From: Candidatus Fraserbacteria bacterium
GTDB taxonomy: Bacteria; Bipolaricaulota; Bipolaricaulia; RBG-16-55-9; DRXL01
Length of the DNA stretch: 64,000 nt
Reading direction: 5' to 3'
NCBI GenBank assembly: GCA_037440025.1
Contig: JBBIUX010000004.1
Coordinates: 4,290-68,289 of the forward strand
Shown here: positions 1 to 64,000 of the stretch, piece by piece
Numbering within the stretch: the stretch's first letter is position 1
How the letters are laid out: the number at the start of each line of letters is the position of its first letter
Made by a program: the position numbers and the translations under genes
Notes under the pieces: model-generated
Told to the model about the DNA's origin: nothing
The model's input: the letters and a program-made list of their open reading frames with translations, nothing else
Database searches by the model: none

Positions 1-60
1 CAGGAGCCCGATTTATCGGGCTTCCATCTCCTAAGACGGGTGCTTGAGCACCCGACGAAT

Positions 61-1332
61 CTACGCATACAGCCCCCTCGCTCGCGCCGCCGTCGCTACG
101 CGATCTACAGCGACCATGTACGAAGCTGTCCGTAAATCTGTCCTCTCTCGCTGAGCCATCTCCCAGACGCGCTCAAAAGCGTTCACCATAAACCGCCGCA
201 GGCGCTTGTCCACCCGTTCAGGGCTCCAGAAGTAAAAAGCCCGATCTTGCACCCATTCAAAATACGAAACCGTGACTCCGCCGGCGTTGGCTAAAATATC
301 GGGCACAACCAAAATTCCTCGGTCGTACAAGATACGGTCGGCTTCGAGAGTGATCGGACCGTTGGCCAGCTCAATGATTGTCTTGGCTCTGATCTGTGAA
401 GCATTTGCTTTGGTGATCTGGTTTTCTATCGCTGCCGGGACCAAAATGTCGCACTCCAGTTCTAGAAGTTCTTGATTGGTGATGGGCTCAGTGTTCTTAA
501 ATCTCACAACTGAACCGGTCTTGCGCTCATGCTCTTTGAGCGCCACCGGCTCGATTCCATCAGGGCTATACACACCGCCTTTGGCATCGCTGATGGCGAT
601 AATCCTCGCGCCGCCTTCAGCACAGAAGCGCGCCATGTTCGAGCCGACGTTGCCAAAACCCTGAATGGCGATCCGTGCCCCCTCGAGCTTCATGTTGAGG
701 CGTTTGAGTGTCTCCAGGAGCACAAAATAGCCGCCCCGGCCGGTCGCCGTGTCGCGTCCTTCCGACCCGCCTAACACTTTGGGCTTGCCCGTGACTAGCC
801 CTGGCATGAACATGCTGTTGTGGTGCATGCTAATAGTATCAACAAACCAGGCCATCTCGCGCTCCCCGGTGAAGACATCTGGGGCGAGAATGTCTACATC
901 AGGGCCGATAATGGGCGAGATCTCTGCCGCATACCGTCGGGTGATGCGCTCCAGCTCGCCGGTGGAAAGCTCTAACGGGTTGCAGCGCACGCCGCCCTTG
1001 GCCCCGCCAAAGGGAATCTGAGCTACAGAACATTTCCAGGTCATCAAAATGGCAAGCGCTTCGACCTCTTTTAACGTAATATCGGGGTGATAGCGAATGC
1101 CGCCCTTGGTCGGCCCCAGCACCAAATGGTGCTGCACGCGAAAGCCCTCAAAATGCTGCACGCTCCCGTCGTCCATCACCACGGGGAAGACGACGATGAG
1201 CTTGCGCTTGGGGTAGCGTAACAGAGTCCGCAAGGAGTCTTCTAACTTCAGGCGGTTTGCCGCTTCATCAAAGAAGTAATGAGCTGTCTCCAACACGCCA
1301 ATCTCGGACTTGCGTTTGAGTTCCTCGGACAT
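61..1332 (-). CDS. Glutamate dehydrogenase (Glu/Leu/Phe/Val dehydrogenase family), paralog 1. True start is probably MSEELKRK at 1332. The upstream part of the listed ORF (to 1386) is read through a palindromic repeat.
   Basis: The ORF has the GPTKGGIRYHPD and GGAKGG motifs and a Rossmann NAD(P) motif (GFGNVGS). It is about 70% identical in eye-alignment to ORF 55062..56339. The N-terminal MKGGMGEGRGGGRGEV stretch is encoded by repeat copy R1. Confidence 0.88.
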   Translation of the reverse strand: MSEELKRKSEIGVLETAHYFFDEAANRLKLEDSLRTLLRYPKRKLIVVFPVVMDDGSVQHFEGFRVQHHLVLGPTKGGIRYHPDITLKEVEALAILMTWKCSVAQIPFGGAKGGVRCNPLELSTGELERITRRYAAEISPIIGPDVDILAPDVFTGEREMAWFVDTISMHHNSMFMPGLVTGKPKVLGGSEGRDTATGRGGYFVLLETLKRLNMKLEGARIAIQGFGNVGSNMARFCAEGGARIIAISDAKGGVYSPDGIEPVALKEHERKTGSVVRFKNTEPITNQELLELECDILVPAAIENQITKANASQIRAKTIIELANGPITLEADRILYDRGILVVPDILANAGGVTVSYFEWVQDRAFYFWSPERVDKRLRRFMVNAFERVWEMAQRERTDLRTASYMVAVDRVATAARARGLYA

Positions 1333-1354
1333 GGATAAAACCTCTCCTCTGCCC

Positions 1355-1440
1355 CCTCCCCGACCCTCACCCATCCCTCCCTTCAAGGGAGAGGGTGCAG
1401 GGGGAGGGTTCCCCTTCCCTTTAGAGAAAGGGACTGAGGA
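1355..1440. repeat. Palindromic GC-rich element, copy R1, in the intergenic region between lon and gdh. Made of tandem hairpins of the CCCTCCCTT..GGGAGAGGG and CCCTTCCCTTTAGAGAAAGGGA type.
   Basis: Sequence similarity to the R5 and R7 copies on the opposite strand. Hairpin-forming inverted repeats are seen directly. Confidence 0.6.
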
Positions 1441-1441
1441 G

Positions 1442-3856
1442 TTAGGTCTTCTCTCCCTCCTCTTCTTTGGTTAAGTTTAGATTCTTCTGAATCTCGCGCA
1501 GCCGTGCTTCAACACGAGCGTAGATCGTCCCTTCCGGAAATTTTCCCTCAGGGGTTCGTTCACCTGCTTGGAGCCCTGTAAGCAATTCGAGCCCCTCTTC
1601 GACAGTCTTGACAGCGTAAATATGAAATTGGCCTCGTTTGACCGCATCAATGACCTCTGGGCGAAGCATCAGGTTATCTATATTCTGCTCAGGGATGATG
1701 ACCCCCTGCTGGCCTGTCAGCCCCTGCATTTTGCAGATCTTAAAAAATCCGTCAATCTTCTCGTTGACGCTGCCGATGGGCTGAATTTCGCCCTTCTGAT
1801 TGACCGAGCCGGTCACGGCTAAGTCTTGCTTGAGGGGGACATCGGCCAGTGCTGAGATGAGCGCGTACAGTTCCGTGCTTGAGGCCGAATCGCCGTCTAT
1901 TTTCGAGTAGCTCTGCTCAAACGTGATACTAGCCGAGAGACTGAGCGGCTGGGCTTGCGCGAATTTTTCACCGAGCCAGCCCTTCAAAATCAAGACGCCC
2001 TTGCTGTGAATTTTCCCCGACAGTTCGGCCTCGCGCTCCACGTTGAGCACACCTTCTTTGCCCGTAAACACGTTGGCTGTGATGCGCGTGGGGCGACCAA
2101 AAGAGAAATCAGGCAATTGCAGGACAGAGAGTCCGTTCACACAGCCGACGCGCTCCCCCTGGGTGTCTACGAGGATATCGCCGCGGATGATGAGCTCGTG
2201 AATCTTCTCTTCAATGAGGCTATTGCGATAGAGCTTTTCTTCGATAGCTTTTTCGATATGTTCGGCTTTGACCAGGCGTGCCCCTTCGCGCTCGACCCAG
2301 TAGGACGCTTCGCGAACGATGGTCATCAAGTCGCTGAAGCGCGCCGAAAGTTTTTTCTGATCGCCCGTCACTTCGGCGGCGTACTCGGCCAGCCGCGCCA
2401 GGGCTGCTCTGTGAAAATGCTTGAGCCCCGGGCGCTCTTTGACGCGCGCCGCCACAAACGGGCCCAGCTGCTTAATATATCTCTCGTTCCATTCCATCTC
2501 ATCATCGAAGTCAGCCTTCACCGCGAACAATTTTTGGAAATCTTCGTCCACCGCCTCTAAGAGATAGTACAGATCGGGGCTGCCGATGAGAATGACCTTC
2601 ACAGACAAGGGCACCGGTTCAGGCTTCAAGCCTTCCGTAGTGGTAAATCCCATCATCGTTGCGGGGTCTTCGATCTGGATGCGCCCGCAGCGGACGGCGA
2701 TCTTGAGCGCTTCCCAGCTGATCCAGTACTTTAATAAATTGTCGGCGTTCAGTACCAAATAGCCGCCGTTGGCCTCGTGAAGCGAGCCGGGCTTGATCAT
2801 GGTAAAGTCCGCGGTCATCACACCGAACTGCACTCTTCGTTCGATCTTGCCAAAAAGATTTGTGTACGTGGCGTTCTCTTGCACCACGACTGGCGCGCCT
2901 TTGGTCCTGCTGTGGTCTACTAGGACGTTGATCGTGTATCGTCTGAAGAGATCAATCATCCCCGTGGGCAGGGGCACCCCTTGCCCTTCACCCTCTTGGC
3001 TCTCTTTCGAAGGCTCAGAGAACTCCTTGATGTTCTGCAGAATATCAGCTTCGACGTCTTCAAGAAATTCGAGAACACGAGAATAATTGTTGTAGCGGGT
3101 CTGCAATCTCTTTATCAAAGGCTTGACGGTGTAGAGTGCAATATCTCTGTCGAGTTCACCAATTGCTCTCAAGCGTTGTTCTTCGATTTGTTCGAGCTGG
3201 CTCATGGCCTCTTGTACAATCTCTTGCAGCTCTTCACGGTGGCGCGCAATTCTCTGGCGATCTCGCTCCGGCAGGTTGGCAAACGCTTCTTCGGTGAGCG
3301 GCTTGCCGTCGAGCAACGGCGTAGCTTGAAATCCCAGCACCGAGAGCTGAAAGAGAAACCCCCGACGTCGTGCCTCTTGGTCGACGGTGCTGGAGACTTT
3401 ATTGCGCAGCTCATTGAACTGCTCGTCGATGCTTTGGCGTTTTTTTCGGTATTCTTCGCTATGGTACGCTGCCGGGATGCGCTCGCGCAGTTTCTCGATC
3501 AAGTACTCCATGTCGCCGGCCAGCTTGCGCCCCAGCCCCTGAGGCAGAAGAACATAGCGCGGGCAGTAGGGGTCATCGAAGTTATGCACATAGCACAGAT
3601 CAGACGGGGGCGGCTCTTTGAGGCTGATTTTTTTCAGAAAAGCTTGAACGATGGAGTTCTTTCCGGTGCCTGGGCTGCCGGCCACATAGATATTGTAGCG
3701 AAAATCTTTGATGCCTAAGCCCAAATCAAGCGCGCGTACAGCGCGTTCCTGACCGATGACATCGTCCAGGGGCTCGCACTCGGTCGTGGTCTCGATCTCG
3801 AAGACCTTTGGGTCACAACGGCGGCGTAGCTCCTCAGGCTGCAAACGGCGTGCCAT
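1442..3856 (-). CDS. Lon-like ATP-dependent protease: an N-terminal AAA+ domain plus a C-terminal Lon S16 proteolytic domain (COG1067/LonB-like family).
   Basis: Walker A motif VAGSPGTGKNS. C-terminal Lon_C-like region with a Ser-Lys dyad context (DGDSASSTELYALISA ... KIDGFFKICK). Length is about 800 aa. Confidence 0.8.
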   Translation of the reverse strand: MARRLQPEELRRRCDPKVFEIETTTECEPLDDVIGQERAVRALDLGLGIKDFRYNIYVAGSPGTGKNSIVQAFLKKISLKEPPPSDLCYVHNFDDPYCPRYVLLPQGLGRKLAGDMEYLIEKLRERIPAAYHSEEYRKKRQSIDEQFNELRNKVSSTVDQEARRRGFLFQLSVLGFQATPLLDGKPLTEEAFANLPERDRQRIARHREELQEIVQEAMSQLEQIEEQRLRAIGELDRDIALYTVKPLIKRLQTRYNNYSRVLEFLEDVEADILQNIKEFSEPSKESQEGEGQGVPLPTGMIDLFRRYTINVLVDHSRTKGAPVVVQENATYTNLFGKIERRVQFGVMTADFTMIKPGSLHEANGGYLVLNADNLLKYWISWEALKIAVRCGRIQIEDPATMMGFTTTEGLKPEPVPLSVKVILIGSPDLYYLLEAVDEDFQKLFAVKADFDDEMEWNERYIKQLGPFVAARVKERPGLKHFHRAALARLAEYAAEVTGDQKKLSARFSDLMTIVREASYWVEREGARLVKAEHIEKAIEEKLYRNSLIEEKIHELIIRGDILVDTQGERVGCVNGLSVLQLPDFSFGRPTRITANVFTGKEGVLNVEREAELSGKIHSKGVLILKGWLGEKFAQAQPLSLSASITFEQSYSKIDGDSASSTELYALISALADVPLKQDLAVTGSVNQKGEIQPIGSVNEKIDGFFKICKMQGLTGQQGVIIPEQNIDNLMLRPEVIDAVKRGQFHIYAVKTVEEGLELLTGLQAGERTPEGKFPEGTIYARVEARLREIQKNLNLTKEEEGEKT

Positions 3857-3944
3857 CCAGTCTCCTTCACCGTGGGATATTCAGGTTTTTCTAGAATACA
3901 CAATCCCGCTGGGAAGAGCAAGCTGGCTGAATCGGGGGCTCCCG

Positions 3945-4664
3945 CTAGAAGACGCGGATCTCGGCATCTCCCACAACGGGCACGGAGAAGCGCGGGGAGA
4001 AACTGGTCAGTTGGCCGCTCAGTTTGAATAGGCCGGCCGGTGTGCCGGGCGGCACAATCACCTCGTAGACAACAGTCAGTGTCTGTCCGGCCTGGAGCCG
4101 TTGGGCCCAGAGCCATTGCAGCTCGGCCTTTTTGAAAAGTGCTCCAGCGTTCTGGCTCTCGCGTGCTGTCCAGCCCGAGGGGGGGTCTTCATCGAGTCCT
4201 AGGCCGTTGATGGCTTTATTGATGCGCAAGTGGACGGTGACCCGGACCGTTTGCCCTGTGGTGACTTGGCCTCCTGGTGGCAGGGTGATCTGGCGTCGCG
4301 TGGTTACAGCTGATTCAGCAATCCTTACGATCTTGCTGATGGAGCCTGTCGCGCCGCGGTTATCTGTGACTCGTAAGTTAATGCGCCAATCGCCGGCACG
4401 ATCAAAGAGCCGGGTGGTCGTCGGGGTTGTCTTCACTTCATCGAAGCGGCCATCGCCGTTGAAATCCCACTCGTATTTGACGATGGAGCCGTCGGGGTCT
4501 TTTGAGCTTGAGGCGTCGAAGAGCACGGGTGTATTTGTATCGGGATTGGTTGGGGTTGTCCGAAAATCGGCGCGGGGCGAGGCGTTGCTTTGCGCTTCTG
4601 CTGGGGAAAGCGCCAGCATTCCCACGGCTGCCAGAAGTGACAGAGCTTTTACAAAGGTTCTCAT
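3945..4664 (-). CDS. Secreted PKD-domain protein with a signal peptide. Start set at MRTFVKAL, which has an AGGAGG RBS 7 nt upstream.
   Basis: Signal peptide MRTFVKALSLLAAVGMLALSPAEA. PKD signature VKYEWDFNGDGRFDE. The C-terminal domain carries the GLGLDED..W..FK..W..Y.V.VP pattern shared with neighbouring genes. Confidence 0.7.
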   Translation of the reverse strand: MRTFVKALSLLAAVGMLALSPAEAQSNASPRADFRTTPTNPDTNTPVLFDASSSKDPDGSIVKYEWDFNGDGRFDEVKTTPTTTRLFDRAGDWRINLRVTDNRGATGSISKIVRIAESAVTTRRQITLPPGGQVTTGQTVRVTVHLRINKAINGLGLDEDPPSGWTARESQNAGALFKKAELQWLWAQRLQAGQTLTVVYEVIVPPGTPAGLFKLSGQLTSFSPRFSVPVVGDAEIRVF

Positions 4665-4689
4665 CGCACAGACCTCCTTCTTCACTCAA

Positions 4690-4754
4690 GGCCCTCACCC
4701 CGGCTGTGCCACCCCTCTCCCGTCTAGACGGGAGAGGGGTTGGGGGTGAGGGCC
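4690..4754. repeat. Palindromic element copy R2, intergenic. Outer stem GGCCCTCACCC/GGGTGAGGGCC, inner stem CCCCTCTCCCGTC/GACGGGAGAGGGG.
   Basis: Perfect nested inverted repeats read directly from the sequence. Confidence 0.8.
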
Positions 4755-4758
4755 GGTT

Positions 4759-6648
4759 TTACGGCAGCGGCCCGAAGACCGATGCTCCCGTGAGCCAATA
4801 GGCGACCAACGTCTGCAGAGTTTTTAGGTCAATCTTGCCGAAATCCACTCCGCCAGCTTGTTTGCTGGTCACGGATTTGTCTGCCAACCAGAAGAAAGAG
4901 ACAGCAACCTGAATTTGATCAAAACTGATAGTGTTCGTATCGAGCCACAGGTTCACTCTGGGATTGGCGGCATCGCTGACGTCCATGCGGGCGAAGACCA
5001 CGGGCCACGGCAGCTTAGTATTAATAACTTTGATCTCCGTCTCTCCCGTGATGGCCATCTCAAAATTGGGCGATGCACTGCTGATATTGCCACTGAGTTT
5101 GATCACTTGGGGCCCCATATTATCAGGGAGGATCAATTCGTATTCGATGGTGCGCACCGTGCCGGCCTCCAGGGCTTCTAAGAAGACCCACAGGGCTTCT
5201 TTGATTTCGCCGGCCTCTTTAGGCTCCCGCGGGATCCCGCTGTCACCAGCGACGGCCTTGAACTGTAACCCCCTGGGGAAACGCTCCATGACGACCAGGC
5301 CGTTCACACGGTCTATAGTACGAATAGTCAGCGTCACCTTGACGCGCTCCCCAGCGATGGTCTCATCATTGGGCAGGTTGGTGTCAATCGTGCGCGTCGC
5401 GATGGCCCGGGGGGTGAAGACCCGCACGGACTTCGTTGCGCTCGCCTTCTCGCCGTCCGTGTCGGTGACGGTGAGAGTTACAGTGTAGGTCCCATCAGCG
5501 CTGTAGCGATGGATCGGGCTCTGTTCGGCCGAGCGCGCCCCGTCGCCAAAATCCCACTCCCAGGAAACGATTCCTACGTCGTCGGTCGAACGATCTATAA
5601 ACGTGACAGGAGTATTAGCCGCCGGATCGGCAGGCAAGATATCGAAATTGGCCGTCGGCGGACGGTTGCGGTCACGCGTGACCAATGGAATCGGAGCGAT
5701 CCCCGGCGTGACCAACCGACCGCGCGAGTCCAGATAACTGAAAAGAGGCTTCAGTGAAGCCGTTCCCGTTTGTGAGCCGCCGACGGTAAAGCTGGCCTCC
5801 CAGACGTCGCCGGCGAGCAGGCTCTCTAGTTCCCAGACGATGGTCGTCGAACCATCAGGGTTTTTCGTCACGCGGTTGGGGGCATTGAACGTGGCAACCC
5901 CATAATTAAGAAGAGCGGGCAACGAGAGAGTGATCTTGATCTGGCGTGCCACGGTCTTCTTTCCCAAGGCTTTGGCGATCTCTTGAGAGACGGTGTCATC
6001 GAATTTTTCAAAGAACTGCCCTTGAGTGAGCCGGGCCAGCTCGCGCAGAAGAGTTTTATCCGGGTTGCGCCCGATGGCAACAGTGAAAATCACGACACCG
6101 CTCTCAGCGGAGCGTTGGGCCTGCGCAAGCGGCGTGCGCCCGATGTTGTAACGTCCATCGCTGACCAGCACCATAGCCCAGGACGCTTCTTCACGACCAT
6201 TCAAAATCAGGGTGTCGAGGGCTTTGCCCAACCCTTCGCCGACGGCCGTCTTCCCTATGGGGCGGAGTAGCTTCAGCCCTTGGCGCACGGCCTCATGGTC
6301 GAACGTCAAGGGCACGTCCACACGGGCATCGGTGCTGAACGAGACCAGCCCGACACGATCTTGCGGGGAGAGGGCCTCAACGATGGCTGAGCCGATCTTT
6401 TGCATCTCTGGGATATTGACGGTCGCTGAACGATCAATCACGAGAAAGAGATCTGTCGGGGCGCGCTCACCTTCCGGCCCGGAAGAGAGACGCAACGTGA
6501 GCGTGGCTTCTTGGTTGACAAAGATTGCCGGTGGAGAGATGTTCACAGTGAGCTGCACGGTAGGTGAAACTACTTGAGAATGCGCTGTCAGCCATCCCAG
6601 ACAGATCAAGCTCGCTGTGAGGGTGCTCAGGCGTTTCAATCTGGTCAT
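4759..6648 (-). CDS. Secreted vWA-domain plus PKD-domain protein with a dockerin-like C-terminal module. Start at MTRLKR (GGAGG RBS). The longer listed ORF reads into repeat R3.
   Basis: Signal peptide present. vWA/MIDAS-like LFLVIDRSATV..VGLVSFSTD..LVSDGRYN. PKD signature SWEWDFGDGARS...YTVTLTVTDTDGE. C-terminal tandem segments DTNTISFDQIQVAVSFFWL and VDFGKIDLKTLQTLVAYWL. Confidence 0.75.
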   Translation of the reverse strand: MTRLKRLSTLTASLICLGWLTAHSQVVSPTVQLTVNISPPAIFVNQEATLTLRLSSGPEGERAPTDLFLVIDRSATVNIPEMQKIGSAIVEALSPQDRVGLVSFSTDARVDVPLTFDHEAVRQGLKLLRPIGKTAVGEGLGKALDTLILNGREEASWAMVLVSDGRYNIGRTPLAQAQRSAESGVVIFTVAIGRNPDKTLLRELARLTQGQFFEKFDDTVSQEIAKALGKKTVARQIKITLSLPALLNYGVATFNAPNRVTKNPDGSTTIVWELESLLAGDVWEASFTVGGSQTGTASLKPLFSYLDSRGRLVTPGIAPIPLVTRDRNRPPTANFDILPADPAANTPVTFIDRSTDDVGIVSWEWDFGDGARSAEQSPIHRYSADGTYTVTLTVTDTDGEKASATKSVRVFTPRAIATRTIDTNLPNDETIAGERVKVTLTIRTIDRVNGLVVMERFPRGLQFKAVAGDSGIPREPKEAGEIKEALWVFLEALEAGTVRTIEYELILPDNMGPQVIKLSGNISSASPNFEMAITGETEIKVINTKLPWPVVFARMDVSDAANPRVNLWLDTNTISFDQIQVAVSFFWLADKSVTSKQAGGVDFGKIDLKTLQTLVAYWLTGASVFGPLP

Positions 6649-6662
6649 ATCGTTCCTCCCTT

Positions 6663-6783
6663 GGCCCTCACCCCGCCGCACCCCTCTCCCGTCTTTACGG
6701 ACGGGAGAGGGGCCGGGGCGAAGCGTTTTGGTGCAGCATTTTTTCAGAAAGCGGTCGCACCAAAACGCTTCGGGGTGAGGGCC
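6663..6783. repeat. Palindromic element copy R3, a compound nested copy of about 120 bp with an extra internal hairpin GAAGCGTTTTGGTGC...GCACCAAAACGCTTC.
   Basis: Outer stem GGCCCTCACCCCG/CGGGGTGAGGGCC and two internal perfect stems, read directly. Confidence 0.8.
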
Positions 6784-6795
6784 TTCTCTCCCGTT

Positions 6796-8931
6796 CTACC
6801 GCGTCGCCGCGGGCAACGGCTGATCTACGGGTGTATCCGTAAGCCAATACGAGATGAGTATTTGCAACATTCTAAAATCTATAGTCTTCCCGCAGGTGCC
6901 GACAACCTCTTCGTCTTCTAACCAGAGGGCGATGGCCGTCTGGATCTGCGCAAAACTGATCTTGTTTGAGAGCGCGACGTCAATGGTGTTCTGCTCAACA
7001 TTGAGGTGCGAGATGGCCACCGGAATGTCGAGGCACTCCACGACGTTCAATAATTGATCTTTGCCAACCTCGATCTGGAAGTTGGGCGAGAAGGACTCGA
7101 TCAAGCCTTGAATCACATACTGACTGATGATCTCGTCCATGGGAACGACGACTTCATAGATGACGCTGCGGCGAGAACCGGCGGGAATCTTCTCCGTGAA
7201 GATCCACGTGTTCGCCAATTGCTTGAAGGCGGCGCTGCTGCCTTCTAAAGGCTTCACTTCCCAGCGTTCGGGCAATTTTTCCGTCAGGGCCAAGCCAAAG
7301 AGATCTTTTTCGGCATGCACTTCGACCTTCACACGGAAGATATTCCCGCCTGGGGTGCGCAAATACACTTGGAAGAACGGGAGCGGCGCTAAGATCGAGC
7401 GCAGGGCTGAACCGCTGACCGAGGTATCTTCTTCGATGGTCCGATCTACGGGCACGTTCGCCAAGTGATGGGCGACTAGTTGTTTCAGCGATTGCAGGTC
7501 GAGTGGGGCCTCGCACGTCCCCGGCACCGCAGTATCCTCTTGCCAGAAGGCGATTCCACGTTGCATTTGGTCAAACGTGACATCCTCCGGCAAGCGCAGA
7601 TTGACAGTATCCGTTGCCGTATCCAAATGTGCCAACGCGACGAGAGGGGGCAAACAGGTCACGATGGAAATTCGTGAGTAGGATTCGTTGGTCTCTCCCA
7701 AGACGGGAATCTCTTTGATGTCCGGCACGGTGCTCGACACACGCCCGACGATGTCAAAATCTTGAGGCAGCGGGCCGCCGATCAATTGATCGGTCTTAGG
7801 GATGGTCACATCGTAGACGATGCGGCGGGTCTCGCCGCTGCGCACGATCGTGGGAAAGACCCATTGGGTTTGGGCGACTTTGAACGTTGCGCCGGCGCTG
7901 TCAATGGGGGTGACCTCCCAGTTCGCCGGTAGGTCTTCGTCCAAGCCAAGGCCGCTCATGGAAGTTCTCACAGTAATCGTCACGGTCACTCTAAAGGTCG
8001 TCCCTAGGGCAGCATGAGTCGTCGTGACCACGCGCCGGGCGAAAGCCACTTCTTTTTCGACGGTGATCGTTTTCGTGATCTGCGCGATGGCGCCCTTATC
8101 GTCGGTGACGCGCAGGGTGACTTTCACTTCGCCGATCTGGGTGAACGTGTGCTGCACTGTTGGTTTATCCGTAGAGATTTCGAAAATGTTGTCTGCATTA
8201 AAATCCCATTCGTACTTGACGATCTTGCCGTCGGCGACCGTGCTGGCACGAGCATCAAAAGTCACCGGCACGTTGATGCTCACCACTGATGGGGAGAACG
8301 TAAAGTCTGCTTTCGGGGGCGCTCGGCGGAAGGCGCTCAGCACTAAGGGCTCGACGGGGCTGGGCAGCTGAAATCTCTCGGGATTGACGGGATTACCGCT
8401 GAGCACCTGCCAGCCGTCAATGCCTCGGATAAATGTCGGGGTTATGGTGATCTCGAACTCATCGGGCAGCCCACTGATGACGACTCCGTCGGCGCGCTCG
8501 GCCAGCCAGCGCCAGGTCATCGTGGCTGTCGGCGGGGTGAACTCATACGTATCTGCCGGGTCGTCGCGCAAGGTAATTTGCGCTGTCGGGGGGAGACCGT
8601 CGAAGCGCAAGGTCGCCTCGCCGCCAGCAGGGTTGCCCGGCTTACTTAAGATAATAACTAAGCTCAGATCACGGGTGTTTTGATCTCGATAGAGAAAGAC
8701 CAGCGCCTGGTTGTCTATTTCTAAGCCGGTGTTCGGTTGATCGTTGGCGAAGCGATAGAACTCCACGGCCGATCCCGGTTGGGTCAGCGGGGTGATCGGC
8801 GTAGAAAACGCTCCTTGACGCGCGAGGAAGAAAGATGGCGTTTGCTCAGAAACTACCCCTTGGCCTGATCCTGTTACAGCGATCAATGCCAGCACCAAGA
8901 GCCCAGAGAGAACTTGCCGAATGACACGCAT
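6796..8931 (-). CDS. Secreted 711-aa PKD-domain protein with two 'GLGLDED' domains and two dockerin-like modules, one internal and one C-terminal.
   Basis: Signal peptide MRVIRQVLSGLLVLALIAVTGSG. PKD signature KYEWDFNADNIF...VKVTLRVTDDKGA. Repeated GLGLDEDLPANWEV.. and GLALTEKLPERWEV.. domains. Module copies ..ISFAQIQTAIALWL..KTIDFRMLQILISYWL and VTFDQMQRGIAFW..LDLQSLKQLVAHHL. Confidence 0.7.
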   Translation of the reverse strand: MRVIRQVLSGLLVLALIAVTGSGQGVVSEQTPSFFLARQGAFSTPITPLTQPGSAVEFYRFANDQPNTGLEIDNQALVFLYRDQNTRDLSLVIILSKPGNPAGGEATLRFDGLPPTAQITLRDDPADTYEFTPPTATMTWRWLAERADGVVISGLPDEFEITITPTFIRGIDGWQVLSGNPVNPERFQLPSPVEPLVLSAFRRAPPKADFTFSPSVVSINVPVTFDARASTVADGKIVKYEWDFNADNIFEISTDKPTVQHTFTQIGEVKVTLRVTDDKGAIAQITKTITVEKEVAFARRVVTTTHAALGTTFRVTVTITVRTSMSGLGLDEDLPANWEVTPIDSAGATFKVAQTQWVFPTIVRSGETRRIVYDVTIPKTDQLIGGPLPQDFDIVGRVSSTVPDIKEIPVLGETNESYSRISIVTCLPPLVALAHLDTATDTVNLRLPEDVTFDQMQRGIAFWQEDTAVPGTCEAPLDLQSLKQLVAHHLANVPVDRTIEEDTSVSGSALRSILAPLPFFQVYLRTPGGNIFRVKVEVHAEKDLFGLALTEKLPERWEVKPLEGSSAAFKQLANTWIFTEKIPAGSRRSVIYEVVVPMDEIISQYVIQGLIESFSPNFQIEVGKDQLLNVVECLDIPVAISHLNVEQNTIDVALSNKISFAQIQTAIALWLEDEEVVGTCGKTIDFRMLQILISYWLTDTPVDQPLPAATR

Positions 8932-9542
8932 CGCGGCCTCCTTCGTAACTTCTGGTCTCAGTATAGCGGACTATTTCCCCTGAGACAGTGATTCAAATTA
9001 CCCACTGCGCGCACTTCCCCTTAGCTTGAGCATAGCACAGCTTTGGGCCAAAGGCAAGCGGGCGTGATAGCCATTACAGTCTAAGAAAATTTAGCGACGC
9101 GTTCGAGGCCTGGGGCCAAAATCTGACTGGGCGTTTGTCTGGGGAATGGGTGCGCTCTGTCCGCTTTTATTTGACAAGCCTTGGACGAGGAGACGCTCTT
9201 CTCGATGTTGGAATGGGTTGGTGGTCCGTCTCTAGTCTCCCCTGGCAGACAGTCGCGTGAGGGAGCACCGCCATTTGAGTACATGGGAGGGCTACAAGCC
9301 ATTGATTCTGGACGGACCGGCTGGGCTGGGCTCGATCTTTCTCCGGGAGAGTATATTGCTTTGTGTTTTGTGCCCGATCCGGCGTCTGGGAAACCGCATA
9401 TCGAGCTGGGCATGGTTGCAAGCTTTCGGGTGAGGTGACCCTAAGAAGCGTTGAAGGGCAATGCTGGAACTGAAGGTTCGGCCTGTGATACCAGAGCGGT
9501 GGTCCGATCTCGAAGAACTCTTCGGAGAGCGTGGGGCGTGAG

Positions 9543-10175
9543 CTACATGCGTGCCGCAGGACAACGAGCGTCTGGAGCATCTGAGTCTGATGGCAGCGCT
9601 GTGATGATCTGGGGGCACGCGCCCAACAGGGCACACTCCGACTCGATGAAGTCCTTCAATTCAGTTGCTAGCTTCGTATAGAATTCCAGCTGGCTCTCTC
9701 GTATGAGCGTCTCGGCGAAGAGTTTGACCCAGCGCCCCAAGTGGGCTTCTAAGAACTTCTTCTGCGCGTCGCGACAGATCTCGGCTTGCTCTAAAAGATT
9801 ATTCTGAAGAGCCAGCGCTTCTTTGTACGCTAAAACGCTCATGAACTCCAGCTCCAAAGCCAGATGGTCCGGGCGCTCGTTCACGGAGAGTTCTAGCCCG
9901 AACGCCCTATAGAACCCCATAATATCTGCAAGCGTCGGCCCCTGCGAGACGGCGCGATTTCTGTCGTACTCGACTTCGTAGATCGGGCAGAGCACAGTCG
10001 TGCGATGGCTGAAAAGACGGTCGTATTCTAACCCCTCCCCGACACGGTCTTTCGGCCGCCAAAAGCCCCGCGCCAGCCCTGCATAGCGGCGGCTGCGCTC
10101 AAGGGCCAACTCGAAGTCGTTCACACTTCTCACCCGATCTCCGGCTCGCGAGGCCGTGGATGATAGAGCATCCAA
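9543..10175 (-). CDS. TorD/NarJ/DmsD-family redox-enzyme maturation chaperone, the delta subunit of the type II DMSO reductase family operon.
   Basis: PDHLALELEFMSVLAYKE motif typical of the TorD family. Position is immediately downstream of the alpha-beta-gamma genes. It overlaps the gamma gene. Confidence 0.6.
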   Translation of the reverse strand: MDALSSTASRAGDRVRSVNDFELALERSRRYAGLARGFWRPKDRVGEGLEYDRLFSHRTTVLCPIYEVEYDRNRAVSQGPTLADIMGFYRAFGLELSVNERPDHLALELEFMSVLAYKEALALQNNLLEQAEICRDAQKKFLEAHLGRWVKLFAETLIRESQLEFYTKLATELKDFIESECALLGACPQIITALPSDSDAPDARCPAARM

Positions 10176-11122
10176 ACCAAAATCGCGCCGAAGAGCAGCC
10201 CCAGTACCCCGATCACAACTGCCACCCAGCCGGGCACCCCGATCACGCGCACGCTCTCCTGCGCCGTCGCCGGAGATGGCGTTCCTGTTGCTCCTGCGGG
10301 CAATGCTTCGAGCGTCAGCTCATGCCAATTGAGCGAGACGGACTTACTCGCGCCGCGCTCCCCACTGGAGCCGTCCCACACAGCGAAATTCACAAAGCCC
10401 TTCTGTCCGGCCTCGAAGCTCGCATCACCCCTCAGCCCCGTGTGCAGCGCCCGCACGAAGACGACCCTCCAGCGTCCGTTCTCCCACATCCCCTTCCCCA
10501 AGACATGCTGCAGCTCTTGGTGCGTGAGCGTACCGAAGCCCTGAGCTATTAAGTTTTCGACAGGGGTCTGATGGTCTCGTTGCGAGCGCCAGTTGCCCAC
10601 ATCTCGCCCGACGTAAATCCCATAGGGGACTTCACTAGCATAGGGCGGATAGGTGCGATCAACGTCGGCGAGGCCGCCCTCGTCTATGTCGCGCTGCCAC
10701 GCCGCCTGCCATTGCCAGATATTCACAGCGTTCTGAGCATCCCCCATGAATGGGCTGGGATTGGCCTTCGGGTCAACGGGGAACTGCACAGCGACAGCGT
10801 CGCTGAATCTATCTGTTTGAGCAAGCTCTTGGTCTTGAATAGGATCAGCCCATTCTACAAGAAACGCGATCAGTCTGCCGTTGTGCAGGGCTCGCACGTG
10901 GAGCTCTTTGATTGCGCCGCCGCCGAAGGGCTTTGTCATCTGTTGCGGGCTGAGAGCAATCGTCACGGGCCGGACTTCGTTCCAAATCTGAGCCGTCGGG
11001 TCCGGGAGGAGCTCTTGATCAGTAAACTTCACCGTGAGCTTAACGGCCTGAGCTTGGGCCATCAAGCTTGGTAGAACAACCAGCAAGACTATCCATACTC
11101 TGCGCATGAGAGGCTCCTTCAT
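10130..11122 (-). CDS. Heme-b gamma subunit of a type II DMSO reductase family enzyme (EbdC/NxrC/DdhC-like EB_dh domain), with a signal peptide and a C-terminal transmembrane anchor.
   Basis: Signal peptide MRRVWIVLLVVLPSLMAQAQA. EB_dh-like motifs GAIKELHVRALHNG..AFLVEWAD..FSDAVAVQFP..NIWQW. C-terminal hydrophobic helix VPGWVAVVIGVLGLLFGAILVWML. Confidence 0.7.
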   Translation of the reverse strand: MKEPLMRRVWIVLLVVLPSLMAQAQAVKLTVKFTDQELLPDPTAQIWNEVRPVTIALSPQQMTKPFGGGAIKELHVRALHNGRLIAFLVEWADPIQDQELAQTDRFSDAVAVQFPVDPKANPSPFMGDAQNAVNIWQWQAAWQRDIDEGGLADVDRTYPPYASEVPYGIYVGRDVGNWRSQRDHQTPVENLIAQGFGTLTHQELQHVLGKGMWENGRWRVVFVRALHTGLRGDASFEAGQKGFVNFAVWDGSSGERGASKSVSLNWHELTLEALPAGATGTPSPATAQESVRVIGVPGWVAVVIGVLGLLFGAILVWMLYHPRPREPEIG

Positions 11123-12261
11123 GGCGTGTTGTGTCGCACGGCTTGATGCTCTCGGTCTTCGAAGGGCCGGATGTAGATAGGCTCTTGAATGGGCACCCGG
11201 ACGATCTCTGCACCCTTGGCATCGTAGCCGAACGCATAGCCATCGGCGACTTTGAATCGTTCAATCCAGCGCGGCGTCGCGCCAAAAAGCGTCAGACAGC
11301 CCAACAGCTGCTCGTCGTCTTTGAGATTTTTATAGAGATTGATGGCGTGCTCGACGTTGGGGCTGAACATCTGTTTCAAATAATCTAAGGGGACATGCAC
11401 CGGCGGGATATAGTAAATATTGGGCTCCAACCCTGTCTGGGGATAGAGAGGCAACGCGATCTTTTTGATGTGCACCAGAAAGTCTATGGGCTTTTCGGGA
11501 TCAGCTTTCTCCGGCGGGCTGATCCAGCCGTTCAGTCTTATTTTCCCAATGCACGTCGTGACACACTGGGTTTGGAAGCCCTGCTCGACTAACGGGTAGC
11601 ACCCGATGCACTTCTCGCTCACGCGCGTCACGGCGTTATAAAGAACTTTTTTATACGGGCACGCGCGCATACACTCCCGATACCCTCGGCAGCGCGATTG
11701 GTCTACAAGCACAACGCCGTCTTCTTCGCGTTTATAGATCGCTTTGCGCGGACACGCTGCTAAGCACGCCGGGTAGGTGCAATGATTGCAAATTCGGGCG
11801 AGATAGAAGCACCAAATTTTATGGGGCAGACTGAAAAAGTCGCCCTTCTCGACGGTGCCAGCGGGCTCGTCCTCTCCGATGTTGGGATGGGCCCAATCTA
11901 AATCATCGGGGAGATACCCTTGCACGGTTTGGCCAGTCGGAGCAGCCTCGAAGATTGTCTTGCCCTGATATGTTTGTCCGGCCCATTTGTTCACGCCGAG
12001 CAGCGAAAGAATTTTTACATCCCAGCCCAAGGGATAGAAGCCATAGGGCTTGGTCTCAACGTTGTTCCAGAACATATACTCTTGGCCGCGACCGCTTGTC
12101 CACGTATGCTTACACGCCATGGTGCACGTCTGACACGCAATGCACTTATTGGTATCAAAGACAGCCGCGAACTGTCTCTTGGGTCGAGACTCTTCGTAGG
12201 GGTACTCCATCTGACGGTTGATCTGCCAGTTTGAGACTTTCGACATGCTCCCTCCTGTCAC
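11119..12261 (-). CDS. Fe-S beta subunit (NarH/NxrB/EbdB-like, four-cluster ferredoxin) of a type II DMSO reductase family enzyme.
   Basis: Cysteine motifs CIACQTCTMACK, CNHCTYPACLAACP, CRGYRECMRACPY and CIGCYP..CVTTC. The 4-bp overlaps with neighbouring genes indicate an operon. Confidence 0.85.
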   Translation of the reverse strand: MTGGSMSKVSNWQINRQMEYPYEESRPKRQFAAVFDTNKCIACQTCTMACKHTWTSGRGQEYMFWNNVETKPYGFYPLGWDVKILSLLGVNKWAGQTYQGKTIFEAAPTGQTVQGYLPDDLDWAHPNIGEDEPAGTVEKGDFFSLPHKIWCFYLARICNHCTYPACLAACPRKAIYKREEDGVVLVDQSRCRGYRECMRACPYKKVLYNAVTRVSEKCIGCYPLVEQGFQTQCVTTCIGKIRLNGWISPPEKADPEKPIDFLVHIKKIALPLYPQTGLEPNIYYIPPVHVPLDYLKQMFSPNVEHAINLYKNLKDDEQLLGCLTLFGATPRWIERFKVADGYAFGYDAKGAEIVRVPIQEPIYIRPFEDREHQAVRHNTP

Positions 12262-12265
12262 TATT

Positions 12266-15200
12266 TTATTGTTCGGCTTCGATGAACCCGCCTGCCAAGT
12301 ATTTTTTCATTTCTTCGTTTTCGTAGGTGGGCCGATAGCCCAACCGCGCCGGGCGCCAGAGGCTCTTCAAGTCGGCTCCGCCCGGCTCGGCCTTGGTGAT
12401 CTTGACAAAGGACTCTTTGGGCGCACCCACCGGACAGTGAATATCAGGCGCGAAGCCCTGCCCGATGCTCTGTCCAAAAACGTCTTTTCTGACTAACGAG
12501 TCTGTCATCAGGGGAGGGCGCAGCCAGGCGCGGGTGCAGCTCTGGTGGCCGCCGTAGCGAAACATCGCTTGGTAATTTGTCTCTGGGTTTTTGGCGAGAT
12601 GATCGGGCCGGGTCTCGTGAGCTTTCACAGTCCCATGCGTCGCTTGGTACATGTTGAACCACATTCGGACGACGCCGCGCGGCGTACCGTTATAATAGCG
12701 CGCTCTGCCCATCAGCCGCGCGATCTTATAGTCGGGATCGCCGGGCTTGGCCCCGCGATATGGACGGTCTTCTGGGTCGGCGTCAATCCAGATATAGTCA
12801 CCATCTTCAATGCCGAGTTCTTTGGCGTCTTGGGGGTTTATATCAGCGTAGACTTCGCCGACCCACGGGCTGCGCTTGTCTCTTCTGTAAATATCCCCGA
12901 AGGGCCCGAAATAGACGGCTAAGACGTCCAAATCTACCGGGGTCGTGTGTGCCCCATGACGATACTTGGGTGTGATGAAGATAAATTTGAGCCCGTCTTT
13001 GGCGCGCGGGTGTTGTGATCGCACGACTTCGTCAGGGGTCTTGATGACGTTGCGCACCTGGCGTGTCTCAGGACTCAAATCATCGCGCTTGAGCCCATAC
13101 TGTTCGGGAGGTGTGGGCTTGAGCGCCTCGTGTTTTTGTGGGCCGACGATCACATTGGGCTCGTGCGGCGTGGCGTCCACCGGCTCGCGATAGACCGGGA
13201 GATTCTCTCCGTGTTCAATAAATTCGTCCTCTTCGCGATAGAATTCTAATCGTCCGGTCTTGGTGTACCACGGTTTGGACTCTTGCGTCTGCTCCCAGCC
13301 CACGATCTTCGGATACGTTCTTAACAGCTTGAGCATCGGTGTGCCCTTCTTGGCTTGCTCTTCGAGCTCTGTGAACTGATACCCGCGCAGGGAGCTGCTC
13401 GCGTCGCAGATTCTCTGAAGATACACATCAACGCGATTCTCGCGCACGAAGTGCCAATAGTCTTTGAATCGCTGATCGCCTGTCAGTTCAGCGAGCTTTT
13501 CAGCGACCCCCGCGTAGGTCTCGATGTCGCTGCGGGTATCGAAAATTCTGGGCAAGGGCGTGCGGGGAAAGACCTGCACGAACGGATTGGTCACCGAGCC
13601 GCACATGTCAGGGTATTTCAGCTCACCCCACGAATCTACCCCAAAGACGACATCGGCGTACTCACACGACATCGTCCACCACCATTCGTTCACAATAATG
13701 GCTTCGATCTTAGGCAGCGTGTTGTGAATGACATCGTAGCCCCACTTGGAGTTGCCCAAGAGTGAATTACTATTGGCGAACCACATGAATTTAGTAGGTG
13801 TGGGGATATGAGTCTTGCCGGTGAAGAGCTTTTTGCCCACTCTCAGAGGCCGGTCCCCGTAGTTATAGTAATGGGCCGACTCGGCCTTGGCGTACGATTT
13901 TGTCTTGGCGGGCTTGGTCTGGTCCAGCTCGGTATTGAACGGGTCTTCGGCGACATATTGGGGCAGGCCGTTGAAGAGCGCCACTCTGTAATTCCCGGCG
14001 TAGCTGCCGGGGCTGCCCCCGAAGTGCCCAATATTTTTCGTGAGAGCTGCAATTAAGAAAAGCGCACGGTCTTTCAGATCAGCGTTAAAGAAATGGTTGG
14101 GCCCCATGCCGTGTGACAGGAGGGTCGAGGCTTTGTTCGCGGCAATCTGGCGGGCCAGATTGACGATGGCTTCGGATGGAGCCCAACTCACTTCGGAGAC
14201 TTTTTGAGGGGTGAACTCTTTCAAATACTCTTTGATGAGATCGAAGACGGGTCGAACTTTGATCTCTTTGCCATCGAGCATCTTGACGGTGAGTGTGCCT
14301 TCTAGGGCTAGATCGAGCCCGGTGAAAAATTCCCCGACGTGGTCGCGGGTAACGACCGCGGGTTTGTTCTTAACGGCGTCCCATACGACAAAATCTCCCC
14401 ACTCGGCGCGGGCTTTCTCGGAGATATACTGGACACCTTGAGTGACATTGGGGTTAGGCTTTTCATCGAACTTGAGCACCTTGACGTAGTTGCTGAGCTC
14501 GGCGGGCTGGTAGTCTTTGATGATCTCAGAGGCCCGCAGGAGTTTGAGCGTGTCCATGCGCACCAGCAGGGGCAAGTCCGTAAATGTCTTGACATACTCT
14601 TCGTCATAGAGTTTCTCGTTGATAATGAAAGAAGCGACACCGAGGGCGAGGGCGGCATCGGTCCCCGGCCGAATGATAATGACTTCGTCGGCTTTGTTGG
14701 AAGTGGCTTGGTACTCGGTCGCAATAGTGATGACTTTCGCGCCGCGCTGGCGGGCTTCGGTCAGCCAATGGGCGTCGGGCATCTTTGTGCAGATCCAGTT
14801 CATGCCCCAGAGCGTGATCAATTTGGCGTTCTCCGCGGTGAAGAGATCGAAGTCGACGGTCTGCTGGCCGGTGACCATCGGGTGTCCTGGGGGCAGGTCC
14901 GTGTGCCAGCTATAGTTGTCCCAGACACGGCCACCGAGCGCTTGCTTGGGGCTGACATTCCGAATATGCTGATCGAGCAAGGCGAGCATATTAGCGAATC
15001 TGGCCAGCCCGTAGATGCGCGTCGCACCCAAGAAGGGCATCCCGCCACGCGCTTTCACTGTTTGGGTGCCGGCTTCGTGTGTCGCTTCGATCATGGCCGG
15101 GTCGTAATTCTGCGCTTGCAGGCGTTTGGTCCCTTCGGGGCCGGAATACGTCTGAGCGATATTGAGTAGGGCTTGGGCGACCAGTCCATAAGCTTCATCA

Positions 15201-15718
15201 AACGAGAGCTTCAGCCAAGTATCTTGGCCGCGATTGAAGTACTCTTTCGGGGGTGCGCCCGTGCGTGGGTCTCGTGGGAAGCCCGCTTGCACCCAATCTG
15301 AAAAACCCTTGCGCACCCAGACGCCCTTCACCCGGCGATCCCCATAAAAACGTCGTCCGAGAGCGAGTCCCTTTTGGCAGCAGCGCGGCTCCCACCGCGC
15401 TGAGCTCTGGTTTCCATAAAGATCGCGTGCTTCGCTGTAGCCGTACGTCGGCCCGATGCGCACCACTACCCCGTTGCGCACATACGCCCTCAACAGACAG
15501 TTATGGGTGTCATTGGGAGCGCACAGAAACGGAAAAGAACTATCATAGCGAAACTGATCTCTATAGATCTTCTCCCAGTCGCGATCGGGATAGAACTGTA
15601 AGGGGTTTTGAATATCGGGAACGAACTGGAACCCTGACAGGCCCAAGGCGTCAGCAGCTAGAGCAACTCCGGTGACTGTTACGGTGGCTTTCAGAAAGCG
15701 TCGCCGCGAGACCTTCAT
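12266..15718 (-). CDS. Molybdopterin catalytic alpha subunit of a type II DMSO reductase family enzyme. It is Tat-exported and has a NarG/NxrA-like size.
   Basis: Twin-arginine signal [26 protein letters not shown]. Length is 1150 aa, in the NxrA/NarG size class and larger than EbdA/PcrA/SerA. Molybdopterin oxidoreductase architecture. It is followed by beta, gamma and delta genes. Confidence 0.8.
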
Positions 15719-15877
15719 GCTCGCCCTCCCAATATCGAGAAGTCTCTAATGTTGGTCACAGTATCGGGGATAGCCGCTGTCTGGGTCAATGAGTTTTATC
15801 AGCGAGAAACATGAGATTCGTCAGGTTGGAGGTTTGTCCCTGGTGAGCTTCGCTTATATAATTGGGCTCGCTCTGCT

Positions 15878-16723
15878 ATGAAATTTTTCAAGAACTCAGA
15901 CTTTCGGCTCTTGGCTGAACAACCAGAGTGCTTCATCCCATCCCTCTCTTCAAAGACAAACTTAAAACTCGCGTCGGCAAAAAATCTGGCCATCGTCGAG
16001 ATCGCCGGGCGCGATTCTATTGCCGCGGCGATCCAAGCGCTCACAGAGCGACCGATTGACGCCCTCTTGCCGACGCTCGCTTATAACGGTGCCCACTATG
16101 GCAGTTTAGAATCTGTTGAGCTTGCCCTCGATCTGTTGGTGCGCCGGGTCGGACCTGAGCGCGTGCTCGATCTGGCAATCATTGGCTCGCCCCAGTTTTG
16201 GCAGGCGCTCACCGTGCGCTTCGCTGATTCTCTCACGGAACGATTCGGCTTCTACACGCCCTACGTCGCCTGTCACTTGTATATTCACGCCGTCAGGGTT
16301 CCATTAGCAAAGCGTCTGCACTGTAAGCTCATAATCTCTGGAGAGCGCGAGTCCCACAACGGGACAATCAAGCTCAACCAGACTCCTTTAGTATTAGATC
16401 GCTATGCCCAGTTGACGGCGCACTTTGGGGTCGAGCTGTGGCAGCCACTGAGAAAAGTGCAATCAGGGGACGAGATCGAAAGACTTTTGGACGAGCCGTG
16501 GCCCGCCGGGCAGAGACAGTTGCACTGTATGCTGTCGGGGAATTATAAAAACCCTGACGGCTCGGTGGACTTTGGCCCCGGGCAGCGCTTCAGCGACGAA
16601 AAATCCGCGAGATTTTTAGATCACTATGCTCTGCCCTTGGCCCGGGTTTGTCTTGAGAAGATCATGCACGGAGAGAGCGTCAACTACGAAGCTGAAGCCG
16701 TGAAAATCTTAGAGCGATCATGA
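15878..16723 (+). CDS. Hypothetical protein, possibly a degenerate PP-loop ATPase-like fold (MJ0570/Dph6-like).
   Basis: IAGRDSIAAA resembles the SGGKDS PP-loop but has substitutions. A later segment LIISGERESHNG..PL resembles the family. There is a 4-bp overlap with the downstream ApgM-like gene. A TATAAT box lies 16-21 bp upstream of the ATG. Confidence 0.35.
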   Translation: MKFFKNSDFRLLAEQPECFIPSLSSKTNLKLASAKNLAIVEIAGRDSIAAAIQALTERPIDALLPTLAYNGAHYGSLESVELALDLLVRRVGPERVLDLAIIGSPQFWQALTVRFADSLTERFGFYTPYVACHLYIHAVRVPLAKRLHCKLIISGERESHNGTIKLNQTPLVLDRYAQLTAHFGVELWQPLRKVQSGDEIERLLDEPWPAGQRQLHCMLSGNYKNPDGSVDFGPGQRFSDEKSARFLDHYALPLARVCLEKIMHGESVNYEAEAVKILERS

Positions 16724-18018
16724 GCTGGGGCAAAAGGATTTTTCTGATAACACTGGACGGGATTGCCGACCGCCCTTCAAAAGAATTGGAGGGCTGCACT
16801 CCTCTCGAAGTCGCTCGAACGCCCAATTTGGACAGGTTAGCCAGAGAGGGGATCAACGGGTTAATGCACCCTCTGAGCCCCGGCGTGCCGATGCCCACCG
16901 ACGTCGCGCATTATTTGCTCTTTGGCTATGCTCCCGAAGAGCGCCCAGGACGGTCGGTCTTTGAAGCAACTGGCTATGGCGTCTCATTCAGCCCCGATGA
17001 AGTGATCTGCTCGACAAGCTTTGCGCTGGTCGCACCCGAGAGCAATGCTCTCAAAATTATCAATCGCCGCGAGCTGGGGTTGACCCCTGACGAAGGCCAA
17101 AGATTGGTAGAAGCCGTTTCGCACTATTGCACCGAAGAGTTCGAGTTCAACGTCGTCTACACGAAGAAGCACTTCGGGATTTTGAAAATTCGTGGGCCGG
17201 CTTCCGATCAGATCACGGACTCTGACCCATTTTACTCAAAGCTGCCCGTCGTGGCTATCCACCCCTTAGACAATTCTGTCGAAGCTGCAAAGACAGCAGA
17301 AGCCCTCAATGAATATCTGCGCTGGACGTACACGGTACTTTCGAAGCTCAGCGACAAAATTAATATTTTGTTGACGAAGTGGCCCGGACGCCATCGCTCT
17401 CTCACGCTCTTTTCCGAGAAGTACGGGATGCGCGGGCTGTCGCTCTCACCAAAAGAATTGCTCAACGGGCTGGCAACTTATCTGGGGTTAGAAACCATGG
17501 ACACCAGCAGTCTGTACGAAGCTTCTCGACATCCCCTGGAAGCGAGTCTATCGCTGGTGCTCGAACGCCTTGAGAAGTACGATTTTGCGCACGTGCACGA
17601 CCCACGTCCCGATGTCATCTCGCACAAAAAAGACCCGCACGCGAAGATCGCTGTGGTGGAGCAGCTCGACGCTGAATTGGAAATTCTTCTCGCCAATCTT
17701 AAAGAAGACTGGGTCGTCTGCGTGACGGCTGATCACGTGACGCCGAGCACGGTCGGAGTGGGGAAAGCAATGCACGCAGGCGAACCCGTCCCGATCACGA
17801 TCTGGGGAACGCATGTGCTGAAAGATTCGTGCGAGGAATTTTCGGAGCGGGCAGCGGCTCGCGGTGCGCTCGGTTTCATATTGGGCAAAGACCTGATGAC
17901 GATCTTGATGAATTACGCTGACAGATTGGGCAATTACGGCTTTCGGCCGCGGCCAGTGAAGAACGTCGCCTCCTTCCGTCCAAAGCCGGAGCAGATCAAG
18001 CCGCTCCCGCCGCCGTAG
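16720..18018 (+). CDS. ApgM-type cofactor-independent phosphoglycerate mutase / phosphomutase family protein (alkaline phosphatase superfamily metalloenzyme).
   Basis: N-terminal ITLDGIADRP...CTPLEVARTPNLDRLAREG matches the archaeal-type iPGM / proposed homoserine kinase family. Length is about 430 aa. Confidence 0.7.
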   Translation: MSWGKRIFLITLDGIADRPSKELEGCTPLEVARTPNLDRLAREGINGLMHPLSPGVPMPTDVAHYLLFGYAPEERPGRSVFEATGYGVSFSPDEVICSTSFALVAPESNALKIINRRELGLTPDEGQRLVEAVSHYCTEEFEFNVVYTKKHFGILKIRGPASDQITDSDPFYSKLPVVAIHPLDNSVEAAKTAEALNEYLRWTYTVLSKLSDKINILLTKWPGRHRSLTLFSEKYGMRGLSLSPKELLNGLATYLGLETMDTSSLYEASRHPLEASLSLVLERLEKYDFAHVHDPRPDVISHKKDPHAKIAVVEQLDAELEILLANLKEDWVVCVTADHVTPSTVGVGKAMHAGEPVPITIWGTHVLKDSCEEFSERAAARGALGFILGKDLMTILMNYADRLGNYGFRPRPVKNVASFRPKPEQIKPLPPP

Positions 18019-18028
18019 ACCAAAGGCT

Positions 18029-18358
18029 CTATTTCTTGAGATCGCTGCTGAATTCGTCGTACAAATCCACGTCACTGTTTTTCTCGATCTGTCTGTCTTC
18101 ATAGGGAATGCCCAACCGACGGTAGAACTCGTCGGCGATGTTTTTGAAGACACCCGTGACGGTTGCGATGAGCCAATAGCGCAGCGTGCCGAACTGAAGC
18201 TTGATAACTTTGAGCGCCAGCCGGGTGCACGTGTAATTGAGCAGTCCGGCGAACGCGGCGTCGTAGTTTTGGGCTTTCGCTTGCTTCACTACCTGCTCGG
18301 CCAACTGGTCAATGAGGGGGTCAAGGGGACGACGATCTTGTTGGGTGATATAGGGCAT
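18029..18358 (-). CDS. Hypothetical small protein (109 aa).
   Basis: A strong AAAGGAGG RBS lies 6 nt upstream of the ATG. No recognisable domain. Confidence 0.5.
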   Translation of the reverse strand: MPYITQQDRRPLDPLIDQLAEQVVKQAKAQNYDAAFAGLLNYTCTRLALKVIKLQFGTLRYWLIATVTGVFKNIADEFYRRLGIPYEDRQIEKNSDVDLYDEFSSDLKK

Positions 18359-18461
18359 AAAGGCCTCCTTTATTCAGATATTCAGATAGACTGCCAAAAG
18401 AGTATCCCAAAATCGGCGTGACGTCTAGGGAGAGCCTCTCGATTGTCGACGGAGGTGCTTG

Positions 18462-19247
18462 TCACAGCAAGCCCGTTGCCATCCCCAGGCCCACGAGAAT
18501 CAACATACACCCTACGATAAGCTGGATCGTGCGAAGGGTGACTTTTTTTATCAAGCGTGCCCCTAGAAATGCCCCCAAGAACGCAGCCAGCGTTGCTGCG
18601 AAGACCACCCCGCCGATCTCAGAGCCGATCAAGTGAAATTGCGCTGTATAGAAAGCCCAGCCATAGGCGAGTAATCTGGCGATGTCCACAATGACTGTTG
18701 AGACAGCAGCCGTGCTGATGAAAGCCTCCTTATCCAATCCCGATTTGATCAAGAACGCTGAGCGTAGTGCTCCCTGGTTGCCGGAGAGACCTCCGAAGAA
18801 GCCTGATAATAGACCGCCAAGTATCAAATAATTCCGCTCGAAGGTCAATTTGCTGAGGCGCGGGACCATCTCCAAGAGGGCGAAGACGACGATCAGTAGG
18901 CCGATAACTCCCTTGACGACGGTGATCTCGTATTCTCGTCCTCCTACGCTATACGCAAGCAAGATAGGAAGTTGAGCGAAGAAATCCAGCAGTGCGGCGC
19001 CGGCTATAGCCGCCACCGCACCCGGCAGGGCAAAGCGTGCTATGACGTCCCAATTGGTATTCTTGCCAACCAAGACGACTTTGAAGATGTTGTTGGCCAA
19101 ATGTACGACGGCGGTCGCGGCAATCGCCAACGGCACAGGGAAGAACAGGGCAAACGCTGGCATCAGCAGAGTCCCCAGGCCAAAACCTGAGAATAGAGTC
19201 AAGCCCGAAGTGACCAAGGCTACAGTGCAGATCAGTACAAATTCCAT
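18462..19247 (-). CDS. TSUP (TauE/SafE) family membrane exporter. Start set at MEFVLICT, which has an AGGTGA RBS.
   Basis: About 8 predicted hydrophobic helices in a 4+4 arrangement with glycine-rich helices (GLSGNQGALRSAF), typical of TauE/SafE proteins. Confidence 0.65.
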   Translation of the reverse strand: MEFVLICTVALVTSGLTLFSGFGLGTLLMPAFALFFPVPLAIAATAVVHLANNIFKVVLVGKNTNWDVIARFALPGAVAAIAGAALLDFFAQLPILLAYSVGGREYEITVVKGVIGLLIVVFALLEMVPRLSKLTFERNYLILGGLLSGFFGGLSGNQGALRSAFLIKSGLDKEAFISTAAVSTVIVDIARLLAYGWAFYTAQFHLIGSEIGGVVFAATLAAFLGAFLGARLIKKVTLRTIQLIVGCMLILVGLGMATGLL

Positions 19248-19309
19248 AGTTTCACCTGTGGTGGTCGGGATAAATCTCTCTGAGCAGCTTACGCGCTTTT
19301 TGACGCAGT

Positions 19310-20479
19310 TCACAGCACGCGCCGCTTGAATTCAACCCGCCGGATAAGCCCGCTCTCCAGGGCTTCACGGATACAACCCGGCCCGTAGGTCAAGTAAATC
19401 GTTGGGAAGGCGATAAACTCTTCATTGCGCCTAAAAGTCTTCAATAAAACATGCCCGCCCGTGCTCAAGATGAGCGTGTCACTTCTCTCTGGGATGGCGA
19501 GCCATTCGGCTTGAGCATCCAGGTGCTTGGGAGCGTACTGCTTCCACACTCCTCCCCCAAGATGTGGGATCTGCGGAGCCGTTGTCGTCGTGAGAATGAC
19601 CAGGGGCATGGTGGGGATCACTTCAAAGCGCCTCATGGCTTCAAAGACCCCTTCAGTCGGAATGCGCTTCTCCTGAGTTTCAGAGAACTGAAAGATAAAT
19701 TGAGAACCTTCGAAGCGCACGTGGCGACGCTTCCTCTGGGCGTCAATACCCTCAATCATAAAAGTATCTTTGATATATTTCTCTTCAGGCACGGGCATCT
19801 CCCAAAAGGGAAAGCCCTCACGGTACAGTGCCTCCAGGACGTCAGCAGTCTCTTTCTGTAAAGCCTGCGAGTAGGCAACTTCAGGGATGACGTCTATACC
19901 CAGTAATCCCAGACAGTCCTGACGAACCCTCAGGAGCCGTTCGCTCACTTTCCCCGGGCCAGAATGCTTTTGAAAGATCGCGTCCACCTGGTCGAACCGC
20001 GCCCGAAACGCTTCGCGCTTCTCTTCGGGAGCGCTCTTGACTCGGTTTTGCCCATCTTTCAAAAATACGGCGTGATCATAGAAAAGACCATCTTGTAAGC
20101 TGGGAATGATATCCGGCTGCATAACTTTGGGGTTCACGATGCCAAACTGCACTGTATAGGCTTTCGGGGTGTCAGTTCTGGGAATATAGTTATCATATGC
20201 ACAATTGATGACTTGGTCGCGCCGCAGCCCGGCTTGGTCTACGATTTTAGGCAGAACATAATTCCCAAAGACTTCATCGAAGGGAAGATTTGGAGTCAGG
20301 TGTGAGAAAGTACAGATGAGCTCCGTCGCGCCATACAGCTCTTTGAGATGGGGAAAGCGCCGCGGAAGATCTCGACGTTCGCGCAGCAAGCGTGCGTTCT
20401 CGCGAATGATCTCCCGGACGTCAATACAATCTACGACATCCTCGACAGCCTGTGGACATCCCATAGTTGGATCGCACAA
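19310..20479 (-). CDS. Conserved hypothetical 389-aa cytoplasmic protein of unknown function. The start may be TTG at 20479 or ATG at 20464.
   Basis: Long ORF with coding-like composition and no recognisable motifs. It lies immediately upstream of the TSUP exporter on the same strand. Confidence 0.5.
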   Translation of the reverse strand: MCDPTMGCPQAVEDVVDCIDVREIIRENARLLRERRDLPRRFPHLKELYGATELICTFSHLTPNLPFDEVFGNYVLPKIVDQAGLRRDQVINCAYDNYIPRTDTPKAYTVQFGIVNPKVMQPDIIPSLQDGLFYDHAVFLKDGQNRVKSAPEEKREAFRARFDQVDAIFQKHSGPGKVSERLLRVRQDCLGLLGIDVIPEVAYSQALQKETADVLEALYREGFPFWEMPVPEEKYIKDTFMIEGIDAQRKRRHVRFEGSQFIFQFSETQEKRIPTEGVFEAMRRFEVIPTMPLVILTTTTAPQIPHLGGGVWKQYAPKHLDAQAEWLAIPERSDTLILSTGGHVLLKTFRRNEEFIAFPTIYLTYGPGCIREALESGLIRRVEFKRRVL

Positions 20480-20522
20480 GACTATCAGAGAAAAAAGCGC
20501 CCGGCAAGGTGCTCGATGTCCC

Positions 20523-20551
20523 TTGACGGACTAGCCCTGATCTGATAAGAT
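20523..20551 (+). promoter_or_regulatory. Sigma70-like promoter TTGACG-17nt-TAAGAT upstream of rpsT.
   Basis: Hexamers and spacing read directly. It sits 70-100 nt upstream of the S20 coding region. Confidence 0.4.
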
Positions 20552-20623
20552 ATTTCAGCTTTCTCAGGATGTGCTTTCACAGCGTTACAGAACAGACGTA
20601 AAGATACATTGAGGTGATCTAGT

Positions 20624-20884
20624 ATTCCCAACGTACGAGCAGCTGAAAAGGCCTTACGAAAGAGCGAGAGGCAACGCCTGCGCAATCTCACACGCAAAGA
20701 GGGTATCCGTCAGGTCATGCGGCAAATTCGCAAGCATCTCAGCGCGGGCCAGCGAGAAGAAGCCAAGGCGCTCTTGCCCCAGTTGACCAAAATCGCCGAC
20801 AAGGCGGCGGCACGCGGCACGATCCACAAGAACAAGGCGGCACGCTTGAAATCGCGCTTCATGAAGCTAGTTGTACGCGCTTAA
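20624..20884 (+). CDS. rpsT: 30S ribosomal protein S20. It has no in-frame ATG/GTG/TTG. The probable start is AUU at 20624, which is preceded by GAGGTGA and a 6-nt spacer.
   Basis: Translation IPNVRAAEKALRKSERQRLRNLTRKEGIRQ...GTIHKNKAARLKSRFMKLVVRA matches the S20 family (SAEKR..RN...IHKNKAARxKSRL). An in-frame TGA at 20615 precludes upstream canonical starts. The gene was missed by the M-start ORF track. Confidence 0.7.
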   Translation: MPNVRAAEKALRKSERQRLRNLTRKEGIRQVMRQIRKHLSAGQREEAKALLPQLTKIADKAAARGTIHKNKAARLKSRFMKLVVRA

Positions 20885-20890
20885 GGCTCC

Positions 20891-22633
20891 ATGTCCCAGA
20901 GTGTCATCGCGCGGTCGCTGCTGCACAAGCGTCGCTGGCGTCTCAAAGATTTTTCTGCCGAACGGGCAGCGCAGATCGCCCGTGAGTTCGGGTGTTCTGC
21001 TCCCTTAGCTCGTGTAGTAGCCGTGCGTGCCCCCGACAACCCGCAAGAGCTCCTCCATCACAATATAGAGCAAGTGAGTTCGCCGTGGGAACTGCTGGGA
21101 GTCAAAGAGGCCGTTCAACGGATTGATCAAGCCCTGCACAGGAACGAGAAGATCTTTATCCAAGGGGATTTTGACGTTGATGGCATCACAAGCACGGCGC
21201 TGCTCTATAAAGCATTGCGCCGGCTCGGAGCCCAAGGTATCAAAGTTGATCTCTCCGATCGAGAACGGGGGCATGGTCTCAGCCCTGCTGTTATCGAGCG
21301 ACTCAAACACGAAGGGTTCTCGCTTTTAGTGACTTCTGATTGCGGCATCTCCGAAGTTGAGTTTGTGCAGAGCCTTCAAGAGCACGGCATTGACGTGATT
21401 ATCAGCGACCATCACCATCCGCCACCGCACCTCCCTCCAGCGCACGCTATTATCAATCCGAAACAGCCGGGATGCGCCTATCCTAATAAAGATTTAGCTG
21501 CTGTGGGTGTGGTCTTTCAAGTAGTGCGCGCGCTCTATGAGCAGCGTGGGCTGCCTCCGCAAGCGTGTGAAGAATTTTTAGACTTGGCCATGCTCGGCAC
21601 GGTGGGCGATCTTGTGCCTTTGGTGCGCGGCGGCCACGCCGAAAACCAAAGACTGGTCGCGCAGGGGCTGCGGCGCATTGCTGAGGGCCACGGCTGTCTG
21701 GGGGTGCGCAAGCTCATGGAAAAGCTCTCGCTCGATCCCCAACGCACAACGACGGCTGAAGTGGGCTATATTATTGTCCCTAAGCTCAATGCGGCCAACC
21801 GCGTGGGTGACCCCCGCGATGCGTTTATGCTCTTAGTGACGGCACTCCCTGAAAAAGCCGACCAGCTCGCAGCCAAATTGCTGGCGTATAACCAAGATCG
21901 CCAGATCGCTCAAGATGACTTACTCTACCAAGCCGAAGAGATGCTCCATCAACAGCCGGACTGGCAGAACGAAAGGCTTATCTTTTTGGCCGGACAGTAC
22001 TGGAATCCCGGCCTTATTGGGCTGGTCGCTTCGGATTTGGCCGAAAAGTATTACCGCCCGACGATTCTCTTGGCTGTGGGGGACGAAGTCAGTCGCGCCT
22101 CATGTCGCAGCATTCCGGGGTTTGACATCATCGCGGCTTTAGAAGAACATAGCGAGCTATTTGAACGTTACGGCGGTCACGCCATGGCCGCGGGGTTTTC
22201 GATTCGCACCGAGAAGCTCCCTCTCTTGAGAGAGCGCCTGAGCGCCTATGCCCGCACGGTCCTGCGTGATCTGGAAGGCCCCCTGCACGAACTCGAAACG
22301 GAGCTCGCACCAGAAGAGATCACACTGGAAACGCACGCCGATATCTTACGATTAGCGCCCTTTGGCATGGGGCATCCCACACCGCGCTTTCTCCTGCGCT
22401 CTGCCCGGATTGTGGAGCTGCGCACGGTGGGCAACGGGAGCCGCCATCTGAAGCTCAGAGTCGAAGCTGGGGGCAAAGAGTTCTCGGCTATGGGGTTTTC
22501 GCTGGGAGAATTTGCCTACGAAGTTGAGCAAGCGGGCCGGGTGAGCCTCGCGTTCAAGCTCGGCTGCGATACCTGGACGGGTCGCCCACAAGTGCAGTTA
22601 GAGATCGAAGATATGCTAGAGCCCTTGATTTAA
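20891..22633 (+). CDS. recJ: Single-stranded-DNA-specific exonuclease RecJ.
   Basis: DHH family motifs DFDVDGITS and ISDHHHPP. A DHHA1-like C-terminal region. Length 580 aa. Confidence 0.9.
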   Translation: MSQSVIARSLLHKRRWRLKDFSAERAAQIAREFGCSAPLARVVAVRAPDNPQELLHHNIEQVSSPWELLGVKEAVQRIDQALHRNEKIFIQGDFDVDGITSTALLYKALRRLGAQGIKVDLSDRERGHGLSPAVIERLKHEGFSLLVTSDCGISEVEFVQSLQEHGIDVIISDHHHPPPHLPPAHAIINPKQPGCAYPNKDLAAVGVVFQVVRALYEQRGLPPQACEEFLDLAMLGTVGDLVPLVRGGHAENQRLVAQGLRRIAEGHGCLGVRKLMEKLSLDPQRTTTAEVGYIIVPKLNAANRVGDPRDAFMLLVTALPEKADQLAAKLLAYNQDRQIAQDDLLYQAEEMLHQQPDWQNERLIFLAGQYWNPGLIGLVASDLAEKYYRPTILLAVGDEVSRASCRSIPGFDIIAALEEHSELFERYGGHAMAAGFSIRTEKLPLLRERLSAYARTVLRDLEGPLHELETELAPEEITLETHADILRLAPFGMGHPTPRFLLRSARIVELRTVGNGSRHLKLRVEAGGKEFSAMGFSLGEFAYEVEQAGRVSLAFKLGCDTWTGRPQVQLEIEDMLEPLI

Positions 22634-24318
22634 TCCAAAGCTATCCGGGCGGCTTTCAACAGATAGACCTGAGCGATAAAGAGCAGGATGGCGCTGGTAC
22701 GACCCAACCGACGTGGTTCTTGGAGAAGCCGATAGAACCATTCGAGCCCCAGTTGTCGCCATCGCTGAGGGGCACGCCTCAAGCGCCCAGCCCACACATC
22801 AAAGCACCCGCCGACGCCCATCATTACTGGCACATCAAGTTTCTGACGGTTCTCTAGCATCCAACGCTCTTGCCGGGGCACACCCAAGCCAATGAGTACC
22901 ATATCGGGTTGGACTTGACGAATGACTTCTAGAACTTGATCGTTCTCGTCAGGGTGGAAATACCCGTGCTGTGTCCCTACGATCTGGAGATTCGGATATT
23001 TTTCAGTCAACCGTTGAGCGGCTCGCTCCGCTACGCCGGGCGCGGCACCCAAAAGAAAGGCTTTCAGCCCTCTTCCTTGTGAGAAGAGCCTTTCTAGGAG
23101 ATCAATTCCAGAGACGCGCTCGCGCAAAGGCGCTCCTAACAGACGCGCGGCCCAAACGAGTCCGGTGCCGTCGGGAGTCACCAAGTTCGCTCGCGCGTAT
23201 GCTTCTCTCAGTTGCCGATCTCGCTGAGCACGTAGAATGGCCGTCGTGTCCGGTGTGCAGACCAGTGCTCTTTGATGAGACACTATGAAATCTTCTATCT
23301 TTTCAACGGCTTCGTCGAGCGACACTCGATCAAGCGGTGTCCCAAAGAGAACTATCTTTTTCATCCCAGCGACGACTCGTCTCAAACGCAGGGCCGCCCA
23401 CACTATTAAGCCGACCCCGATTGCTGTGACCGCGAACACCCCAATCCAAAGCTCCCACGGCAGCCGCGTTGCCAGAAACGCTAGGACGCTCGCGTAGGAA
23501 CAGAACGCATACAGACAAAAGAGCGCTGTGGAGCGCCCGATCTTGAGGCCATCCAGCCAGGCGAAATGGAGTCTTTGACTATACACAATAGAGAGCGTAC
23601 TCGTGAAGGGCAGCCCTAGCGCAATGAGTGGTGCCAAAAGAGCTACCGAAGCCGTTGTCTTCACAAGGCCACTAATGGCCGCGAGCGCCAGACTGTAGCC
23701 GACGGCTCGGCTCCACCGTGCCACCGGCACGGCTCGCGCACGCAATCCCCTCACGGCCACCACAAGCGTGAGCAACAGCATCACGCTGAAAAATTGCTCC
23801 TGCCAGAGGCCGATCAATGCCAAGGCGCTTCCGGCGACAACAAGCGTCTTGGTCAGCAACTTGCCTGTGGAGTCAAGCTGCCCTGCAACAAACAATCCCT
23901 GGCTCACCGCGACGATCCACCCGAGCGTGAAGAGCGAGCTCCACTCACGGGGATAGAAAAAACCTCCGTTGGGGTTGGTGACAAAGTCAATGCGATAGCC
24001 CAGAGCGTAGGCCCATAGACCCGCGACGATCAGGCTGAGAAACTCAACCCCGGGGCGCGGCCTGGCCGCTGAGATGGCGAGCAACGCGGCTCCCAAGAGC
24101 ACTCCCCACAAACGTAGGTCATAGAGATTCCAAAGAAAAAAGAGAGAGAGGGGGATAAGCGTGATGAGATAAAACGCCCCTCTCCGCCAAAACGATTTGG
24201 TGCGACCACTCTTGTAAGAGAGATGCTGCGCCAAAGCGTTCCGCAACGATCTGTCTGTCGTTGCCATGTACCGACGGAATACCCCCTTTGCTTCTCCCAG
24301 TCTAAAAGAAGTCCCCAA
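22630..24318 (-). CDS. Fusion protein: an N-terminal polytopic membrane domain (O-antigen polymerase/ligase-like) plus a C-terminal WecB/TagA/CpsF-family glycosyltransferase.
   Basis: About 10 hydrophobic helices in the first ~310 aa. The C-terminus KIVLFGT...TPDGTGLVWAAR...GVPRQERW matches TagA/WecG N-acetylmannosaminyltransferases. Confidence 0.7.
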   Translation of the reverse strand: MGTSFRLGEAKGVFRRYMATTDRSLRNALAQHLSYKSGRTKSFWRRGAFYLITLIPLSLFFLWNLYDLRLWGVLLGAALLAISAARPRPGVEFLSLIVAGLWAYALGYRIDFVTNPNGGFFYPREWSSLFTLGWIVAVSQGLFVAGQLDSTGKLLTKTLVVAGSALALIGLWQEQFFSVMLLLTLVVAVRGLRARAVPVARWSRAVGYSLALAAISGLVKTTASVALLAPLIALGLPFTSTLSIVYSQRLHFAWLDGLKIGRSTALFCLYAFCSYASVLAFLATRLPWELWIGVFAVTAIGVGLIVWAALRLRRVVAGMKKIVLFGTPLDRVSLDEAVEKIEDFIVSHQRALVCTPDTTAILRAQRDRQLREAYARANLVTPDGTGLVWAARLLGAPLRERVSGIDLLERLFSQGRGLKAFLLGAAPGVAERAAQRLTEKYPNLQIVGTQHGYFHPDENDQVLEVIRQVQPDMVLIGLGVPRQERWMLENRQKLDVPVMMGVGGCFDVWAGRLRRAPQRWRQLGLEWFYRLLQEPRRLGRTSAILLFIAQVYLLKAARIALD

Positions 24319-24392
24319 AACTCGGAAGGACTATAGGAAGAGACGTCGTGGGATATTTGTCTCACACAAAGGTGATGGCAGGGGTGAGAGTC

Positions 24393-24854
24393 CTACACGG
24401 GCTCGATGACCACCCGGCGGTCGTCGCCGTGGCCTTCGCTGTGGGTGTGCACACGGGAAAACTGACTCAATGCTTCGTGGATCGCCTTGCGTTCATAGGG
24501 TTCCATCGGGGCGAGCACGATTTTCTTGCGCTCGCGCAGGGCTTCTTCAGCAAGTTGGAAGGCCAGATCGCGCAGTTCGGCCTTGCGGCGGTCGCGATAG
24601 CCGTCGGCATCTATGTGCACGCTCACAGCGCTCTTGAGCGTTCGCTTGACATAGATCTCGACCAGATGCGCCAGCGCGCGCAACGCCCGTTGATTTCGCC
24701 CCACAAAGACCTGGGCACCTTGCAGATCAACCAAGAGCCCCTCTTCGTTCTCAGTAAACCGAAGGTGGGCCGTCTCACCAGCGATATGAAAGAGCCCTTG
24801 GAGAAAGGCTTCAACGGCCTGCATGACTTTGGGATCCATCGCTGGCAGCCTCAA
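24393..24854 (-). CDS. Jag/KhpB-like RNA-binding protein (KH plus R3H domains); short form.
   Basis: R3H-like C-terminus LAPMEPYERKAIHEAL. Position immediately downstream of yidC, which is a conserved synteny. Confidence 0.6.
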   Translation of the reverse strand: MRLPAMDPKVMQAVEAFLQGLFHIAGETAHLRFTENEEGLLVDLQGAQVFVGRNQRALRALAHLVEIYVKRTLKSAVSVHIDADGYRDRRKAELRDLAFQLAEEALRERKKIVLAPMEPYERKAIHEALSQFSRVHTHSEGHGDDRRVVIEPV

Positions 24855-26463
24855 CTGTTGATACAGGGGCTTCTTCTCTTTGGGATTCGACAGGCTTGGG
24901 ACGACGGCGCAGCTCCCACATCGCCATCATCTGTTGACCAACTTGGACGAGCGTCGAGACAAAATAATGCAGCCAGAGCCCTGCCGAGAGGTCCTTCAGT
25001 AAGAAGCCAAAAACAACGGGGAAGAGCCAGGTCATCACTTGGTTTTGGCCGCTGGCCGGGGTAGGGGTCAGTCTGCCTTGAGCGACCTGCGCCAGCACTG
25101 TGAGGGCGACAATAATATACAGCGAATCGTGTTGACTGAGATCGGTCATCCAGAGAAAGCCGGGGCTCAGATGGATGGCATCGGCGCTATAGAGCACAAC
25201 CCGCCAGAGCAAAATAAAAATGGGAATCTGTAACAGAGCCGGCAGACATCCCCCCAGGGGGTTGACCCCTTCTTTGCGAAAGAGCTCCATCTGTTTTTTG
25301 GTCAATTCTTCGCGGTTTTCGCGGGCGCGGCGCTTCAGTTCGTCTTCGGACATTTTGGGATACAGCGCACGTAATTGGGTCAGCGACGGATAGCGCGTTT
25401 GCAGCCTTTCGATCTTCGGCTGGACTTCTTTCATTTTGGCCATGGAGTGAAATTGGGCGCGCGTCAGAGGGTACATCAAAAGGCGAATAGCCAACGTCAG
25501 CAAGATGAGCGCCCAGCCGTAATTCCCTGTGTACTCATAGAGCAGATTGAGAAACTTCGTCACCAAGGTGAGGGCTTGGCTCCACAGGCCGTGGTCAGTG
25601 ACGTTTTGCAGGCCGGCCTGTTCGAGCAAGAGCAAATTGAGCCGACCGGCGTAGAGCGAGAAACGATACACACGGCTCTCATGGGGTGCCAGCGTCAGTC
25701 CGTCGGAGCGCACTCCCAGAACTTGGCGTCCCTTGGCGTCCGTGCTCACCCAGGGGCGAATGTCCTTCTGGGCAGCGTCGTTGATGAGCCATAACAGAAG
25801 ATCATTCCCGACGAATCCTACACCGTCGAAGTGCCCATAGTTCTGCAGGACTTCGGTCGCTCGCAAGCCGTCAAACAGAAAACGGGCTGTTGCTTGTGCA
25901 CCGTGTACGCCCGCCCCTACAGTAAACCGAAACCCTTCCGGAAGCGAGAGTGTTGCTGTCTCCGAGAGATTTTCTATTCGCAATTCAAAGCCCACCGTGT
26001 AATATGGGTCGTTATTGACTGTGAAGGTCTTTTGAATTTTTAGATCTTCGTTTTGATGGGCAAAAGTGACCTGCTTGACTTTGGGGTTTTCACTGGGAAG
26101 GATTGCTGTCTGATAGATCGCATCCGGAGCGATTGGGCCCAGCGTCAGAACGAAGGGGAAGGTCGTCTCCGGTGCATACAATCTAGAAAGATCCTTTGGG
26201 TTCACGGTGACATCGGGCAGAACTTCTGTCGGAGGAGCCCCCCAGGGGGCCGCGAAATATAAATAGACGCTGGTGAGCGTCCCGCCGGTTTCTGAGAAGA
26301 GATAGCTCACTAGGCCCGTTTTGACTTCGAGTTCACGGGGGCTTTGCTCGCCCAGCAGGCGCGTTTGGATGGTCGTGCGCAAGTCCGACTGCTGGGAATT
26401 TACTGTGCCGACAGCTCCAAATACTATGAGACTGATGATAACCAACGTTCTGTGCGTGGTCAA
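24811..26463 (-). CDS. yidC: Membrane protein insertase YidC.
   Basis: Large periplasmic domain followed by the conserved 60-kDa insertase core (GWALILLTLAIRLLMYPL...PLGGCLPALLQIPIFI). Confidence 0.85.
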   Translation of the reverse strand: MTTHRTLVIISLIVFGAVGTVNSQQSDLRTTIQTRLLGEQSPRELEVKTGLVSYLFSETGGTLTSVYLYFAAPWGAPPTEVLPDVTVNPKDLSRLYAPETTFPFVLTLGPIAPDAIYQTAILPSENPKVKQVTFAHQNEDLKIQKTFTVNNDPYYTVGFELRIENLSETATLSLPEGFRFTVGAGVHGAQATARFLFDGLRATEVLQNYGHFDGVGFVGNDLLLWLINDAAQKDIRPWVSTDAKGRQVLGVRSDGLTLAPHESRVYRFSLYAGRLNLLLLEQAGLQNVTDHGLWSQALTLVTKFLNLLYEYTGNYGWALILLTLAIRLLMYPLTRAQFHSMAKMKEVQPKIERLQTRYPSLTQLRALYPKMSEDELKRRARENREELTKKQMELFRKEGVNPLGGCLPALLQIPIFILLWRVVLYSADAIHLSPGFLWMTDLSQHDSLYIIVALTVLAQVAQGRLTPTPASGQNQVMTWLFPVVFGFLLKDLSAGLWLHYFVSTLVQVGQQMMAMWELRRRPKPVESQREEAPVSTVEAASDGSQSHAGR

Positions 26464-26598
26464 ACTCTTCCATGCCTCCCTACGAATCTTGGCAACACCG
26501 AGCTCGCATCTTGCGAGAGAGAACGGGAAGCCTTTGTGAATATACTCATGGTAGTTTTTTAAGTTTACTGGAGCCCGGAGTGATTTTCAAACTGTTGG

Positions 26599-26628
26599 TT
26601 GAGAACCCCGGCGCTTTCTCTGTATAAT
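26599..26628 (+). promoter_or_regulatory. Sigma70-like promoter TTGAGA-18nt-TATAAT upstream of the resA-like gene.
   Basis: Read directly. An AGGAG RBS and the ATG at 26653 follow. Confidence 0.5.
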
Positions 26629-26652
26629 TTCCCTCACAGGAGCAAAAGAAAG

Positions 26653-27303
26653 ATGCTGAAAAAGCTATTGCTCGGCTTGATCGTTCTCGTGGGGTTGGCT
26701 TGGACTGGAATTATCACGTATTCGTACTTTTTCTATAGCCCTGGCCCGCAGAGCCCCGGCGCTCTGCGCCGCGAAGACCAGATCAACGAGTTCGTCCTGA
26801 AATTCAAGCGAGGGGTTTTTATTGACAAGAACGCTGAGCTTCACTTCGACGAAGAGAGGCCAGATCTGGGCTTTCGCGCTCCCGATTTTGAGCTTGAAGA
26901 CCTCAACGGACAGAAGGTCCAATTGAGTGACCTGCGCGGCAAGCCCGTGCTCTTAAATTTTTGGGCCAGTTGGTGCCCGCCCTGCCGCAAGGAGATGCCT
27001 GACCTCCAAGAGTTCGCAAGTCAATACAGTGAAAAAATTCACGTCATCGGCATCAACTGGAACGACCAGCAGACGACGGTGCAGGCGTTTCTCGATCAGT
27101 ACAGAGTCACGTACACGAATCTGCTTGACACCAACGGCAAAGTCTTTGTGCGCTACGAACTGACGGGGCTGCCTACGAGCTTTTTCATTGATGAAGATGG
27201 CATTATCCGAGGCAAGTGGCTCGGCGCGATGAGCGTGGCCGATATGGTTGCGGCCTTCCAGAAGACGACTCGCGCTCTAGATACAGCTCCAGAAAGCCAT
27301 TAG
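26653..27303 (+). CDS. Membrane-anchored thiol:disulfide oxidoreductase (TlpA/ResA family thioredoxin) for cytochrome c maturation.
   Basis: N-terminal transmembrane helix. WASWCPPCRKEMP thioredoxin active site. It is followed by ccsB/ccsA homologs. Confidence 0.8.
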   Translation: MLKKLLLGLIVLVGLAWTGIITYSYFFYSPGPQSPGALRREDQINEFVLKFKRGVFIDKNAELHFDEERPDLGFRAPDFELEDLNGQKVQLSDLRGKPVLLNFWASWCPPCRKEMPDLQEFASQYSEKIHVIGINWNDQQTTVQAFLDQYRVTYTNLLDTNGKVFVRYELTGLPTSFFIDEDGIIRGKWLGAMSVADMVAAFQKTTRALDTAPESH

Positions 27304-27307
27304 ACAC

Positions 27308-28720
27308 ATGATAGCGTTCTTTCGTGAAGTTGGCAGTGATCTCTACAAATTCTTCACATCTATCACTGTAGCTATTGTCTTGATCTCACTCCTTGCGCTG
27401 CTTTCTATTGTGGGCACGCTCATCCCTCAAGAGACGTTCACCCGCGAAGTGGACTATATCGCCCGCTACGGCATCGCAGGCTACACTATACTCAAAAAAC
27501 TCCAGTTGACGAATATTTTCGGGTCATGGTATTTTCTCTTTCTTATGGCACTCTTCACGCTCAATCTGTCGGTGTGCACCTATAGAAGACTGACGGCCTC
27601 CTGGCGCTACTGGAAGCTCCCCATGAGCTTTATCGCACCCGAGGGGCTGCGAAGATTTGAGCACTCTAGCACTCTTTCAGGGGCCATTGCTGCCGATGCT
27701 CCCGTGCAGATTCAAAGATTTTTGCAGCGGCGTGGCTACCGTGTTCGTGAGCAAAACGGTCAGATTCTCGCCGAGAAATGGCGCTGGGAACGCTTCGGCA
27801 TTGATCTCTTTCATATCAGTTTGCTCGTAGTGATCTTCGGCGGCCTGCTCACCATGCTCTTGGGGTATCGCACATTCGAGATCGCCCATCAGGGCAGTGT
27901 GATCACACTCCCCGGAGCAGACTTTACCGTGCGCGTTAATAGATTCTGGAGCGAAAACTATCAACACTCTGAGCGTGTCATGGACTGGCACAGCGAGCTC
28001 GCCGTCATCGAAGGCGACCGCGAAGTTCTTACGAAGACTATTGAAGTGAACGCCCCCTTGCGCTACAAGGGGTATAATATCTATCAGTCGGCCTTTGGAA
28101 CTGACTGGCAGGGGGCGGCCCGCGTCACGCTCCAGCTCTCTCGCACCGACGGCACCGAGCTGGGCGAGTTTGTGAGCGCCGTCAACGACGGCTTTGAAAT
28201 CCCTGAAGAACAGCTCTTTGTCAAGGTTGGAGCATTTCTCCCTGATTTTGCGCTCACAGAGAATCTGATCGCGTATAGCCGGACACAACGTTTAGAGAAC
28301 CCCGCGGCCTTCGTAGAGATCTATGACGCCCACGGTCTTCGAGTCATGCGCACCTGGACTTTCTCCCGCTCGGAGATGCAACAGTTTTGGGAGACGACCA
28401 TGAGCCGCATCAGTGGAGAAACACCCTACAGAATCAGGCTCGTGGGTATGACTGCCCCGGAATTCACAGGCTTGCAGATCACCAAAGACCCGGGACGGCC
28501 GATAGTCTATTGGGGCTTTCTCTTTGTCATTGTGGGATTGTCAGTGCACATGTACTTCAAGCACAAGCAGATCTGGGTCCATATCTCTGAGAGCGAGATC
28601 GTCATTGCCGGGATGGTGCGCAACAATTTAAGATCGTTCACACACGAGTTTCGTCGTCTGACGGAGGAGATCGAGCGACTTGGGGTCGTGGCACATCCTG
28701 AGCCGGTGCTTATCACTTGA
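27308..28720 (+). CDS. Cytochrome c biogenesis protein CcsB/ResB (system II).
   Basis: ResB-like topology: N-terminal transmembrane helices, a large soluble domain and a C-terminal transmembrane helix. It lies between the resA-like and ccsA-like genes. Confidence 0.8.
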   Translation: MIAFFREVGSDLYKFFTSITVAIVLISLLALLSIVGTLIPQETFTREVDYIARYGIAGYTILKKLQLTNIFGSWYFLFLMALFTLNLSVCTYRRLTASWRYWKLPMSFIAPEGLRRFEHSSTLSGAIAADAPVQIQRFLQRRGYRVREQNGQILAEKWRWERFGIDLFHISLLVVIFGGLLTMLLGYRTFEIAHQGSVITLPGADFTVRVNRFWSENYQHSERVMDWHSELAVIEGDREVLTKTIEVNAPLRYKGYNIYQSAFGTDWQGAARVTLQLSRTDGTELGEFVSAVNDGFEIPEEQLFVKVGAFLPDFALTENLIAYSRTQRLENPAAFVEIYDAHGLRVMRTWTFSRSEMQQFWETTMSRISGETPYRIRLVGMTAPEFTGLQITKDPGRPIVYWGFLFVIVGLSVHMYFKHKQIWVHISESEIVIAGMVRNNLRSFTHEFRRLTEEIERLGVVAHPEPVLIT

Positions 28721-29862
28721 TTCTCAAGGAGGATTCCGTGAGGTACACCAGCGTTTTGTTCTTTTATCTCAGCACGGTGAGCTACTTTGTCACGTTTGTG
28801 CTGTATCTGCTCCACGTCGTGCTGAAGAGCTCCCCTCACCCCGCGCCCTCTCCCTTGAGGGGAGAGAGATGGGGTGAGAGGACGTTGAGCATCGTCGCGC
28901 CGAGCTCTTCAGGGGGGTTATCGAATATTCATTGGGGAATCTGGGCGACTCGCGCCCTGATAGTCAGTCTCTTGATCTCCAGTGCCGGTGTGATCGCCCG
29001 CGCCATCGAACTGGGCAATGCATCCCAATGGGTCAAGATGTTCTTCTTGCCCCTTTCGACAACCTATGAGACCTTGACTTTCTTCTCGTGGTTGATCCCG
29101 GTAGTGTATTTCTTGATGGAGCGAAAGTTTGGGATCAAGCAAGTGGGTGTCTTCGTCACTGGAGCGGCGTTTGTGATGCTGGCAATAGCCGCATCACCGA
29201 GTTTTGCGCCGAGCGCTCCCACAGGCGTTCCCGCGAGCTTACAAAGCTACTGGCTGACAACGCACGTGCTCTTTATGATCACTGGGATCGCGTTCTTTAC
29301 AAGTGGTTTCGGAGCGACGCTGCTCTATCTGTGGCGCCGCTATGGGAAGACTATGTTTCTCTTGTTCGGGGCGCTGCTCGCCGTCATCGCGGGTATCATC
29401 TTGTTCGTGATCCCGCTGTTTGCTACGTTGCAAACGCCCAAGATGCTTGCCGCTGCAGCACTCTTCATAACGCTCTGTACGGGCTTCAGTTGGCTGTTGC
29501 TTTTTGTGCATCGCGAAAGCCAGGCTGTCGCTTGGCAGAGCTTAGAAAACGTCGAAGAGATGATCTATCGTTCTATCGCTATTGGGTTCCCCTTCTATGC
29601 TATTGGGGGATTGGTCTTTGGGGGCATCTGGGCCGAGCAGGCTTGGAGTCGCTACTGGGGCTGGGACCCCAAGGAGACAGCGATGCTCGTTACGGCGTTG
29701 GTCTATGCTGTCTATCTACATGCCCGACTGACCTGGGGAGCGCGTGATCCCGGCTGGCGCGGTGGCTTGGTGGCTTGGCTGTCAGTCTTCGGGTATCTCG
29801 CCGTGCTGTATGCCTGGATCGGGATTAATTACTTTGTAGCCAGCTTGCACAGTTTCGTTTGA
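28717..29862 (+). CDS. Cytochrome c biogenesis protein CcsA/ResC (heme handling). It carries an in-frame palindromic-element insertion near the N-terminus.
   Basis: WWD/Trp-rich heme-handling domain WGWDPKETAMLVTALVYAVYLHARL...W..F. There is a 4-bp overlap with ccsB. Repeat copy R4 encodes ...SSPHPAPSPLRGERWGER... Confidence 0.85.
   Translation: MILKEDSVRYTSVLFFYLSTVSYFVTFVLYLLHVVLKSSPHPAPSPLRGERWGERTLSIVAPSSSGGLSNIHWGIWATRALIVSLLISSAGVIARAIELGNASQWVKMFFLPLSTTYETLTFFSWLIPVVYFLMERKFGIKQVGVFVTGAAFVMLAIAASPSFAPSAPTGVPASLQSYWLTTHVLFMITGIAFFTSGFGATLLYLWRRYGKTMFLLFGALLAVIAGIILFVIPLFATLQTPKMLAAAALFITLCTGFSWLLLFVHRESQAVAWQSLENVEEMIYRSIAIGFPFYAIGGLVFGGIWAEQAWSRYWGWDPKETAMLVTALVYAVYLHARLTWGARDPGWRGGLVAWLSVFGYLAVLYAWIGINYFVASLHSFV
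28832..28881. repeat. Palindromic element copy R4 (short), inside the ccsA-like CDS and in frame.
   Basis: CCCCTCACCCCGCGCCCTCTCCC-TTGA-GGGGAGAGAGATGGGGTGAGAGG inverted repeats. Confidence 0.7.
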
Positions 29863-29910
29863 AACTTGCGTTCTTCTTGATGGTGCGCTAAACTATCTAT
29901 TCGAAGGAGC

Positions 29911-30225
29911 TTGTTGCCTATGCTTCGTCCACCGATCTGTGACTCACCTTTCCCGGCCACATCCCAACTCCTGCTGTGCGGCAAGATTGACGAGCGCGAC
30001 GGCAAAGAGATCGAGGTCCGCACCACTGGTCGCCAAGAGGATTACAAATCCTACTGCTACGTTCTCCAACGTGGCACAGGCTATGGTGCGGTCGAACTCG
30101 AAGCCTATAAAAACGAACTCGACGCCCGCGAAGGACATCTACGTTGGTTGCGTCGGCGTGAGCGCTGCCTTTCGTATCTTGAGGCACTGGGGATCATCTG
30201 TCGCGACGGACACCTCTGGAGCTAA
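29911..30225 (+). CDS. Hypothetical Cys-containing small protein.
   Basis: An AAGGAG RBS about 10 nt upstream. No recognisable domain. Several overlapping ORFs exist in other frames. Confidence 0.3.
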   Translation: MLPMLRPPICDSPFPATSQLLLCGKIDERDGKEIEVRTTGRQEDYKSYCYVLQRGTGYGAVELEAYKNELDAREGHLRWLRRRERCLSYLEALGIICRDGHLWS

Positions 30226-30505
30226 GAAGAAAAGGCGGCCTTCTGGCCGCCTATAGGAGGTGAGAGGGTTTGCGACTGCTTGGCTGCGCCCCGCTCCCAT
30301 CGGGGAAAATCCCATCCGCCTCCTATGGCAGACGGGCAAAACCCCGACTGTGAAGTCTTCCAGGGGCTCCTCAGCCAAGCCCAAGGAGGTGATTACACTT
30401 CACTATAAACGGCTTTTGTGTTTCTGTCAGTAACCGGCCTTACACTGGTAGATGATTTTTCAAAATACCCGTTTTCATCCAATATACACTATACACTATA
30501 CACTG

Positions 30506-31468
30506 TTACAGGTACGCTGCCGATTTCACCCAGTGCACTGTTTCGCGCAGGCCCTCGTCCAGAGAAGCTTTCGGCTCAAACCGCAAGAGGCGCTGCGCCT
30601 TAGAAATATCCAGCGCGTTGCGTTGCAACTCCCCTGGGCGCGGCGGAGCGTAGCGAGCATCACGCTCTCTTCCGAGCACTTGTGAAAATCTCTTCCGTAA
30701 TTCGTTGACGCTCGTCGCGCGCCCTGTCCCCACGTTAAAAGCGAGATCGTCTATAGAGCGTGCCGGGGCGCGATTGATCTCGTGAATCTGTTCGGTGGCC
30801 AGAAGATTCGCCGTGACGACATCCCTCACGAAGACGAAGTCGCGCGTCTGAGAGCCGTCGCCGAAGATCGTGACCGGCTCGTCCTGAAGAAATTGTCTTG
30901 AGAACGTGCTTATGACATTCGCTTCGCTCTTGGGAGTCTGGCGGGGTCCATACACGTTGGCATAGCGCAGCGCGATGTACTCTAAGCCATGAGTTTGCTT
31001 GTAGCTGAACAGATAGAACTCGCTGGTGAGCTTGGCAACACCATAGGGGCTGATGGGCTTTTTGGGAGCATCCTCCGGCACAGGAAGTCTTTCCGGCTCT
31101 CCGTAAATGACACCACCAGACGAGATAAAGATCAGCTTTTTGACAGAAAACTCTCGGCAGGCTTCCAGGAGGTTCAATAGCCCAACAATGTTCACGCGGG
31201 CATCAACCTGGGGATCTCGAACCGAAACCCGCACGTCGACTTGGGCCGCATGGTGATTGACCAGATCGAACTGCTCGCTGGCGAAGACCTCTCTCACCGC
31301 AGCGCCATCTGAGAGATCAACTTGATAGAATCGTGCTTTGGGGTTGACGAATTCCCGGCGCCCGGTCGAGAGATTGTCGAGCACCGTGACGTCATGTCCT
31401 TGGGCTATATACGCATCAGCAACGTGCGAGCCAATGAACCCTGCCCCACCAGTCACTAAGATCTTCAT
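30506..31468 (-). CDS. NAD-dependent epimerase/dehydratase (UDP-sugar 4-epimerase/decarboxylase-like SDR).
   Basis: MKILVTGGAGFIGSHV Rossmann motif and a YxxxK SDR catalytic context. Its ATG overlaps the nusB stop (ATGA). Confidence 0.85.
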   Translation of the reverse strand: MKILVTGGAGFIGSHVADAYIAQGHDVTVLDNLSTGRREFVNPKARFYQVDLSDGAAVREVFASEQFDLVNHHAAQVDVRVSVRDPQVDARVNIVGLLNLLEACREFSVKKLIFISSGGVIYGEPERLPVPEDAPKKPISPYGVAKLTSEFYLFSYKQTHGLEYIALRYANVYGPRQTPKSEANVISTFSRQFLQDEPVTIFGDGSQTRDFVFVRDVVTANLLATEQIHEINRAPARSIDDLAFNVGTGRATSVNELRKRFSQVLGRERDARYAPPRPGELQRNALDISKAQRLLRFEPKASLDEGLRETVHWVKSAAYL

Positions 31469-31884
31469 AATGGCTGCTCTCTGTGAGACCGTTCGCATTG
31501 CAGTTTTTTCCAGATGCGGTCGAGAATGCCATTGATGAAAACTGGTGAATGCTCGCCGCTATATTTTTTGGCGAGCTCAACGGCTTCGTCAATGACCGCT
31601 TGCGGAGGAACGTCGTCGCGATAGCACAGCTCATAGATAGCAAGACGCAAGATATTTCGGTCGACAGAATGCAGGCGCTCTAGTCGCCAGCCTTCGGCCT
31701 TCTCGGCAATTAACGTATCAATCTCAGACCGTTTGCTCTCTAAGCCGTGCAAGATGTCTTGCACGTAAGGATCATCGGTCGGTTGCTCAGTCAACAGTTC
31801 CGGCCAGCTGACGGAGCGAAAATCTTTCTGAAAGAGCATTTTCAGAATTCGTTCACGTGCGGCGCGGCGCGTTAAGGTCTTCAT
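31465..31884 (-). CDS. nusB: Transcription antitermination factor NusB.
   Basis: 139 aa with a NusB-family sequence (ARERILKMLFQ...AIYEL). Confidence 0.85.
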   Translation of the reverse strand: MKTLTRRAARERILKMLFQKDFRSVSWPELLTEQPTDDPYVQDILHGLESKRSEIDTLIAEKAEGWRLERLHSVDRNILRLAIYELCYRDDVPPQAVIDEAVELAKKYSGEHSPVFINGILDRIWKKLQCERSHREQPL

Positions 31885-32072
31885 CGGTAGAAAAACGAGA
31901 GGAGATCGCGCACTCGCTCACGCAGCTCTTCCGATTCAAAGAGCTTGCCAATGACAAACCCTAGCCCTGCCAGAAATAAAATCAAAAATAATCGCACACC
32001 CAGCCAGACCCACAAAACCCCCACCAGCACGCCTATGATGGCACCCAAGGCGCTCGGGGACAAGCGCGTCAT
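31881..32072 (-). CDS. Small membrane protein, DUF2273-like, associated with an Asp23 operon.
   Basis: 63 aa, a single hydrophobic hairpin. Position between amaP-like and nusB matches the Firmicutes asp23 locus. Confidence 0.5.
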   Translation of the reverse strand: MTRLSPSALGAIIGVLVGVLWVWLGVRLFLILFLAGLGFVIGKLFESEELRERVRDLLSFFYR

Positions 32073-32659
32073 CAGTCAACTTCTCCTTCGCCGCGAAAGA
32101 GCAGGCGCTCTTCCATGCCTTCGCCGGCGATGCCCGCCGCAATCACTTGCACCAGGTGCACCTTGACGCCGACCCGGTCTTCTACGCTCTCTTCGATAGA
32201 CTGCTGAATTTTTTCGGCGGTATCGAGAACGTTTCGGCCGATGGGCAGCTCGGCACGAACGAAGACGTGCAAACCATCGCCTGTTTTTTCCAAGGCAACC
32301 CGATAGCGCCGCAAACCGAACTCGTGCGCCAGAATTCGCTCGATATAAGAACGAATCGCGAAGAGCGAGATCTCGATGGGCCCGCGCGGCCCTTCATGCT
32401 GGATGCGTTTCCAGCGTCGTCGCGCTTGCAGCAGCTGGGCCAAAAAATAGAACCCCATCAAAAAGAGAAGCAACGCAAAGATGTCCAGCAGCACCGTGAC
32501 CCAAATAGTACCGGAAGCCGCAAGGAAAACATCCCACACTTTATTTGGCCGATGCGACACGCTGAATGTTATCCATAGCAGCCCTGCTGTCACCGCCCAG
32601 CAGACCAGAAACGCCCCAGCAAACAGCACTTCAGCCAGATAATCAACAGTCCGTTTCAC
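32072..32659 (-). CDS. Alkaline shock response membrane anchor protein AmaP-like.
   Basis: N-terminal transmembrane helices plus a soluble domain. It lies directly downstream of the Asp23-family gene. Confidence 0.5.
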   Translation of the reverse strand: MKRTVDYLAEVLFAGAFLVCWAVTAGLLWITFSVSHRPNKVWDVFLAASGTIWVTVLLDIFALLLFLMGFYFLAQLLQARRRWKRIQHEGPRGPIEISLFAIRSYIERILAHEFGLRRYRVALEKTGDGLHVFVRAELPIGRNVLDTAEKIQQSIEESVEDRVGVKVHLVQVIAAGIAGEGMEERLLFRGEGEVD

Positions 32660-33105
32660 ATCTCCTCCTTCTTTTTTGTGGCCTTATGATGCTGGTGCTC
32701 CACCTCGAGCTTCTTTTCGCCGATATCGAGTTCCTGCACATAGACATCCACGGCGTGCACGAGCAGCCCGGTCATGCCTTCGATCTCCTGTTTCACTTTG
32801 ACCTGCACTTTCTGGGCGACTTCATGAATAGGGTATCCGTACTGAATGACCGCCTTGAGACGAATCCGGATGGACTGGTCTCCAGTGAGCTGAGCGGCTA
32901 CCCCTCTGCCGCGGCGCTCCTCGCCGCCCAGCAGCGACGCCAAGCCGTCGGCCACTGTGCCCTTGAGTCCACTGATACCAGCCACTTCTTGAGCGGCAAT
33001 GCTGGCAATCGAGCTGACTACTTCCTCTGCAATGGAGACGCGTCCGCGCCAGCCGGATCGCTTTAGCGCTTTTCGTTCGTTAGGCATAGCTTCAGCGATT
33101 GACAC
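32656..33105 (-). CDS. Asp23/Gls24 family envelope stress protein.
   Basis: VVSSIASIAAQEVAGISGL... and the repeat architecture typical of Asp23 (DUF322). Confidence 0.8.
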   Translation of the reverse strand: MSIAEAMPNERKALKRSGWRGRVSIAEEVVSSIASIAAQEVAGISGLKGTVADGLASLLGGEERRGRGVAAQLTGDQSIRIRLKAVIQYGYPIHEVAQKVQVKVKQEIEGMTGLLVHAVDVYVQELDIGEKKLEVEHQHHKATKKKEEM

Positions 33106-33652
33106 GCTCCACGTACTGTCCGGTTCGCGTGTCCACTTTCACCCAGTCTCCAACATTGATAAAGAGTGGGACTTTCAGCTCCAACCCAGTTTCTAACACA
33201 GCGGGCTTCATGACGTTGCTCACGGTGTCGCCGCGCACGCCGGGATCCGTCTGTTTCACCTGAAGCTCGATTGTGAGCGGCAGATCAACTCTTATGAACG
33301 AGCCCTCATAGAAGAGCCCTGAGAGTTCTGTATTCTCTTTTAAATAGGGTTTGACATCGGCTACTTGCTCCTCGGTCAACGAGTATTGATCATACGTTTC
33401 CGTATCCATGAACGTATAGAGATTGCCGCTGTTATACAGATATTGCATGGGGCGCTCATCGAGGCGCACGATTTTGACCGGTGCCGAGTCGAAAAAGTTC
33501 TGTGGGATGACCTTGCCGGTCTTAATGTGTCTCAGACGGCACTGGGCCACGGGCCTTCCCTGCGCCTTCTTCACGTGCGCATAGTCTTCAATAATCCACA
33601 GTTCGCTTTCGTATTCGATCACTTTGCCTTTGCCCAGATCACTGACACCCAT
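33092..33652 (-). CDS. efp: Translation elongation factor P.
   Basis: 186 aa with the KOW-like N-terminus and conserved EF-P segments (GKGxAxVR analogue KKAQGRPVAQCRLRHIKTGKV, then KPAVLETGLELKVPLF). Confidence 0.9.
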   Translation of the reverse strand: MGVSDLGKGKVIEYESELWIIEDYAHVKKAQGRPVAQCRLRHIKTGKVIPQNFFDSAPVKIVRLDERPMQYLYNSGNLYTFMDTETYDQYSLTEEQVADVKPYLKENTELSGLFYEGSFIRVDLPLTIELQVKQTDPGVRGDTVSNVMKPAVLETGLELKVPLFINVGDWVKVDTRTGQYVERVNR

Positions 33653-33665
33653 GTCTTAGCCTCCC

Positions 33666-34547
33666 TTATCCCTTGTCGGTTGCGATCACCGTCTCGGGTT
33701 TCTTTTCAGTAAATCTGATGACCCACAATGTTGTTTCGTACAGGACAATCAAGGGGATAGCCATGGTCATCATTGTAAACGGATCTTGTGTCGGCGTGAG
33801 GACTGCGCCGAGAACGAGAGCCAAGACTACGGCGTATTTGCGTTTCTCCCGCAAGAACGTATGGGAGACCAGTCCGATCTTCGCCAATAAAAAGAGCACG
33901 ACCGGCAGCTCAAACGAGAGCCCAAACCCCAACATAAACCAGAGAATGAACGAGATATAATTATCGAACGTAAACGCTGCTTGCAAATAGTCGCCCCCAA
34001 GCTCAAGGAGAAACTTGACAGCGAGGGGGACAACAAAGAAGAGACAGCCGAACGCGCCGAGATAGAAGAGCCCTGCGCCCGCTAAAAACCCGTAGCGCGC
34101 GTATTTTTTCTCGTGAGGGAAGAGCGCCGGCACGATAAATTGCCAAATCTGATACAAAACAAAGGGCGCGCCGATGAGCAACCCGATGAAGAAAGCCAAC
34201 TTAATATAGCCGAAAAAGACCTCCGTGGGCCGAATGAAGATCAAGCTCCCGCCTTGAAAGAGAAAGCGGCGGCAATCAAAAGCCAGTTTGGCCCACTGAT
34301 CCTCGGCAAGTTGGGTGGAGCTTTGTTCTGTAAGCAGCGTTCGGCAGGATTCCAGAAGCCGCAGAAGATCAGAGCGCGAGCCGCCGAGTTCGCGCAAAGG
34401 GGTCGTGAGAAAGGCCATAATGTGCTCGCGGAAGATATACGCGACAATCGCAATGGATACAATCACCAGCAGCGAATAGACCACGCGGCCTCGCAGCTCA
34501 TCCAAATGCTCGATCAAACTCATTTGATTTGGGTCCTTCTTGGCCAT
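33666..34547 (-). CDS. tatC: Twin-arginine translocase subunit TatC.
   Basis: Six-helix TatC topology. N-terminus MSLIEHLDELRGRV. Confidence 0.85.
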   Translation of the reverse strand: MAKKDPNQMSLIEHLDELRGRVVYSLLVIVSIAIVAYIFREHIMAFLTTPLRELGGSRSDLLRLLESCRTLLTEQSSTQLAEDQWAKLAFDCRRFLFQGGSLIFIRPTEVFFGYIKLAFFIGLLIGAPFVLYQIWQFIVPALFPHEKKYARYGFLAGAGLFYLGAFGCLFFVVPLAVKFLLELGGDYLQAAFTFDNYISFILWFMLGFGLSFELPVVLFLLAKIGLVSHTFLREKRKYAVVLALVLGAVLTPTQDPFTMMTMAIPLIVLYETTLWVIRFTEKKPETVIATDKG

Positions 34548-34961
34548 AGGTTCCGCGAGCGAACAGCTCTTGAATTGGGCTTATCTGGATTATACGGAGC
34601 TGGGACTAGAAAGGCAAACGCTGAGAACCAGTGATGCGGCCCCAGCTGCACTCAGCACAAGAGCGGCCACATCACTCGCCCGTTGATTTTCTCCATAGAA
34701 ACAAAGGGCTTTCCGAAGGGGGAGCGCTCATGCTTTAATTGGCGTCCTATCAGTAATTTTGCCGCCCTTGTCGCGAAAGATCTTTTTTATCTTTCCGGCG
34801 ACCTCGTTCGCATGCACCTAGCAACCCGAGCTGATTTTCTGTCAAACAGAACCGCGAAAAGTGATTGAGCAGCGTCTCTCTTCCGTCCTAGCAATCGCAA
34901 CCCCGATCTTGTAAAATACCCCGCTGTACATCTCTAAATTTTTTACCGAGGAGGTCGAACT

Positions 34962-36887
34962 ATGATCGTCAAGCTGCCCGACGGACGGATTGTGGAGCAC
35001 AACGGCCCTGCGACTCTGAAGGATGTGCTCGCCACGACGAATAAGGAGCTTCTCAAGACCACCGTCGGCGCCAAGCTTGGCGGTGAGATCGTTGACTTTC
35101 ACAAACTGCTGCCCGCCGACGCACAAGTCGAGCTGATCCCGCTCGACTCGCCCGAAGGGGCTCAGATCTATCGGCACAGCTACTCGCATATCATGGCGCA
35201 AGCCGTGAAGAGGCTCTTCCCCGGCGTCAAATTGGCTATCGGCCCGGCCATCGAAGACGGCTTCTACTATGACTTCGACGTCGAAAAACCCTTCACACCC
35301 GAAGACTTAGAAAAGATCGCAGCCGAGATGAAGAAGATCGTCAAGGAGAACTATAAGTTTGAGCGATTAGAAGTCTCCAAGGACGAAGCGCGACACTTCG
35401 TGAAGGACGAGCCGTACAAGCTCGAACTCTTGGATGAAATCCCCGACGAAGGGGTCTCGTTCTATCGGGATGGGGATTTTATAGATCTCTGTCGCGGGCC
35501 ACACATTTTAGGGACCGGACAAGTTAAGCACTTTAAGCTCTTAAGCGTCGCCGGGGCGTACTGGCGCGGCGATGAACGCAATAAGATGCTCCAGCGCATC
35601 TACGGCACGGCGTTCGCTACCACAGAGGCTCTCGAACAGCATCTGCAGATGCTCGAAGAGGCCAAGAAGCGCGACCATAGAAAGCTGGGCAAAGAGCTGG
35701 AAATCTTCTTCTTCGATGACGAAGTGGGGCCGGGGTTGCCCCTGTGGCTGCCCAAGGGCGCGGTCATTATCGAAGAACTAGAGAAGTTAGCCAAAGAGAC
35801 CGAAGCCAAGGCGGGCTATGTCCGGGTGCGCACCCCGCACATCTGCAAAGAGTCTATGTATCTGCGCAGCGGGCATCTGCCGTACTATCAAGACTTGATG
35901 TACCCGCCGATGGAACTAGAGGGTGTCAAGTACTATCTCAAGCCGATGAACTGCCCGCATCATCATAAGATCTTTGCCGCCGTGCCACGGAGCTATCGTG
36001 ATCTGCCTTTAAGACTAGCCGAGTATGGCACTTGCTATCGCTATGAGAAATCCGGCGAACTGTTCGGGCTGATGCGCGTGCGCAGTATGCAGATGAACGA
36101 CGCCCATATCTATTGCTCTCTGGAGCAGTTCGAGAGCGAGTTTTTGGCCGTGTGTCAAATGTATCTCGATTACTTCAAGCTCTTCGGGATCGAAAAATAT
36201 CTGATGCGCTTCAGCACTCACGACCTCAAAGGGCTTGGCAAAAAATACGTCAACGAGCCGGAGCTCTGGAAACAGACTGAAGAGATGGTCCGCCGGACCC
36301 TCAAGAACGGCGGGATCAACTACGCCGAAGTTCCGGGTGAGGCCGCGTTCTACGGCCCCAAGATTGACGTGCAAGTCTGGAGCGCCATCGGGCGCGAGTT
36401 CACGCTAGCCACCAATCAAGTAGACTTTGCTGTCCCCCGACGCTTCGGGTTGGTGTATAAGAACGCGCAAGGACAAGACGAAACCCCCATCTGTATTCAT
36501 CGCGCTCCCTTGAGCACGCACGAACGCTTTATCGGGTTTTTGATTGAGCACTACGCCGGGGCGTTTCCCATCTGGCTCGCGCCGGTGCAGGCCGTCGTGC
36601 TGCCCATCACCGACCGTCAGCATGAGTACGCTGAGAAAGTGCTGCAGGGATTAAAGGACGCAGGCATCCGGGCGGAGCTTGACAGCGGCAGCCATACGCT
36701 GAACTATCGGATTCGCCAAGCGCAAACTCAGAAAATCCCCTATATGTTGATTATTGGGGATCGCGAGGCGCAGAGCGAGCAAGTCGCGATTCGTCTGCGC
36801 ACTGAGCAGGACCTGGGCGCAACGCTGCTCGCGGAGGCTATTAAGATGATCTCTGAAAAGATCGTCACCCGCTCTGCGGAACTGTGA
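34962..36887 (+). CDS. thrS: Threonyl-tRNA synthetase.
   Basis: TGS N-terminal domain, class II core motifs and a C-terminal anticodon-binding domain. 641 aa. Confidence 0.95.
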   Translation: MIVKLPDGRIVEHNGPATLKDVLATTNKELLKTTVGAKLGGEIVDFHKLLPADAQVELIPLDSPEGAQIYRHSYSHIMAQAVKRLFPGVKLAIGPAIEDGFYYDFDVEKPFTPEDLEKIAAEMKKIVKENYKFERLEVSKDEARHFVKDEPYKLELLDEIPDEGVSFYRDGDFIDLCRGPHILGTGQVKHFKLLSVAGAYWRGDERNKMLQRIYGTAFATTEALEQHLQMLEEAKKRDHRKLGKELEIFFFDDEVGPGLPLWLPKGAVIIEELEKLAKETEAKAGYVRVRTPHICKESMYLRSGHLPYYQDLMYPPMELEGVKYYLKPMNCPHHHKIFAAVPRSYRDLPLRLAEYGTCYRYEKSGELFGLMRVRSMQMNDAHIYCSLEQFESEFLAVCQMYLDYFKLFGIEKYLMRFSTHDLKGLGKKYVNEPELWKQTEEMVRRTLKNGGINYAEVPGEAAFYGPKIDVQVWSAIGREFTLATNQVDFAVPRRFGLVYKNAQGQDETPICIHRAPLSTHERFIGFLIEHYAGAFPIWLAPVQAVVLPITDRQHEYAEKVLQGLKDAGIRAELDSGSHTLNYRIRQAQTQKIPYMLIIGDREAQSEQVAIRLRTEQDLGATLLAEAIKMISEKIVTRSAEL

Positions 36888-36897
36888 AGCAAAAAGG

Positions 36898-36957
36898 AGG
36901 GCCCGGCAGGACCCCACTCCTGCCGGGCGGGCCTGCACCCTCGAAACGTTCGGGCAA
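36898..36957 (+). terminator. Two tandem GC-rich hairpins downstream of thrS (CCCGGCAGG..CCTGCCGGG and CTCGAAACGTT..AACGTTTCGAG).
   Basis: Inverted repeats read directly. There is no clear U-tract, so this is not a canonical intrinsic terminator. Confidence 0.4.
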
Positions 36958-37235
36958 AACGTTTCGAGTAAGTCTATCGGAGGGTCAAGTGGATAATCGA
37001 GAGAAACGAAGCCAGGGCTGCCAAAGTTGTCAGGAGCGCTGAGCCGGCTAGGATGACCTGTCGAGATCGTGAGAGCGTCTTCATTGCTACATTCCCCCTT
37101 GGTTGTCTTGCTACCCCAAGCATAGCAAACCCAGGGTGCCGAGTCTGTACCGGCAAAGTGAAAATTTCGTGAAAACGAAAACCCCCTCGCTCACTTCTGA
37201 GCAAGGGGGTTCTCTCTAAAGTTTTAGTAAACGCT

Positions 37236-39530
37236 CTAGCGCAAGAGCACCAGCTTGCCTAGGGTTCGAGTTCTCAGTCCGTCGGGGTTCTCTATCGTGA
37301 GCACATACCAATAGAGCCCATTGGCCGGAGTGTGTGGCCAGCGCAACGCCAACGTCGGTCCCAAGCTCTCTTGTTCGACCAGACGGCGGCCGTCGAGCGC
37401 GTATACGGCTACTTTCAGAGAGCACCCTTCGCAGTTCTGTACGCTCCAGCGCATGGCACTGGGAACGAAGCGAACGCTGTGCTCTGCTGCACGAAGCTCA
37501 ATGAACGGCTCGATGCTTTCTGGTTTGATGAGCCGGAAGCGCTTGCGCCGATCGGCCAACTTGAGCGCCGCGCGCATCTGGGAAGAGACTTTATCAATGC
37601 GCGCGATGGCTCCGTTGAGTAGAGCACGCCATTGTGCAAACGCGAGCACGAGCTTATCGCGGGCGCTTCGGATCAACTCTGCGGGCGACAGCGCTTCGAT
37701 GGGGGTAGGCTCGACCACCAGGGCTTGCATTGCTGAGAGCCCATCTCCGGCTTCTGCGAGAAGATCGAGGGCCTCTTCGATCATCGCTTCGACGGTATCA
37801 ATACGTTCGTTGGCGCCGTCGGCGAACTCGCTCAGCGCGTCAATGGCTTTCTGGATGCGGGAGGCACGCTCGGTGCTTATTGTATTTGTCTCGACGAAGG
37901 CATCGACTTGGAAGCGCACCCCTTCAGCGCGCTGCGCCAGAGATTCCATCAAAAAGCGCGTATCGGCTAAAGAGACGAGCAGTTCATTGACGGTCTCTTG
38001 AGCTTGGCTGAGGAGCTGGCGGGCACGCTCATGGGCGCCGAAGCTATTGAGTAAACTAAGGGCTGAACGCAAATCTTCGAGGGGTTTGGAGAGACTCAAC
38101 GTGCGCCCGTGTTCGATGATATCGCGCTTCATCGCGCCGAGCTCATCGCGGCCTGTGGGGGTGAGCTTCTTCGCCGTGACGGAGACGGTGCACGATGCAC
38201 TCGCGCCCTCAGGATCTGTGACGGTCAGCTTCACAGAGTATGCGCCTTCTTTATCGGCTTTAAACGTTGTGATAGCACTAGTCGGGTTCTCAATGACGGC
38301 CTGGCTGTCGGTGGGTTTACTAACGAATGCCCATTGATATGTCAGAGCTTTTCCTTCGGGGTCGGATGAGCCGGAGCCGTCAAGAGCAACTGTCTGGCCG
38401 ACGAGGACTTCAGCTGGGACGGTGCCACAGCTTGCCGTAGGCGGCTGATTAGGGGGAGGTGCTTCGCTCACTTGAATACTCTGCTGAGCCGTATCTGTTG
38501 CTCCGGCGCTGTCCGTGACGGTCAGCTTAATCGTGGCTTTTCCCGGGGTAGTAGGGCAAGTGAAACTGACTTTTGCCCCCGTCGCATCGGGCTGGCCGTC
38601 GCCGTTGAAATCCCACTCGTATTTTACAATCTGGCCTCCGGGGTCAAAGGAGCCGGAGCCGTCCAGGGTGATCGTCTGACCGGTGTTACACGTATACGGT
38701 TCGGTATCGGGTTTGCCGTCGGGGATCGGGCCTGGGTCTGCAACCGGGGGCTCGTTGATGGTGGCGACGAGTTTCTGTTTGAGTGCGCTCTCCAAATCAG
38801 CAAAGGTCTTGATGATGATCACAAAGCCGTTCTTGTGACCGGGCGGGAAGGGAGGAGCTATAACCCCTGGTTGCGGCCAAGCCAATTGCAGCAGAAAGTC
38901 TTTAAATTCTGGCTCGCCCTCCACGTCGCCGATGCCCTCGGCATCGAGTTGATCAAGCCCGGCTCTGACAGCTTCATCCCGCGCCTCGAGTGTCTGTTTT
39001 CTGGCTTCTGATGGGGGAGAGGGCATGGTGGGCTGGCCATCGGAGATGATATTGAAGACCTGGCGCGCCCCGGCGCGAGCCTTGTCGCCCGTAATGAGGG
39101 TAGCAGCAAGCCGAACCCCGGAGACCATCGGCGTAAAGCCGCCCCCTTTGATGACCGCCTTGATCCGATCTGTGACAGAACCTACAGTTTGCGGCGTGAT
39201 AATGGTCATGGGGACTTCGACACGCGCACCGGGTATCCTCGTCGTTGGATCTGTCATATTGCTGCTAAACTGCACCATCCCGAATTCAATGGTGCCGTTT
39301 TGGGGCACGACGGCAGGATCGGAGATGGCGTTGGCAACCCCAGTGATCATGGTGGTAAAATCTGCACTGGATATACTCCCCGAGCCGTCAATGATAATCA
39401 CGAGCTGGACTGTGACGTTAGTGTTCGTCTGGGCGTTTGGGGCAACAACAAACAGACAGAGCAACCCCAGGCTCATCAGAAAAATTTTCGCGCTTGTGCG
39501 ACCCATACAAAAGCCTCCTTCACTGATCAC
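37236..39530 (-). CDS. Large secreted adhesin-like protein: N-terminal vWA domain, two PKD domains, a coiled-coil region, and a C-terminal T9SS-type (Por secretion tail) sorting domain.
   Basis: Signal peptide. vWA/MIDAS VIIIDGSGSISS. PKD signatures KYEWDFNGDGQPD and LTYQWAF...YSVKLTVTDPEG. C-terminus VAVYALDGRRLV...GLYWYVLTIENPDGLRTRTLGKLVLLR fits the TIGR04183-like pattern. Confidence 0.7.
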   Translation of the reverse strand: MISEGGFCMGRTSAKIFLMSLGLLCLFVVAPNAQTNTNVTVQLVIIIDGSGSISSADFTTMITGVANAISDPAVVPQNGTIEFGMVQFSSNMTDPTTRIPGARVEVPMTIITPQTVGSVTDRIKAVIKGGGFTPMVSGVRLAATLITGDKARAGARQVFNIISDGQPTMPSPPSEARKQTLEARDEAVRAGLDQLDAEGIGDVEGEPEFKDFLLQLAWPQPGVIAPPFPPGHKNGFVIIIKTFADLESALKQKLVATINEPPVADPGPIPDGKPDTEPYTCNTGQTITLDGSGSFDPGGQIVKYEWDFNGDGQPDATGAKVSFTCPTTPGKATIKLTVTDSAGATDTAQQSIQVSEAPPPNQPPTASCGTVPAEVLVGQTVALDGSGSSDPEGKALTYQWAFVSKPTDSQAVIENPTSAITTFKADKEGAYSVKLTVTDPEGASASCTVSVTAKKLTPTGRDELGAMKRDIIEHGRTLSLSKPLEDLRSALSLLNSFGAHERARQLLSQAQETVNELLVSLADTRFLMESLAQRAEGVRFQVDAFVETNTISTERASRIQKAIDALSEFADGANERIDTVEAMIEEALDLLAEAGDGLSAMQALVVEPTPIEALSPAELIRSARDKLVLAFAQWRALLNGAIARIDKVSSQMRAALKLADRRKRFRLIKPESIEPFIELRAAEHSVRFVPSAMRWSVQNCEGCSLKVAVYALDGRRLVEQESLGPTLALRWPHTPANGLYWYVLTIENPDGLRTRTLGKLVLLR

Positions 39531-39599
39531 GCTCTGAGATCATTATAGCACAAGAAGCCCCGTAAGCAATGTAATTGGCATCACGTCCTATTGCGCAAA

Positions 39600-40766
39600 T
39601 CAGTTGATGGCTTGACGTAATGCCTCTGCACGGTCAGTCTGTTCCCAGGGCACATCGAGATCGCTTCGGCCCAAATGCCCGTAGGCCGCCAGCGGTGTGT
39701 AGATGGGCCGACGGAGATTCAATCTCTCAATAATTGCAGCGGGACGGAAGTCAAAGTGCTCACGGATGAGTTTAGCCAGCTCCCCGTTGGGAAGCTTTCC
39801 GCTGCCAAACGTATCAACCGTGATGGCAAGTGGGCGGGCTTGGCCAATGGCATAAGCGACTTGGACCTCGCACTCGGTGGCCAACCCCGCCGCGACGATG
39901 TTCTTGGCGACGTAGCGCGCATAATAGCTCGCCGAGCGATCGACTTTTGTGGGATCTTTGCCGGAAAAAGCCCCGCCGCCGTGGCTGCCGTAGCCTCCGT
40001 ATGTATCGACTTCGATCTTGCGCCCGGTCATGCCCGTATCGCCGCAGGGGCCGCCCACTTCAAACCGCCCCGACGGATTGACCAAGATCACCGTCTTCGG
40101 GTCGAGCCATCTCCCTAGAACAGGGCGCACGACATACTCAGTCAGGTCGCGTCGGATTTGCTCTTGGGGGACGTCTCCGTCGTGTTGGGCCGAGAGCACC
40201 ACGGTGTGCGCCCGCACGGGATGGCCCTTCTCGTCGTACTCGATAGTCACTTGGGATTTGCCATCGGGGCGCAGATAAGGGAGCTTCTTGCTGCGGCGCA
40301 GCTCAGCGAGCTTGCGCACCAGCGCGTGGGCGAGCATGATAGGAAGCGGCATCAGCTCGGGGGTCTCTCTGCAAGCGTAGCCGTACATGATTCCCTGGTC
40401 ACCCGCGCCGAGGCTCTCGTATTTATCAGAGCTTGATTGTTTGAGCACAGCTCCGGCGATATCTGGGGACTGCTCATGGATCGAGACGAGCACGCCGCAG
40501 CTGTCGGCATCGAAGCCATACTCGGGCTTGTCGTAGCCGATCTTTCGAATCGTCTCTCGGGCGATTGTGGCGTAATCCACGCGCGCTGACGTCGTGATCT
40601 CCCCGGCGATCAAGACCAGCCCATTCGTAGCGAAGGTCTCGCAGGCCACGCGGGCATATGGGTCTTGGGTGAGAAGAGCGTCGAGAATGGCATCGGAAAT
40701 CTGATCGCACAGCTTATCGGGGTGTCCTTCAGCAACTGACTCAGAAGTGAAAAGATACATGCTCAT
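39600..40766 (-). CDS. metK: S-adenosylmethionine synthetase. Start set at MSMYLFTSE, which has an AAGGGAAG RBS.
   Basis: [12 protein letters not shown] and GAGDQG motifs. Confidence 0.95.
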
Positions 40767-40866
40767 AAATGTCTTCCCTTGGCTATAAGCCAGATCGTCC
40801 TTGTCCGAATTATAGCAAGCCCATCTTCGGTAAGCTAGTACTCGAGCCAGGCGAAGGTTGTAGGAT

Positions 40867-40942
40867 GTCATTCTGAGCGTAGCGAAGAATCTCTCCTTTT
40901 GTGGGACAGGAGATTCTTCGTCGCTTCGCTCCTCAGAATGAC
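40867..40942. other. Long imperfect hairpin (~30 bp stem) in the divergent metK-uppP intergenic region, within the predicted metK 5' leader.
   Basis: GTCATTCTGAGCGTAGCGAAGAATCTC...GAGATTCTTCGTCGCTTCGCTCCTCAGAATGAC, read directly. Confidence 0.5.
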
Positions 40943-40987
40943 ACCTTCTGCCGTTGCATTACTGATTGATGTTGATTAAGATGAACG

Positions 40988-41776
40988 ATGCTTCCGTTTA
41001 TCCTTTTGGGGATTTTGCAGGGGCTCACGGAATTTTTGCCCATCAGTAGCTCTGGGCACTTGGCGCTGGCCGAGCAGCTCTTTCGTGTGCATAAGCCGGG
41101 GATCGTCTTCGATATCTTTGTGCACTTCGGGACGTTGCTGTCGGTGCTGTGGGTCTTTCGTCAAAAAGTTTGGCGCTTGGTGCTCGCGCCCTTTCGCGGG
41201 GGAGAAGACCTGAGACTGTTGGGAATGCTGATCGTTGGCTCGATCCCGACGGGGATTTTGGGGCTGGCGCTGGATTCTGTCGCCGAAGCGGCGTTTGCAC
41301 AAAGCTGGGCGGTGGGAGCGGGCCTGCTCATCACCGCGATAGTTCTCTTTTTTGTCGAGCGCCGAGGCGTGGCAAGCGCAAAGCCGTTAGAGCAGCTCCA
41401 TTGGCAAGAGGCGCTCTGGGTGGGGCTGGCACAGGGGATCGCCGTCTTGCCGGGGATTTCGCGCAGTGGCAGCACGATTGCGATGGGGCTTCTCTGTGGG
41501 CTGCGCCGCACCGACGCTGCCGAATTTTCGTTCTTGCTCTTCATCCCCGCGATCGTGGGAGCGACGGCTTTAAAGCTCGGCGAGGCGCTCTCCAATCCTG
41601 GAGCGCACGGGGCTTTCTGGGGGAGTTATCTTGCTGGGACGGTGGTCGCCTTTCTGTCGGGGATTGTTGCGATTCGCTTCTTGATGCGATTCTTGCGCGA
41701 GCGGCGCTTGACGCCGTTTGGGATCTACTGTGCTATGTTGGGCATTGTTGCGATCTTGTGGCATGTCGCCCGCTAG
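40988..41776 (+). CDS. uppP: Undecaprenyl-diphosphate phosphatase (BacA/UppP).
   Basis: BacA family conserved segments (EFLPISSSGHL, PGISRSG). Confidence 0.9.
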   Translation: MLPFILLGILQGLTEFLPISSSGHLALAEQLFRVHKPGIVFDIFVHFGTLLSVLWVFRQKVWRLVLAPFRGGEDLRLLGMLIVGSIPTGILGLALDSVAEAAFAQSWAVGAGLLITAIVLFFVERRGVASAKPLEQLHWQEALWVGLAQGIAVLPGISRSGSTIAMGLLCGLRRTDAAEFSFLLFIPAIVGATALKLGEALSNPGAHGAFWGSYLAGTVVAFLSGIVAIRFLMRFLRERRLTPFGIYCAMLGIVAILWHVAR

Positions 41777-41868
41777 TTTTCCGAGTTTGTGCTTGACGAT
41801 TTCGCACAAGTGCAGTATCATTCCCCCGGCAAATTCTATTACTATACTTTATGGAGGTGGCCTGCGCT

Positions 41869-45146
<3,278 letters not shown>

Positions 45147-45150
<4 letters not shown>

Positions 45151-45881
45151 TCCAACGGATGTATGTCGTCGAATCACTTGATTCTACTAATGACTATCTC
45201 AAAGAACTAGCGCGATCCGGCGCATCCGAAGGCACTGTCGTCATCGCGCGAGAACAGACGGCAGGCAAAGGACGTCTAGGACGAGCATGGGTCTCTCCGG
45301 TCGGCGGCGCATGGTTCTCGTTCTTGCTGAGGCCTAAGATCACGCTCGACCAAGCAGGTTGTATCTCGATATTGTTGGCCGTGTCGCTCGCGCAAGCCCT
45401 TAGAGAACGATGGAGCGTGCCCGTCGGGGTTAAGTGGCCCAACGATCTCTATGTAAGAAATCGCAAGCTGGGTGGAGTCCTGATCGAGCTGAGTAGCCAA
45501 GCCGAGAGCATCGAGTGGCTCGTCGCGGGTATCGGTATCAATGTCAATAACGAGCCGCCGAAAGATACTCGCGTCCCGGCGACGTCGCTTGCCCACGAGC
45601 TAGGGAAACGAATCTCACTCGAAGAGTTTTTCGACACGGTGCTTGAGGCCATCGCGCAAGACTATCAAAGATTTTTAGCGGAGGGGTTTGAATTTATCCG
45701 TCAGCGCTGGAAGGAGCTATCTGTTCTCACGCAGCACATAGGCATCTCTAGTAGCACAGGGCTGCTGAAAGTTGAGGTGCTAGGGCTCGCCGAATCAGGT
45801 AAACTCATCGTGCGCACAGAAGAGGGCGTGCGCGAACTCAGCAGTGAGGAAGTGACTCTATGCCTGCCAGCGCTGTCTTAG
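45147..45881 (+). CDS. birA: Biotin--[acetyl-CoA-carboxylase] ligase (ligase domain only).
   Basis: GRLGRAWVSP..GGAWFS motif. ATGA overlap with ileS. Confidence 0.85.
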
Positions 45882-47170
45882 GTGCTCAATGGGGTGACGA
45901 AGGCAAGGGCAAGGTAGTGCACTTGTTCTCACGCGACGCCGATTACTGCGTGCGCTTTAACGGGGGAACGAACGCCGGCCATCGCGTCGTCACCAGTCGC
46001 ATCCCCGCGTTCGTTGGAGCCAACGGTGACGACGAGCCCACAGAGACTCAAGAGTTCAAGTTTCACCTCATTCCCTCAGGAGCGCTCCACAAAGGCTGCA
46101 CCGGTGTTTTAGGGCATGGCATGGTCATTGACCCTTACGCGCTCGTGCAAGAGCTGAACGCCCTGCGCGAGCTGCGCGGCCGAGAGCCAGATATCTTTGT
46201 CAGCTCCAACGCGCATTTGCTGCTGCCCTACCATCCCATCGTCGAACGATTAGAAGGCTCCCAAACGGCGCTAGACACGACGGCCAAGGGCATCGGACCG
46301 GCCTATCGCGACAAGACGGCCCGCATTGGCCTGAGAATGGCCGACCTGCTCTTCCCTGAAAGATTTTTAGAAAAGCTCTCTCTCGTATTGGAGCGTTATC
46401 GCACAGTGTGGCCCGATCACGCCGAGATGAGCCGCCTGCAGGCAGACACGCTCGCCGACGACGTGCTGACACTTGCAGAGGGCTTTCGGGATCGCATTGT
46501 GGACACGGTGCATCTGCTGCACGACGCTCTTGATCGAAATAAGTATATTATTTTTGAGGGTGCACAGGCAGCGTTGCTCGACCTCGATTTGGGAACGTAC
46601 CCATACGTGACGTCCTCCACGGCGACAATAGGTGGGATTGGCTCAGGAGCCGGTGTGCCTCCTCAGCAAGTGAGTCGTGTGATTGGGGTTGCCAAAGCTT
46701 ATACAACGCGCGTGGGCAGTGGGCCTTTCCCTACAGAAGCCACAGATAGCACTGGTGAACGCCTGCGCGCGCAAGGGCACGAGTTTGGAACGACGACGGG
46801 GCGGCCGCGCCGCTGCGGCTGGCTCGATCTCGTCGCGTTGCGCTATGCAGTGATGGTCAACGGCTTTACTGAGATGGCCCTGACCAAGCTTGATGTGCTC
46901 ACGGGTTTTTCAGAGATTCCAGTGGCGGTGGGCTATCGCTGTCGCGGGCGCACGCTGCAAGAGTTTTCGGCGATTTGTGAGGTATTACAAGAGTGTCAGC
47001 CCCTCTATGAACGATTGCCTGGCTGGCAGGAGCCCCTCTCCGACTGCCGCGACTTTTTTGACCTCCCCACGGCAGCTCAAAAGTATGTACGTTTCATCGA
47101 GGATGAAGTGGGGGTTCCCATCTCGATCATCTCTGTCGGTCCAGGCGACGAGCAGAACCTCTGGCGCTAG
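45860..47170 (+). CDS. purA: Adenylosuccinate synthetase.
   Basis: GAQWGDEGKGK P-loop and a GxxTTGRPRRCGW motif. Confidence 0.95.
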   Translation: MPASAVLGAQWGDEGKGKVVHLFSRDADYCVRFNGGTNAGHRVVTSRIPAFVGANGDDEPTETQEFKFHLIPSGALHKGCTGVLGHGMVIDPYALVQELNALRELRGREPDIFVSSNAHLLLPYHPIVERLEGSQTALDTTAKGIGPAYRDKTARIGLRMADLLFPERFLEKLSLVLERYRTVWPDHAEMSRLQADTLADDVLTLAEGFRDRIVDTVHLLHDALDRNKYIIFEGAQAALLDLDLGTYPYVTSSTATIGGIGSGAGVPPQQVSRVIGVAKAYTTRVGSGPFPTEATDSTGERLRAQGHEFGTTTGRPRRCGWLDLVALRYAVMVNGFTEMALTKLDVLTGFSEIPVAVGYRCRGRTLQEFSAICEVLQECQPLYERLPGWQEPLSDCRDFFDLPTAAQKYVRFIEDEVGVPISIISVGPGDEQNLWR

Positions 47171-47220
47171 AGGCGGTCCCAATCCATGAATGCCGCAGGG
47201 AATCGCGTTTTTGTGGAGGC

Positions 47221-47249
47221 TTGTCTTTGATCCTTCTACGTGCTACAAT
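47221..47249 (+). promoter_or_regulatory. Sigma70-like promoter TTGTCT-17nt-TACAAT upstream of a small ORF.
   Basis: Read directly. Confidence 0.35.
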
Positions 47250-47285
47250 GAAATTGAAGATTTCTCCTGAGTAAAGGGGGCGCAT

Positions 47286-47483
47286 ATGAGAAAGGCGGCG
47301 CGTATACTCACAGGGAGCTTGGTCAGCCTCACGACACTCAGCCGTGTTAGTTTTGCGCAACAGGCGTCGAGCAGTCCCTACCAACCCAACGGCCCGGAGA
47401 TGGTCTTTCTCTTGGTTCTTGTCGCCTTTGCTATTGGGGGTTGGGTTGGGTATGAGTGGATCCGCAAGAGCAGAAGCGTATAG
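47286..47483 (+). CDS. Hypothetical small secreted/membrane protein (65 aa).
   Basis: An AAAGGGGG RBS 6 nt upstream. An N-terminal signal-like segment plus a C-terminal transmembrane helix. Confidence 0.35.
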   Translation: MRKAARILTGSLVSLTTLSRVSFAQQASSSPYQPNGPEMVFLLVLVAFAIGGWVGYEWIRKSRSV

Positions 47484-47772
47484 AGATTGATCCAGGGAGC
47501 TCGTGAGGCCATTATCTTTACCTCATCCCTGGAAGAGACCTGACGAGGGCTTCATCGGGTTTCGAGATTCTCTCGGTGAAGGCTGCAATTCGTCAGGTCG
47601 GAACCCCCTTTCCCGCGGGACGGTCCCCCCGGGCCGTCCCGTTCCTTCCTTTTGAAATTTTGCTCCCCTTTCCTTGTTTGATAAAGATCAATAGCCACAC
47701 TGATCGGCATCATGGCTCACCTCGCCCAAGCTCCGTAAGATAGCTTTGGAACCTTGAAGAAAGGGGACCCGT

Positions 47773-49125
47773 ATGAGCGTCTTGCTAAGCCCGCGACAGG
47801 AGACAAGACCATTGATCTGGCGCGAGGTTCACCCTCCCTTGGAAGAGCCGGAAGCACTGATCGAGGCCGATCGCTGTCTTGAGTGCGGAGGGCCGTACGC
47901 CCCAGCTCCCTGCACAGCCGCTTGCCCGGCCCGCGTCCCAGTACCGCAGTTCATCCGAGCGATTCGCGAAGGCCGCCCCGAGGAGGCCGCCCGTCTCATC
48001 TTTGAAGCCAACATTGTAGGGGGCAGCTGCGCCCGCGTCTGCCCTGTAGAAGAGCTCTGTGAAGGAGCCTGTGTGCTGACCAAAGAGGGCCGCCGTGCTG
48101 TCTCCATTGGGCGCCTGCAACGCTATGCGACCGATGTGGCCCTGCAACATCAGATGAACTTCTTCGCTCGTCCCGCTTGGAAGACTCAGAGCGTCGGGGT
48201 CATCGGGGCCGGGCCTGCGGGGTTGGCATGTGCGGCTGAGCTGGCTAAGTTGGGCTACGAAGTCGTCGTCTATGAAAGTCGCCCCGCCCCAGGGGGATTG
48301 GTCACATCGGCCATCGCGCCCTACAAACAGATGAAAGAGCCGTTGCCTGCTGAAGTCGCCATGATCGAGCGACTGGGTGTGAAACTGCACTATGGGATGA
48401 CCGTTGGGAAAGATATTGCTATAGAAGAGCTTGAGCACCGACACCATGCGATCTTTCTCGGCGTCGGCTTGGGTGCGGATACGAAGGCGGGCCTTCCAGG
48501 CGAAGAGCTGCTGGGTGTCTGGGACTCGCTAGATTTTATCGGCCAGATCAAGCAGGGACATCTGCCGAAGATCGGCCCCACGGTGGCCGTCATCGGCGGC
48601 GGCAACACAGCCATTGACGTCGCCCGCGAGGCGGTGCGCCTTGGAGCGACCAACGTTATGGTACTCTATCGGCGTACCGAAGACCAAATGCCAGCCTTCA
48701 AGCATGAAGTCAAAGCCGCTCGCAAAGAGGGCGTGCACTACTATTGGCTGACGGCGCCCATACGGTTGATCGGCGACGGCAAAGTCAGACAAATCGAGTG
48801 TGTGCACATGAAGCTGGGTGCGGCAGATAGATCGGGCCGACCCGCCCCGGAGCCCGTTCCCGGCACAGAGTTCACCCTTGACGTCGACACGGTTATCAAA
48901 GCTATTGGGCAAGAGAAGCGCGTCGGGTTTTTCAAACAACTGGGATTGGAAACCGAAGGCGGGTTGGTCAAAGTCGGTGAAGGCTTTCAGACGAGCCGTG
49001 CCAAATACTTTGCGGGCGGCGATTGTGTCAACGGGGGCGATACGGTGGTCGAAGCTGTCCGACACGGCAAGATTGCTGCTCAAAGCATAGCGAAGTTCCT
49101 GTCGAAGGGGGGAGCTGATGCTTGA
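47773..49125 (+). CDS. GltD-family NAD(P)H-dependent FAD/Fe-S oxidoreductase (glutamate synthase small subunit-like or NfnB/SudA-like).
   Basis: N-terminal Cys cluster (CLECGGPY..C..C). Two dinucleotide folds (GVIGAGPAGLACA and VIGGGNTAIDVA). It lies upstream of the por/kor genes. Confidence 0.8.
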   Translation: MSVLLSPRQETRPLIWREVHPPLEEPEALIEADRCLECGGPYAPAPCTAACPARVPVPQFIRAIREGRPEEAARLIFEANIVGGSCARVCPVEELCEGACVLTKEGRRAVSIGRLQRYATDVALQHQMNFFARPAWKTQSVGVIGAGPAGLACAAELAKLGYEVVVYESRPAPGGLVTSAIAPYKQMKEPLPAEVAMIERLGVKLHYGMTVGKDIAIEELEHRHHAIFLGVGLGADTKAGLPGEELLGVWDSLDFIGQIKQGHLPKIGPTVAVIGGGNTAIDVAREAVRLGATNVMVLYRRTEDQMPAFKHEVKAARKEGVHYYWLTAPIRLIGDGKVRQIECVHMKLGAADRSGRPAPEPVPGTEFTLDVDTVIKAIGQEKRVGFFKQLGLETEGGLVKVGEGFQTSRAKYFAGGDCVNGGDTVVEAVRHGKIAAQSIAKFLSKGGADA

Positions 49126-49699
49126 GATTCGTTGGCACGGGCGCGGTGGGCAAGGGGCCAAGACGGTGTCGCAGTGCTTGGCTGGAGCAGCACTCCGGCG
49201 CGGACAGTACGCACAAGCGTTCCCCGAATACGGCCCGGAGCGCAGTGGTGCCCCAATGAAAGCTTTCAATCGGCTCGACACCAAGGAGATTCGCTTGCAC
49301 TGTAGCGTGTACGAGCCGGACATCGTTGTGGTGCTTGACCCAACGCTGCTGCAAGCCAAAGAAGCCCGCGTCACCGATGGGCTGAAGCGGCAGGGGACGT
49401 TGCTTGTTAACACACCGCGTACTCCCGATGAGATTGGGCAGCAAACGGGCTTTGTGGGAAAGATTGTCACACTCGATGCGGAGGCGCTGGCTCGCTCTGT
49501 CGGCGCGCGGTTCTCCAACGTCGTGATGGTAGGAGCTCTGGCGCGCTTGATAGGAGACATCGCTCTCGAAGAGTTGGAGCAAGAATTTTCGCAGGCATTT
49601 GGTGAAAAAGCGCTGACAACTAATATCGCGGCCCTGCGTGCCGGCTTCTCTGCAGTCAACGGGAACTTGGGCGAGACCCGTGAGGAGGCGTCATCGTGA
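49118..49699 (+). CDS. porG: 2-oxoacid:ferredoxin oxidoreductase gamma subunit (Por/Vor gamma).
   Basis: MLEIRWHGRGGQGAKT N-terminus typical of gamma subunits. Gamma-delta-alpha-beta gene order. Confidence 0.8.
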   Translation: MLEIRWHGRGGQGAKTVSQCLAGAALRRGQYAQAFPEYGPERSGAPMKAFNRLDTKEIRLHCSVYEPDIVVVLDPTLLQAKEARVTDGLKRQGTLLVNTPRTPDEIGQQTGFVGKIVTLDAEALARSVGARFSNVVMVGALARLIGDIALEELEQEFSQAFGEKALTTNIAALRAGFSAVNGNLGETREEASS

Positions 49700-50022
49700 A
49701 GCGGTATCAAGAATTACCCATCGGAGGGGTCGTCCCCGGAGGCGCAACGCCCCAATTAGTCCAGACCGGAGGCTGGCGGTCTGGGAAGAAACCCCTCTTC
49801 GATGAAAAACTCTGTGTGAACTGCCTGCTGTGCTGGGTTCATTGTCCCGAAGCAACGATTATCGTCGAACGGGCTCAGATGCGCGGCTTCAGCTACGATC
49901 ACTGTAAGGGATGTGGTATCTGTTCGCAAGCCTGTCCGACGGGCGCCATCGCGATGGTCGCAGAAGCGGCGGACGAACCCCAGATACCGGAACAGAAAGT
50001 GGGGGAGGAAGTATGCGCGTAG
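49696..50022 (+). CDS. porD: 2-oxoacid:ferredoxin oxidoreductase delta subunit (2x[4Fe-4S] ferredoxin).
   Basis: CVNCLLCWVHCPE and CKGCGICSQACP motifs. Confidence 0.8.
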   Translation: MKRYQELPIGGVVPGGATPQLVQTGGWRSGKKPLFDEKLCVNCLLCWVHCPEATIIVERAQMRGFSYDHCKGCGICSQACPTGAIAMVAEAADEPQIPEQKVGEEVCA

Positions 50023-51308
50023 CAGCGCCTCCAACTAAGCTCACTTTAATGACAGGCGCAGAGGCTGCCGCTCATGCCATGCGCCAAGTCAGGCCGGATG
50101 TCGTGCCCATCTATCCCATCACGCCGCAGACGCCGGTCATCGAGACGTTTGCCCAATTTGTGGCCGACGGGCAATGCGACACGGAGATCATTACCGTAGA
50201 AAGCGAGCACAGCGCCATGAGCGCAGCTGTCGGAGCTTCTTGTGCGGGAGCACGGGTGATGACCGCGACCAGCTCACAGGGACTGGCATTGATGTTAGAG
50301 ATCGTCTACATCGCAGCCTCCATGCGCTGCCCCATCGTGTTAGCTATCGGCAGCCGGGCACTCTCCGGCCCCATTAATATTCACTGCGATCACTCTGATA
50401 GCATGATGGCCCGCGACGCCGGCTGCGTGCAAATATTCGCTGAGAACGCCCAAGAAGCCTATGATATGATGGTGGTCGCCCAACGGCTGGCCGAAGACCG
50501 ACGGGTCTTGGTCCCAGTGATGGTGATGCAAGACGGCTTTACGATCACCCACTCAGCCGAGCCGGTCGCGCTTCTGCCCGATGAGACGGTGAAAGAATTT
50601 GTTGGCGAGTACGAGCCGCTCTATCCCTTGCTCGATACAGATCGTCCGACGACGCAGGGGCCTTTTGTGCTGCCCGACTATTACTTTGAGCTCAAGCGCC
50701 AGCAGGTGGACGCGCTCGAAGCAGCTCGTGACGTCTGGCTGGAACTACAAGAGAAGTTCGCTGCGATTTCGGGCCGTCGCTATCAGGGGTTCTTTGAGGA
50801 GTATAAGCTCAGCGATGCGGAGTATGCTCTGGTGATACTGAGCTCGACGGCAGGTACAGCGAAAGTCGTCGTTGATCGTCTGCGGCGCAAGGGGATCAAG
50901 GTTGGGCTCTTAAAACTCTGGCTCTTCCGACCCTTTCCGGGAAAAGAAATTGCTCAGGCATTGGCCGATAAGCGAGCTGTCGCCGTTTTGGATCGTGCGA
51001 TCTCTTTTGGGAGCTGGGGGCCTTTGTATCTCGAGATCGGCGCGGCGCTCAATAGAGCCCTCACCCCCGACCCCTCTCCCGGACCTAACCCCACCCCCTT
51101 CCCTAAAGGGAAGGGGCTCCCCTCCCTCTTTAGGGGAGGGGTTGGGGGAGAGGTCAGAGGGGTGAGGGCCTCAGGTCCCAGAATCTATAACTATATCTAC
51201 GGTTTGGGTGGACGCGACACCCCTCCGGAGCTTTTAGCTTCAGTCGTCACCGATCTCCAGAGCGAACTCGACCCAACAGTGCTGCGCTATCTGGGGCTGC
51301 GGGAGTGA
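50013..51308 (+). CDS. porA: 2-oxoacid:ferredoxin oxidoreductase alpha subunit, with an in-frame palindromic-element insertion near the C-terminus. The start is likely MRVAAPPTKL at 50013.
   Basis: Por alpha family sequence. The insertion encodes TPDPSPGPNPTPFPKGKGLPSLFRGGVGGEVRGVRASG between conserved blocks. Confidence 0.85.
   Translation: MRVAAPPTKLTLMTGAEAAAHAMRQVRPDVVPIYPITPQTPVIETFAQFVADGQCDTEIITVESEHSAMSAAVGASCAGARVMTATSSQGLALMLEIVYIAASMRCPIVLAIGSRALSGPINIHCDHSDSMMARDAGCVQIFAENAQEAYDMMVVAQRLAEDRRVLVPVMVMQDGFTITHSAEPVALLPDETVKEFVGEYEPLYPLLDTDRPTTQGPFVLPDYYFELKRQQVDALEAARDVWLELQEKFAAISGRRYQGFFEEYKLSDAEYALVILSSTAGTAKVVVDRLRRKGIKVGLLKLWLFRPFPGKEIAQALADKRAVAVLDRAISFGSWGPLYLEIGAALNRALTPDPSPGPNPTPFPKGKGLPSLFRGGVGGEVRGVRASGPRIYNYIYGLGGRDTPPELLASVVTDLQSELDPTVLRYLGLRE
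51058..51180. repeat. Palindromic element copy R7 inside porA, in frame. It shares the hairpin pair with R5 and has the GGGGTGAGGGCC terminus of R2, R3 and R6.
   Basis: CCCTTCCCT-AAA-GGGAAGGG and CCCCTCCCTC-TTTA-GGGGAGGGG hairpins, followed by ...GGTCAGAGGGGTGAGGGCC. Confidence 0.8.
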
Positions 51309-52267
51309 TTTTTGTGCCCAACACCAAAGAGCTGGCACATCATGAAGAAGTGTGCAAGCGGTTCACCGGTGCCCATGCCCTGTGTGCCGGGTGCGGCATT
51401 CCGGTCTGTGTGCGCACTATTTTGAATGCGATTGAGGAGCCGGTCGTGGTGCTCAACGCCACAGGCTGTCTCGAAGTCGCCACGACGCGCTACCCCACAA
51501 CGGCATGGAACGTCCCGTGGCTGCATGTCGCTTTTGAGAATACGGCTGCGGTTGCCAGTGGAGTCGAAACAGCCTATCGTATTTTACGGCGGCGGGGCAA
51601 GATTACCAAAGACATACGCTTTGTCGCCTTTGGGGGTGATGGCGGCACGTATGATATAGGCTTGCAGGCCCTTTCTGGGGCTCTGGAGCGCGGGCATAGA
51701 TTTCTCTATGTGTGCTACGACAACGAGGCGTATATGAACACAGGCAACCAGCGTTCCGGGGCGACTCCCTTCGCGTCTCAGACGACGACGGCTCCCACGG
51801 GAGAAAAGAGCTTTGGCAAGCCCCAGCGACGCAAAGACCTCACGGAGATCGTTGCCGCTCACCATGTTACGTATCTCGCTCAGGCTTCCATCAGCGATTG
51901 GCATGATCTGGCAGTCAAGGTCCGCAAGGCCGTCTCGGTGGAAGGCTCATCGTTTCTGAATGTTCTTTCGACCTGTCCGCGCGGGTGGGGACATCCTTCT
52001 GATCAGAGCATCAAGATCGCTCATCTTGCCGTGGAGACGTGCTATTGGCCCTTGTACGAGATCACTGACGGGAGATGGCACGTCAATTATATCCCTGAAG
52101 AGAAGCGCCCGATCACAGAGTGGCTGTGCTTGCAGCAGCGATTTGCCCATCTCTTTGAGCCGAGAAATAAAGGGCTCTTGCTTCAGATCCAGCAGCAAGT
52201 AGATGAAGACTGGGATCGTCTGGTGCGCAAGTGTCAGGAGTCGGATGGGGTTTATGAGACGCTATGA
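51305..52267 (+). CDS. porB: 2-oxoacid:ferredoxin oxidoreductase beta subunit (TPP-binding).
   Basis: GDGG..D TPP motif (FGGDGGTYDIG). C..C cluster ligands. Confidence 0.88.
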   Translation: MIFVPNTKELAHHEEVCKRFTGAHALCAGCGIPVCVRTILNAIEEPVVVLNATGCLEVATTRYPTTAWNVPWLHVAFENTAAVASGVETAYRILRRRGKITKDIRFVAFGGDGGTYDIGLQALSGALERGHRFLYVCYDNEAYMNTGNQRSGATPFASQTTTAPTGEKSFGKPQRRKDLTEIVAAHHVTYLAQASISDWHDLAVKVRKAVSVEGSSFLNVLSTCPRGWGHPSDQSIKIAHLAVETCYWPLYEITDGRWHVNYIPEEKRPITEWLCLQQRFAHLFEPRNKGLLLQIQQQVDEDWDRLVRKCQESDGVYETL

Positions 52268-52487
52268 GCAGGGCAGTTTTTTCTTAGCGATTGAGCCGCG
52301 TCGCTGTAAAAGCTGCGGAGTCTGCGTCCAGAGTTGCCCCACGGGGATTCTCGTACTGAATGGGGAAGGCAAAGTCACGGTGCAGGATATCGCTCGTTGT
52401 GTCTTCTGTGGCATCTGTGAACAGAGATGCCCAGACTTTGCCATCTCCGTGCACAAGGACGCTGTGTTGCAGCCATCACCCCTATGA
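52245..52487 (+). CDS. Ferredoxin-like delta subunit of a second 2-oxoacid:ferredoxin oxidoreductase. The start is uncertain (52203, 52245 or 52254).
   Basis: CKSCGVCVQSCP and CVFCGICEQRCP motifs. ATGA overlap with the downstream alpha gene. Confidence 0.65.
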   Translation: MGFMRRYEQGSFFLAIEPRRCKSCGVCVQSCPTGILVLNGEGKVTVQDIARCVFCGICEQRCPDFAISVHKDAVLQPSPL

Positions 52488-53686
52488 AAAAGAAGAGAAG
52501 CAGCAGCCAGACGAGACGCGCAACGCATGCAAACAACAACAGAGAGCCGGAGCTCGTTCAAGGCAATGAGGCTTGTGCTCAAGGCGCTCTCTATGCGGGT
52601 TGCCGTTTTTTTGCTGGGTATCCCATTACTCCCAGCAGTGAGATCATGGAATACCTAGCCCGCGAGCTTCCCAAGGCCGGCGGCGTCTGTATACAGATGG
52701 AGGACGAGATCGCTTCTATTTCGGCAGTGATTGGGGCTTCGTGGGGCGGCGCCAAAGCAATGACGGCCACGAGCGGGCCGGGGTTTTCGCTCATGCAAGA
52801 GAGCATTGGCTACGCCGCGATCACGGAGACCCCCTGTGTCATCGTGGATGCCCAGCGCGGTGGCCCCAGCACCGGCCAGCCGACGAAGGCTGCTCAGGGA
52901 GATGTGATGCAAGCTCGTTGGGGCACCCACGGCGATCACCCCGTGATCGTCCTAACGGCTTCGTGGGTGCGCGAGATCTTTGAGATGACTGTGTATGCTT
53001 TTAATCTCTCGGAGAGGTACCGGGTGCCGGTGATCTTATTGCTGGACGAGGTGCTCGCGCATCTGCGCGAGAATGTTGTCTTGCCGGAGCCCGGAGAATT
53101 GGAAGTGATCTCCCGTCGCCGCCCGGAGGACCCAGAGGAGTTTCGACCGTTTCTTGATGAGGCTATGGTCAACTTCGGTGAAGGCGCTCGGCTGATGGTC
53201 ACGGGGATGTCTCATGATGAGATGGGGTTCCCAGCTCAGGGCAAGAAGGCCGCCGAGCAGCTGAGACGAATCGTCGCGAAGATCGAAAGCCGAGCTGAAG
53301 CATTGGCCCTCTATCAGGCGCATTTTATAGATGATGCCGAATGTGTGATTATCAGTTACGGAATAACCAGCCGTGCCGCCGAAGAAGCGGTCCGGGAGTT
53401 ACGGGCCGCCGGAATCTCGGTGGGCTGGCTTGATCTCAAAACTCTGTGGCCCTTTCCAGAAAAGTTGGTGCGTTCCTGCACGGAGAACGCACGCTATGTG
53501 CTTGTCCCGGAACTGAATCTCGGGCAACTGGTGCGGGAGGTAGAACGTGCTGTGGCGGGTCGTGCCCTGGTCGAGCATGTGGGCCGTGTGGATGGTGCAT
53601 TGATCACGCCGCAAGAGATCTGTCAGAGCCTGCGTGAACGCGAATCTGTAGGATATACTGTCGGTCGGAGGGCGCATGGCCCATAA
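52484..53686 (+). CDS. Second 2-oxoacid (likely 2-oxoglutarate):ferredoxin oxidoreductase alpha subunit (KorA-like).
   Basis: LVQGNEACAQGALYAGCRFFAGYPITPSSEI N-terminus typical of KorA/OorA. Confidence 0.8.
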   Translation: MKKKRSSSQTRRATHANNNREPELVQGNEACAQGALYAGCRFFAGYPITPSSEIMEYLARELPKAGGVCIQMEDEIASISAVIGASWGGAKAMTATSGPGFSLMQESIGYAAITETPCVIVDAQRGGPSTGQPTKAAQGDVMQARWGTHGDHPVIVLTASWVREIFEMTVYAFNLSERYRVPVILLLDEVLAHLRENVVLPEPGELEVISRRRPEDPEEFRPFLDEAMVNFGEGARLMVTGMSHDEMGFPAQGKKAAEQLRRIVAKIESRAEALALYQAHFIDDAECVIISYGITSRAAEEAVRELRAAGISVGWLDLKTLWPFPEKLVRSCTENARYVLVPELNLGQLVREVERAVAGRALVEHVGRVDGALITPQEICQSLRERESVGYTVGRRAHGP

Positions 53687-54509
53687 TTTTCAAGAGTATC
53701 TCAGACTGGAAAAGTTGCCCCACGTCTGGTGCCCCGGCTGTGGTCATGGGATGATCACCCATGCGCTGGCCCAGGCAATGGCTGAGCTGGAATTAGATTC
53801 CCGGCAAACGGTCGTGGTGGGCGGGATCGGCTGCTCTGGGCGCGCGGCGTTTCTCTTCGATATGGACACCATGCATACGACTCACGGGCGGGCCATTGCC
53901 TTTGCGGCCGGCCTGAAGCTCGTGCGGCCCACGCTAACGGTTCTGTTGACTCTTGGCGACGGTGATGCCCTGGGCATCGGAGGCAATCACTTTATTCACG
54001 CTTGTCGGCGCAATTTGGACTTAACAGCGATTATCTATAACAATTCGATTTACGGCCAGACGGGTGGACAGCTTGCGCCGACAACGCCCTCTTATAAGAA
54101 GAGCACGACCAGCCCCTATGGGAATCTCGAGCATCCGTTCGATATCGCACGGCTCGCTGCGGCTGCCGGCGCAACGTATGTAGCCCGAACGACCAGTTTT
54201 GATTTCCCTGATATGGTAAAGCGTATCACACAAGGCATTGTTCATAAGGGGTTTTCCGTCATAGAAGTTCTCACTGATTGCCCGACGTATTACGGGCGGA
54301 TGAACGACATGCGCGATCCCTATGAGATGCTGCACCATCTCAAAGAGCATACGGTGCCTGTCGAAGACTGGGAAAAGCTGAGCGATGAAGAACGCGCTGA
54401 TAAAATAGTCATCGGCGAGTTGGTTTGTGAAGAACGCCCGGAGTTTGTCGAGAGTTACTATCGTTTGATAGCACGGGTACAAGTGCGGGTGGAAGCGCAT
54501 GGCCACTAA
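53676..54509 (+). CDS. Second 2-oxoacid:ferredoxin oxidoreductase beta subunit (KorB-like, TPP-binding).
   Basis: WCPGCGHG and GDGDALGIGGNHF TPP motifs. Confidence 0.85.
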   Translation: MAHNFQEYLRLEKLPHVWCPGCGHGMITHALAQAMAELELDSRQTVVVGGIGCSGRAAFLFDMDTMHTTHGRAIAFAAGLKLVRPTLTVLLTLGDGDALGIGGNHFIHACRRNLDLTAIIYNNSIYGQTGGQLAPTTPSYKKSTTSPYGNLEHPFDIARLAAAAGATYVARTTSFDFPDMVKRITQGIVHKGFSVIEVLTDCPTYYGRMNDMRDPYEMLHHLKEHTVPVEDWEKLSDEERADKIVIGELVCEERPEFVESYYRLIARVQVRVEAHGH

Positions 54510-55038
54510 ACAGATACAGCTCACGGGGGCGGGGGGGCAGGGGTTGGTCTTGGCTGGTATCATCTTGGCTGAAGCGGCAATGCGCGACGGCAAGAACGTC
54601 GCAGTCGCGCAGAGCTACGGCCCTGAAGCCCGCCTGGGAGCCAGTAAAGCCGAAGTCATCATTTCGACCGAAAAGATCGCCTACCCGCAGGTAACGCATC
54701 CCCATATTTTGCTCTGTCTCTCGCAAGAAGCTTTTGATAAATATCTTCCGGCTGTAGCCGAGCAGGTCCTGGTATTGATAGACTCACTGCAGGTGCAAGT
54801 GCCATCGTCAACGCAGAAAAACATTCGTACGTTGCCGCTCGTGCGTTCAGCTGTCGAGCAAGTTGGCACCAAATTGGTCGCCAATGTTATTGCTTTAGGA
54901 GCACTGAATGCGCTGGCGGAATTGGTCTCGTGGGAGAATTTGCAGGAGGCGGTGGCGCGCCGGACGCCGGAAAAGTATCGAGCCCAGAACCTACGCGCCC
55001 TGGAGATCGGTCGTCAGTTGGCTCAAACGCTACAATGA
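54499..55038 (+). CDS. Second 2-oxoacid:ferredoxin oxidoreductase gamma subunit (KorC-like).
   Basis: QIQLTGAGGQGLVLAG N-terminus typical of gamma subunits. Confidence 0.75.
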   Translation: MATKQIQLTGAGGQGLVLAGIILAEAAMRDGKNVAVAQSYGPEARLGASKAEVIISTEKIAYPQVTHPHILLCLSQEAFDKYLPAVAEQVLVLIDSLQVQVPSSTQKNIRTLPLVRSAVEQVGTKLVANVIALGALNALAELVSWENLQEAVARRTPEKYRAQNLRALEIGRQLAQTLQ

Positions 55039-55061
55039 CGCAGACAAAGGAGGCCTGATCT

Positions 55062-56339
55062 ATGGCAACAACGGCAGAAGTCAAACGAGAAGGCGAGCTA
55101 AAGATGCTCAAGACGGCACGGTATTTTTTCGATGTGGCGGCGAACAGGCTGAAGCTAGAAGAGAGTCTAGTGGAGCTCTTGCGCTACCCAAAGCGCAAGC
55201 TGATCGTCAACTTCCCCGTGCGCATGGACGATGGCCGGACGATTAACTTTGAGGGCTATCGCGTGCAATGTCACCCAGTGCTGGGGCCGGGCAAGGGCGG
55301 TATTCGCTATCATCCGGACACCACGGTCGAGGAGGTCGAAGCCTTGGCTGTCCTGATGAACTGGAAGTGCGCGGTGGCCGGATTGCCCTTTAGTGGGGCC
55401 AAGGGTGGCGTCAAGTGCAACCCCAAAGAGATGTCTGTTGGGGAGATCGAGCGGCTCACCCGGCGCTATGCGGCGGAAATCTCGCCGATCATCGGGCCAG
55501 ACGCAGATATTCCTGCACCCGATGTGTACACAAGCTCGCGGGAGATGGCTTGGATCGTGGACACGATCAGCATGCATAAGAGCGGCGAATTCGTGCCCGG
55601 TCTCGTGACGGGTAAGCCGTTGCTGCTGGGCGGCTCCCTGGGGCGTGAGACGGCCACGGCCCGCGGCGGCTTCTTCTGCACGCTCGAGGCGCTCGATCAC
55701 TTAAAAACCAAGCTCGCAGGGGCTACGGTTGCTATTCAGGGCTATGGCAACGCCGGGTGGTACTATGCCAATTTCGTGCATGAAGCCGGCGCCAAAGTGA
55801 TCGCGGTGAGCGACTCGCGTGGCGGTATCTATAATAGCAAAGGTCTCGACCCTCAAGCCGTCCAAGCGTTCAAGAAAGAGACGGGCACGGTCGTCGGTTT
55901 CAAGGGAGCAGATAAGATCACTAACGAAGAGCTGTTGGAACTCAAGTGTGACATCCTAGCGCCTTCCGCGTTGGAGGACCAACTGCATGAGCGCAACGCC
56001 AGCAAAGTGCAAGCTCGGGTCATCTGCGAGCTGGCCAACGGTCCGACGACACAAGAAGCCGATGCCATTTTGTACCAGCGGGGGATCTTTGTCATCCCGG
56101 ATATTTTGGCCAACTCCGGCGGTGTCACGGTCTCGTACTTTGAGTGGGTGCAAGATCGTTATCGTTACTTCTGGGACGCTAAGAAAGTGGACAAGCGCCT
56201 GAAGCTCTTTATGACGGAATCGTTCCGGCGTGTTCTGGCCATGCACCTCAAAGAGAAAGTAGACGTACGCACGGCGGCATTTATGACGGCCGTAGCTCGT
56301 GTTGCCGAAGCGGCGCGGGCTCGCGGACTGTACGCCTAG
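55062..56339 (+). CDS. Glutamate dehydrogenase (Glu/Leu/Phe/Val dehydrogenase family), paralog 2.
   Basis: GPGKGGIRYHPD and GAKGG motifs. Highly similar to ORF 61..1332 in the opposite orientation. Confidence 0.9.
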   Translation: MATTAEVKREGELKMLKTARYFFDVAANRLKLEESLVELLRYPKRKLIVNFPVRMDDGRTINFEGYRVQCHPVLGPGKGGIRYHPDTTVEEVEALAVLMNWKCAVAGLPFSGAKGGVKCNPKEMSVGEIERLTRRYAAEISPIIGPDADIPAPDVYTSSREMAWIVDTISMHKSGEFVPGLVTGKPLLLGGSLGRETATARGGFFCTLEALDHLKTKLAGATVAIQGYGNAGWYYANFVHEAGAKVIAVSDSRGGIYNSKGLDPQAVQAFKKETGTVVGFKGADKITNEELLELKCDILAPSALEDQLHERNASKVQARVICELANGPTTQEADAILYQRGIFVIPDILANSGGVTVSYFEWVQDRYRYFWDAKKVDKRLKLFMTESFRRVLAMHLKEKVDVRTAAFMTAVARVAEAARARGLYA

Positions 56340-56371
56340 TTAATAGATAAGGCGACGTTGGTAGGGGCACG

Positions 56372-57493
56372 GTGACCGTGCCCCTCTGTCTTTCTCGTCG
56401 TCTGCCTCCTGCTAAAGACGATCGGCCCGCCAAGGGTTTGCAGCAGGGCAGCAATCGGCATCCGTTTGGCGCTTTGCTCTCATCTATGCTATGCTCTCTT
56501 CCGTCTATGTGGTGGCTGAGTCTGGGGGCATTTTTCGCAAGCTTGGTCTTGACATGGTTATGGCTTGGCCTGCAAGGGCGCAGAAAGCTCGGCCAGCCCA
56601 TTCGTGACTACGGCCCAGAGATACACACTCATAAGAAAGGCACGCCTACAGCGGGTGGAGTCTCGCTCTTGCTCGCGTTCTTCTTGAGCTGGGCCGTGCT
56701 GCTTCAGAGTCCACCAGATGCAAAAGCGCTCTTCGTCGGTGGAGCTATGCTGGGCTTCGGACTGATTGGCTTCCTCGATGATGGGCTCAAAATGTTTCAG
56801 CAACACTCGCAAGGTCTGCTGGGGCGACACAAGCTGCTCTTGCAGTGTGTTGTTTGCAGTTTGCTCGCCTGGGGAGCGTTCGTCTTTGCGCCTTTGCCCT
56901 CGGTACGAATCCCATTTGTTGGAGAGACCGTCGCGCTCTCTCCCTGGCTCTTTGTGGGATTAGTCTTTCTGGTCTTTATCAGCACAGTGAATGCTTTCAA
57001 CGAGACCGACGGTCTGGACGGCCTTCTCGGAGGCGTGACGCTGATCGCGCTGGGGGCGTATGGGGTCATTCTTTGGCTCCAGAGCGAGCTCACGCTCTTG
57101 AGCGTCGTCTTGCTCGCTGCGATGGCCCTGTTGGGTTTTTTGTGGTGGAACGCCCATCCGGCGAGAATTATCTTAGGCGACACCGGCTCGTTTGCGCTCG
57201 GCGGACTGATTGGGGCGTTGGCGCTGGTGACCGGCACGGCGCTCTTGCTGCCGTTGCTCGCGCTCATTCCCGTGCTGGAGACGCTCTCGGTGATTATTCA
57301 AGTTATCAGCTTCAAGCTTTTTAAGAAGCGCGTCTTCAAAGTTTCGCCGCTGCACCATCACTTCGAAAAAGCCAAGGGCGTTGACTATGAGTTTTTTCTG
57401 CCCAACCAAGAGTGGCCCGAAGTCCTCATCACACTAAGATTTTGGATTGTCGCTGTGATCGGGGCGCTGTTGGGACTGCTAGGGTATCGCTAA
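56372..57493 (+). CDS. mraY: Phospho-N-acetylmuramoyl-pentapeptide transferase-like (MraY/WecA GT4 family). The start is uncertain, probably an internal Met near 56500.
   Basis: HTHKKGTPTAGG (the MraY-type loop motif), LIGFLDDGLKMF and NAFNETDGLDGL motifs. About 10 transmembrane helices. Confidence 0.7.
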   Translation: MTVPLCLSRRLPPAKDDRPAKGLQQGSNRHPFGALLSSMLCSLPSMWWLSLGAFFASLVLTWLWLGLQGRRKLGQPIRDYGPEIHTHKKGTPTAGGVSLLLAFFLSWAVLLQSPPDAKALFVGGAMLGFGLIGFLDDGLKMFQQHSQGLLGRHKLLLQCVVCSLLAWGAFVFAPLPSVRIPFVGETVALSPWLFVGLVFLVFISTVNAFNETDGLDGLLGGVTLIALGAYGVILWLQSELTLLSVVLLAAMALLGFLWWNAHPARIILGDTGSFALGGLIGALALVTGTALLLPLLALIPVLETLSVIIQVISFKLFKKRVFKVSPLHHHFEKAKGVDYEFFLPNQEWPEVLITLRFWIVAVIGALLGLLGYR

Positions 57494-57540
57494 GCCCCTC
57501 AGGTTTGATTCCCCCATCGCTTTTCTTTTATAGTGAGATC

Positions 57541-57774
57541 ATGATTAGGATTAGTGCCAATGTAGAAAGGCTTATAGTCGAGCAGGCTGCGTTGATCGCA
57601 GCCCAGATGAACTCTATCGCCCGTTCAGCCCGCTCTGAAGAGGACGTGCGTCACGAGTGCAACAAGCTCATTGAAGATTTTCTTCAGAAAGCCGGACTTC
57701 AGATCAAAGGGCGTCACGAGTACGGGCTGGCTGGTGGACGGGTAGATTCAAAATATGCTGGGATGGCTCTGTAG
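57541..57774 (+). CDS. Hypothetical small protein (77 aa). The longer listed ORF from 57412 overlaps the mraY end.
   Basis: ORF only, with a weak RBS. Confidence 0.25.
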   Translation: MIRISANVERLIVEQAALIAAQMNSIARSARSEEDVRHECNKLIEDFLQKAGLQIKGRHEYGLAGGRVDSKYAGMAL

Positions 57775-57789
57775 AAATCCTTGGGTGCC

Positions 57790-57894
57790 GGATGCTCAAG
57801 CATCCGTCTCAGCAGATACAAGCCCGCTGAAGCGGGCTGGTGAGCGTGCTTGAGCACGCTTCCACCTGCTGAGCCGGCGACTTGAGTCGCCGGT
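57790..57894 (+). other. Array of four tandem short hairpins with tetraloops (TCAA, TGAA, TTGA, TTGA); candidate structured RNA or REP-like element.
   Basis: GGATGC-TCAA-GCATCC, AGCCCGC-TGAA-GCGGGCT, AGCGTGC-TTGA-GCACGCT and CCGGCGAC-TTGA-GTCGCCGG, read directly. Confidence 0.45.
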
Positions 57895-58032
57895 CCCAGG
57901 GAGGTTTTCTACAGAGCCGTTCTACCGACCACTGCTTCCGTATCATTTGGTAGCGGTTGTCAAGCGACTGGATGGAGACGGATTCATTATCACAAGCTAT
58001 GTGACAGATAGGATCAAGGAAGGAGAGCAGAT

Positions 58033-58251
58033 ATGGCCCACATCCGCGTGATCCATGATCCAATTGGAGAGACGCTCACGGTCTATTGGAAGGCTCCTTC
58101 GCAAGATCAAATATGCGAGGAGACAGGCGAAGGCGTGATTCTTATCAAAGATCGCCAGACCGGAGAAATCATCGGCTTTGAGCGGCTCTACTATAAGCCT
58201 GAGGCCCAAGTGCAGGCCGTCACCGTAGAGACGGTCGAAGCCGTTCGGTAA
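58033..58251 (+). CDS. DUF2283-like small protein.
   Basis: 72 aa. N-terminus IRVIHDPIGETLTVYW resembles the DUF2283 YDxExDxLYI motif. Confidence 0.45.
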   Translation: MAHIRVIHDPIGETLTVYWKAPSQDQICEETGEGVILIKDRQTGEIIGFERLYYKPEAQVQAVTVETVEAVR

Positions 58252-58262
58252 ATTGGTCAGAG

Positions 58263-58796
58263 ATGGCTCTCTTCCAACGCAAACCAGAAAAATATTTTCA
58301 GTTTTATGCTCAGGTGCACTTTCTCACCTGCGAGTTGTGCTTGAGCCATCACGGGGAGATTACTGATACTCCTACACTTCAACCCCCATTACACCCGACG
58401 TGTCGCTGCCATCTGCTCGAATTTCTCCCTACAGAGCTAGAATACTATCGCGAACAGGCCGAACGGATGAGACTTCGTGCTCAGCAAGAGCTTCAACGCC
58501 GCCAGCTCTGGAGAGAAGCCGTCGAGAGCTTAAACGGCGCCGACCCCACACAAGCTGAGGCGCTCTTTCGCCAAGCGGCCCAGGTCGAATTCTACCTCGA
58601 AGAGGTCGAACAGCTCTGCCAAGAGAAGCGCGACTTGCTTGCAAGCACCCCGGAGCTGCGCGCGCGGTTGCAGAAGCTCTTTATAAAGTCCTATCGCATG
58701 AAATTTAGCTTAGACAAATATCGCCCGATGTCCTCGCGGCTGATCTTGCTGTGGGAGACCCAGGGGATCGAACGGATCAAAGAACTCTTGCCATGA
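58263..58796 (+). CDS. Hypothetical protein with an N-terminal Cys/His cluster containing a PLHPxCRC motif (phage MuF-C-terminal-like), followed by a predicted coiled coil.
   Basis: CELCLSHHGEI...PPLHPTCRCHL. Recalled similarity to the HPNCRC motif of phage head morphogenesis (Mu F/SPP1 gp7) C-terminal domains. Confidence 0.4.
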   Translation: MALFQRKPEKYFQFYAQVHFLTCELCLSHHGEITDTPTLQPPLHPTCRCHLLEFLPTELEYYREQAERMRLRAQQELQRRQLWREAVESLNGADPTQAEALFRQAAQVEFYLEEVEQLCQEKRDLLASTPELRARLQKLFIKSYRMKFSLDKYRPMSSRLILLWETQGIERIKELLP

Positions 58797-59122
58797 CGCT
58801 CAAAAAGTCCGATCAGTTAGTCTTAGTGGGTTTTGTCGCTGTGGCGCTCGCGACGGCGCTCCTGACGCGGGCCACCCTGGCTCCAGAGAAGAGCATAGCA
58901 CAATTTGTCACCCGTCTGAGCGAGCCGCTCGATCTCAACACAGCAACCCTCGAAGAACTGATAGATCTGCCGGGGATCGGGCCGGTCTTAGCCAGGCGCA
59001 TCATTGCATATCGAGAAGCACGCGGGGGCTTTAAGAGTGTCGAGGAACTTTTAGAGATTCGCGGGATCGGCCCGAAGAGATTAGAGCAATTACGCCTGCG
59101 TGTCGAAGTTGGACAGCGCTAG
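58793..59122 (+). CDS. comEA: ComEA-like helix-hairpin-helix DNA-binding protein (membrane-anchored).
   Basis: N-terminal transmembrane helix. LDLNTATLEELIDLPGIGPVLARRIIAYRE...FKSVEELLEIRGIGPKRLE HhH pair. ATGA overlap with the upstream ORF. Confidence 0.75.
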   Translation: MTLKKSDQLVLVGFVAVALATALLTRATLAPEKSIAQFVTRLSEPLDLNTATLEELIDLPGIGPVLARRIIAYREARGGFKSVEELLEIRGIGPKRLEQLRLRVEVGQR

Positions 59123-59160
59123 ATTTGAGTTTTCCGTTCCTTCTGCTAGACTAGAGCGTC

Positions 59161-62100
59161 ATGTTCCGTTTGGTAGATCGCTACTTCGTACGCGAGATGA
59201 TCTTTCCCTTTGTGCTCGCCGTCGTGGGATTTGTGCTCTTCATCGTGCTCAACCTCATCCAACAGCTCTCAGACTTCATGCTTGATCGCAATATCTCTCT
59301 CTGGGTGCTCTTTCAAATATTGGCCTATCGCCTGCCCGAACTCTTAGTGTATGGCTTGCCCGTCGGTGTTTTATTCGCGATCTTCTGGGCACTGGGCCGC
59401 CTCAGCCATGACCGCGAGCTGGTTGCTCTCCAAGCCGCAGGGTTCTCACTCAGAAGACTGATGTGGCCCGTCTTGCTCATGGGATTTATCACGACGGCCA
59501 CGGCTTTCGCCGTGGGAGAACTGTGGATGCCCTGGGCCAATCATCGTTACTACGATCTCTTGCGCGAGATCTTTTTGATACGCTCTGCTCCGCAGATTCG
59601 TGAGTCGACGTTCGTGAAGATCAGCGACAGCGCTTACGCTTATATCGAACGGTACGACCCTCAGACCAAGGAGCTGCGCACCGTGATGGTCTTCGACCGA
59701 GGCGGCGGCGAATATCTCGATGAGCTGGCAGCACGCTTTCCCAAGATCATCACCGCCGAAGAAGGTCTGTGGGACGGCGAATATTGGCGACTGGCAAACG
59801 GGAAACTCCATAAGTTGCGCGATGATGGCCAGTTCGAGTACACCGTTATCTTTGAACAGCTTTCGATACGAGCCGGGCCCTATCTGCAAAAGCTCTTCTT
59901 TGAGCAGCGCACTCCTCATGAGATGGGTATACTCGAACTGTATAAACAGATAGAGTTGCTCCACCGCAGCGGTCTGGGAGCGGAGAGCTTGATCGTCGAG
60001 CTGCACTCCAAGATCGCCGTGCCATTTTCGGCTTTGATCTTTGCACTCTTTGGTGCTCCCCTGAGTTTGATCTTCGCGCAGGGAGGTGCCCCGCGCGGAC
60101 GGGCTGCCGGTGTCATTATGAGCTTGCTCTTGGTTGCCGGCTACCAGGGGTTACTCTTATGGATGTCAACGCTGGGCAGGCGGAGCTTGATCGCACCTAT
60201 CTTGGCTCCTTGGATTCCCAATATTCTGTTCGCGCTGATCGGGCTTCTTTTGCTGCTCTGGGTGGATCGGCTCAGCCGCATGGATCTTCTCGCGCGTCTG
60301 CGACGGCTCGTCCCGTTTGGGGCGTTCCTACTGGCTTTCGGGAACTTTTACACCGTTGCTCAAGAGCCACCGCCCATCTCGCTCGACCTGCAAGCCGACA
60401 AGCTCACCGTTGCCCGCGATTGGCGCGAGCTGACCGCTGATGGGCACGTTCGCCTGGAGTACGCCAATGGCCGACTCCAAGCGGACAGACTGAGTGCCCA
60501 GCGGATTCCCCCCTCTCTCTCTGATAAAGGGAGAGCGGAAGGAAGGAAGGGTGAAGCGTGGCGCATCGCTGCCCAAGGGAGCGTCTCTTGGGAAGGTGAG
60601 GGCTTCAAGGGCGAGACAGAAGCCATCGAACTCCAAATAGGGTGGGATGGCACTGCGTGGCAGCTAGAGGACGCACGATTACTGACAGCTCGCTTGGAGT
60701 ACGAGCAGGGGAGCCTGCGCGCCGATGAGATCGTTGTGCGGCGCGCCGAGCATGAGCGCATATGGATCGCCGAAGCACGCGGCCGTGTGCGTCTAGAAGA
60801 GCAAGGGGACAAAAAGACTGTAGACTACGCTGACGCCGACGAACTGACGCTCGAACTGGTCACCCCTAGCCCTTCTTCCGTTCGTGAAGACGGGGCAGGG
60901 CAGGGTGAGGGCCAAGTGCGAGCCCGTTCGGCTGTATTGAAGAATTTCATCGGCCAGACGCGCTTTGAAAGCGCCGCCAAAAAGCAAGAGACCCTGCGTT
61001 TCCAAGGCCGCCAAGCCCAAGCGACTTTCTCCCCAGACGGACGCATCAAACTTCTAGAAATAGCCACGGGCGAGATCACCACGTGTACCTGCCCTGACCC
61101 GATCACACGATCAGCCTACTCGATCGCTGCGGCCGGCGTCCGATTGGAGCTTGGTGAGTCTGTTCTGGCAACCAATATCCTGTTAAAAACCTATGGGGTA
61201 CCCATCTTCTGGGCCCCAGTCTACTTTGCCTCCCTGAAAGAAGAGACGAAAAACCCCTTGCTGCCAGACTTTGGACAGCTGCCCGCCCGCGGCTGGTACG
61301 TCCGCTGGCGCTTTCCCTTTGTCATTGACAAGAACAATACCGGCACGCTCGTGGTTGACTATTACACCAAACTGCCCGAAGTGGGAACGGGCATAGAATA
61401 TAACTATAGATTTTGGTCGCAGCAGGGCCAGATGTCGGTCTATCGCCTCGTTGGTCGCGGCGAGTCCAGGGCCGTTGATTGGAACCATCAGGCCCAGCTG
61501 CCGCTGAACATGCGTTTATCTCTGGGGGTCTCTTCACGAACTGGCCTCTTAGAACAAGAAGCCCAGCGGCTCTTCTCGCGAGCGCTCTTGTCGGCTGACT
61601 GGGGGCCTGTGCGCTGGAGCGCGCTCTGGAGCCGTGATCACAACCTGCTGCAACCGGAGCCGGATAAAGAACAAATAATTCTCTATCGTCTCTTGGAAAA
61701 GACCCCGGAGCTGACGCTCTCGCTCGTGCCCCTGCGCTTGGGACCGCTCCCGCTCTCGCTGACGCTGGGTGTCGCGTGGGGCACATATCGTGAAAAGAAG
61801 CTGGATCGAGAAAACTTTGACGAGAGCACACGGTTTGATACCGTCGTGGGCTTGCAGTCTCTCGCGCTGGGAACGGCTATCTTCACCATGCAGACCAGCA
61901 CCAATTATCGGCTCTCGCTCTATGAGCCCCAACGATATCGTCGTGAGGCGTATGATCTGACCGTGGCGCTCAGCCTGCGCCCGCTGCCCGGCTTGAGCGC
62001 CGACATAACGTATTCGTATCGGCGCGTCATAGGGCAAAGCCCATTTAGCTTCGATCAGCTCAGTCTGCTGCACCGGGTCACCATACGAGCGACCTCGACG

Positions 62101-62730
62101 ACCGTACCATTCAAGCCTGTCTTCACGACCGGCTACGATCTTGAGCTAAAGACATTCGATCCGTTGCGTCTTGTGCTCCGCGAAAAGATCACGGGTCTTG
62201 ATGTCGTCACCACCTGGGAGTATGATCTCAATCGATATCTTTGGAATAGAGCAGAACTCAGCCTGAGTGGGGCCCTGGATATTGTTGCTCTCGCTGCGCT
62301 GATGCCGGAGCCGCTGCGATCATCGTTGGATGTGCCTGGAGAGATACCCCCCCTCACCGTGCAGCTCTTGGCGGCCTATCTTTTTCCCATAAAATCATTT
62401 GAAGATCTGATTCTCAAGTTGCGTTGGGGCACGCACGGCTTGGGCATCAATTTTGATCTCAATCGTCTCTCTCTCAGACGATTCAATCTCGAAACGAGTT
62501 GGCAATGGGGGTCCGACTGGGAGTTTTCCATCAAAGGCGAGTACGATCTGCCCACGCAACGCCTCACGGCTCTGCAAGTAGGCGTGATAAAAAAATTCTG
62601 TCAGGCGTGTTGGCAGCTGGGCGTCTATAGTGACAGCCAGAGAATATGGCTCCAGGCACAGATCAACGCGTTCCCCACAGCGCAGGTGCGCTACTCGCCG
62701 ACCGACCAAAGACTGTCATTCGGTTCCTAG
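59161..62730 (+). CDS. Single continuous ORF fusing an LptF/LptG-family LPS export permease (residues ~1-370) to a signal-peptide-like helix, an OstA_N (LptA-like) domain and an LptD-like OstA_C beta-barrel region (residues ~375-1189).
   Basis: N-terminus YjgP/YjgQ family (MFRLVDRYFVREMIFPFVLAVVGF...ELVALQAAGFSL). Junction MDLLARLRRLVPFGAFLLAFGNFYTVAQE. LptA-like LQADKLTV...GHVRLEYANGRLQADRL. LptD-like GVPIFWAPVYFASL...LLPDFG...GWYVRWRFPF..D.N..GTLVVDYY..GTGIEYNY. No stop codon in 3.57 kb. Confidence 0.8.
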   Translation: MFRLVDRYFVREMIFPFVLAVVGFVLFIVLNLIQQLSDFMLDRNISLWVLFQILAYRLPELLVYGLPVGVLFAIFWALGRLSHDRELVALQAAGFSLRRLMWPVLLMGFITTATAFAVGELWMPWANHRYYDLLREIFLIRSAPQIRESTFVKISDSAYAYIERYDPQTKELRTVMVFDRGGGEYLDELAARFPKIITAEEGLWDGEYWRLANGKLHKLRDDGQFEYTVIFEQLSIRAGPYLQKLFFEQRTPHEMGILELYKQIELLHRSGLGAESLIVELHSKIAVPFSALIFALFGAPLSLIFAQGGAPRGRAAGVIMSLLLVAGYQGLLLWMSTLGRRSLIAPILAPWIPNILFALIGLLLLLWVDRLSRMDLLARLRRLVPFGAFLLAFGNFYTVAQEPPPISLDLQADKLTVARDWRELTADGHVRLEYANGRLQADRLSAQRIPPSLSDKGRAEGRKGEAWRIAAQGSVSWEGEGFKGETEAIELQIGWDGTAWQLEDARLLTARLEYEQGSLRADEIVVRRAEHERIWIAEARGRVRLEEQGDKKTVDYADADELTLELVTPSPSSVREDGAGQGEGQVRARSAVLKNFIGQTRFESAAKKQETLRFQGRQAQATFSPDGRIKLLEIATGEITTCTCPDPITRSAYSIAAAGVRLELGESVLATNILLKTYGVPIFWAPVYFASLKEETKNPLLPDFGQLPARGWYVRWRFPFVIDKNNTGTLVVDYYTKLPEVGTGIEYNYRFWSQQGQMSVYRLVGRGESRAVDWNHQAQLPLNMRLSLGVSSRTGLLEQEAQRLFSRALLSADWGPVRWSALWSRDHNLLQPEPDKEQIILYRLLEKTPELTLSLVPLRLGPLPLSLTLGVAWGTYREKKLDRENFDESTRFDTVVGLQSLALGTAIFTMQTSTNYRLSLYEPQRYRREAYDLTVALSLRPLPGLSADITYSYRRVIGQSPFSFDQLSLLHRVTIRATSTTVPFKPVFTTGYDLELKTFDPLRLVLREKITGLDVVTTWEYDLNRYLWNRAELSLSGALDIVALAALMPEPLRSSLDVPGEIPPLTVQLLAAYLFPIKSFEDLILKLRWGTHGLGINFDLNRLSLRRFNLETSWQWGSDWEFSIKGEYDLPTQRLTALQVGVIKKFCQACWQLGVYSDSQRIWLQAQINAFPTAQVRYSPTDQRLSFGS
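60515..60565. repeat. Degenerate palindromic-element-like segment inside the LptD-like domain, in frame.
   Basis: CCCCCTCTCTCTCTGATAAAGGGAGAGCGGAAGGAAGGG encodes PPSLSDKGRAEGRKGE, similar to the PPSLKGRG..SLGEGLGER peptides from copies R5 and R7. Confidence 0.4.
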
Positions 62731-62824
62731 CGTTGCCCAGGCTTGGCAGTTTGATGTATACTGAGAAGGGCACGTTGTAACATGCCCCTACTGGAAAACG
62801 ATTCTTGCAATGGGGTGATCTCGT

Positions 62825-64000
62825 ATGGAGGTACGGACCGTTTGTTTATTGGGGCACGCCAGCGCCGGTAAGACTGCTCTGGCCGAAGCGCTTCTGAAAA
62901 AAGGTGGCTATGACGCGAAATTCGATGTTACGCCCGAGGCCAAAAGTCGAGGACACTCTGTAGATTTAGGGGTCGGTAGTCTCCTCCAGGGCGAGAAGCT
63001 CCTACAGATTCTCGATACTCCGGGCTTCAGCGAGTTCGTCGAAGAGATCTATAAAGCCCTGTGGGCCTCTGAGACAGCCCTGTTGGTAGTCAACGCTGAA
63101 AAGGGCGTCGAGGTGCACACGGAAAAAGCGTGGGAGTTGCTGCAGAAGTTCAAAAGACCCTCTCTGGTCGTCATCAACAAGATGGACTTACCCAATGCTG
63201 ATTTACCCAAGGCCTTAGAATCATTGCGCACGACGCTCTCCGGGAGGTTCGCTTGTCTAGAGCTTCCTATTCGTGAAGGCACGAACTTCGTCGGCTATGT
63301 GGATTTGATCGAAAATACAGCCGTCTACACAGATAAACGCAAGGGTGAGATCCCAGCGAATTTGAAAGAGATTGTCGCCGCGGAGCGCGAAAGTTTATTG
63401 GAAGTTCTCGCCGAAGCGAACGATGAGTTGATGGTCCATTTTCTCGAAGGCCAAGAGATCCCGGTGAACGAGATCCACCAAGCACTCAAAGATGCGCTGC
63501 GCAAGCGCATCTTCAGTCCGGTGCTCTGCGCATCACTGACCTCGGGGGCAGGCATTGATGCTCTGCTGGAAATGCTGCAGGCCGAAACGCCGACGTTCAC
63601 GGAAGTGAACAGACCGTCAGAGAACTTTGTCGCCCAGGCGTTCAATCTCTTCTCTGACCAGTATCTGGGCAGGCTGGCATTTTTGAAGATTGTGGGCGGG
63701 ACCATCTCTGAGGGAGACACTATCACGAACGTTAACACTGGTGCTCAAGAGCGCGTCAAAGAGATTTTGCGTTTTCACGGTGATAAGTCCGAAAAAATCC
63801 CACGAGCGCACGCTGGGGAGATCGTGGCGCTGGCCAAGTTGACCGATTGCCAGCTGGGCGATACATTTTCAGTCAACGGCTCAGCACAGAAGTTGCCCTG
63901 GCTTGAATTCCCCAAACCCGTCTTCGCCCGCGCGGTGACGCCGGAAACCCAAGCCGATGACGAGAAGATGAGCGGCGCCCTGAAAGAGATCGCCAGTGTC
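62825..64000 (+). CDS. Elongation factor G-like translational GTPase (an EF-G paralog). The CDS runs past the window end.
   Basis: G1 motif GHASAGKT, DTPGFSEF (G3) and NKMD (G4). EF-G domain II-like ...FSDQYLGRLAFLKIVGGTI. The M-start ORF track missed it because no stop falls inside the window. Confidence 0.85.
   Translation, partial: MEVRTVCLLGHASAGKTALAEALLKKGGYDAKFDVTPEAKSRGHSVDLGVGSLLQGEKLLQILDTPGFSEFVEEIYKALWASETALLVVNAEKGVEVHTEKAWELLQKFKRPSLVVINKMDLPNADLPKALESLRTTLSGRFACLELPIREGTNFVGYVDLIENTAVYTDKRKGEIPANLKEIVAAERESLLEVLAEANDELMVHFLEGQEIPVNEIHQALKDALRKRIFSPVLCASLTSGAGIDALLEMLQAETPTFTEVNRPSENFVAQAFNLFSDQYLGRLAFLKIVGGTISEGDTITNVNTGAQERVKEILRFHGDKSEKIPRAHAGEIVALAKLTDCQLGDTFSVNGSAQKLPWLEFPKPVFARAVTPETQADDEKMSGALKEIASV

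Follow-up and report, generated by a model that had tools for sequence, protein, structure and literature searches.

BoxC, PIT and TMECO repeats have been described from E. coli and other bacteria (Bachellier, 1990s; Hoyne & Maher 2000; Holder et al. 2015, PMC4666352), and the TMECO type follows a three-block pattern, 5'-CCCTCNCCC N3-6 GGGNGAGGG N3 GGGNGAGGG-3' (Holder et al. 2015, PMC4666352). In E. coli, TMECO loci are hypervariable and have no transposase genes near them, the PIT/BoxC elements that were tested possessed neither promoter nor terminator activity, and in-vivo footprinting did not support stable triplex formation (PMC4666352). Known since the 1990s, these repeats still have no established function or spreading mechanism. 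Rickettsia palindromic elements (RPEs) are about 100-150 bp long, limited to the genus Rickettsia, and found in intergenic DNA as well as in frame in many unrelated housekeeping genes (Ogata et al. 2000, 2002; PMC10969869). Such in-frame 'coding palindromes' have so far been treated as a Rickettsia curiosity. Rickettsia genomes are A+T-rich. REP/BIME elements and REPINs are mobilised by RAYTs (IS200/IS605-like Y1 transposases) and consist of an imperfect palindrome of 20-40 nt that opens, on its 5' side, with a conserved GT(A/G)G, and the RAYT gene is typically flanked by REP repeats. The small dispersed repeats (SDR) of Nostoc and other cyanobacteria, an account of which Elhai et al. reportedly gave in 2008, are very small, self-inserting, nested composites that gather at hot spots. 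MITEs able to lie in ORFs include Correia/NEMIS, ERIC, Nezha and the Anabaena MITEs (PMC10969869, PMC2229807).

In this study, a 64-kb stretch of DNA (hereafter the window) was analysed, for which the original prediction had listed eight copies of a MITE/REP-like mobile palindrome family sharing the same building blocks. The palindromic repeat family is genuine, and judged by their sequence its building blocks are not new but are those of the E. coli BoxC/PIT/TMECO repeats. The best reading, to which we give a probability of roughly 0.68, is a non-autonomous, turnover-prone family of G/C-rich nested palindromes of the BoxC/PIT/TMECO kind in a closed-hairpin form; by analogy, the in-frame residence of its copies resembles that of RPEs.

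A scan of the window for GGGNGAGGG, GGGAAGGGG, GGGGAGGGG and GGGAGAGG gave 46 matches against 6.4 expected, 40 of which lie in seven clusters (1353-1420, 4692-4752, 6665-6781, 28833-28855, 42521-42583, 43958-44020 and 51058-51168). BoxC/PIT/TMECO-type blocks occur in six of these clusters, and CCCCTTCCCT on its own was barely enriched (9 matches against 4.35 expected). Shared blocks could be upheld for seven of the eight listed copies by these motif clusters, while the eighth (60515-60565) is a relic in which the scan found zero family motifs. The predicted common outer stem was borne out: GGCCCTCACCCC/GGGGTGAGGGCC forms exact pairs at 4690/4743, 6663/6772 and 43956/44011 and a pair with one mismatch at 51056/51159, and at no more than one mismatch it has 10 matches in the window against 0.37 expected, a number reached in 0 of 100 shuffles. 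So was the inner hairpin CCCCTCTCCCGTC/GACGGGAGAGGGG, which is exact at 4712/4727 and 6681/6700. Between copies, 42547-42591 and 51118-51162 are 96% identical, as are 42520-42542 and 51094-51116, and 4708-4754 and 43976-44022 are 79% identical. The elements measure 50-120 bp with a G+C content of 63-81%, and two module types were distinguished, both of which combine and nest: a Y-shaped unit with the GGCCCTCACCCC/GGGGTGAGGGCC outer stem, a small GCCnnnGGC hairpin and a long CCCCTCTCCCGT...ACGGGAGAGGGG hairpin, and a double-hairpin 'A2' unit. No Rfam matches to the elements were found.

When each copy was folded, five were far below shuffled sequences (z -3.7 to -12.3), while three were not. 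The RNA fold of the 4690 copy reaches -58.2 kcal/mol (z -7.6; DNA fold -33.9, z -8.6), that of the 6663 copy -93.7 kcal/mol (z -12.3) and that of the 51056 copy -84 kcal/mol (z -5.2), and the copies at 43956 and 28832 have z values of -5.1 and -3.7; those at 1355 (z -1.5), 42500 (z -1.9) and 60508 (z -1.5) fold no better than shuffles. Among 42 Bipolaricaulota copies, 97% of cells were paired, and both members of the pair had changed in 57 cells; shuffles gave 18, and 0 of 500 attained the observed number. These two-sided changes were concentrated in the variable pairs 14-23, 38-46 and 39-45; the invariance of the outer stem is uninformative here because the search pattern fixed it. Arm-to-arm correction of palindromes, rather than selection on structure, could also be the source of this covariation.

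Only three of the eight copies are intergenic, and all three occupy very short spacers between co-directional genes, with a stop codon 4-12 nt upstream and a ribosome-binding site 4-10 nt downstream. They are as follows.

1353-1440, intergenic: degenerate composite copy with CCCTCACCC, CCCTCCC/GGGAGAGGG, GGGGGAGGG and CCCCTTCCCT
4690-4754, intergenic: canonical Y-shaped element with a 12-bp outer stem, a small GGCTGTGCC hairpin and a 13-bp CCCCTCTCCCGTC/GACGGGAGAGGGG hairpin
6663-6783, intergenic: compound element with the outer stem, the CCCCTCTCCCGTC hairpin and an unrelated nested 16-bp hairpin (6719-6772)

The first lies between a Lon gene (1442-3856, minus strand) and a GDH gene (61-1343, minus strand). 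The second lies 4 nt past the stop of a VWA/PKD gene (4759-6648, minus strand), with the ribosome-binding site of the next PKD gene 10 nt further on. The third, whose compound make-up had been correctly predicted, stands 12 nt past the stop of a PKD gene (6796-8931, minus strand) and adjoins the ribosome-binding site of the VWA/PKD gene. GC-rich hairpins past stop codons at these three places might suggest intrinsic terminators that lack a U-tract ('I-shaped' terminators). The original prediction had already preferred a mobile family to ordinary terminators. We consider terminators of this kind highly improbable: no T-tract follows any copy, the element hairpins were not among the terminators reported by a scan of positions 1-9000, the next co-directional gene has its ribosome-binding site within 4-10 nt, four or five copies reside within essential ORFs, and BoxC/PIT elements lack terminator activity in E. 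coli (PMC4666352).

It could also be argued that the elements act primarily in mRNA, where their hairpins would shield the preceding cistrons against 3'-5' decay, limit read-through or adjust the translation of genes next to them, the intragenic copies being by-products. REP hairpins in E. coli operons, which protect upstream cistrons, offer an analogy, and the position of all three intergenic copies in short co-directional spacers, the extreme stability of the RNA hairpins and the covarying stem positions agree with it. Against it, the relative L121 has no element at one of these operon junctions and its genes are intact, both orientations are found, more than half of the copies are in coding sequence, where ribosomes would melt hairpins, and PIT/BoxC elements were without promoter or terminator activity in E. 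coli (PMC4666352). A role in mRNA as the explanation of the family is therefore regarded as unlikely.

The original prediction treated the copies as an extragenic REP/MITE type. This did not hold, since four solid copies and one relic, of the eight, were found in frame within intact housekeeping genes, namely those for IleRS (two copies), PorA, CcsA and LptF/G (the relic). The genes and their elements are listed below; the peptides are predicted.

28717-29862, plus strand: CcsA host gene, cytochrome c biogenesis protein, downstream of ResB
28832-28881: short copy in CcsA, CCCCTCACCCC..CCCTCTCCC ttg GGGGAGAGAG..GGGGTGAGAGG, in frame, encoding SSPHPAPSPLRGERWGER
41851-45150, plus strand: isoleucyl-tRNA synthetase (IleRS) host gene, ORF intact, 1099 aa, two elements
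42503-42600, plus strand: 'A2' double-hairpin module at IleRS site 1, CCCCTTCCCTgAAGGGAAGGGG + CCCCTCCCTCTTTAGGGGAGGGG + GGGGGAGAGGTC, in frame, encoding DLTTLPPSLKGRGDSPPSLGEGLGERSVGREN
43956-44022, plus strand: Y-shaped element at IleRS site 2, in frame, encoding ALTPPFGHPAPAAPGEGRGVRA
49911-51308, plus strand: PorA host gene, pyruvate/2-oxoacid:ferredoxin oxidoreductase alpha subunit, likely start 50013
51056-51170, plus strand: composite element in PorA with the outer stem, a second-level stem GACCCCTCTCCC/GGGGGAGAGGTC and two A2 hairpins
59161-62730, plus strand: LptF/LptG-family permease host gene, 1189 aa, fused to a long C-terminal extension
60515-60565, plus strand: decayed relic or short substitute, in frame in the LptF/G-fusion gene, encoding IPPSLSDKGRAEGRKGEAW

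The identity of CcsA is given by Pfam Cytochrom_C_asm over aa 114-375 of the ORF, and its insert SSPHPAPSPLRGERWGER corresponds to about aa 38-56. In IleRS, whose likely start is M7 at 41869, the copy listed at 42519 has its true start near 42503 and lacks the left outer arm. The insert residues of site 1 have no counterpart in the solved IleRS 8c8v, and the AlphaFold model (pLDDT 53) is too poor to place them; site 2 coincides with a 13-residue gap against PDB 8c8v and is modelled as a low-pLDDT loop between confident helices in that otherwise poor model. The peptide predicted across the insert junction reads ...FDPALTPPFGHPAPAAPGEGRGVR..., and in the IleRS alignment the same two loops hold different inserts of like flavour in different lineages. 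The PorA element is in frame near the C-terminus and would encode ALTPDPSPGPNPTPFPKGKGLPSLFRGGVGGEVRGVRA, and the alignment of PorA to the solved 9bt4 ends at the insertion. The relic is counted as family only because the L133 orthologue holds an intact A2 element at the exact position.

No stop codon interrupts the host frame in any of the intragenic copies examined. This, together with the frame itself and lengths in multiples of three, suggests that the inserts are translated, and intragenic copies would add short Pro/Gly-rich loops to their host proteins. We hold it to be very improbable that they are instead cut out of the RNA or skipped by the ribosome, in the manner of the GC-rich 'byp' elements found in Magnusiomyces mitochondria. 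Very stable hairpins within coding sequence would agree with it, and translation has been deduced from sequence. However, length differences of +30, +45 and +105 nt and stop-free copies, a pattern that recurs in the window and in more than 10 host genes of other genomes, would be needless if the inserts were bypassed or spliced, and neither intron-like features nor Rfam matches were seen.

Comparison of orthologous loci, using MAGs or metagenome contigs throughout, confirmed that the family comes and goes between relatives: four copies are present or absent across relatives of 89-97% nucleotide identity, and presence/absence or replacement was recorded at all seven sites compared (1353, 4690, 6663, 42503, 43956, 51056 and 60515). 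The element at 42503-42600 is missing in L001 and also in L002, where it is the sole alignment break in 5.6 kb of 96.7% nucleotide identity. The element at 43956-44022 has a diverged orthologous copy in L002 and is missing in L001, which bears a different 22-nt perfect palindrome at the site, and 51056-51170 is missing in L001 (net +105 nt in the window). Net lengths against L001 are +45, +30 and +105 nt, all multiples of three, and over 20 kb of synteny with L001 all three intragenic blastn breaks fall at elements. As to the intergenic sites, 1353-1440 is hypervariable, with a longer version in L121 and a minimal one in L122; at 4690, L121 has a degenerate version and L122 a different palindrome; 6663-6783 is missing in L121, which has just a short spacer (~30 nt) there, and is found in L122, where GGTGC/GCACC is replaced by GATGC/GCATC, a compensatory change.

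Assembly or binning errors, such as chimeric joins at low-complexity sequence, were considered as a source of these differences, given that short-read contigs break in palindromes, that L120 ends at window positions 4710 and 6730 and that several MAG contigs end at elements. Copy counts are indeed unreliable because assemblies break inside these repeats. As an explanation of the family, however, an artefact has a negligible chance of being right: the independent assemblies L002 and L122 contain orthologous copies, each with substitutions private to it, L120 matches the window at 100% identity over 4710-6730, and the reading frame is unbroken through every intragenic copy.

Outside the window, the exact outer stem was found at no fewer than 117 loci across phyla, including Bipolaricaulota, Chloroflexota, Cyanobacteria, Acidobacteriota and Alphaproteobacteria, and near-identical 65-72-nt units occur in many genes of many genomes. 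Elsewhere, in-frame copies have as hosts MutL and PolA linkers, amidohydrolases, CsaB, GcvT, FtsH, an ABC ATPase, a GT2 glycosyltransferase, an OmpR-type regulator, an AMP-ligase and Tgt, the FtsH, AMP-ligase and Tgt hosts being recognised by eye from translations. A Pfam scan of ten hosts placed domains on either side of the element or across it; the MutL and PolA copies fall between Pfam domains and several others within Pfam domain envelopes. Relative to the host ORF, seven copies are in the same and four in the opposite orientation, and this absence of bias suits an element at the level of DNA better than it would a directional RNA signal.

A mobile family of MITE or REP type had been predicted, and dispersal, modularity and turnover between relatives agree with this, while the hallmarks of both classes fail. 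For MITEs, there were no target-site duplications: 87 of 125 copies lack any flanking direct repeat, and the flanking-repeat lengths equal those of shuffled partners save for five copies with at least 4 nt (0.6 expected). Likewise, no related transposase or other mobilising enzyme was seen in the window and the short flanks inspected, and no transposase-like Pfam domains were present in the window ORFs scanned or in those listed for syntenic loci. As to REPs, a GTAG-type 5' tag is lacking, and genes as well as extragenic positions hold copies. 'Empty' sites in relatives mostly hold other sequence, often another palindrome, so that with no target-site duplication and no clean empty site, in-situ turnover and true transposition are inseparable.

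These observations bring in a further explanation, which Holder et al. proposed for TMECO (PMC4666352), namely that the sites are not mobile elements but hot spots of non-B-DNA instability (cruciform, intrastrand triplex or G-quadruplex) that stall replication and are rewritten in situ by error-prone repair and template switching, like sequences arising or spreading by gene conversion. Different palindromes at the same sites in close relatives, the lack of target-site duplications and of a nearby transposase, the hypervariable E. coli TMECO loci without nearby transposase genes (PMC4666352), and right arms that are canonical four-G-tract runs (e.g. GGGAGAGGGGTTGGGGGTGAGGG) all speak for it. 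However, 45-nt blocks are 96% identical in unrelated genes of one genome, and the near-identical units in many genes and genomes need copying between loci, beyond local rewriting. The block order (C-rich, G-rich, G-rich) permits a triplex, but with the complementary fourth block present the balance should tip towards a plain hairpin, which in the full palindrome should outcompete triplex and G-quadruplex; nor did in-vivo footprinting in E. coli support a stable triplex (PMC4666352). We hold instability as the whole explanation to be somewhat unlikely.

Under the preferred reading of a turnover-prone palindrome family, copies would be gained, replaced and lost at limited hot spots on short evolutionary time scales, most likely via single-stranded hairpin or cruciform DNA. 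The agent may be a putative enzyme that acts in trans; otherwise, template-switching during replication or gene conversion from copy to copy may be responsible. New copies would survive only where harm is small, between cistrons in short spacers and, in proteins, at surface loops or the linkers that join domains, and those in proteins would have to use a stop-free frame and add a multiple of three bases. Once transcribed, intragenic copies would give rise by translation to peptides about 15-40 aa long that are rich in Pro/Gly/Ser/Arg/Glu and belong to the ALTP...GVRA or xPSP/GPHP...GEG types. We infer selective near-neutrality, the mobilising mechanism and any mRNA effects of intercistronic copies. 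A wider proposal is tentative, possible rather than probable: BoxC/triplex-motif palindromes may be cross-phylum, still-active hairpin elements that, through a putative mobilising activity, land by preference in palindromes already there and in tolerant loops and linkers of proteins, and Rickettsia-like coding palindromes may be general.

The genomes considered here show the BoxC/PIT/TMECO blocks in a fuller closed-hairpin form with very recent gains and losses, and offer material on how such repeats move. Coding palindromes are here found in essential genes (IleRS, PorA, PolA, MutL, FtsH) of unrelated, free-living, GC-richer phyla, and repeat insertion would thus be a broader route to new protein loops. 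If the proposal is true, deep-branching phyla (Bipolaricaulota, Chloroflexota, Fraserbacteria) would have in them a general and continuing supply of new loops and linkers, and the IleRS insertion, polymorphic at 96.7% identity, would make the mobilising activity traceable experimentally or metagenomically. In practice, the repeats fragment short-read assemblies, yield spurious P/G-rich 'hypothetical proteins' and cause unexplained indels in marker-gene alignments, e.g. of IleRS, used for candidate-phyla phylogenomics.

Compared with known systems, the elements share with REPs and REPINs the form of short GC-rich hairpin repeats without target-site duplications that are common in intercistronic spacers, and movement via single-stranded hairpin DNA is plausible for both. 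Unlike them, the elements are not confined to extragenic positions; they begin with GGCCCTCA (GGCC) rather than a GTAG/GTGG 5' tag, their flanks are not conserved, and no Y1_Tnp-like domain or RAYT gene was found in the scanned ORFs of the 64-kb window and syntenic loci. Like MITEs, they are small and non-autonomous with inverted-repeat ends, the 12-bp outer stem being formally an inverted terminal repeat, and in-frame intragenic MITE copies are occasionally known; unlike MITEs, they lack target-site duplications, and the unit forms a hairpin throughout instead of a core framed by inverted terminal repeats. Neither the window nor the syntenic loci showed a parent insertion sequence whose ends match theirs. 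Nesting composites at hot spots also recall the Nostoc SDR, although the sequences probably differ.

By analogy, the elements are counterparts of RPEs and not RPE members. Both are in-frame palindromic repeats in unrelated genes with the host ORF intact, and both include several families and degenerate copies. RPEs are translated as extra peptide segments where the fold permits, and the present inserts may likewise be so in loops and linkers. The elements differ in being 50-120 bp long, 63-81% G+C and cross-phylum, and in that they nest, swap modules and recur at the same loop in different lineages; sequence homology is very unlikely because of the Bipolaricaulota host and the high G+C content.

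With BoxC/PIT/TMECO, the common blocks are CCCTCTCCC - loop - GGGAGAGGG - short spacer - GGGTGAGGG(C). Both groups are multi-copy and dispersed, without nearby transposase, target-site duplication or terminator features, and the loci of both differ between close relatives. A blastn search against E. coli genomes gave no match, which for a short, low-complexity query is weak evidence. Loops in the present family are longer than the published pattern permits: no copy in the window fits the strict TMECO loop lengths, and relaxed loops (2-10 and 1-8 nt) gave one match, at 4713-4752 within the 4690-4754 element, against 0 in shuffles. Extra module types, nesting and different phyla further set the present elements apart, as do, above all, the many copies in frame within genes, whereas BoxC/TMECO repeats were analysed as intergenic (PMC4666352). 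In form, the family differs in that a fourth block, GGCCCTCACCCC, pairs here with the third and closes the unit into a nested, Y-shaped hairpin.

The outer-stem 12-mer GGCCCTCACCCC and its complement were found 10 times in the window at no more than one mismatch, against 0.37 expected, and four inverted pairs of outer stems were identified (4690/4743, 6663/6772, 43956/44011 and 51056/51159). An inner hairpin, CCCCTCTCCCGTC/GACGGGAGAGGGG, was exact both at 4712/4727 and at 6681/6700. Direct-repeat analysis gave 96% identity both between 42547-42591 and 51118-51162 and between 42520-42542 and 51094-51116, and 79% between 4708-4754 and 43976-44022. A window scan for four short G-rich blocks returned 46 matches against 6.4 expected, 40 of which fell inside seven clusters, and these clusters are seven of the eight copies originally proposed; the eighth, 60515-60565, contained none of the four blocks. 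Taken singly, CCCCTTCCCT was not significantly enriched in the window, and only paired, clustered occurrences were counted. The outer-stem excess, the inverted pairs, the direct repeats and the block clustering confirm that a palindrome family exists. Seven of its copies are solid, and 60515-60565, which does not stand as a solid copy, is accepted as a relic because the orthologous gene in metagenome locus L133 carries an intact A2 element (a double-hairpin module) at exactly the same position.

Palindromic elements of the family in the window
1353-1440: intergenic
4690-4754: intergenic
6663-6783: intergenic, compound
28832-28881: within CcsA (host assigned by Pfam)
42503-42600: within IleRS (site 1), encodes DLTTLPPSLKGRGDSPPSLGEGLGERSVGREN
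43956-44022: within IleRS (site 2), encodes ALTPPFGHPAPAAPGEGRGVRA
51056-51170: within the alpha subunit of 2-oxoacid:ferredoxin oxidoreductase (PorA), in frame
60515-60565: relic within the LptF/G-fusion gene (host assigned by Pfam)
Junction-spanning peptides predicted from the ORFs: FDPALTPPFGHPAPAAPGEGR (IleRS) and ALTPDPSPGPNPTPFPK (PorA)

When each copy was folded with RNA parameters, five were far more stable than shuffled sequences (z -3.7 to -12.3), while the copies at 1355, 42500 and 60508 showed no clear gain, so that strong stability held for five copies and not for three; folding with DNA parameters agreed. No T-tract followed any copy examined, by sequence inspection or terminator scan, in agreement with the original note, and terminator identity was rejected on the terminator scan and gene context. 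Across the whole window, Rfam at gathering thresholds gave no matches and ARAGORN detected neither tRNA nor tmRNA.

The three intergenic copies lie where very short spacers separate minus-strand genes of the same direction (GDH, Lon, PKD, VWA/PKD and PKD), 4-12 nt past a stop codon and 4-10 nt ahead of the next ribosome-binding site. All remaining copies lie within long intact ORFs, are stop-free and keep the host frame. Because ORFs make up about 91% of the window, intergenic DNA is still over-represented among the copies, which is the pattern expected if most intragenic insertions have been purged, and the intragenic share is far above that of classical extragenic repeats. The window contains two glutamate dehydrogenase paralogues, one on the minus strand (61-1343) and one on the plus strand (55062-56339); in relatives, the GDH genes correspond to the latter, with about 74% DNA identity. 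The LptF/G-fusion gene (59161-62730) encodes an LptF/LptG permease domain (aa 7-366) followed by about 800 further residues that match no Pfam family, an architecture unusual for Lpt components of the phylum and also kept in the L133 orthologue.

By alignment, neither IleRS insert has a counterpart in the solved IleRS structure 8c8v, and the alignment of PorA to the solved structure 9bt4 ends at the insert. An AlphaFold2 model of IleRS built from a 16-sequence alignment was poor (mean pLDDT 53) and usable for site 2 alone, which appeared as a low-confidence loop flanked by confident helices. A search of 1.84 billion representative proteins with the 44-aa PorA insert gave a single match, probably owing to composition filtering. 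This match (P0241; 5909 aa, 108.8 bits, with no discrete matched stretch) is presumably a very large protein of repetitive or low-complexity sequence.

The window IleRS is 78% identical to the protein of Ca. Acetothermum autotrophicum, and its named matches belong to Candidatus Bipolaricaulota (Acetothermia/OP1); by this protein the window falls in that phylum. In the protein alignment the site-1 insert is absent from the closest homologues (96, 91 and 90% identity), and the same loop in more distant lineages carries other inserts, likewise Pro/Gly/Glu-rich. The site-2 insert is common only to the window and its closest homologue, with differing inserts in other lineages, including an A2-type one in the homologue P0006. 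At the DNA level, genome locus L001 (GCA_900175145.1, about 91% identity) is syntenic with the window over 20 kb, and the within-gene alignment breaks exactly at three elements, with net changes of +45, +30 and +105 nt. A second relative, L002, is 96.7% identical across 5.6 kb with its sole break at 42492-42604, and the site-1 insertion is therefore very recent. The compound element at 6663-6783 is present in L122 (about 92% identity), and L121 (about 89% identity) has merely a short spacer of about 30 nt there. At the 4690 site the window, L121 and L122 have three differing contents, that of L122 being a palindrome of another family, and at the 1353-1440 site the length is unequal in all three. 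Comparison of related genomes for presence or absence, as proposed originally, thus revealed elements gained, lost or replaced across 3-11% divergence. L001 also carries about 2.4 kb of additional genes (620-3070) between tatC and thrS, namely an APH-family kinase, MazG and a DUF6883/DUF4926 pair, which the window counterpart (34661-34835) lacks.

Beyond the window, the pattern GGCCCTCACCCC N20-50 GGGGTGAGGGCC, searched in one genome per species, was found at no fewer than 117 loci, against well under one by chance. Among the matches listed were many Bipolaricaulota MAGs (often with several copies each), many Chloroflexota, a cyanobacterium, Armatimonadota, Acidobacteriota, Gemmatimonadota, Fraserbacteria, a Pseudomonas, and many Sphingomonadales and other Alphaproteobacteria, the alphaproteobacterial interior being different. 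Only one of the viral contigs scanned matched the outer stem, so a phage vector is not indicated. The 4690 copy had no blastn match in 5,426 E. coli genomes, a result that is uninformative because the query is short and of low complexity. Three contigs of MAG CAYYOG01 (L006, L054 and L115), labelled 'uncultured Thermotogae bacterium', carry typical Bipolaricaulota Y-type elements (outer stem, small GCCnnnGGC hairpin and long hairpin); the IleRS region of this MAG is 75-76% identical to the window at the DNA level, and the label is probably wrong.

The Bipolaricaulota unit, among the matches listed, is strongly conserved, asymmetric and found in both orientations, in the order outer stem, GCCnnnGGC hairpin, CCCCTCTCCCGT-tip-ACGGGAGAGGGG hairpin, 2-3 nt, outer stem. 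In 42 oriented copies from these matches 97% of cells were paired, and two-sided changes numbered 57 cells against 18 in shuffles, with none of 500 shuffles reaching 57; these changes cluster in the small hairpin and at the long hairpin's tip, and the outer stem is invariant because the search pattern fixed it. Eleven JGI metagenome loci carry the A2 module, as does one genome locus (L105).

In-frame insertion is a property of the family and is not confined to the window. Among the 49 Bipolaricaulota Y-type copies in the matches listed, 11 sit in a frame that stays free of stops for at least 100 codons to either side, and a cut-off of at least 50 codons gives 18. Their hosts include MutL, with the element in the linker between DNA_mis_repair and MutL_C, DNA polymerase I (PolA), where the element separates the 5'-3' exonuclease domain from the 3'-5' one, two amidohydrolases and a polysaccharide pyruvyl transferase; elsewhere, Y-type hosts are an AMP-dependent ligase (Oscillochloris) and Tgt (a Fraserbacteria MAG). 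Seven of 11 A2 copies lie in genes, encoding an OmpR-type regulator, an FAD oxidoreductase, a GT2 glycosyltransferase, an ABC ATPase, GcvT, FtsH and the LptF/G orthologue. Ten hosts were assigned by Pfam, and FtsH, the AMP-ligase and Tgt from translations by eye. The in-frame fraction outside Bipolaricaulota is an upper bound, since certain long ORFs in Chloroflexota of high GC content are plainly spurious. Peptides are encoded in two of three frames (ALTP...GVRA and xPSP/GPHP...GEG), the third being blocked by the TGA in GGGG-TGA-GGG, and orientation relative to the host gene is mixed (7:4).

Several other palindromes were encountered, some of them nested with members of the family.

The nested 6719-6772 hairpin and the second palindrome family
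6719-6772 (window): perfect 16-bp hairpin CGAAGCGTTTTGGTGC...GCACCAAAACGCTTCG, inside 6663-6783, after the inner hairpin and before the right outer arm
L001 10620-10692: second nested-palindrome family, CCAGGCTTCGCCTGGAC...GTCCAGACGAAGTCTGG, whose inner hairpin varies; in frame, in the loop at IleRS site 1
L122 11880-11965: second family; intergenic, at the 4690 site
L065 ~7470-7550: second family
L067 ~2900-2980: second family
L085 ~1440-1530: second family, nested within a GGCCCTCACCCC...GGGGTGAGGGCC stem

The 6719-6772 hairpin is unrelated to the family and is retained in L122 with a compensatory change in its stem (GGTGC/GCACC to GATGC/GCATC); direct-repeat analysis gave its region weak similarity to 3606-3640. 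The second family, with outer stem GTCCAGACGAAG, was seen in relatives and is absent from the window. A third palindrome, also nested but unrelated (57760-57923; about 160 nt), has a closing stem GGCTCTGTAGAAAtCCT/AGGtTTTCTACAGAGCC around several inner hairpins, folds as RNA at -108 kcal/mol (z -11.5) and begins at the stop of a short ORF (57542-57773) within a 770-nt gap; a permissive Rfam scan of 57500-58100 returned zero matches. Because the A2 elements of metagenome loci L125, L127 and L129 are bordered by very similar arms (ctcagcagatgcaagcgtgctgaagcacgctg...), it is probably another repeat family able to host nested A2. One more palindromic element, 40862-40945 (TGTCATTCTGAGCGTAGCGAAGAATCTC...GAGATTCTTCGTCGCTTCGCTCCTCAGAATGACA), lies between metK and uppP and is absent from the syntenic L001; its arm appears to resemble a repeat occurring in many phyla.

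The proposed check for target-site duplications gave no general signal in the flanks of 125 outer-stem elements (loci L003-L119 and the window). Direct repeats of 4-6 nt flanked 5 of the 125, against about 0.6 expected from shuffled partners, an excess that may be partly due to duplicated contigs such as L050. Immediately beyond the stem a C often stands on the left and a G on the right, lengthening the palindrome; no conserved flanking bases were found around the elements, and no transposase in the window. A Logan contig (L120) identical (100%) to window 4710-6730 ends mid-element at both elements flanking VWA/PKD, other short MAG contigs (L050, L078, L101 and L106 among them) end inside or adjoining palindromes, and several MAG contigs of 0.7-1.6 kb contain little beyond one terminal element. 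As short-read contigs end at palindromes, the repeats break up assemblies, and copy numbers counted from MAGs are too low.

The observations demonstrate a multi-copy family with hairpin potential and covariation, hot-spot turnover at 3-11% divergence and palindrome-in-palindrome nesting. We propose that the active form would be a single-stranded hairpin or cruciform, and that new copies could be generated by a putative trans-acting enzyme or, at stalled forks, by template switching and gene conversion, with palindromes already present as the preferred targets. Selection would then spare copies only in spacers and in tolerant loops or linkers, and intragenic survivors would be those with a stop-free frame and a length that is a multiple of three. 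On mRNA, the intercistronic copies may have an incidental effect resembling that of REP hairpins; close relatives without them argue against a required function.

The element blocks CCCTCTCCC, GGGAGAGGG and GGGTGAGGG(C) are shared with BoxC of E. coli, a repeat subsequently renamed PIT and then TMECO (PMC4666352). BoxC is catalogued with a length of 56 bp and about 32 copies. The pattern of Holder et al., CCCTCNCCC N3-6 GGGNGAGGG N3 GGGNGAGGG, has 3,610 copies in 262 proteobacterial genomes, and G/C-rich motifs are abundant in cyanobacteria and Thermus (PMC4666352). An isolated TMECO strand forms a triplex in vitro, a stable triplex in vivo being unsupported; TMECO-type motifs had neither promoter nor terminator activity, and their loci had no mobility genes nearby and were associated with raised local variability (PMC4666352). 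No window element matched the strict TMECO pattern and one copy matched a relaxed version; compared with BoxC/TMECO, the window elements have an added fourth block that pairs with the third. The original REP/MITE-like reading is partly upheld and overlooks both the in-frame coding location and the BoxC/TMECO kinship. In our literature search no paper was found on such repeats in Bipolaricaulota, and the characteristic element-encoded peptide strings appeared in none. Rickettsia palindromic elements (RPE) are the classic in-frame palindromes, and a 2024 review treats them as the extreme case, with similar events elsewhere as speculation only; the window elements are likewise palindromes in frame inside genes, which extends to other phyla a phenomenon considered Rickettsia-specific. 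The recent insertion polymorphisms offer a handle for tracing a repeat (BoxC/TMECO) unexplained for decades. Nothing here is categorically new: the elements combine BoxC/TMECO-type blocks, a closed, modular, nested architecture and RPE-like behaviour in candidate and deep-branching phyla.

Follow-up and report, generated by a model that had tools for sequence, protein, structure and literature searches.

A rare helical module fused to β-sandwiches in secreted proteins of a Candidatus Fraserbacteria bacterium, with a plausible EF-hand-like ancestry

Two secreted proteins of a Candidatus Fraserbacteria bacterium, p1 and p2, contain three copies of the same helical module of about 78 residues, all encoded on the minus strand of the 64,000-nucleotide stretch analysed here (the window). 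The module represents a rare extracytoplasmic domain family that is new to Pfam and NCBIfam. Only 188 matches at E<=1e-3 were found among 1.84 billion representative proteins, and no Pfam or NCBIfam family covers the module in p1, p2 or the more distant proteins described below as the short form, which bears out the earlier suggestion that it is novel. Neither a PDB sequence search with the module nor PDB and viral fold searches with its structural model produced a match.

Module copies and the proteins that carry them

The sequence-only reading of this DNA had described, within positions 4759-7000, a module of two segments of about 20 residues at the C-termini of two secreted proteins, with one additional internal copy. 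All six peptides quoted there were found in the translated minus-strand ORFs p1 and p2, and both the C-terminal placement and the internal copy were confirmed, although the internal copy lies outside that range (Table 1). The two segments are real as well, but the module is longer and begins about 25 residues further upstream with the motif C-L-x-x-P-V-A-I-A-H-L-D, where a short helix and a β-hairpin are located.

Table 1. Features of the p3-p1-p2 region, in window positions
Feature	Positions	Strand	Residues	Description and basis
p3	3945..4685	-		246-aa secreted protein; PKD and NEW3-like β-sandwich (3951-4295)
p1	4759..6681	-		640-aa ORF; the ATG at 6648 used in the sequence-only reading is the likelier start
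Module copy 1	4762..5016	-	p1 556-640	C-terminal; without Cys pair; KLPWPVVFARMDVSDAANPRVNLWLDTNTISFDQIQVAVSFFWLADKSVTSKQAGGVDFGKIDLKTLQTLVAYWLTGASVFGPLP
p1 β-sandwich	5023..5406	-		CARDB/NEW3-like, immediately before copy 1; HMM mapping
p2	6796..8931	-		711-aa secreted protein; ORF, AF2, Pfam
Module copy 3	6799..7035	-	p2 633-711	C-terminal; CLDIPVAISHLNVEQNTIDVALSNKISFAQIQTAIALWLEDEEVVGTCGKTIDFRMLQILISYWLTDTPVDQPLPAATR
Copy 3 loop	6946..6981	-	p2 651-662	Degenerate, EF-hand length; DVALSNKISFAQ
p2 second β-sandwich	7039..7419	-	p2 ~505-631	CARDB/NEW3/DUF11-like, immediately before copy 3; AF2 β-strands, HMM mapping
Module copy 2	7432..7656	-	p2 426-500	Internal; CLPPLVALAHLDTATDTVNLRLPEDVTFDQMQRGIAFWQEDTAVPGTCEAPLDLQSLKQLVAHHLANVPVDRTIE
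p2 first β-sandwich	7660..8046	-	p2 ~296-424	CARDB/NEW3/DUF11-like, immediately before copy 2; weak Pfam DUF11 and bMG10 matches, AF2 strands, HMM mapping

The family occurs in two forms. The short form was found in haloarchaeal secreted proteins (in Halogranum, Salinigranum and Salinirubellus genomes), while the window copies are of the long form, in which a β-hairpin of about 10 residues is inserted ahead of loop 1. Judging from profile comparison (hhalign 99.5%, E 3.5e-23), the two forms are clearly homologous. The three window copies share 35-39% pairwise identity. An independent HMM, built solely from unrelated short-form proteins and including no window sequence, detects copy 3, copy 2 and copy 1 with domain E-values of 2.7e-16, 1.5e-8 and 1.9e-5, respectively; when all six frames of the window were scanned, it gave no matches beyond these three. 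With the module HMM, copy 1 has an E-value of 5e-18.

Both p1 and p2 have signal-peptide-like N-termini. In p2, the signal peptide is followed by an N-terminal β-sandwich (residues ~31-200) that has no Pfam model, a PKD domain (~205-292), which is the only domain found by Pfam apart from weak matches, and then two consecutive units, each consisting of a CARDB/NEW3-like β-sandwich and the helical module. The secondary structure of the full-length AF2 model (pLDDT 90.1, but below 50 for residues 1-30) agrees with this layout. About 73-75 orthologues of p2, with 31-91% identity, were found in Bipolaricaulota, Acetothermia and Fraserbacteria, and both module positions are kept even at 31% identity. 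Within these modules, a Trp is invariant and two Cys, a Gln and an Ala are near-invariant. In p1, a signal peptide, a VWA domain (residues 77-230), a PKD domain (339-420) and a β-sandwich precede the module. The module is common to p1-type relatives, whose copies lack the conserved Cys pair. The small protein p3 (Pfam PKD_4 3.6e-16, NPCBM_assoc 5.8e-6) is the third gene of a conserved cluster: a relative with 47% identity (L001) has the genes for p2, the VWA-PKD protein and the small PKD protein in the same order. Its β-sandwich is recognised with an HMM E-value of 1e-30, the protein stops right after it, and the module HMM finds no helical module there. Distant p2 orthologues without p1 or p3 still retain both modules; thus, the role of the module cannot be p1-p2 pairing alone.

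Every long-form module is preceded by a β-sandwich that resembles the CARDB, NPCBM-associated NEW3 and DUF11 families (PF07705, PF10633, PF01345), matching them weakly to moderately. These models cover only the sandwich, none of them reaching into the helical module, and most members of the families, p3 included, have no such module. The long form joins the C-terminal end of the sandwich without a linker, and nearly all long-form matches start within about 0-5 residues of it. Placement otherwise varies: the module may be C-terminal, internal (as in the Acetothermia S8 peptidase P0141) or repeated four to five times (P0126, P0129).

Fold and internal duplication

The core of the module, about 60 residues, consists of a short helix, loop 1, a helix (x-Q-I-Q-x-A-I-x-x-W), loop 2 (V-P-x-T-x-G-x-x-I), a second helix (x-x-L-x-x-L-I-x-x-W) and a tail (P-V-D-x-P-L-P). 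In the AF2 model of isolated copy 3 (pLDDT 94.1, pTM 0.85), a short helix (module residues 8-13) and a β-hairpin are followed by two long helices (32-43 and 58-69). The full-length p2 model displays the same elements, and the helices of copy 2 lie there at residues 429-434, 453-465 and 479-491. The long-form copies of p2 have an additional conserved Cys pair that, judging by this conservation, probably forms a disulfide staple.

Profile-profile comparison aligns the two loop-helix segments in register (hhalign probability 94%, E 1.3e-7), indicating that they are true internal duplicates. The duplicated build proposed in the sequence-only reading is thereby borne out.

Relationship to EF-hands

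The same earlier reading pointed to short D/N-rich loops reminiscent of calcium-binding segments. Some distant, short-form homologues of the module do have a canonical EF-hand loop at this place, whereas the window loops are degenerate. In the short form, the helix, the 12-residue loop and the exiting helix fit the EF-hand (EF-hand_6/EF-hand_7, PS00018; EF1 of sorcin and grancalcin) in register, including Asp at loop position 5, Ile at 8, Glu at 12 and an exiting helix from about position 10. The representative set contains ten PS00018 matches, six of which coincide in register with loop 1, and 4 of the 47 short-form copies match EF-hand_6 or EF-hand_7 (best E 8.2e-5 and 1.3e-3). The nine closest haloarchaeal copies all have Asp at position 5, Ile at 8 and Glu at 12, and positions 8 and 12 reach at least 90% conservation in the full set of 47. 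EF1 of sorcin (AAVAGQDGQIDADE) is similar to the loop common in the short form, A-V-A-G-x-D-G-x-I-x-x-x-E, and the top sub-threshold PDB matches of the short-form profile (sorcin, grancalcin, ALG-2 and troponin C) are located at EF-hand loops. Since the canonical loop of some short-form copies lies in register, a dockerin/EF-hand-like ancestry of the module appears plausible.

The register of the window loop was taken from the A2/A4 profile alignment and from the in-register PS00018 loops of homologues. In copy 3, loop positions 1, 5, 6, 8 and 12 are occupied by D, S, N, I and Q, respectively; no calcium ligand remains at 3 or 12, and in the AF2 model the exiting helix begins at position 10. 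D651, I658 and Q662 of p2 are invariant or nearly so among orthologues. The window copies also differ from EF-hands in the 10-residue hairpin just before the loop. Furthermore, the second half of the module has neither an entering helix nor a calcium loop, and the module, an extracytoplasmic domain, is joined to a β-sandwich. In classical EF-hand pairs, the position-8 residues pair with each other; DSSP detected no β-bridge linking these two residues in the long-form model, for which Foldseek also returned no EF-hand fold. Compared by hhalign with a thin EF-hand-pair profile, the family profiles gave no significant result (A4: 2.4%, E 0.019; A2: 0.6%, E 0.093), while a dockerin was recognised by this test at 41.7% (E 2.7e-4). 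On this evidence, EF-hand ancestry is not established at the family level.

Another similarity concerns DUF3717 (PF12512). The first ~22 of the 68 positions of this model are matched by 25 of the 47 short-form copies (best E 1.2e-6), and by none of the long-form copies in the window. The match comprises a single helix, I-S-x-x-E-I-Q-x-A-I-N-x-W, and the only bit score given, 24.6, falls slightly short of the curated cut-off of 25. This likeness probably reflects a single-helix similarity and not domain homology.

Alternative readings and the possible role of the module

Could the module be a chance similarity between amphipathic helices? The segments are short, and repeat proteins (P0133, P0172, P0237) account for several weak, spurious matches in the large search. 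However, E-values against the family HMM range from 1e-18 to 1e-38, and the structure prediction is confident. Because the module is conserved at both p2 positions and is found by the short-form HMM, the observation is far beyond chance; this possibility is already refuted and has practically no probability left. A divergent dockerin, with two calcium-binding segments docking the proteins onto a cohesin scaffold elsewhere in the genome, is also very improbable. Like type I dockerins (PF00404; C. thermocellum CelS, PDB 1DAQ/2MTE), the module is a small extracytoplasmic helical domain of 60-80 residues with two tandem duplicated loop-helix segments, often stands at the end of secreted multi-domain proteins and in some relatives may have a calcium loop of EF-hand type ahead of the first long helix. 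The homologue P0240 (DEDADGTIDDSD) even has a dockerin-style Asp at position 12, and cohesin and dockerin domains are present in some module-carrying organisms, such as Halogranum and the source of P0176. Yet Dockerin_1 and EF-hand models match none of the 86 long-form copies at E<=10, and Dockerin_1 matches only one of the 47 short-form copies (E 0.11), so that membership of the dockerin family is not supported. Module and dockerin profiles align at only 0.1-0.2% in hhalign, no dockerin was among the results of the PDB sequence search, and a Foldseek search of the PDB with the pLDDT-94 model returned no dockerin or EF-hand fold (best E 4.3). Genuine Dockerin_1 domains are detected normally beside the module, either in the same protein (P0176, 4e-11) or, in Halogranum, in the adjoining gene (1.3e-8). 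The architecture differs too: a short helix stands ahead of loop 1, a linker helix is absent, loop 2 is not a calcium loop in any copy, the long form adds the Cys pair and the hairpin, and the dockerin signature is unrelated to Q-x-A-I-x-x-W ... V-P-x-T-x-G ... L-I-x-x-W. The module is also unlike a terminal docking tag, because internal and tandem copies exist that immediately follow a β-sandwich. The suggested cohesin-like partner was not found within the window, and to our knowledge the module has no known cohesin partner. Given these searches, the loss of ligands and the separate true dockerins, we rejected the identification of the module as a dockerin, and divergent membership of that family is largely refuted.

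Two other readings concern function. A purely structural helical cap, shielding the hydrophobic C-terminal edge of the β-sandwich and spacing tandem domains in a stalk-like surface protein, is possible, if somewhat doubtful. It is consistent with the close junction and tandem repetition of the sandwich-module unit, with the retention of both modules in p2 orthologues that lack p1 or p3, and with the predominance of hydrophobic or structural residues among the conserved ones (Trp, Ala, Ile, Leu, the Cys pair, the Pro-x-Thr-x-Gly loop). On the other hand, p3 and many other proteins have a similar β-sandwich without the module, and therefore the sandwich needs no cap. The short form follows PKD, Big_9/cadherin-like, malectin and PEGA domains at the extreme C-terminus of haloarchaeal proteins, which implies that the module is autonomous, and the conserved polar Q-x-Q with its near-invariant Gln on the first long helix hints at a functional surface. 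By analogy with SLH domains, the module might instead keep secreted proteins at the envelope by binding a surface polymer or, in haloarchaea, the S-layer; we regard this as unlikely. The module is indeed the last domain of many secreted proteins with varied passenger domains and without a transmembrane or sorting-signal tail, two invariant Trp could stack on sugars, and p1-type proteins commonly end in a conserved ...PLP. However, there is no similarity to SLH, LysM, PG-binding or known anchoring domains, in P0176 and P0218 the module is followed by a separate type IX secretion sorting domain, and the internal p2 copy and tandem copies are hard to square with a terminal anchor. The invariant Trp are more likely to be core residues of a 60-residue helical domain.

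We favor, at about even odds, the explanation that the module is an EF-hand-derived relative that parallels the dockerins and serves as a calcium-independent rigid cap and contact surface in the assembly of surface proteins. In view of the in-register loops of some short-form copies, the family is most likely EF-hand-derived and outside the dockerin family. With ligands 3 and 12 replaced, the latter by a near-invariant Gln, the window copies would be expected to be calcium-independent pseudo-EF-hands. Going only by architecture, our best guess is that the module forms a rigid cap and a protein-protein contact surface on the β-sandwich, although the tight fusion to the sandwich suits a purely structural role equally well. 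As a contact surface, the module may help the co-encoded p2, p1 and perhaps p3 in assembling on the cell envelope or attaching to it.

A duplicated helical module in adjacent secreted proteins

The neighbouring genes p2, p1 and p3 encode secreted proteins (see table), and the first two share a module of about 78 residues, present at the end of p1 (residues 556-640) and twice in p2 (residues 426-500 and 633-711). The peptides in which the sequence-only reading had seen two tandem dockerin-like segments are all found in these proteins and turned out to be parts of the three module copies, which are 35-39% identical to each other. The module starts about 25 residues upstream of the described segments, at C-L-x-x-P-V-A-I-A-H-L-D. 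An alignment of 86 copies of this window-type module, hereafter the long form, yields the consensus CLxxPVAIAHLDxxxxxIDLxLSNxIxxxQxQxAIxFWLEDxxVPGTCGxxIDxxxLKxLIAxxLxxxPVDxPLP, with one invariant Trp and near-invariant Cys5, Leu6, Ala11, Gln34, Ala38 and Cys52. The family signature, x-Q-x-A-I-x-x-W ... V-P-x-T-x-G-x-x-I ... L-I-x-x-W, places an invariant Trp in each of the two long helices. The module HMM recognises every one of the three window copies (E 5e-18 to 3e-38). An HMM built only from the distant short-form relatives described below also detects them (2.7e-16, 1.5e-8 and 1.9e-5) and matches nothing else in the window.

That the two tandem segments, each of about 22 residues, are internal duplicates is borne out by profile comparison: hhalign aligns segment 1 with segment 2 at 94% probability (E 1.3e-7) and in register, positions 2-24 against 2-24, the halves being exemplified by LSNKISFAQIQTAIALWLEDEEVV and CGKTIDFRMLQILISYWLTDTPVD. 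The AlphaFold2 model of the isolated module (pLDDT 94.1, pTM 0.85) consists of a helix (residues 8-13), a β-hairpin (15-22), a long helix (32-43), a short bridged loop and a second long helix (58-69); in p2-type copies we expect a disulfide to act as a staple. In the model of full-length p2 (pLDDT 90.1) these elements appear twice, each time immediately behind a β-sandwich, and HMM mapping places a CARDB/NEW3-like β-sandwich directly before the module in all three window copies. A Foldseek search with the full-length p2 model yielded nothing beyond generic Ig, MG-domain and integrin matches, uninformative on both the module and the N-terminal domain.

About 75 full-length relatives of p2 (31-100% identity) keep both module positions without exception, and those that carry a name all belong to Candidatus Bipolaricaulota, Acetothermia or Fraserbacteria. 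The N-terminal β-sandwich of p2 features an invariant acidic cluster (D123, D124, D127, D148, with G149) together with invariant Y59 and W142. These residues may form a metal or ligand site, and the real function of p2 probably resides in this domain. A second secreted VWA protein is encoded elsewhere in the window; neither a CARDB-like β-sandwich nor the helical module was detected in it.

Features of the window discussed in the text
Feature	Position	Strand	Size	Description
p2	6796-8931	minus	711 aa	secreted; sole Pfam match PKD
p2 N-terminal β-sandwich	8332-8841		aa ~31-200	most conserved part of p2; no Pfam or NCBIfam model
p1	4759-6681 (likely start ATG 6648)	minus	640 aa	secreted; VWA, PKD
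p1 C-terminal P-L-P	4762-4770			directly before the stop
p3	3945-4685	minus	246 aa	secreted; PKD, NEW3-like β-sandwich
Second VWA protein	37236-39530	minus	764 aa	secreted; VWA, 2xPKD
Molybdoenzyme cluster	9543-15718	minus	four genes	periplasmic; type II DMSO-reductase family
Catalytic subunit	in cluster	minus	1150 aa	twin-arginine signal
Cys-rich subunit	in cluster	minus	380 aa	presumably iron-sulfur
EB_dh haem subunit	in cluster	minus	330 aa	membrane helix at C-terminus
NarJ-like chaperone	in cluster	minus		
LptF/LptG protein	59161-62730	plus	1189 aa	first ~366 residues lipopolysaccharide-export permease (E 8e-81)
Lon-like protein	1442-3856	minus	804 aa	downstream of p2-p1-p3; looks like an ATP-dependent protease (translation alone)
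Glutamate dehydrogenase-like protein	61-1386	minus	441 aa	downstream of p2-p1-p3; assigned by look (translation alone)

Long and short forms of the module

When 1.84 billion representative proteins were searched exhaustively with an HMM, only 188 matched at E<=1e-3; domain mapping covered 146 of the 150 matches listed, those not retrieved earlier. A word-indexed search with the three-copy alignment had given a single, uninformative fragment, so that a full-length query and the exhaustive search were needed. Among the matches listed, the long form almost always starts about 0-5 residues after a CARDB/NEW3/DUF11-like β-sandwich has ended. It frequently closes the protein, as in many VWA-type relatives of p1, and is internal in, for example, an Acetothermia S8 peptidase (P0141). 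In two proteins of about 1130 residues each (P0126 and P0129), the sandwich and module are repeated as a unit, giving 4-5 module copies. The VWA-type relatives commonly end in ...PLP, many of them stopping exactly there after the module (...V-[FYH]-[ED]-P-L-P-stop); a C-terminus conserved to its last residue could serve for recognition or processing.

The weaker matches span profile positions 27-75 only and come from acidic secreted proteins, which represent a short form of the module with the C-terminal ending ...AVAGxDGxISLxEIQxAINWWAExxxVPDTGGETISLxxIQxLINAWAExxxVSC. Comparison of the short-form (47 copies) and long-form alignments (hhalign 99.5%, E 3.5e-23) unambiguously points to homology, the long form differing by an insertion of about 10 residues that corresponds to the β-hairpin. 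A scan of species-representative genomes with a narrower short-form alignment found the short form in Halobacteria, namely Halogranum rubrum, Salinigranum spp. and Salinirubellus litoreus. What emerges is a compact and conserved helical domain, duplicated internally and joined to a β-sandwich, which occurs in secreted proteins of both bacteria and archaea. Pfam and NCBIfam lack a model for either form, and a full-text literature search found no description of the module.

Five matched proteins (P0133, P0172, P0225, P0227 and P0237) were dismissed as family members, being unrelated repeat proteins in which a single helix had been matched. Three of them (P0172, P0237 and P0227) are large metagenomic proteins with up to about 20 tandem repeats, whose helix C-x-x-Q-x-x-[IV]-[DN]-x-A-F-x-x-W-[LV] weakly resembles the first long helix of the module; these repeats probably form an unrelated family. 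In Halogranum rubrum (NZ_FOTC01000001.1, genes 97-3276 and 3032-7390), a large secreted protein with a canonical C-terminal dockerin is encoded directly upstream of a secreted module protein of >1300 aa, in which a short-form module lies close to the N-terminus. The N-terminal domain of the latter was suspected to be a cohesin, but the suspicion found no support in Pfam.

Relation to dockerins and EF-hands

The duplicated segments had been likened to those of dockerins, with cohesin-like partners proposed to be encoded elsewhere. Our results argue strongly against membership in the dockerin family. A Pfam scan of p1, p2 and p3 gave no match to Dockerin_1, EF-hand or Cohesin at E<=1. The scan was extended from full proteins to isolated copies: at E<=10 none of the 86 long-form copies matches Dockerin_1 (PF00404) or the EF-hand families, and Dockerin_1 matches one of 47 short-form copies (E 0.11). 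A sequence-profile search of the PDB with the module returned no dockerin, and hhalign against dockerin alignments of two and three sequences (CelS 2MTE/1DAQ and CelD 1CLC, the P0176 dockerin being added later) gave probabilities of 0.1-0.2%. Foldseek, a method weak for very small helical domains, compared the pLDDT-94 module model with 350,542 PDB chains including many dockerins (25 distinct sequences) and its best match reached only E 4.3 and TM 0.27, with no dockerin or EF-hand listed; a search of viral structures (BFVD) gave nothing. The loops of the window copies likewise deviate from the dockerin pattern D-x-[DN]-x-[DN]-G-x-x-[DN]-x-x-D, 12 residues per segment. The first loop of the C-terminal copy of p2 (DVALSNKISFAQ) lacks a ligand at position 3 and has Gln at position 12; its counterpart in the internal copy is NLRLPEDVTFDQ, and that of p1 has one extra residue. 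The second loop (e.g. VGTCGKTIDFRM) is devoid of acidic ligands in every copy. Three of the features that define a dockerin, profile match, calcium loops and fold, are missing, and the tandem duplication of segments is present.

Positive controls show that true dockerins are readily detected next to the module. The metagenomic protein P0176 (1184 aa) carries two modules. Other parts of its chain contain a true Dockerin_1 (4.3e-11), a Cohesin (6.4e-11), PKD domains, Ig domains of the ASH-like kind and a CHU_C tail for type IX secretion. In Halogranum rubrum, the protein encoded just upstream of the module-bearing gene terminates in a true Dockerin_1 (1.3e-8). Because true dockerins are found beside the module, the two represent distinct, coexisting families. 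Within the 64-kb window, Pfam detected no cohesin in p1, p2, p3 or ten other large ORFs, and phmmer with one cohesin found nothing in the six-frame translation of the window, a search of low sensitivity confined to these 64 kb. On the Pfam, PDB-profile, hhalign and Foldseek results, membership in the dockerin family is rejected, and it is very unlikely that the module is a true dockerin. The module reveals no new cellulosome-like system.

The relation to EF-hands is less one-sided. In the short form, the residues leading up to the first long helix match an EF-hand loop in length and at key positions: Ile 8 and Glu 12 of the loop are each at least 90% conserved across the 47 copies, and Asp 5 is invariant in the nine closest haloarchaeal copies. 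Six short-form proteins (P0185, P0205, P0215, P0216, P0224 and P0240) have full PS00018 loops in the same register, for example DRNGNGWIDTPEI followed by QEAIEHW in P0224. Six of the ten PS00018 matches in the representative set (81,708 residues) fall at module loop 1. EF-hand_6 matches 4 of 47 short-form copies (best E 8.2e-5) and EF-hand_7 also 4 of 47 (best 1.3e-3), with bit scores, where shown (full-length matches), under the curated cut-offs; the EF-hand matches of a true dockerin are similar in strength. The best PDB matches of the short-form profile, all sub-threshold (E 0.05-2), are sorcin, grancalcin, ALG-2 and troponin C, at their EF-hand loops. On the other side, no long-form copy matches an EF-hand model (86 copies, E<=10). 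An hhalign comparison with an EF-hand-pair profile, a thin one of four sequences from calmodulin and calcineurin-B lobes, is not significant for either the short (2.4%) or the long form (0.6%), albeit in the expected register, whereas the dockerin control reaches 41.7% against the same profile. The model also departs from the paired four-helix EF-hand fold, having three helices and no entering helix in its second half. Since the loop evidence is opposed by this family-level evidence, EF-hand ancestry is plausible yet unproven. The original comparison is partly supported: the canonical loops of six short-form homologues speak for kinship with EF-hands, and the window loops, the family profiles and the fold speak against it. 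Resting on that canonical subset, we lean slightly towards EF-hand ancestry of the family.

Window copies keep the 12-residue loop length, Asp 1, Ser 5, Ile 8 and an exiting helix from position 10. Position 3 is occupied by a non-ligand residue and position 12 by a near-invariant Gln, a departure from the canonical calcium loop. In calmodulin, replacing Glu with Gln at loop position 12 cripples calcium binding. From their residues, canonical calcium binding is not expected in the window copies, which would represent a calcium-independent pseudo-EF-hand, whereas loop 1 of many short-form copies would bind calcium.

Gene context and possible roles

The order p2, p1-like (VWA-PKD) and p3-like is retained in one relative (47% identity), and p2 orthologues of 31-36% identity occur without p1 and p3; the role of the module therefore cannot be p1-p2 pairing alone. 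None of the three relatives examined has the same flanking genes. A link to the neighbouring molybdoenzyme cluster was accordingly rejected, and we regard that cluster as unrelated to p2-p1-p3. The molybdoenzyme itself is of the nitrite-oxidoreductase/ethylbenzene-dehydrogenase type, here in a Bipolaricaulota genome. Further along the window, an LptF/LptG domain is followed by about 820 residues with no Pfam match. This domain is relevant to the question of a diderm envelope in the organism; another Acetothermia genome is reported to have no lipopolysaccharide genes (Hao et al. 2018, PMC6092417).

We propose that the module provides a capping and interaction surface that would aid the assembly or attachment of surface proteins. 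Its position right behind a β-sandwich is also what a purely structural cap would occupy, and that role, although rather unlikely, is one of the two main rivals. The other, an envelope-anchoring function, is doubtful; the module often closes the chain and can also be internal. Equally doubtful is a broader reading, in which the module is a cohesin-independent docking domain derived from EF-hands, parallel to dockerins. As a single proposal, this would have the calcium-binding short form tether diverse exoproteins to the haloarchaeal cell surface, and the calcium-independent, disulfide-stapled long form hold together p2, the VWA protein p1 and p3 as a conserved surface complex in Bipolaricaulota. 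For the capping and interaction surface, as for its rivals, functional significance is speculative. We class the module with extracytoplasmic loop-helix modules of an EF-hand-like kind; EF-hand or dockerin-like ancestry is conceivable.

If these conclusions hold, the module would represent a new extracytoplasmic domain family, without a Pfam or NCBIfam model and without a fold neighbour in the PDB, common to an uncultured phylum (Bipolaricaulota/Acetothermia/Fraserbacteria), some proteins with type IX sorting domains and haloarchaea. Dockerins already reuse an EF-hand-like motif extracellularly, and the module would be a second case. A profile of the module would better label about 200 protein clusters that currently go by 'PKD domain-containing' or 'hypothetical'. 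The Bipolaricaulota envelope is poorly understood (PMC6092417), and the module would mark a surface protein of about 710 residues conserved through much of this phylum.

Follow-up and report, generated by a model that had tools for sequence, protein, structure and literature searches.

Gene organization and gene starts

Four codirectional genes occupy positions 9543 to 15718 on the minus strand of the 64,000-nucleotide stretch of DNA analyzed here (the window), and their open reading frames lie where the initial annotation had placed them. They encode the catalytic alpha subunit, an NXR/pNAR-type Mo-bisMGD protein (12266 to 15718; 1,150 amino acids), the beta subunit (11119 to 12246; 375 amino acids), the gamma subunit (10130 to 11122; 330 amino acids), and delta, a TorD/NarJ-type assembly chaperone (9543 to 10133; 196 amino acids). 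Domain matches were Molybdopterin and DMSO_red_II_alp for alpha, Fer4_11 and DMSO_red_II_bet for beta, EB_dh and DMSO_red_II_gam for gamma, and Nitrate_red_del and DMSO_red_II_cha for delta, with the NCBIfam matches of all four subunits falling under the curated cutoffs. Together with the Tat motif of alpha, these matches bear out the earlier description of a Tat-exported type II DMSO reductase family complex with a TorD-like chaperone next in the operon.

The alpha gene starts at the first in-frame ATG following a stop codon, with a Shine-Dalgarno sequence, GGGAGGG (15724 to 15730, minus strand), 5 nt upstream; a sigma-70-like site at 15760 to 15789 is weak, and such sites are not more common here than in shuffled sequence. 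The twin-arginine signal peptide (15656 to 15718, minus strand) matches TIGR01409 just under the cutoff and has a putative A-L-A cleavage site. Its Tat motif aligns with Kuenenia NxrA from residue 1, and 69 of the 78 family members have it, the others being truncated sequences or RK variants. The start-codon context, the alignment, and this conservation show that the signal is not the product of a wrongly chosen start, as the initial annotation had allowed it might be.

For beta, ATG 12246, preceded by AGGAGGG, is most likely the start rather than GTG 12261. Gamma may begin at its second ATG, at position 11107 (AAGGAG 6 nt upstream), which would shorten it to 325 amino acids, and the likeliest delta start is not TTG 10175 but GTG 10133, overlapping with the gamma stop codon (GTGA). 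These revised starts match the gene calls at the syntenic locus L085.

Outside the operon, the window carries tatC (33666 to 34547, minus strand), encoding the translocase required for export of alpha and beta, 17.9 kb from the alpha start and thus at the distance of about 18 kb given previously. It also carries System II cytochrome c maturation genes encoding a ResA-like thioredoxin, ResB, and CcsA (26599 to 29862, plus strand); the organism makes cytochromes of the c type, and these are candidates for the redox partner. In weighing the direction of catalysis, we counted these maturation genes and TatC toward nitrate reduction.

Cofactors and phylogenetic placement

The alpha subunit has the FS0 ligands C66, D70, C74, and C114 (3Cys/1Asp), the substrate-coordinating Asn69, and the Mo ligand Asp274, so that the active-site check proposed along with the initial annotation finds both the Asp and a substrate residue in place. 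These residues correspond to C67, N70, D71, C75, C115, and D275 as named by Chicano et al. (2021; PMC8387239), all of which the window protein keeps; each is invariant among the 77 to 78 family sequences that cover its column. The same study reports that the Asn is common to NarG and Kuenenia NxrA and is replaced by Gly in ClrA and by Ile in EbdA. Beta contains three groups of four Cys and one group of three, consistent with three [4Fe-4S] clusters and one [3Fe-4S] cluster. Beta has no signal peptide and is therefore presumably coexported with alpha. Gamma carries a Sec-type signal at its N terminus, an EB_dh heme b domain with the axial ligands Met126 and Lys260 (Met/Lys is invariant in 68 of 68 sequences), a linker, and, as had been proposed, a C-terminal membrane anchor, a single hydrophobic helix at residues 298 to 320 (10163 to 10231, minus strand; GWVAVVIGVLGLLFGAILVWMLY) followed by a short basic tail.

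Among solved structures, alpha, beta, and gamma each find their best match in the corresponding subunit of Kuenenia NXR, NXR-A, -B, and -C (PDB 7B04). Alpha aligns over residues 1 to 1148 with 956 bits (E = 2.7e-286; 41 to 43% identity), beta scores 414 bits, and gamma scores 136 bits. The next matches of alpha are PcrA (195 bits), EbdA (154 bits), and NarG (120 bits). The earlier view that it is NXR-like in size rather than like the Ebd, Pcr, Ser, and Clr enzymes or canonical NarG is correct, and the likeness extends to sequence.

In a neighbor-joining tree built without full-length Nitrotoga, Hydrogenobacter, Nitrospira, or Nitrospina sequences, the window and all 77 family loci form one clade with 99% bootstrap support, two Methanoperedens loci lying inside it, and Kuenenia NxrA is sister to this clade (100%). 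Representatives of clusters at 50% identity divide similarly: the window-type group is 57% identical to the window protein and 39% to Kuenenia, the Kuenenia-type group is 55 to 59% identical to Kuenenia and 40 to 41% to the window protein, and one SAR202 cluster is intermediate. By sequence, then, the window alpha subunit is placed outside the Nitrospira/Nitrospina/anammox NXR clade and in its large sister lineage. The kinship with periplasmic Nxr that had been suggested holds for the NXR-like sequence but not for membership in the Nitrospira/anammox clade. According to Kitzinger et al. (2018; PMC6050957), the sister clade comprises Nitrotoga NXR together with putative NARs from organisms known to reduce nitrate, among them the characterized periplasmic membrane-bound NAR of Hydrogenobacter thermophilus. 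We equate our 99% clade with this Nitrotoga/Hydrogenobacter clade, neither organism being present at full length in our tree. In Methanoperedens, such enzymes act in nitrate-dependent methane oxidation.

Substrate and direction of catalysis

These data strongly suggest that the substrate is nitrate/nitrite. The initial annotation had left the substrate unknown or possibly novel, a view that is not supported, given the full-length homology to a structurally and kinetically characterized nitrite/nitrate oxidoreductase, the retention of the Asn, the Mo-ligand Asp, and the unusual 3Cys/1Asp FS0, and the 99% clade shared with the Methanoperedens nitrate reductase; the shared clade and the homology to 7B04 largely amount to the clustering within a described clade that had been named as evidence against it. 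Furthermore, orthologs from other Bipolaricaulota (Acetothermia) are 84 to 93% identical to the window alpha, and one of them (BAL57377.1; 90% identity) carries the label "nitrite oxidoreductase/nitrate reductase alpha subunit" in its GenBank record, which dates from Takami et al. (2012). The four-gene operon is an ordinary one; nearly identical copies have carried annotations in this phylum since 2012, so its substrate cannot be called unknown.

We think it probable that the operon encodes a periplasmic NXR-like (pNAR) nitrate/nitrite oxidoreductase, most likely reducing nitrate for respiration, and that its host, a member of the Bipolaricaulia, is a thermophile. In this scenario, the TorD-like delta chaperone would assist Mo-bisMGD loading of alpha, which would be exported folded by Tat with beta piggybacking, while gamma, exported via Sec, would bind one high-potential Met/Lys-ligated heme b and tether the complex by its single C-terminal helix to the outer face of the cytoplasmic membrane. 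Electrons would pass from the gamma heme b through the four Fe-S clusters of beta and FS0 to Mo. As the operon has no quinol-oxidizing subunit, the partner must be encoded elsewhere, and a cytochrome of the c type or a Rieske/cytochrome b complex might be a candidate. Counting against this reading, the genes beside the operon in the window, in loci L003 to L005, and in L085 include none for a redox partner, a nitrite reductase, or a regulator.

The direction itself cannot be read from sequence, since Kuenenia NXR runs both reactions (Chicano et al., 2021) and Nitrotoga belongs to the sister clade. Several observations nevertheless point, with moderate strength, to nitrate being reduced to nitrite as a sink for respiratory electrons. 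Genes for a Rieske protein, a cytochrome b, and a multiheme cytochrome c lie directly upstream of the operon in 13 of the 80 family loci, which is, by analogy with haloarchaeal pNar, the layout of a quinol-fed reductase. Takami et al. (2012) and Colman et al. (2022) read the Bipolaricaulota orthologs as respiratory nitrate reductase, accompanied in the relatives' genomes by Nuo, Nrf, bc-type, and heme-copper oxidase genes.

It is possible, though unlikely, that the same enzyme is mainly oxidative, converting nitrite to nitrate on the outer side of the membrane, with a high-potential cytochrome c and a terminal oxidase taking up the electrons that leave through the gamma heme b. A thermophile could use this reaction to conserve energy or for detoxification. 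Besides the bidirectionality of NXR enzymes, this scenario draws on Kitzinger et al. (2018), who place the genuine nitrite oxidizer Nitrotoga in the sister clade, argue that other clade members could oxidize nitrite with suitable carriers, and consider a periplasmic active site energetically favorable for nitrite oxidation. Candidatus Acetothermum has a cytochrome c oxidase, a Rieske/cytochrome b, and a cytochrome c (Takami et al., 2012), and the window proteins point to a growth optimum near 60°C. One study reports nitrite oxidation at about 70°C in the very habitat of the first Acetothermia find and identifies no canonical nitrite oxidizer there, an observation similar to one in Icelandic enrichments at 75°C (Kitzinger et al., 2018). 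However, published reconstructions depict Bipolaricaulota as Wood-Ljungdahl acetogens or fermenters with facultative nitrate or O2 respiration (Takami et al., 2012; Colman et al., 2022). The closest subclade members beyond the phylum, from Anaerolineae, Dehalococcoidia, and Thermodesulfovibrionales-type MAGs, are mostly anaerobes, which also argues against oxidation. The alternative NxrC and cytochrome bd-like oxidase genes conserved around nxr in Nitrospira, Nitrospina, and anammox bacteria do not occur near the operon, and, judging from the text consulted, Acetothermia were not among the populations maintained in nitrifying reactors at 65 to 70°C.

That the resemblance to NXR is superficial and the substrate is chlorate, perchlorate, selenate, DMS, a hydrocarbon, or something new appears quite improbable. 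The subthreshold NCBIfam matches, the modest identity to the sole structurally characterized relative, and the fact that Nar/NXR-type enzymes commonly reduce chlorate too leave some room for it, but alphas of the PcrA, EbdA, and ClrA types score 5 to 6 times below NxrA at 25 to 28% identity, the Asn lost from ClrA and EbdA is retained, and phenotyped members of the lineage are nitrate reducers or nitrite oxidizers. Moreover, neither chlorite dismutase nor hydrocarbon-pathway genes were found in the window, whereas cld is adjacent at the Ideonella clr locus. A canonical cytoplasm-facing NarGHJI miscalled through a wrong start codon, as the JGI automated label "nitrate reductase alpha subunit" on many homologs might suggest, is refuted by the strong Shine-Dalgarno sequence and the widespread RR motif, the absence of NarI, the Sec-exported EB_dh gamma, an FS0 of Asp rather than His type, and only 26% identity to E. 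coli NarG, in keeping with its earlier exclusion.

Comparison with known systems

The nearest named system is that of Candidatus Acetothermum autotrophicum (OP3C043-46; BAL57377.1/BAL58893.1), from the same phylum and with the same four-gene layout. The locus of an Oman type I Acetothermia MAG (L005) is 84% identical in alpha, 87% in beta, 69% in gamma, and 60% in delta, and its gamma has the same C-terminal anchor. Both come from other species and have other flanking genes, L085 alone being syntenic, and the DMSO reductase cluster that adjoins the Acetothermum operon (Takami et al., 2012) is not found within this window.

Members of the Nitrotoga/Hydrogenobacter/Methanoperedens clade share with the window the Tat-exported alpha, the Sec-exported EB_dh gamma, the TorD-like chaperone, and the Asp-type FS0. 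In a 58-residue N-terminal block, the window alpha agrees with Nitrotoga at about 67% of positions and with Kuenenia at about 52%, as counted by hand from a supplementary alignment partly damaged by OCR. The Methanoperedens alpha, in the same 99% clade, is 61% identical to the window alpha. Unlike the anchored window gamma, the gamma subunits of Nitrotoga (Kitzinger et al., 2018) and Methanoperedens lack a transmembrane helix, and the multiheme cytochrome genes adjoining the Methanoperedens loci are absent beside the window operon.

The alpha, beta, and gamma subunits of Kuenenia stuttgartiensis NXR align end to end with those of the window (alpha, 1,148 versus 1,150 amino acids), and their cofactor ligands are identical (Asp-Mo, Asn, 3Cys/1Asp FS0, and Met/Lys heme b). 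Kuenenia NxrA is nonetheless about 60% identical to its Nitrospira and Nitrospina counterparts, well above its identity to the window alpha; its NXR-C is soluble, its 410-amino-acid beta has three insertions that the window beta lacks, and its complexes assemble into NXR-T-dependent tubules inside the anammoxosome.

The EbdABCD, PcrAB, ClrABDC, and Ser/Ddh enzymes follow the same overall subunit plan, with a soluble or anchored EB_dh gamma, but their alphas, of roughly 900 to 980 amino acids, are only about 25% identical to that of the window. The pNarGH of Haloferax mediterranei works like the window system, with a Tat-exported NarG, an EB_dh-type heme b subunit, and a TorD-like chaperone, and receives its electrons from a Rieske/cytochrome b module, although its pNarG (984 amino acids, 28% identity) has a His-type FS0 and belongs to a separate clade.

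Gene content, starts, and export signals

Our data confirmed the gene content that the initial annotation had proposed. ORF calling and translation of window positions 9543-15718 gave four co-directional ORFs on the minus strand, which encode a catalytic subunit with a Tat signal (alpha), an Fe-S subunit (beta), an anchored EB_dh haem-b subunit (gamma), and a TorD-like chaperone (delta). Alpha (12266-15718, minus strand, 1150 aa) begins at the earliest ATG in frame, which a Shine-Dalgarno sequence, GGGAGGG, precedes by 5 nt. At the gene junctions, pairs of Shine-Dalgarno sequence and start codon indicate revised starts, likewise on the minus strand, for beta (ATG at 12246, giving 375 aa), for delta (GTG at 10133, overlapping the gamma stop), and possibly for gamma (ATG at 11107). 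The gene calls of L085, a syntenic locus in GCA_900175145.1, lie near the revised lengths (beta, 375 aa; gamma, 323 aa; delta, 194 aa). Promoter and terminator sites predicted in the window were no more frequent than in shuffled sequence, and tRNA and Rfam scans of it returned no matches.

Profile searches assigned Molybdopterin and TIGR03479 to alpha, Fer4_11 and TIGR03478 to beta, EB_dh (PF09459, 4e-35) and TIGR03477 to gamma, and Nitrate_red_del (PF02613, 7e-20) and TIGR03482 to delta. All four NCBIfam scores stay below the curated cutoffs (318 versus 985 bits for TIGR03479, 265 versus 481 for TIGR03478, 156 versus 170 for TIGR03477, and 80 versus 152 for TIGR03482). [quoted passage not shown]

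Gamma has a signal of the Sec type and, toward its C terminus, one hydrophobic helix (residues 298 to 320) ahead of a basic tail. Beta lacks a signal peptide and is therefore presumably co-exported with alpha. A Tat signal on alpha, a Sec signal on gamma, and a beta without a signal together reproduce the pattern of the Nitrotoga/Hydrogenobacter/Methanoperedens lineage, the sister of the Nitrospira/Nitrospina/anammox nitrite oxidoreductases (NXRs). Elsewhere in the window, the operon context includes tatC (33666-34547) and a gene cluster for cytochrome c maturation (ResA/ResB/CcsA, 26599-29862).

Enzyme class and lineage

For each of alpha, beta, and gamma, the best solved-structure match is the NXR of Kuenenia stuttgartiensis (PDB 7B04). 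Alpha matches it with 956 bits over residues 1 to 1148, followed by PcrA (195 bits), EbdA (154 bits), and NarG (120 bits); beta and gamma score 414 and 136 bits, respectively. In the Kuenenia enzyme, Asp275 is the Mo ligand, Asn70 coordinates the substrate, the FS0 cluster is held by an unusual 3Cys/1Asp set (C67, D71, C75, and C115), and the NXR-C haem is bound by Met155 and Lys305 (Chicano et al. 2021, PMC8387239). In an alignment of 82 alphas, with the Kuenenia sequence rebuilt from printed alignments, the window alpha keeps all six of the alpha positions (C66, N69, D70, C74, C114, and D274), its FS0 motif reading C66-x3-D70-x3-C74 ... C114. At none of these positions does another residue occur among the 77 to 78 family sequences that cover the column. 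The Mo ligand Asp274, equivalent to Kuenenia Asp275 and to the Asp of NarG, pNarG, and ClrA, is invariant (78/78), as are the gamma haem ligands Met126 and Lys260 (68/68 homologs). Beta has four Cys groups, each with an aligned counterpart in Kuenenia NxrB, consistent with four Fe-S clusters. With its Mo-ligand Asp, FS0 motif, four-cluster beta, EB_dh gamma, and TorD/NarJ chaperone, the complex has the hallmarks of type II DMSO reductases, and the original assignment was right on the family as well as on the predicted outward orientation.

The initial annotation had also described the substrate as unknown, which is not justified. The best matches to 7B04, the conserved alpha residues (the Asn, the Asp, and the FS0 ligands), and the gamma haem ligands argue strongly that the substrate pair is nitrate and nitrite rather than something unknown; the Mo-ligand Asp that had been singled out for inspection (Asp274) and the substrate-coordinating Asn69 are both present and NXR-like.

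To place the enzyme within the family, we built a neighbor-joining tree of the 82 sequences (1143 columns, Kimura distances, 100 bootstraps), in which Kuenenia is the sole Nitrospira/Nitrospina/anammox-type NXR. Five Bipolaricaulia loci are the nearest companions of the window (100% bootstrap), two Anaerolineae join next (98%), and the window and all 77 family loci, including two from Methanoperedens, form one clade (99%). Kuenenia NxrA branches as its sister (100%), and ClrA, pNarG, and NarG fall outside. This tree, of the kind that had been proposed as a check, places the window with Methanoperedens and not with Kuenenia-type NXR. The window alpha is 41 to 43% identical to Kuenenia NxrA; published values for Kuenenia itself are ~60% against Nitrospira and Nitrospina and ~40% against Nitrotoga and Hydrogenobaculum (Chicano et al. 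2021, PMC8387239). As the 3Cys/1Asp FS0 is common to anammox-type NXR and the sister lineage, this feature does not separate them.

Representatives of clusters at 50% identity, compared as an independent check, gave the same split: one of the window type shares 57% identity with the window and 39% with Kuenenia, and those of the Kuenenia type share 55 to 59% with Kuenenia and 40 to 41% with the window. One SAR202 cluster is intermediate (46% to the window, 44% to Kuenenia). The search of these representatives and the cluster look-up yielded no named nitrite-oxidizer sequence. Over a single short block of 58 residues, taken from a partly damaged supplementary alignment, the window alpha is ~67% identical to Nitrotoga and ~52% to Kuenenia. 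A published sister clade joins the "Ca. Nitrotoga fabula" NXR with putative NARs from organisms known to reduce nitrate (Kitzinger et al. 2018, PMC6050957), and a broad NXR cluster has been described that holds Nitrotoga with the nitrate reducers Methanoperedens and Thermogutta (PMC10732223). We equate the window lineage with the former clade, a link that runs through Methanoperedens and not through full-length Nitrotoga or Hydrogenobacter sequences.

Two other classes fare worse. An Ebd/Pcr/Clr/Ser-type enzyme and the haloarchaeal pNar family are each rejected on the structure-match scores, the tree, and the residue alignment: FS0 is of the His/Cys type in E. coli NarG, Haloferax pNarG, and Ideonella ClrA, whereas that of the window alpha is 3Cys/1Asp, and ClrA has a Gly where the window has Asn69. 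Canonical NarGHI is excluded by the Tat signal on alpha, the lack of a dihaem NarI, and an FS0 that is not of the His type. Automated labels for homologous genes include "nitrate reductase alpha subunit", "perchlorate reductase", and plain "molybdopterin oxidoreductase"; the present evidence corrects them, identifying a nitrate/nitrite oxidoreductase from the sister lineage of NXR that is tethered to the membrane and predicted to face outward.

Host, relatives, and genomic surroundings

The window alpha is 100% identical to an NCBI protein (P0001), 84 to 93% identical to proteins of "Ca. Bipolaricaulota" and Acetothermia metagenome-assembled genomes (MAGs), and 90% identical to BAL57377.1 and BAL58893.1, both labeled [quoted passage not shown]. 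L085 is syntenic with window positions 1-26000 at 85 to 90% nucleotide identity. In its enlarged intergenic region upstream of alpha lies a 119-nt piece (9730-9848) that matches window alpha codons ~505 to 544 at 96.6% identity; since this exceeds the 86% of the orthologous genes, the assembly has probably joined different strains here into a chimera. Across 39 proteins of the window, an IVYWREL fraction of 0.422 points to an optimal growth temperature near 60 C by a formula reportedly due to Zeldovich et al. in 2007.

One genome scan matched alpha in at least 242 species-level genomes, and the family loci considered here are the best 80 of 242 matches, among which there are no cultured nitrite oxidizers. 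Nearly all of the 80 keep the alpha-beta-gamma-delta set, with gene order varying in some (delta first, or between beta and gamma). Just 18 of 68 gamma sequences have the C-terminal anchor, mostly those from Bipolaricaulia, Chloroflexota, and Nitrospirota/Thermodesulfovibrionales-type MAGs plus one Thermoplasmata MAG, which roughly corresponds to the window's subclade. Complete operons with alphas of 57 to 61% identity are carried by Bdellovibrio bacteriovorus strain Bd5 (chromosome, L044) and Thioalkalivibrio (L074 and L075), cultured hosts that could be tractable models for enzyme direction. Separately, plasmid 2 of Natronococcus occultus SP4 (L084, 114978-118354) holds an unannotated, 51%-identical NXR-like alpha in two tblastn pieces, adjoining genes for an Fe-S subunit and a TorD-like chaperone; this haloarchaeal alpha is possibly a pseudogene or a gene absent from the PLSDB table.

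Directly upstream of the operon, 13 of the best 80 loci encode a Rieske protein, cytochrome b, and a 7- to 10-haem cytochrome c on the same strand, ~4 kb upstream of alpha (L019, L020, L025, L032, L038, L040, L041, L043, L045, L047, L051, L052, and L054). This looks like a conserved quinol:NXR/NAR supercluster across Planctomycetota, Acidimicrobiia, Deltaproteobacteria-type, and other MAGs. Nitrospirota members of the subclade have two small monohaem c ORFs in place of this module, and no redox genes adjoin the operon in Bipolaricaulia and Chloroflexota; the flanks in the Bipolaricaulia loci L003 to L005 are unrelated housekeeping genes with no conserved redox partner. No respiratory partner genes were found in the rest of the 64-kb window. 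Around nxr of Nitrospira, Nitrospina, and anammox bacteria, an alternative NxrC, mono- and dihaem cytochromes c, cupredoxins, and a cytochrome bd-like oxidase are kept; none of these accessory genes was found in the 64-kb window.

An 85-aa ORF convergent on the operon (9181-9438, plus strand, in the 610-nt gap 8932-9542) was considered as a partner gene. Its C-terminal end, GEYIALCFVPDPASGKPHIELGMVASFRVR, forms a type-1-copper-like C..H..M loop, and in the closest relative, L001 (6560-6990, minus strand), the ORF is longer, is frameshifted, and has "ELHH" upstream. The ORF has no significant family match (Pfam Copper-bind is faint, E = 0.26) and is missing from L085, and we do not accept it as a demonstrable partner gene; possibly it is what is left of a cupredoxin-like gene in decay. 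Cupredoxins are conserved near nxr in nitrite oxidizers and anammox bacteria.

Other genes of the window deserve mention in their own right. Four large secreted proteins with PKD and von Willebrand A domains (3945-8931 and 37236-39530, both minus strand) are probably cell-surface proteins; three of their genes lie directly downstream of the operon, an arrangement shared by L085. Two conserved ORFs have no Pfam or NCBIfam family, one of 389 aa (19310-20479, minus strand) and one of 281 aa (15878-16723, plus strand) that is divergent from alpha and has an L085 counterpart of equal length, position, and orientation. Two paralogous 2-oxoacid:ferredoxin oxidoreductase gene sets (49118-52267 and 52427-55038, plus strand) and two glutamate/leucine-type dehydrogenase genes (61-1386, minus strand, and 55062-56339, plus strand) fit a ferredoxin-based metabolism using amino acids or 2-oxoacids.

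Direction of catalysis and comparison with known systems

The sequences show that alpha is exported by Tat, presumably together with beta, and that gamma is exported by Sec and tethered to the membrane, with delta as a dedicated chaperone. The ligands for a wire of haem b, four Fe-S clusters, FS0, and Mo are all present. As the active site is predicted to face the periplasm, no nitrate/nitrite transporter would be needed, and since the complex lacks a quinol-oxidizing subunit, it would have to exchange electrons with a cytochrome c or bc-type complex encoded elsewhere.

In which direction might this enzyme run? Published reconstructions of relatives, the mostly anaerobic neighbors in the tree, and the synteny with quinol modules elsewhere in the family make nitrate reduction the probable physiological direction. 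For "Ca. Acetothermum autotrophicum", a four-gene nitrate reductase (OP3C043-46) has been listed among the candidate electron-acceptor systems, together with its cytochrome c oxidase, Rieske/cytochrome b, and cytochrome c (Takami et al. 2012), and type I Acetothermia are described as respiring nitrate via Nar and Nrf (Colman et al. 2022), both by genome inference only.

Nitrite oxidation is the less likely use, though several points speak for it: NXR-type enzymes are bidirectional, Nitrotoga falls inside the published sister clade, relatives carry oxidase genes, and nitrite oxidation was seen at ~70 C, with no canonical nitrite oxidizer to account for it, in the habitat of "Ca. Acetothermum" itself (PMC5877337; see also Kitzinger et al. 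2018, PMC6050957). That Bipolaricaulia with the anchored NXR-type enzyme are among the nitrite oxidizers of 60 to 75 C geothermal systems strikes us as a distinctly improbable reading. No named nitrite oxidizer is known above about 65 C, and such a role, if true, would add a nitrite-oxidizing phylum and raise the upper temperature range of the process.

In conclusion, the operon is a further member of a described and very widespread lineage; its operon type, its lineage, and its presence in the phylum are already in the literature and GenBank, and annotations of orthologs from this phylum go back to 2012. It thus has little weight as a discovery, the remaining interest being only in its catalytic direction in thermophiles. 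Among known systems, Methanoperedens enzymes of the sister-lineage type serve nitrate-dependent methane oxidation (PMC7327174), with a gamma subunit that, like others outside the window's rough subclade, is soluble, whereas that of the window is anchored.
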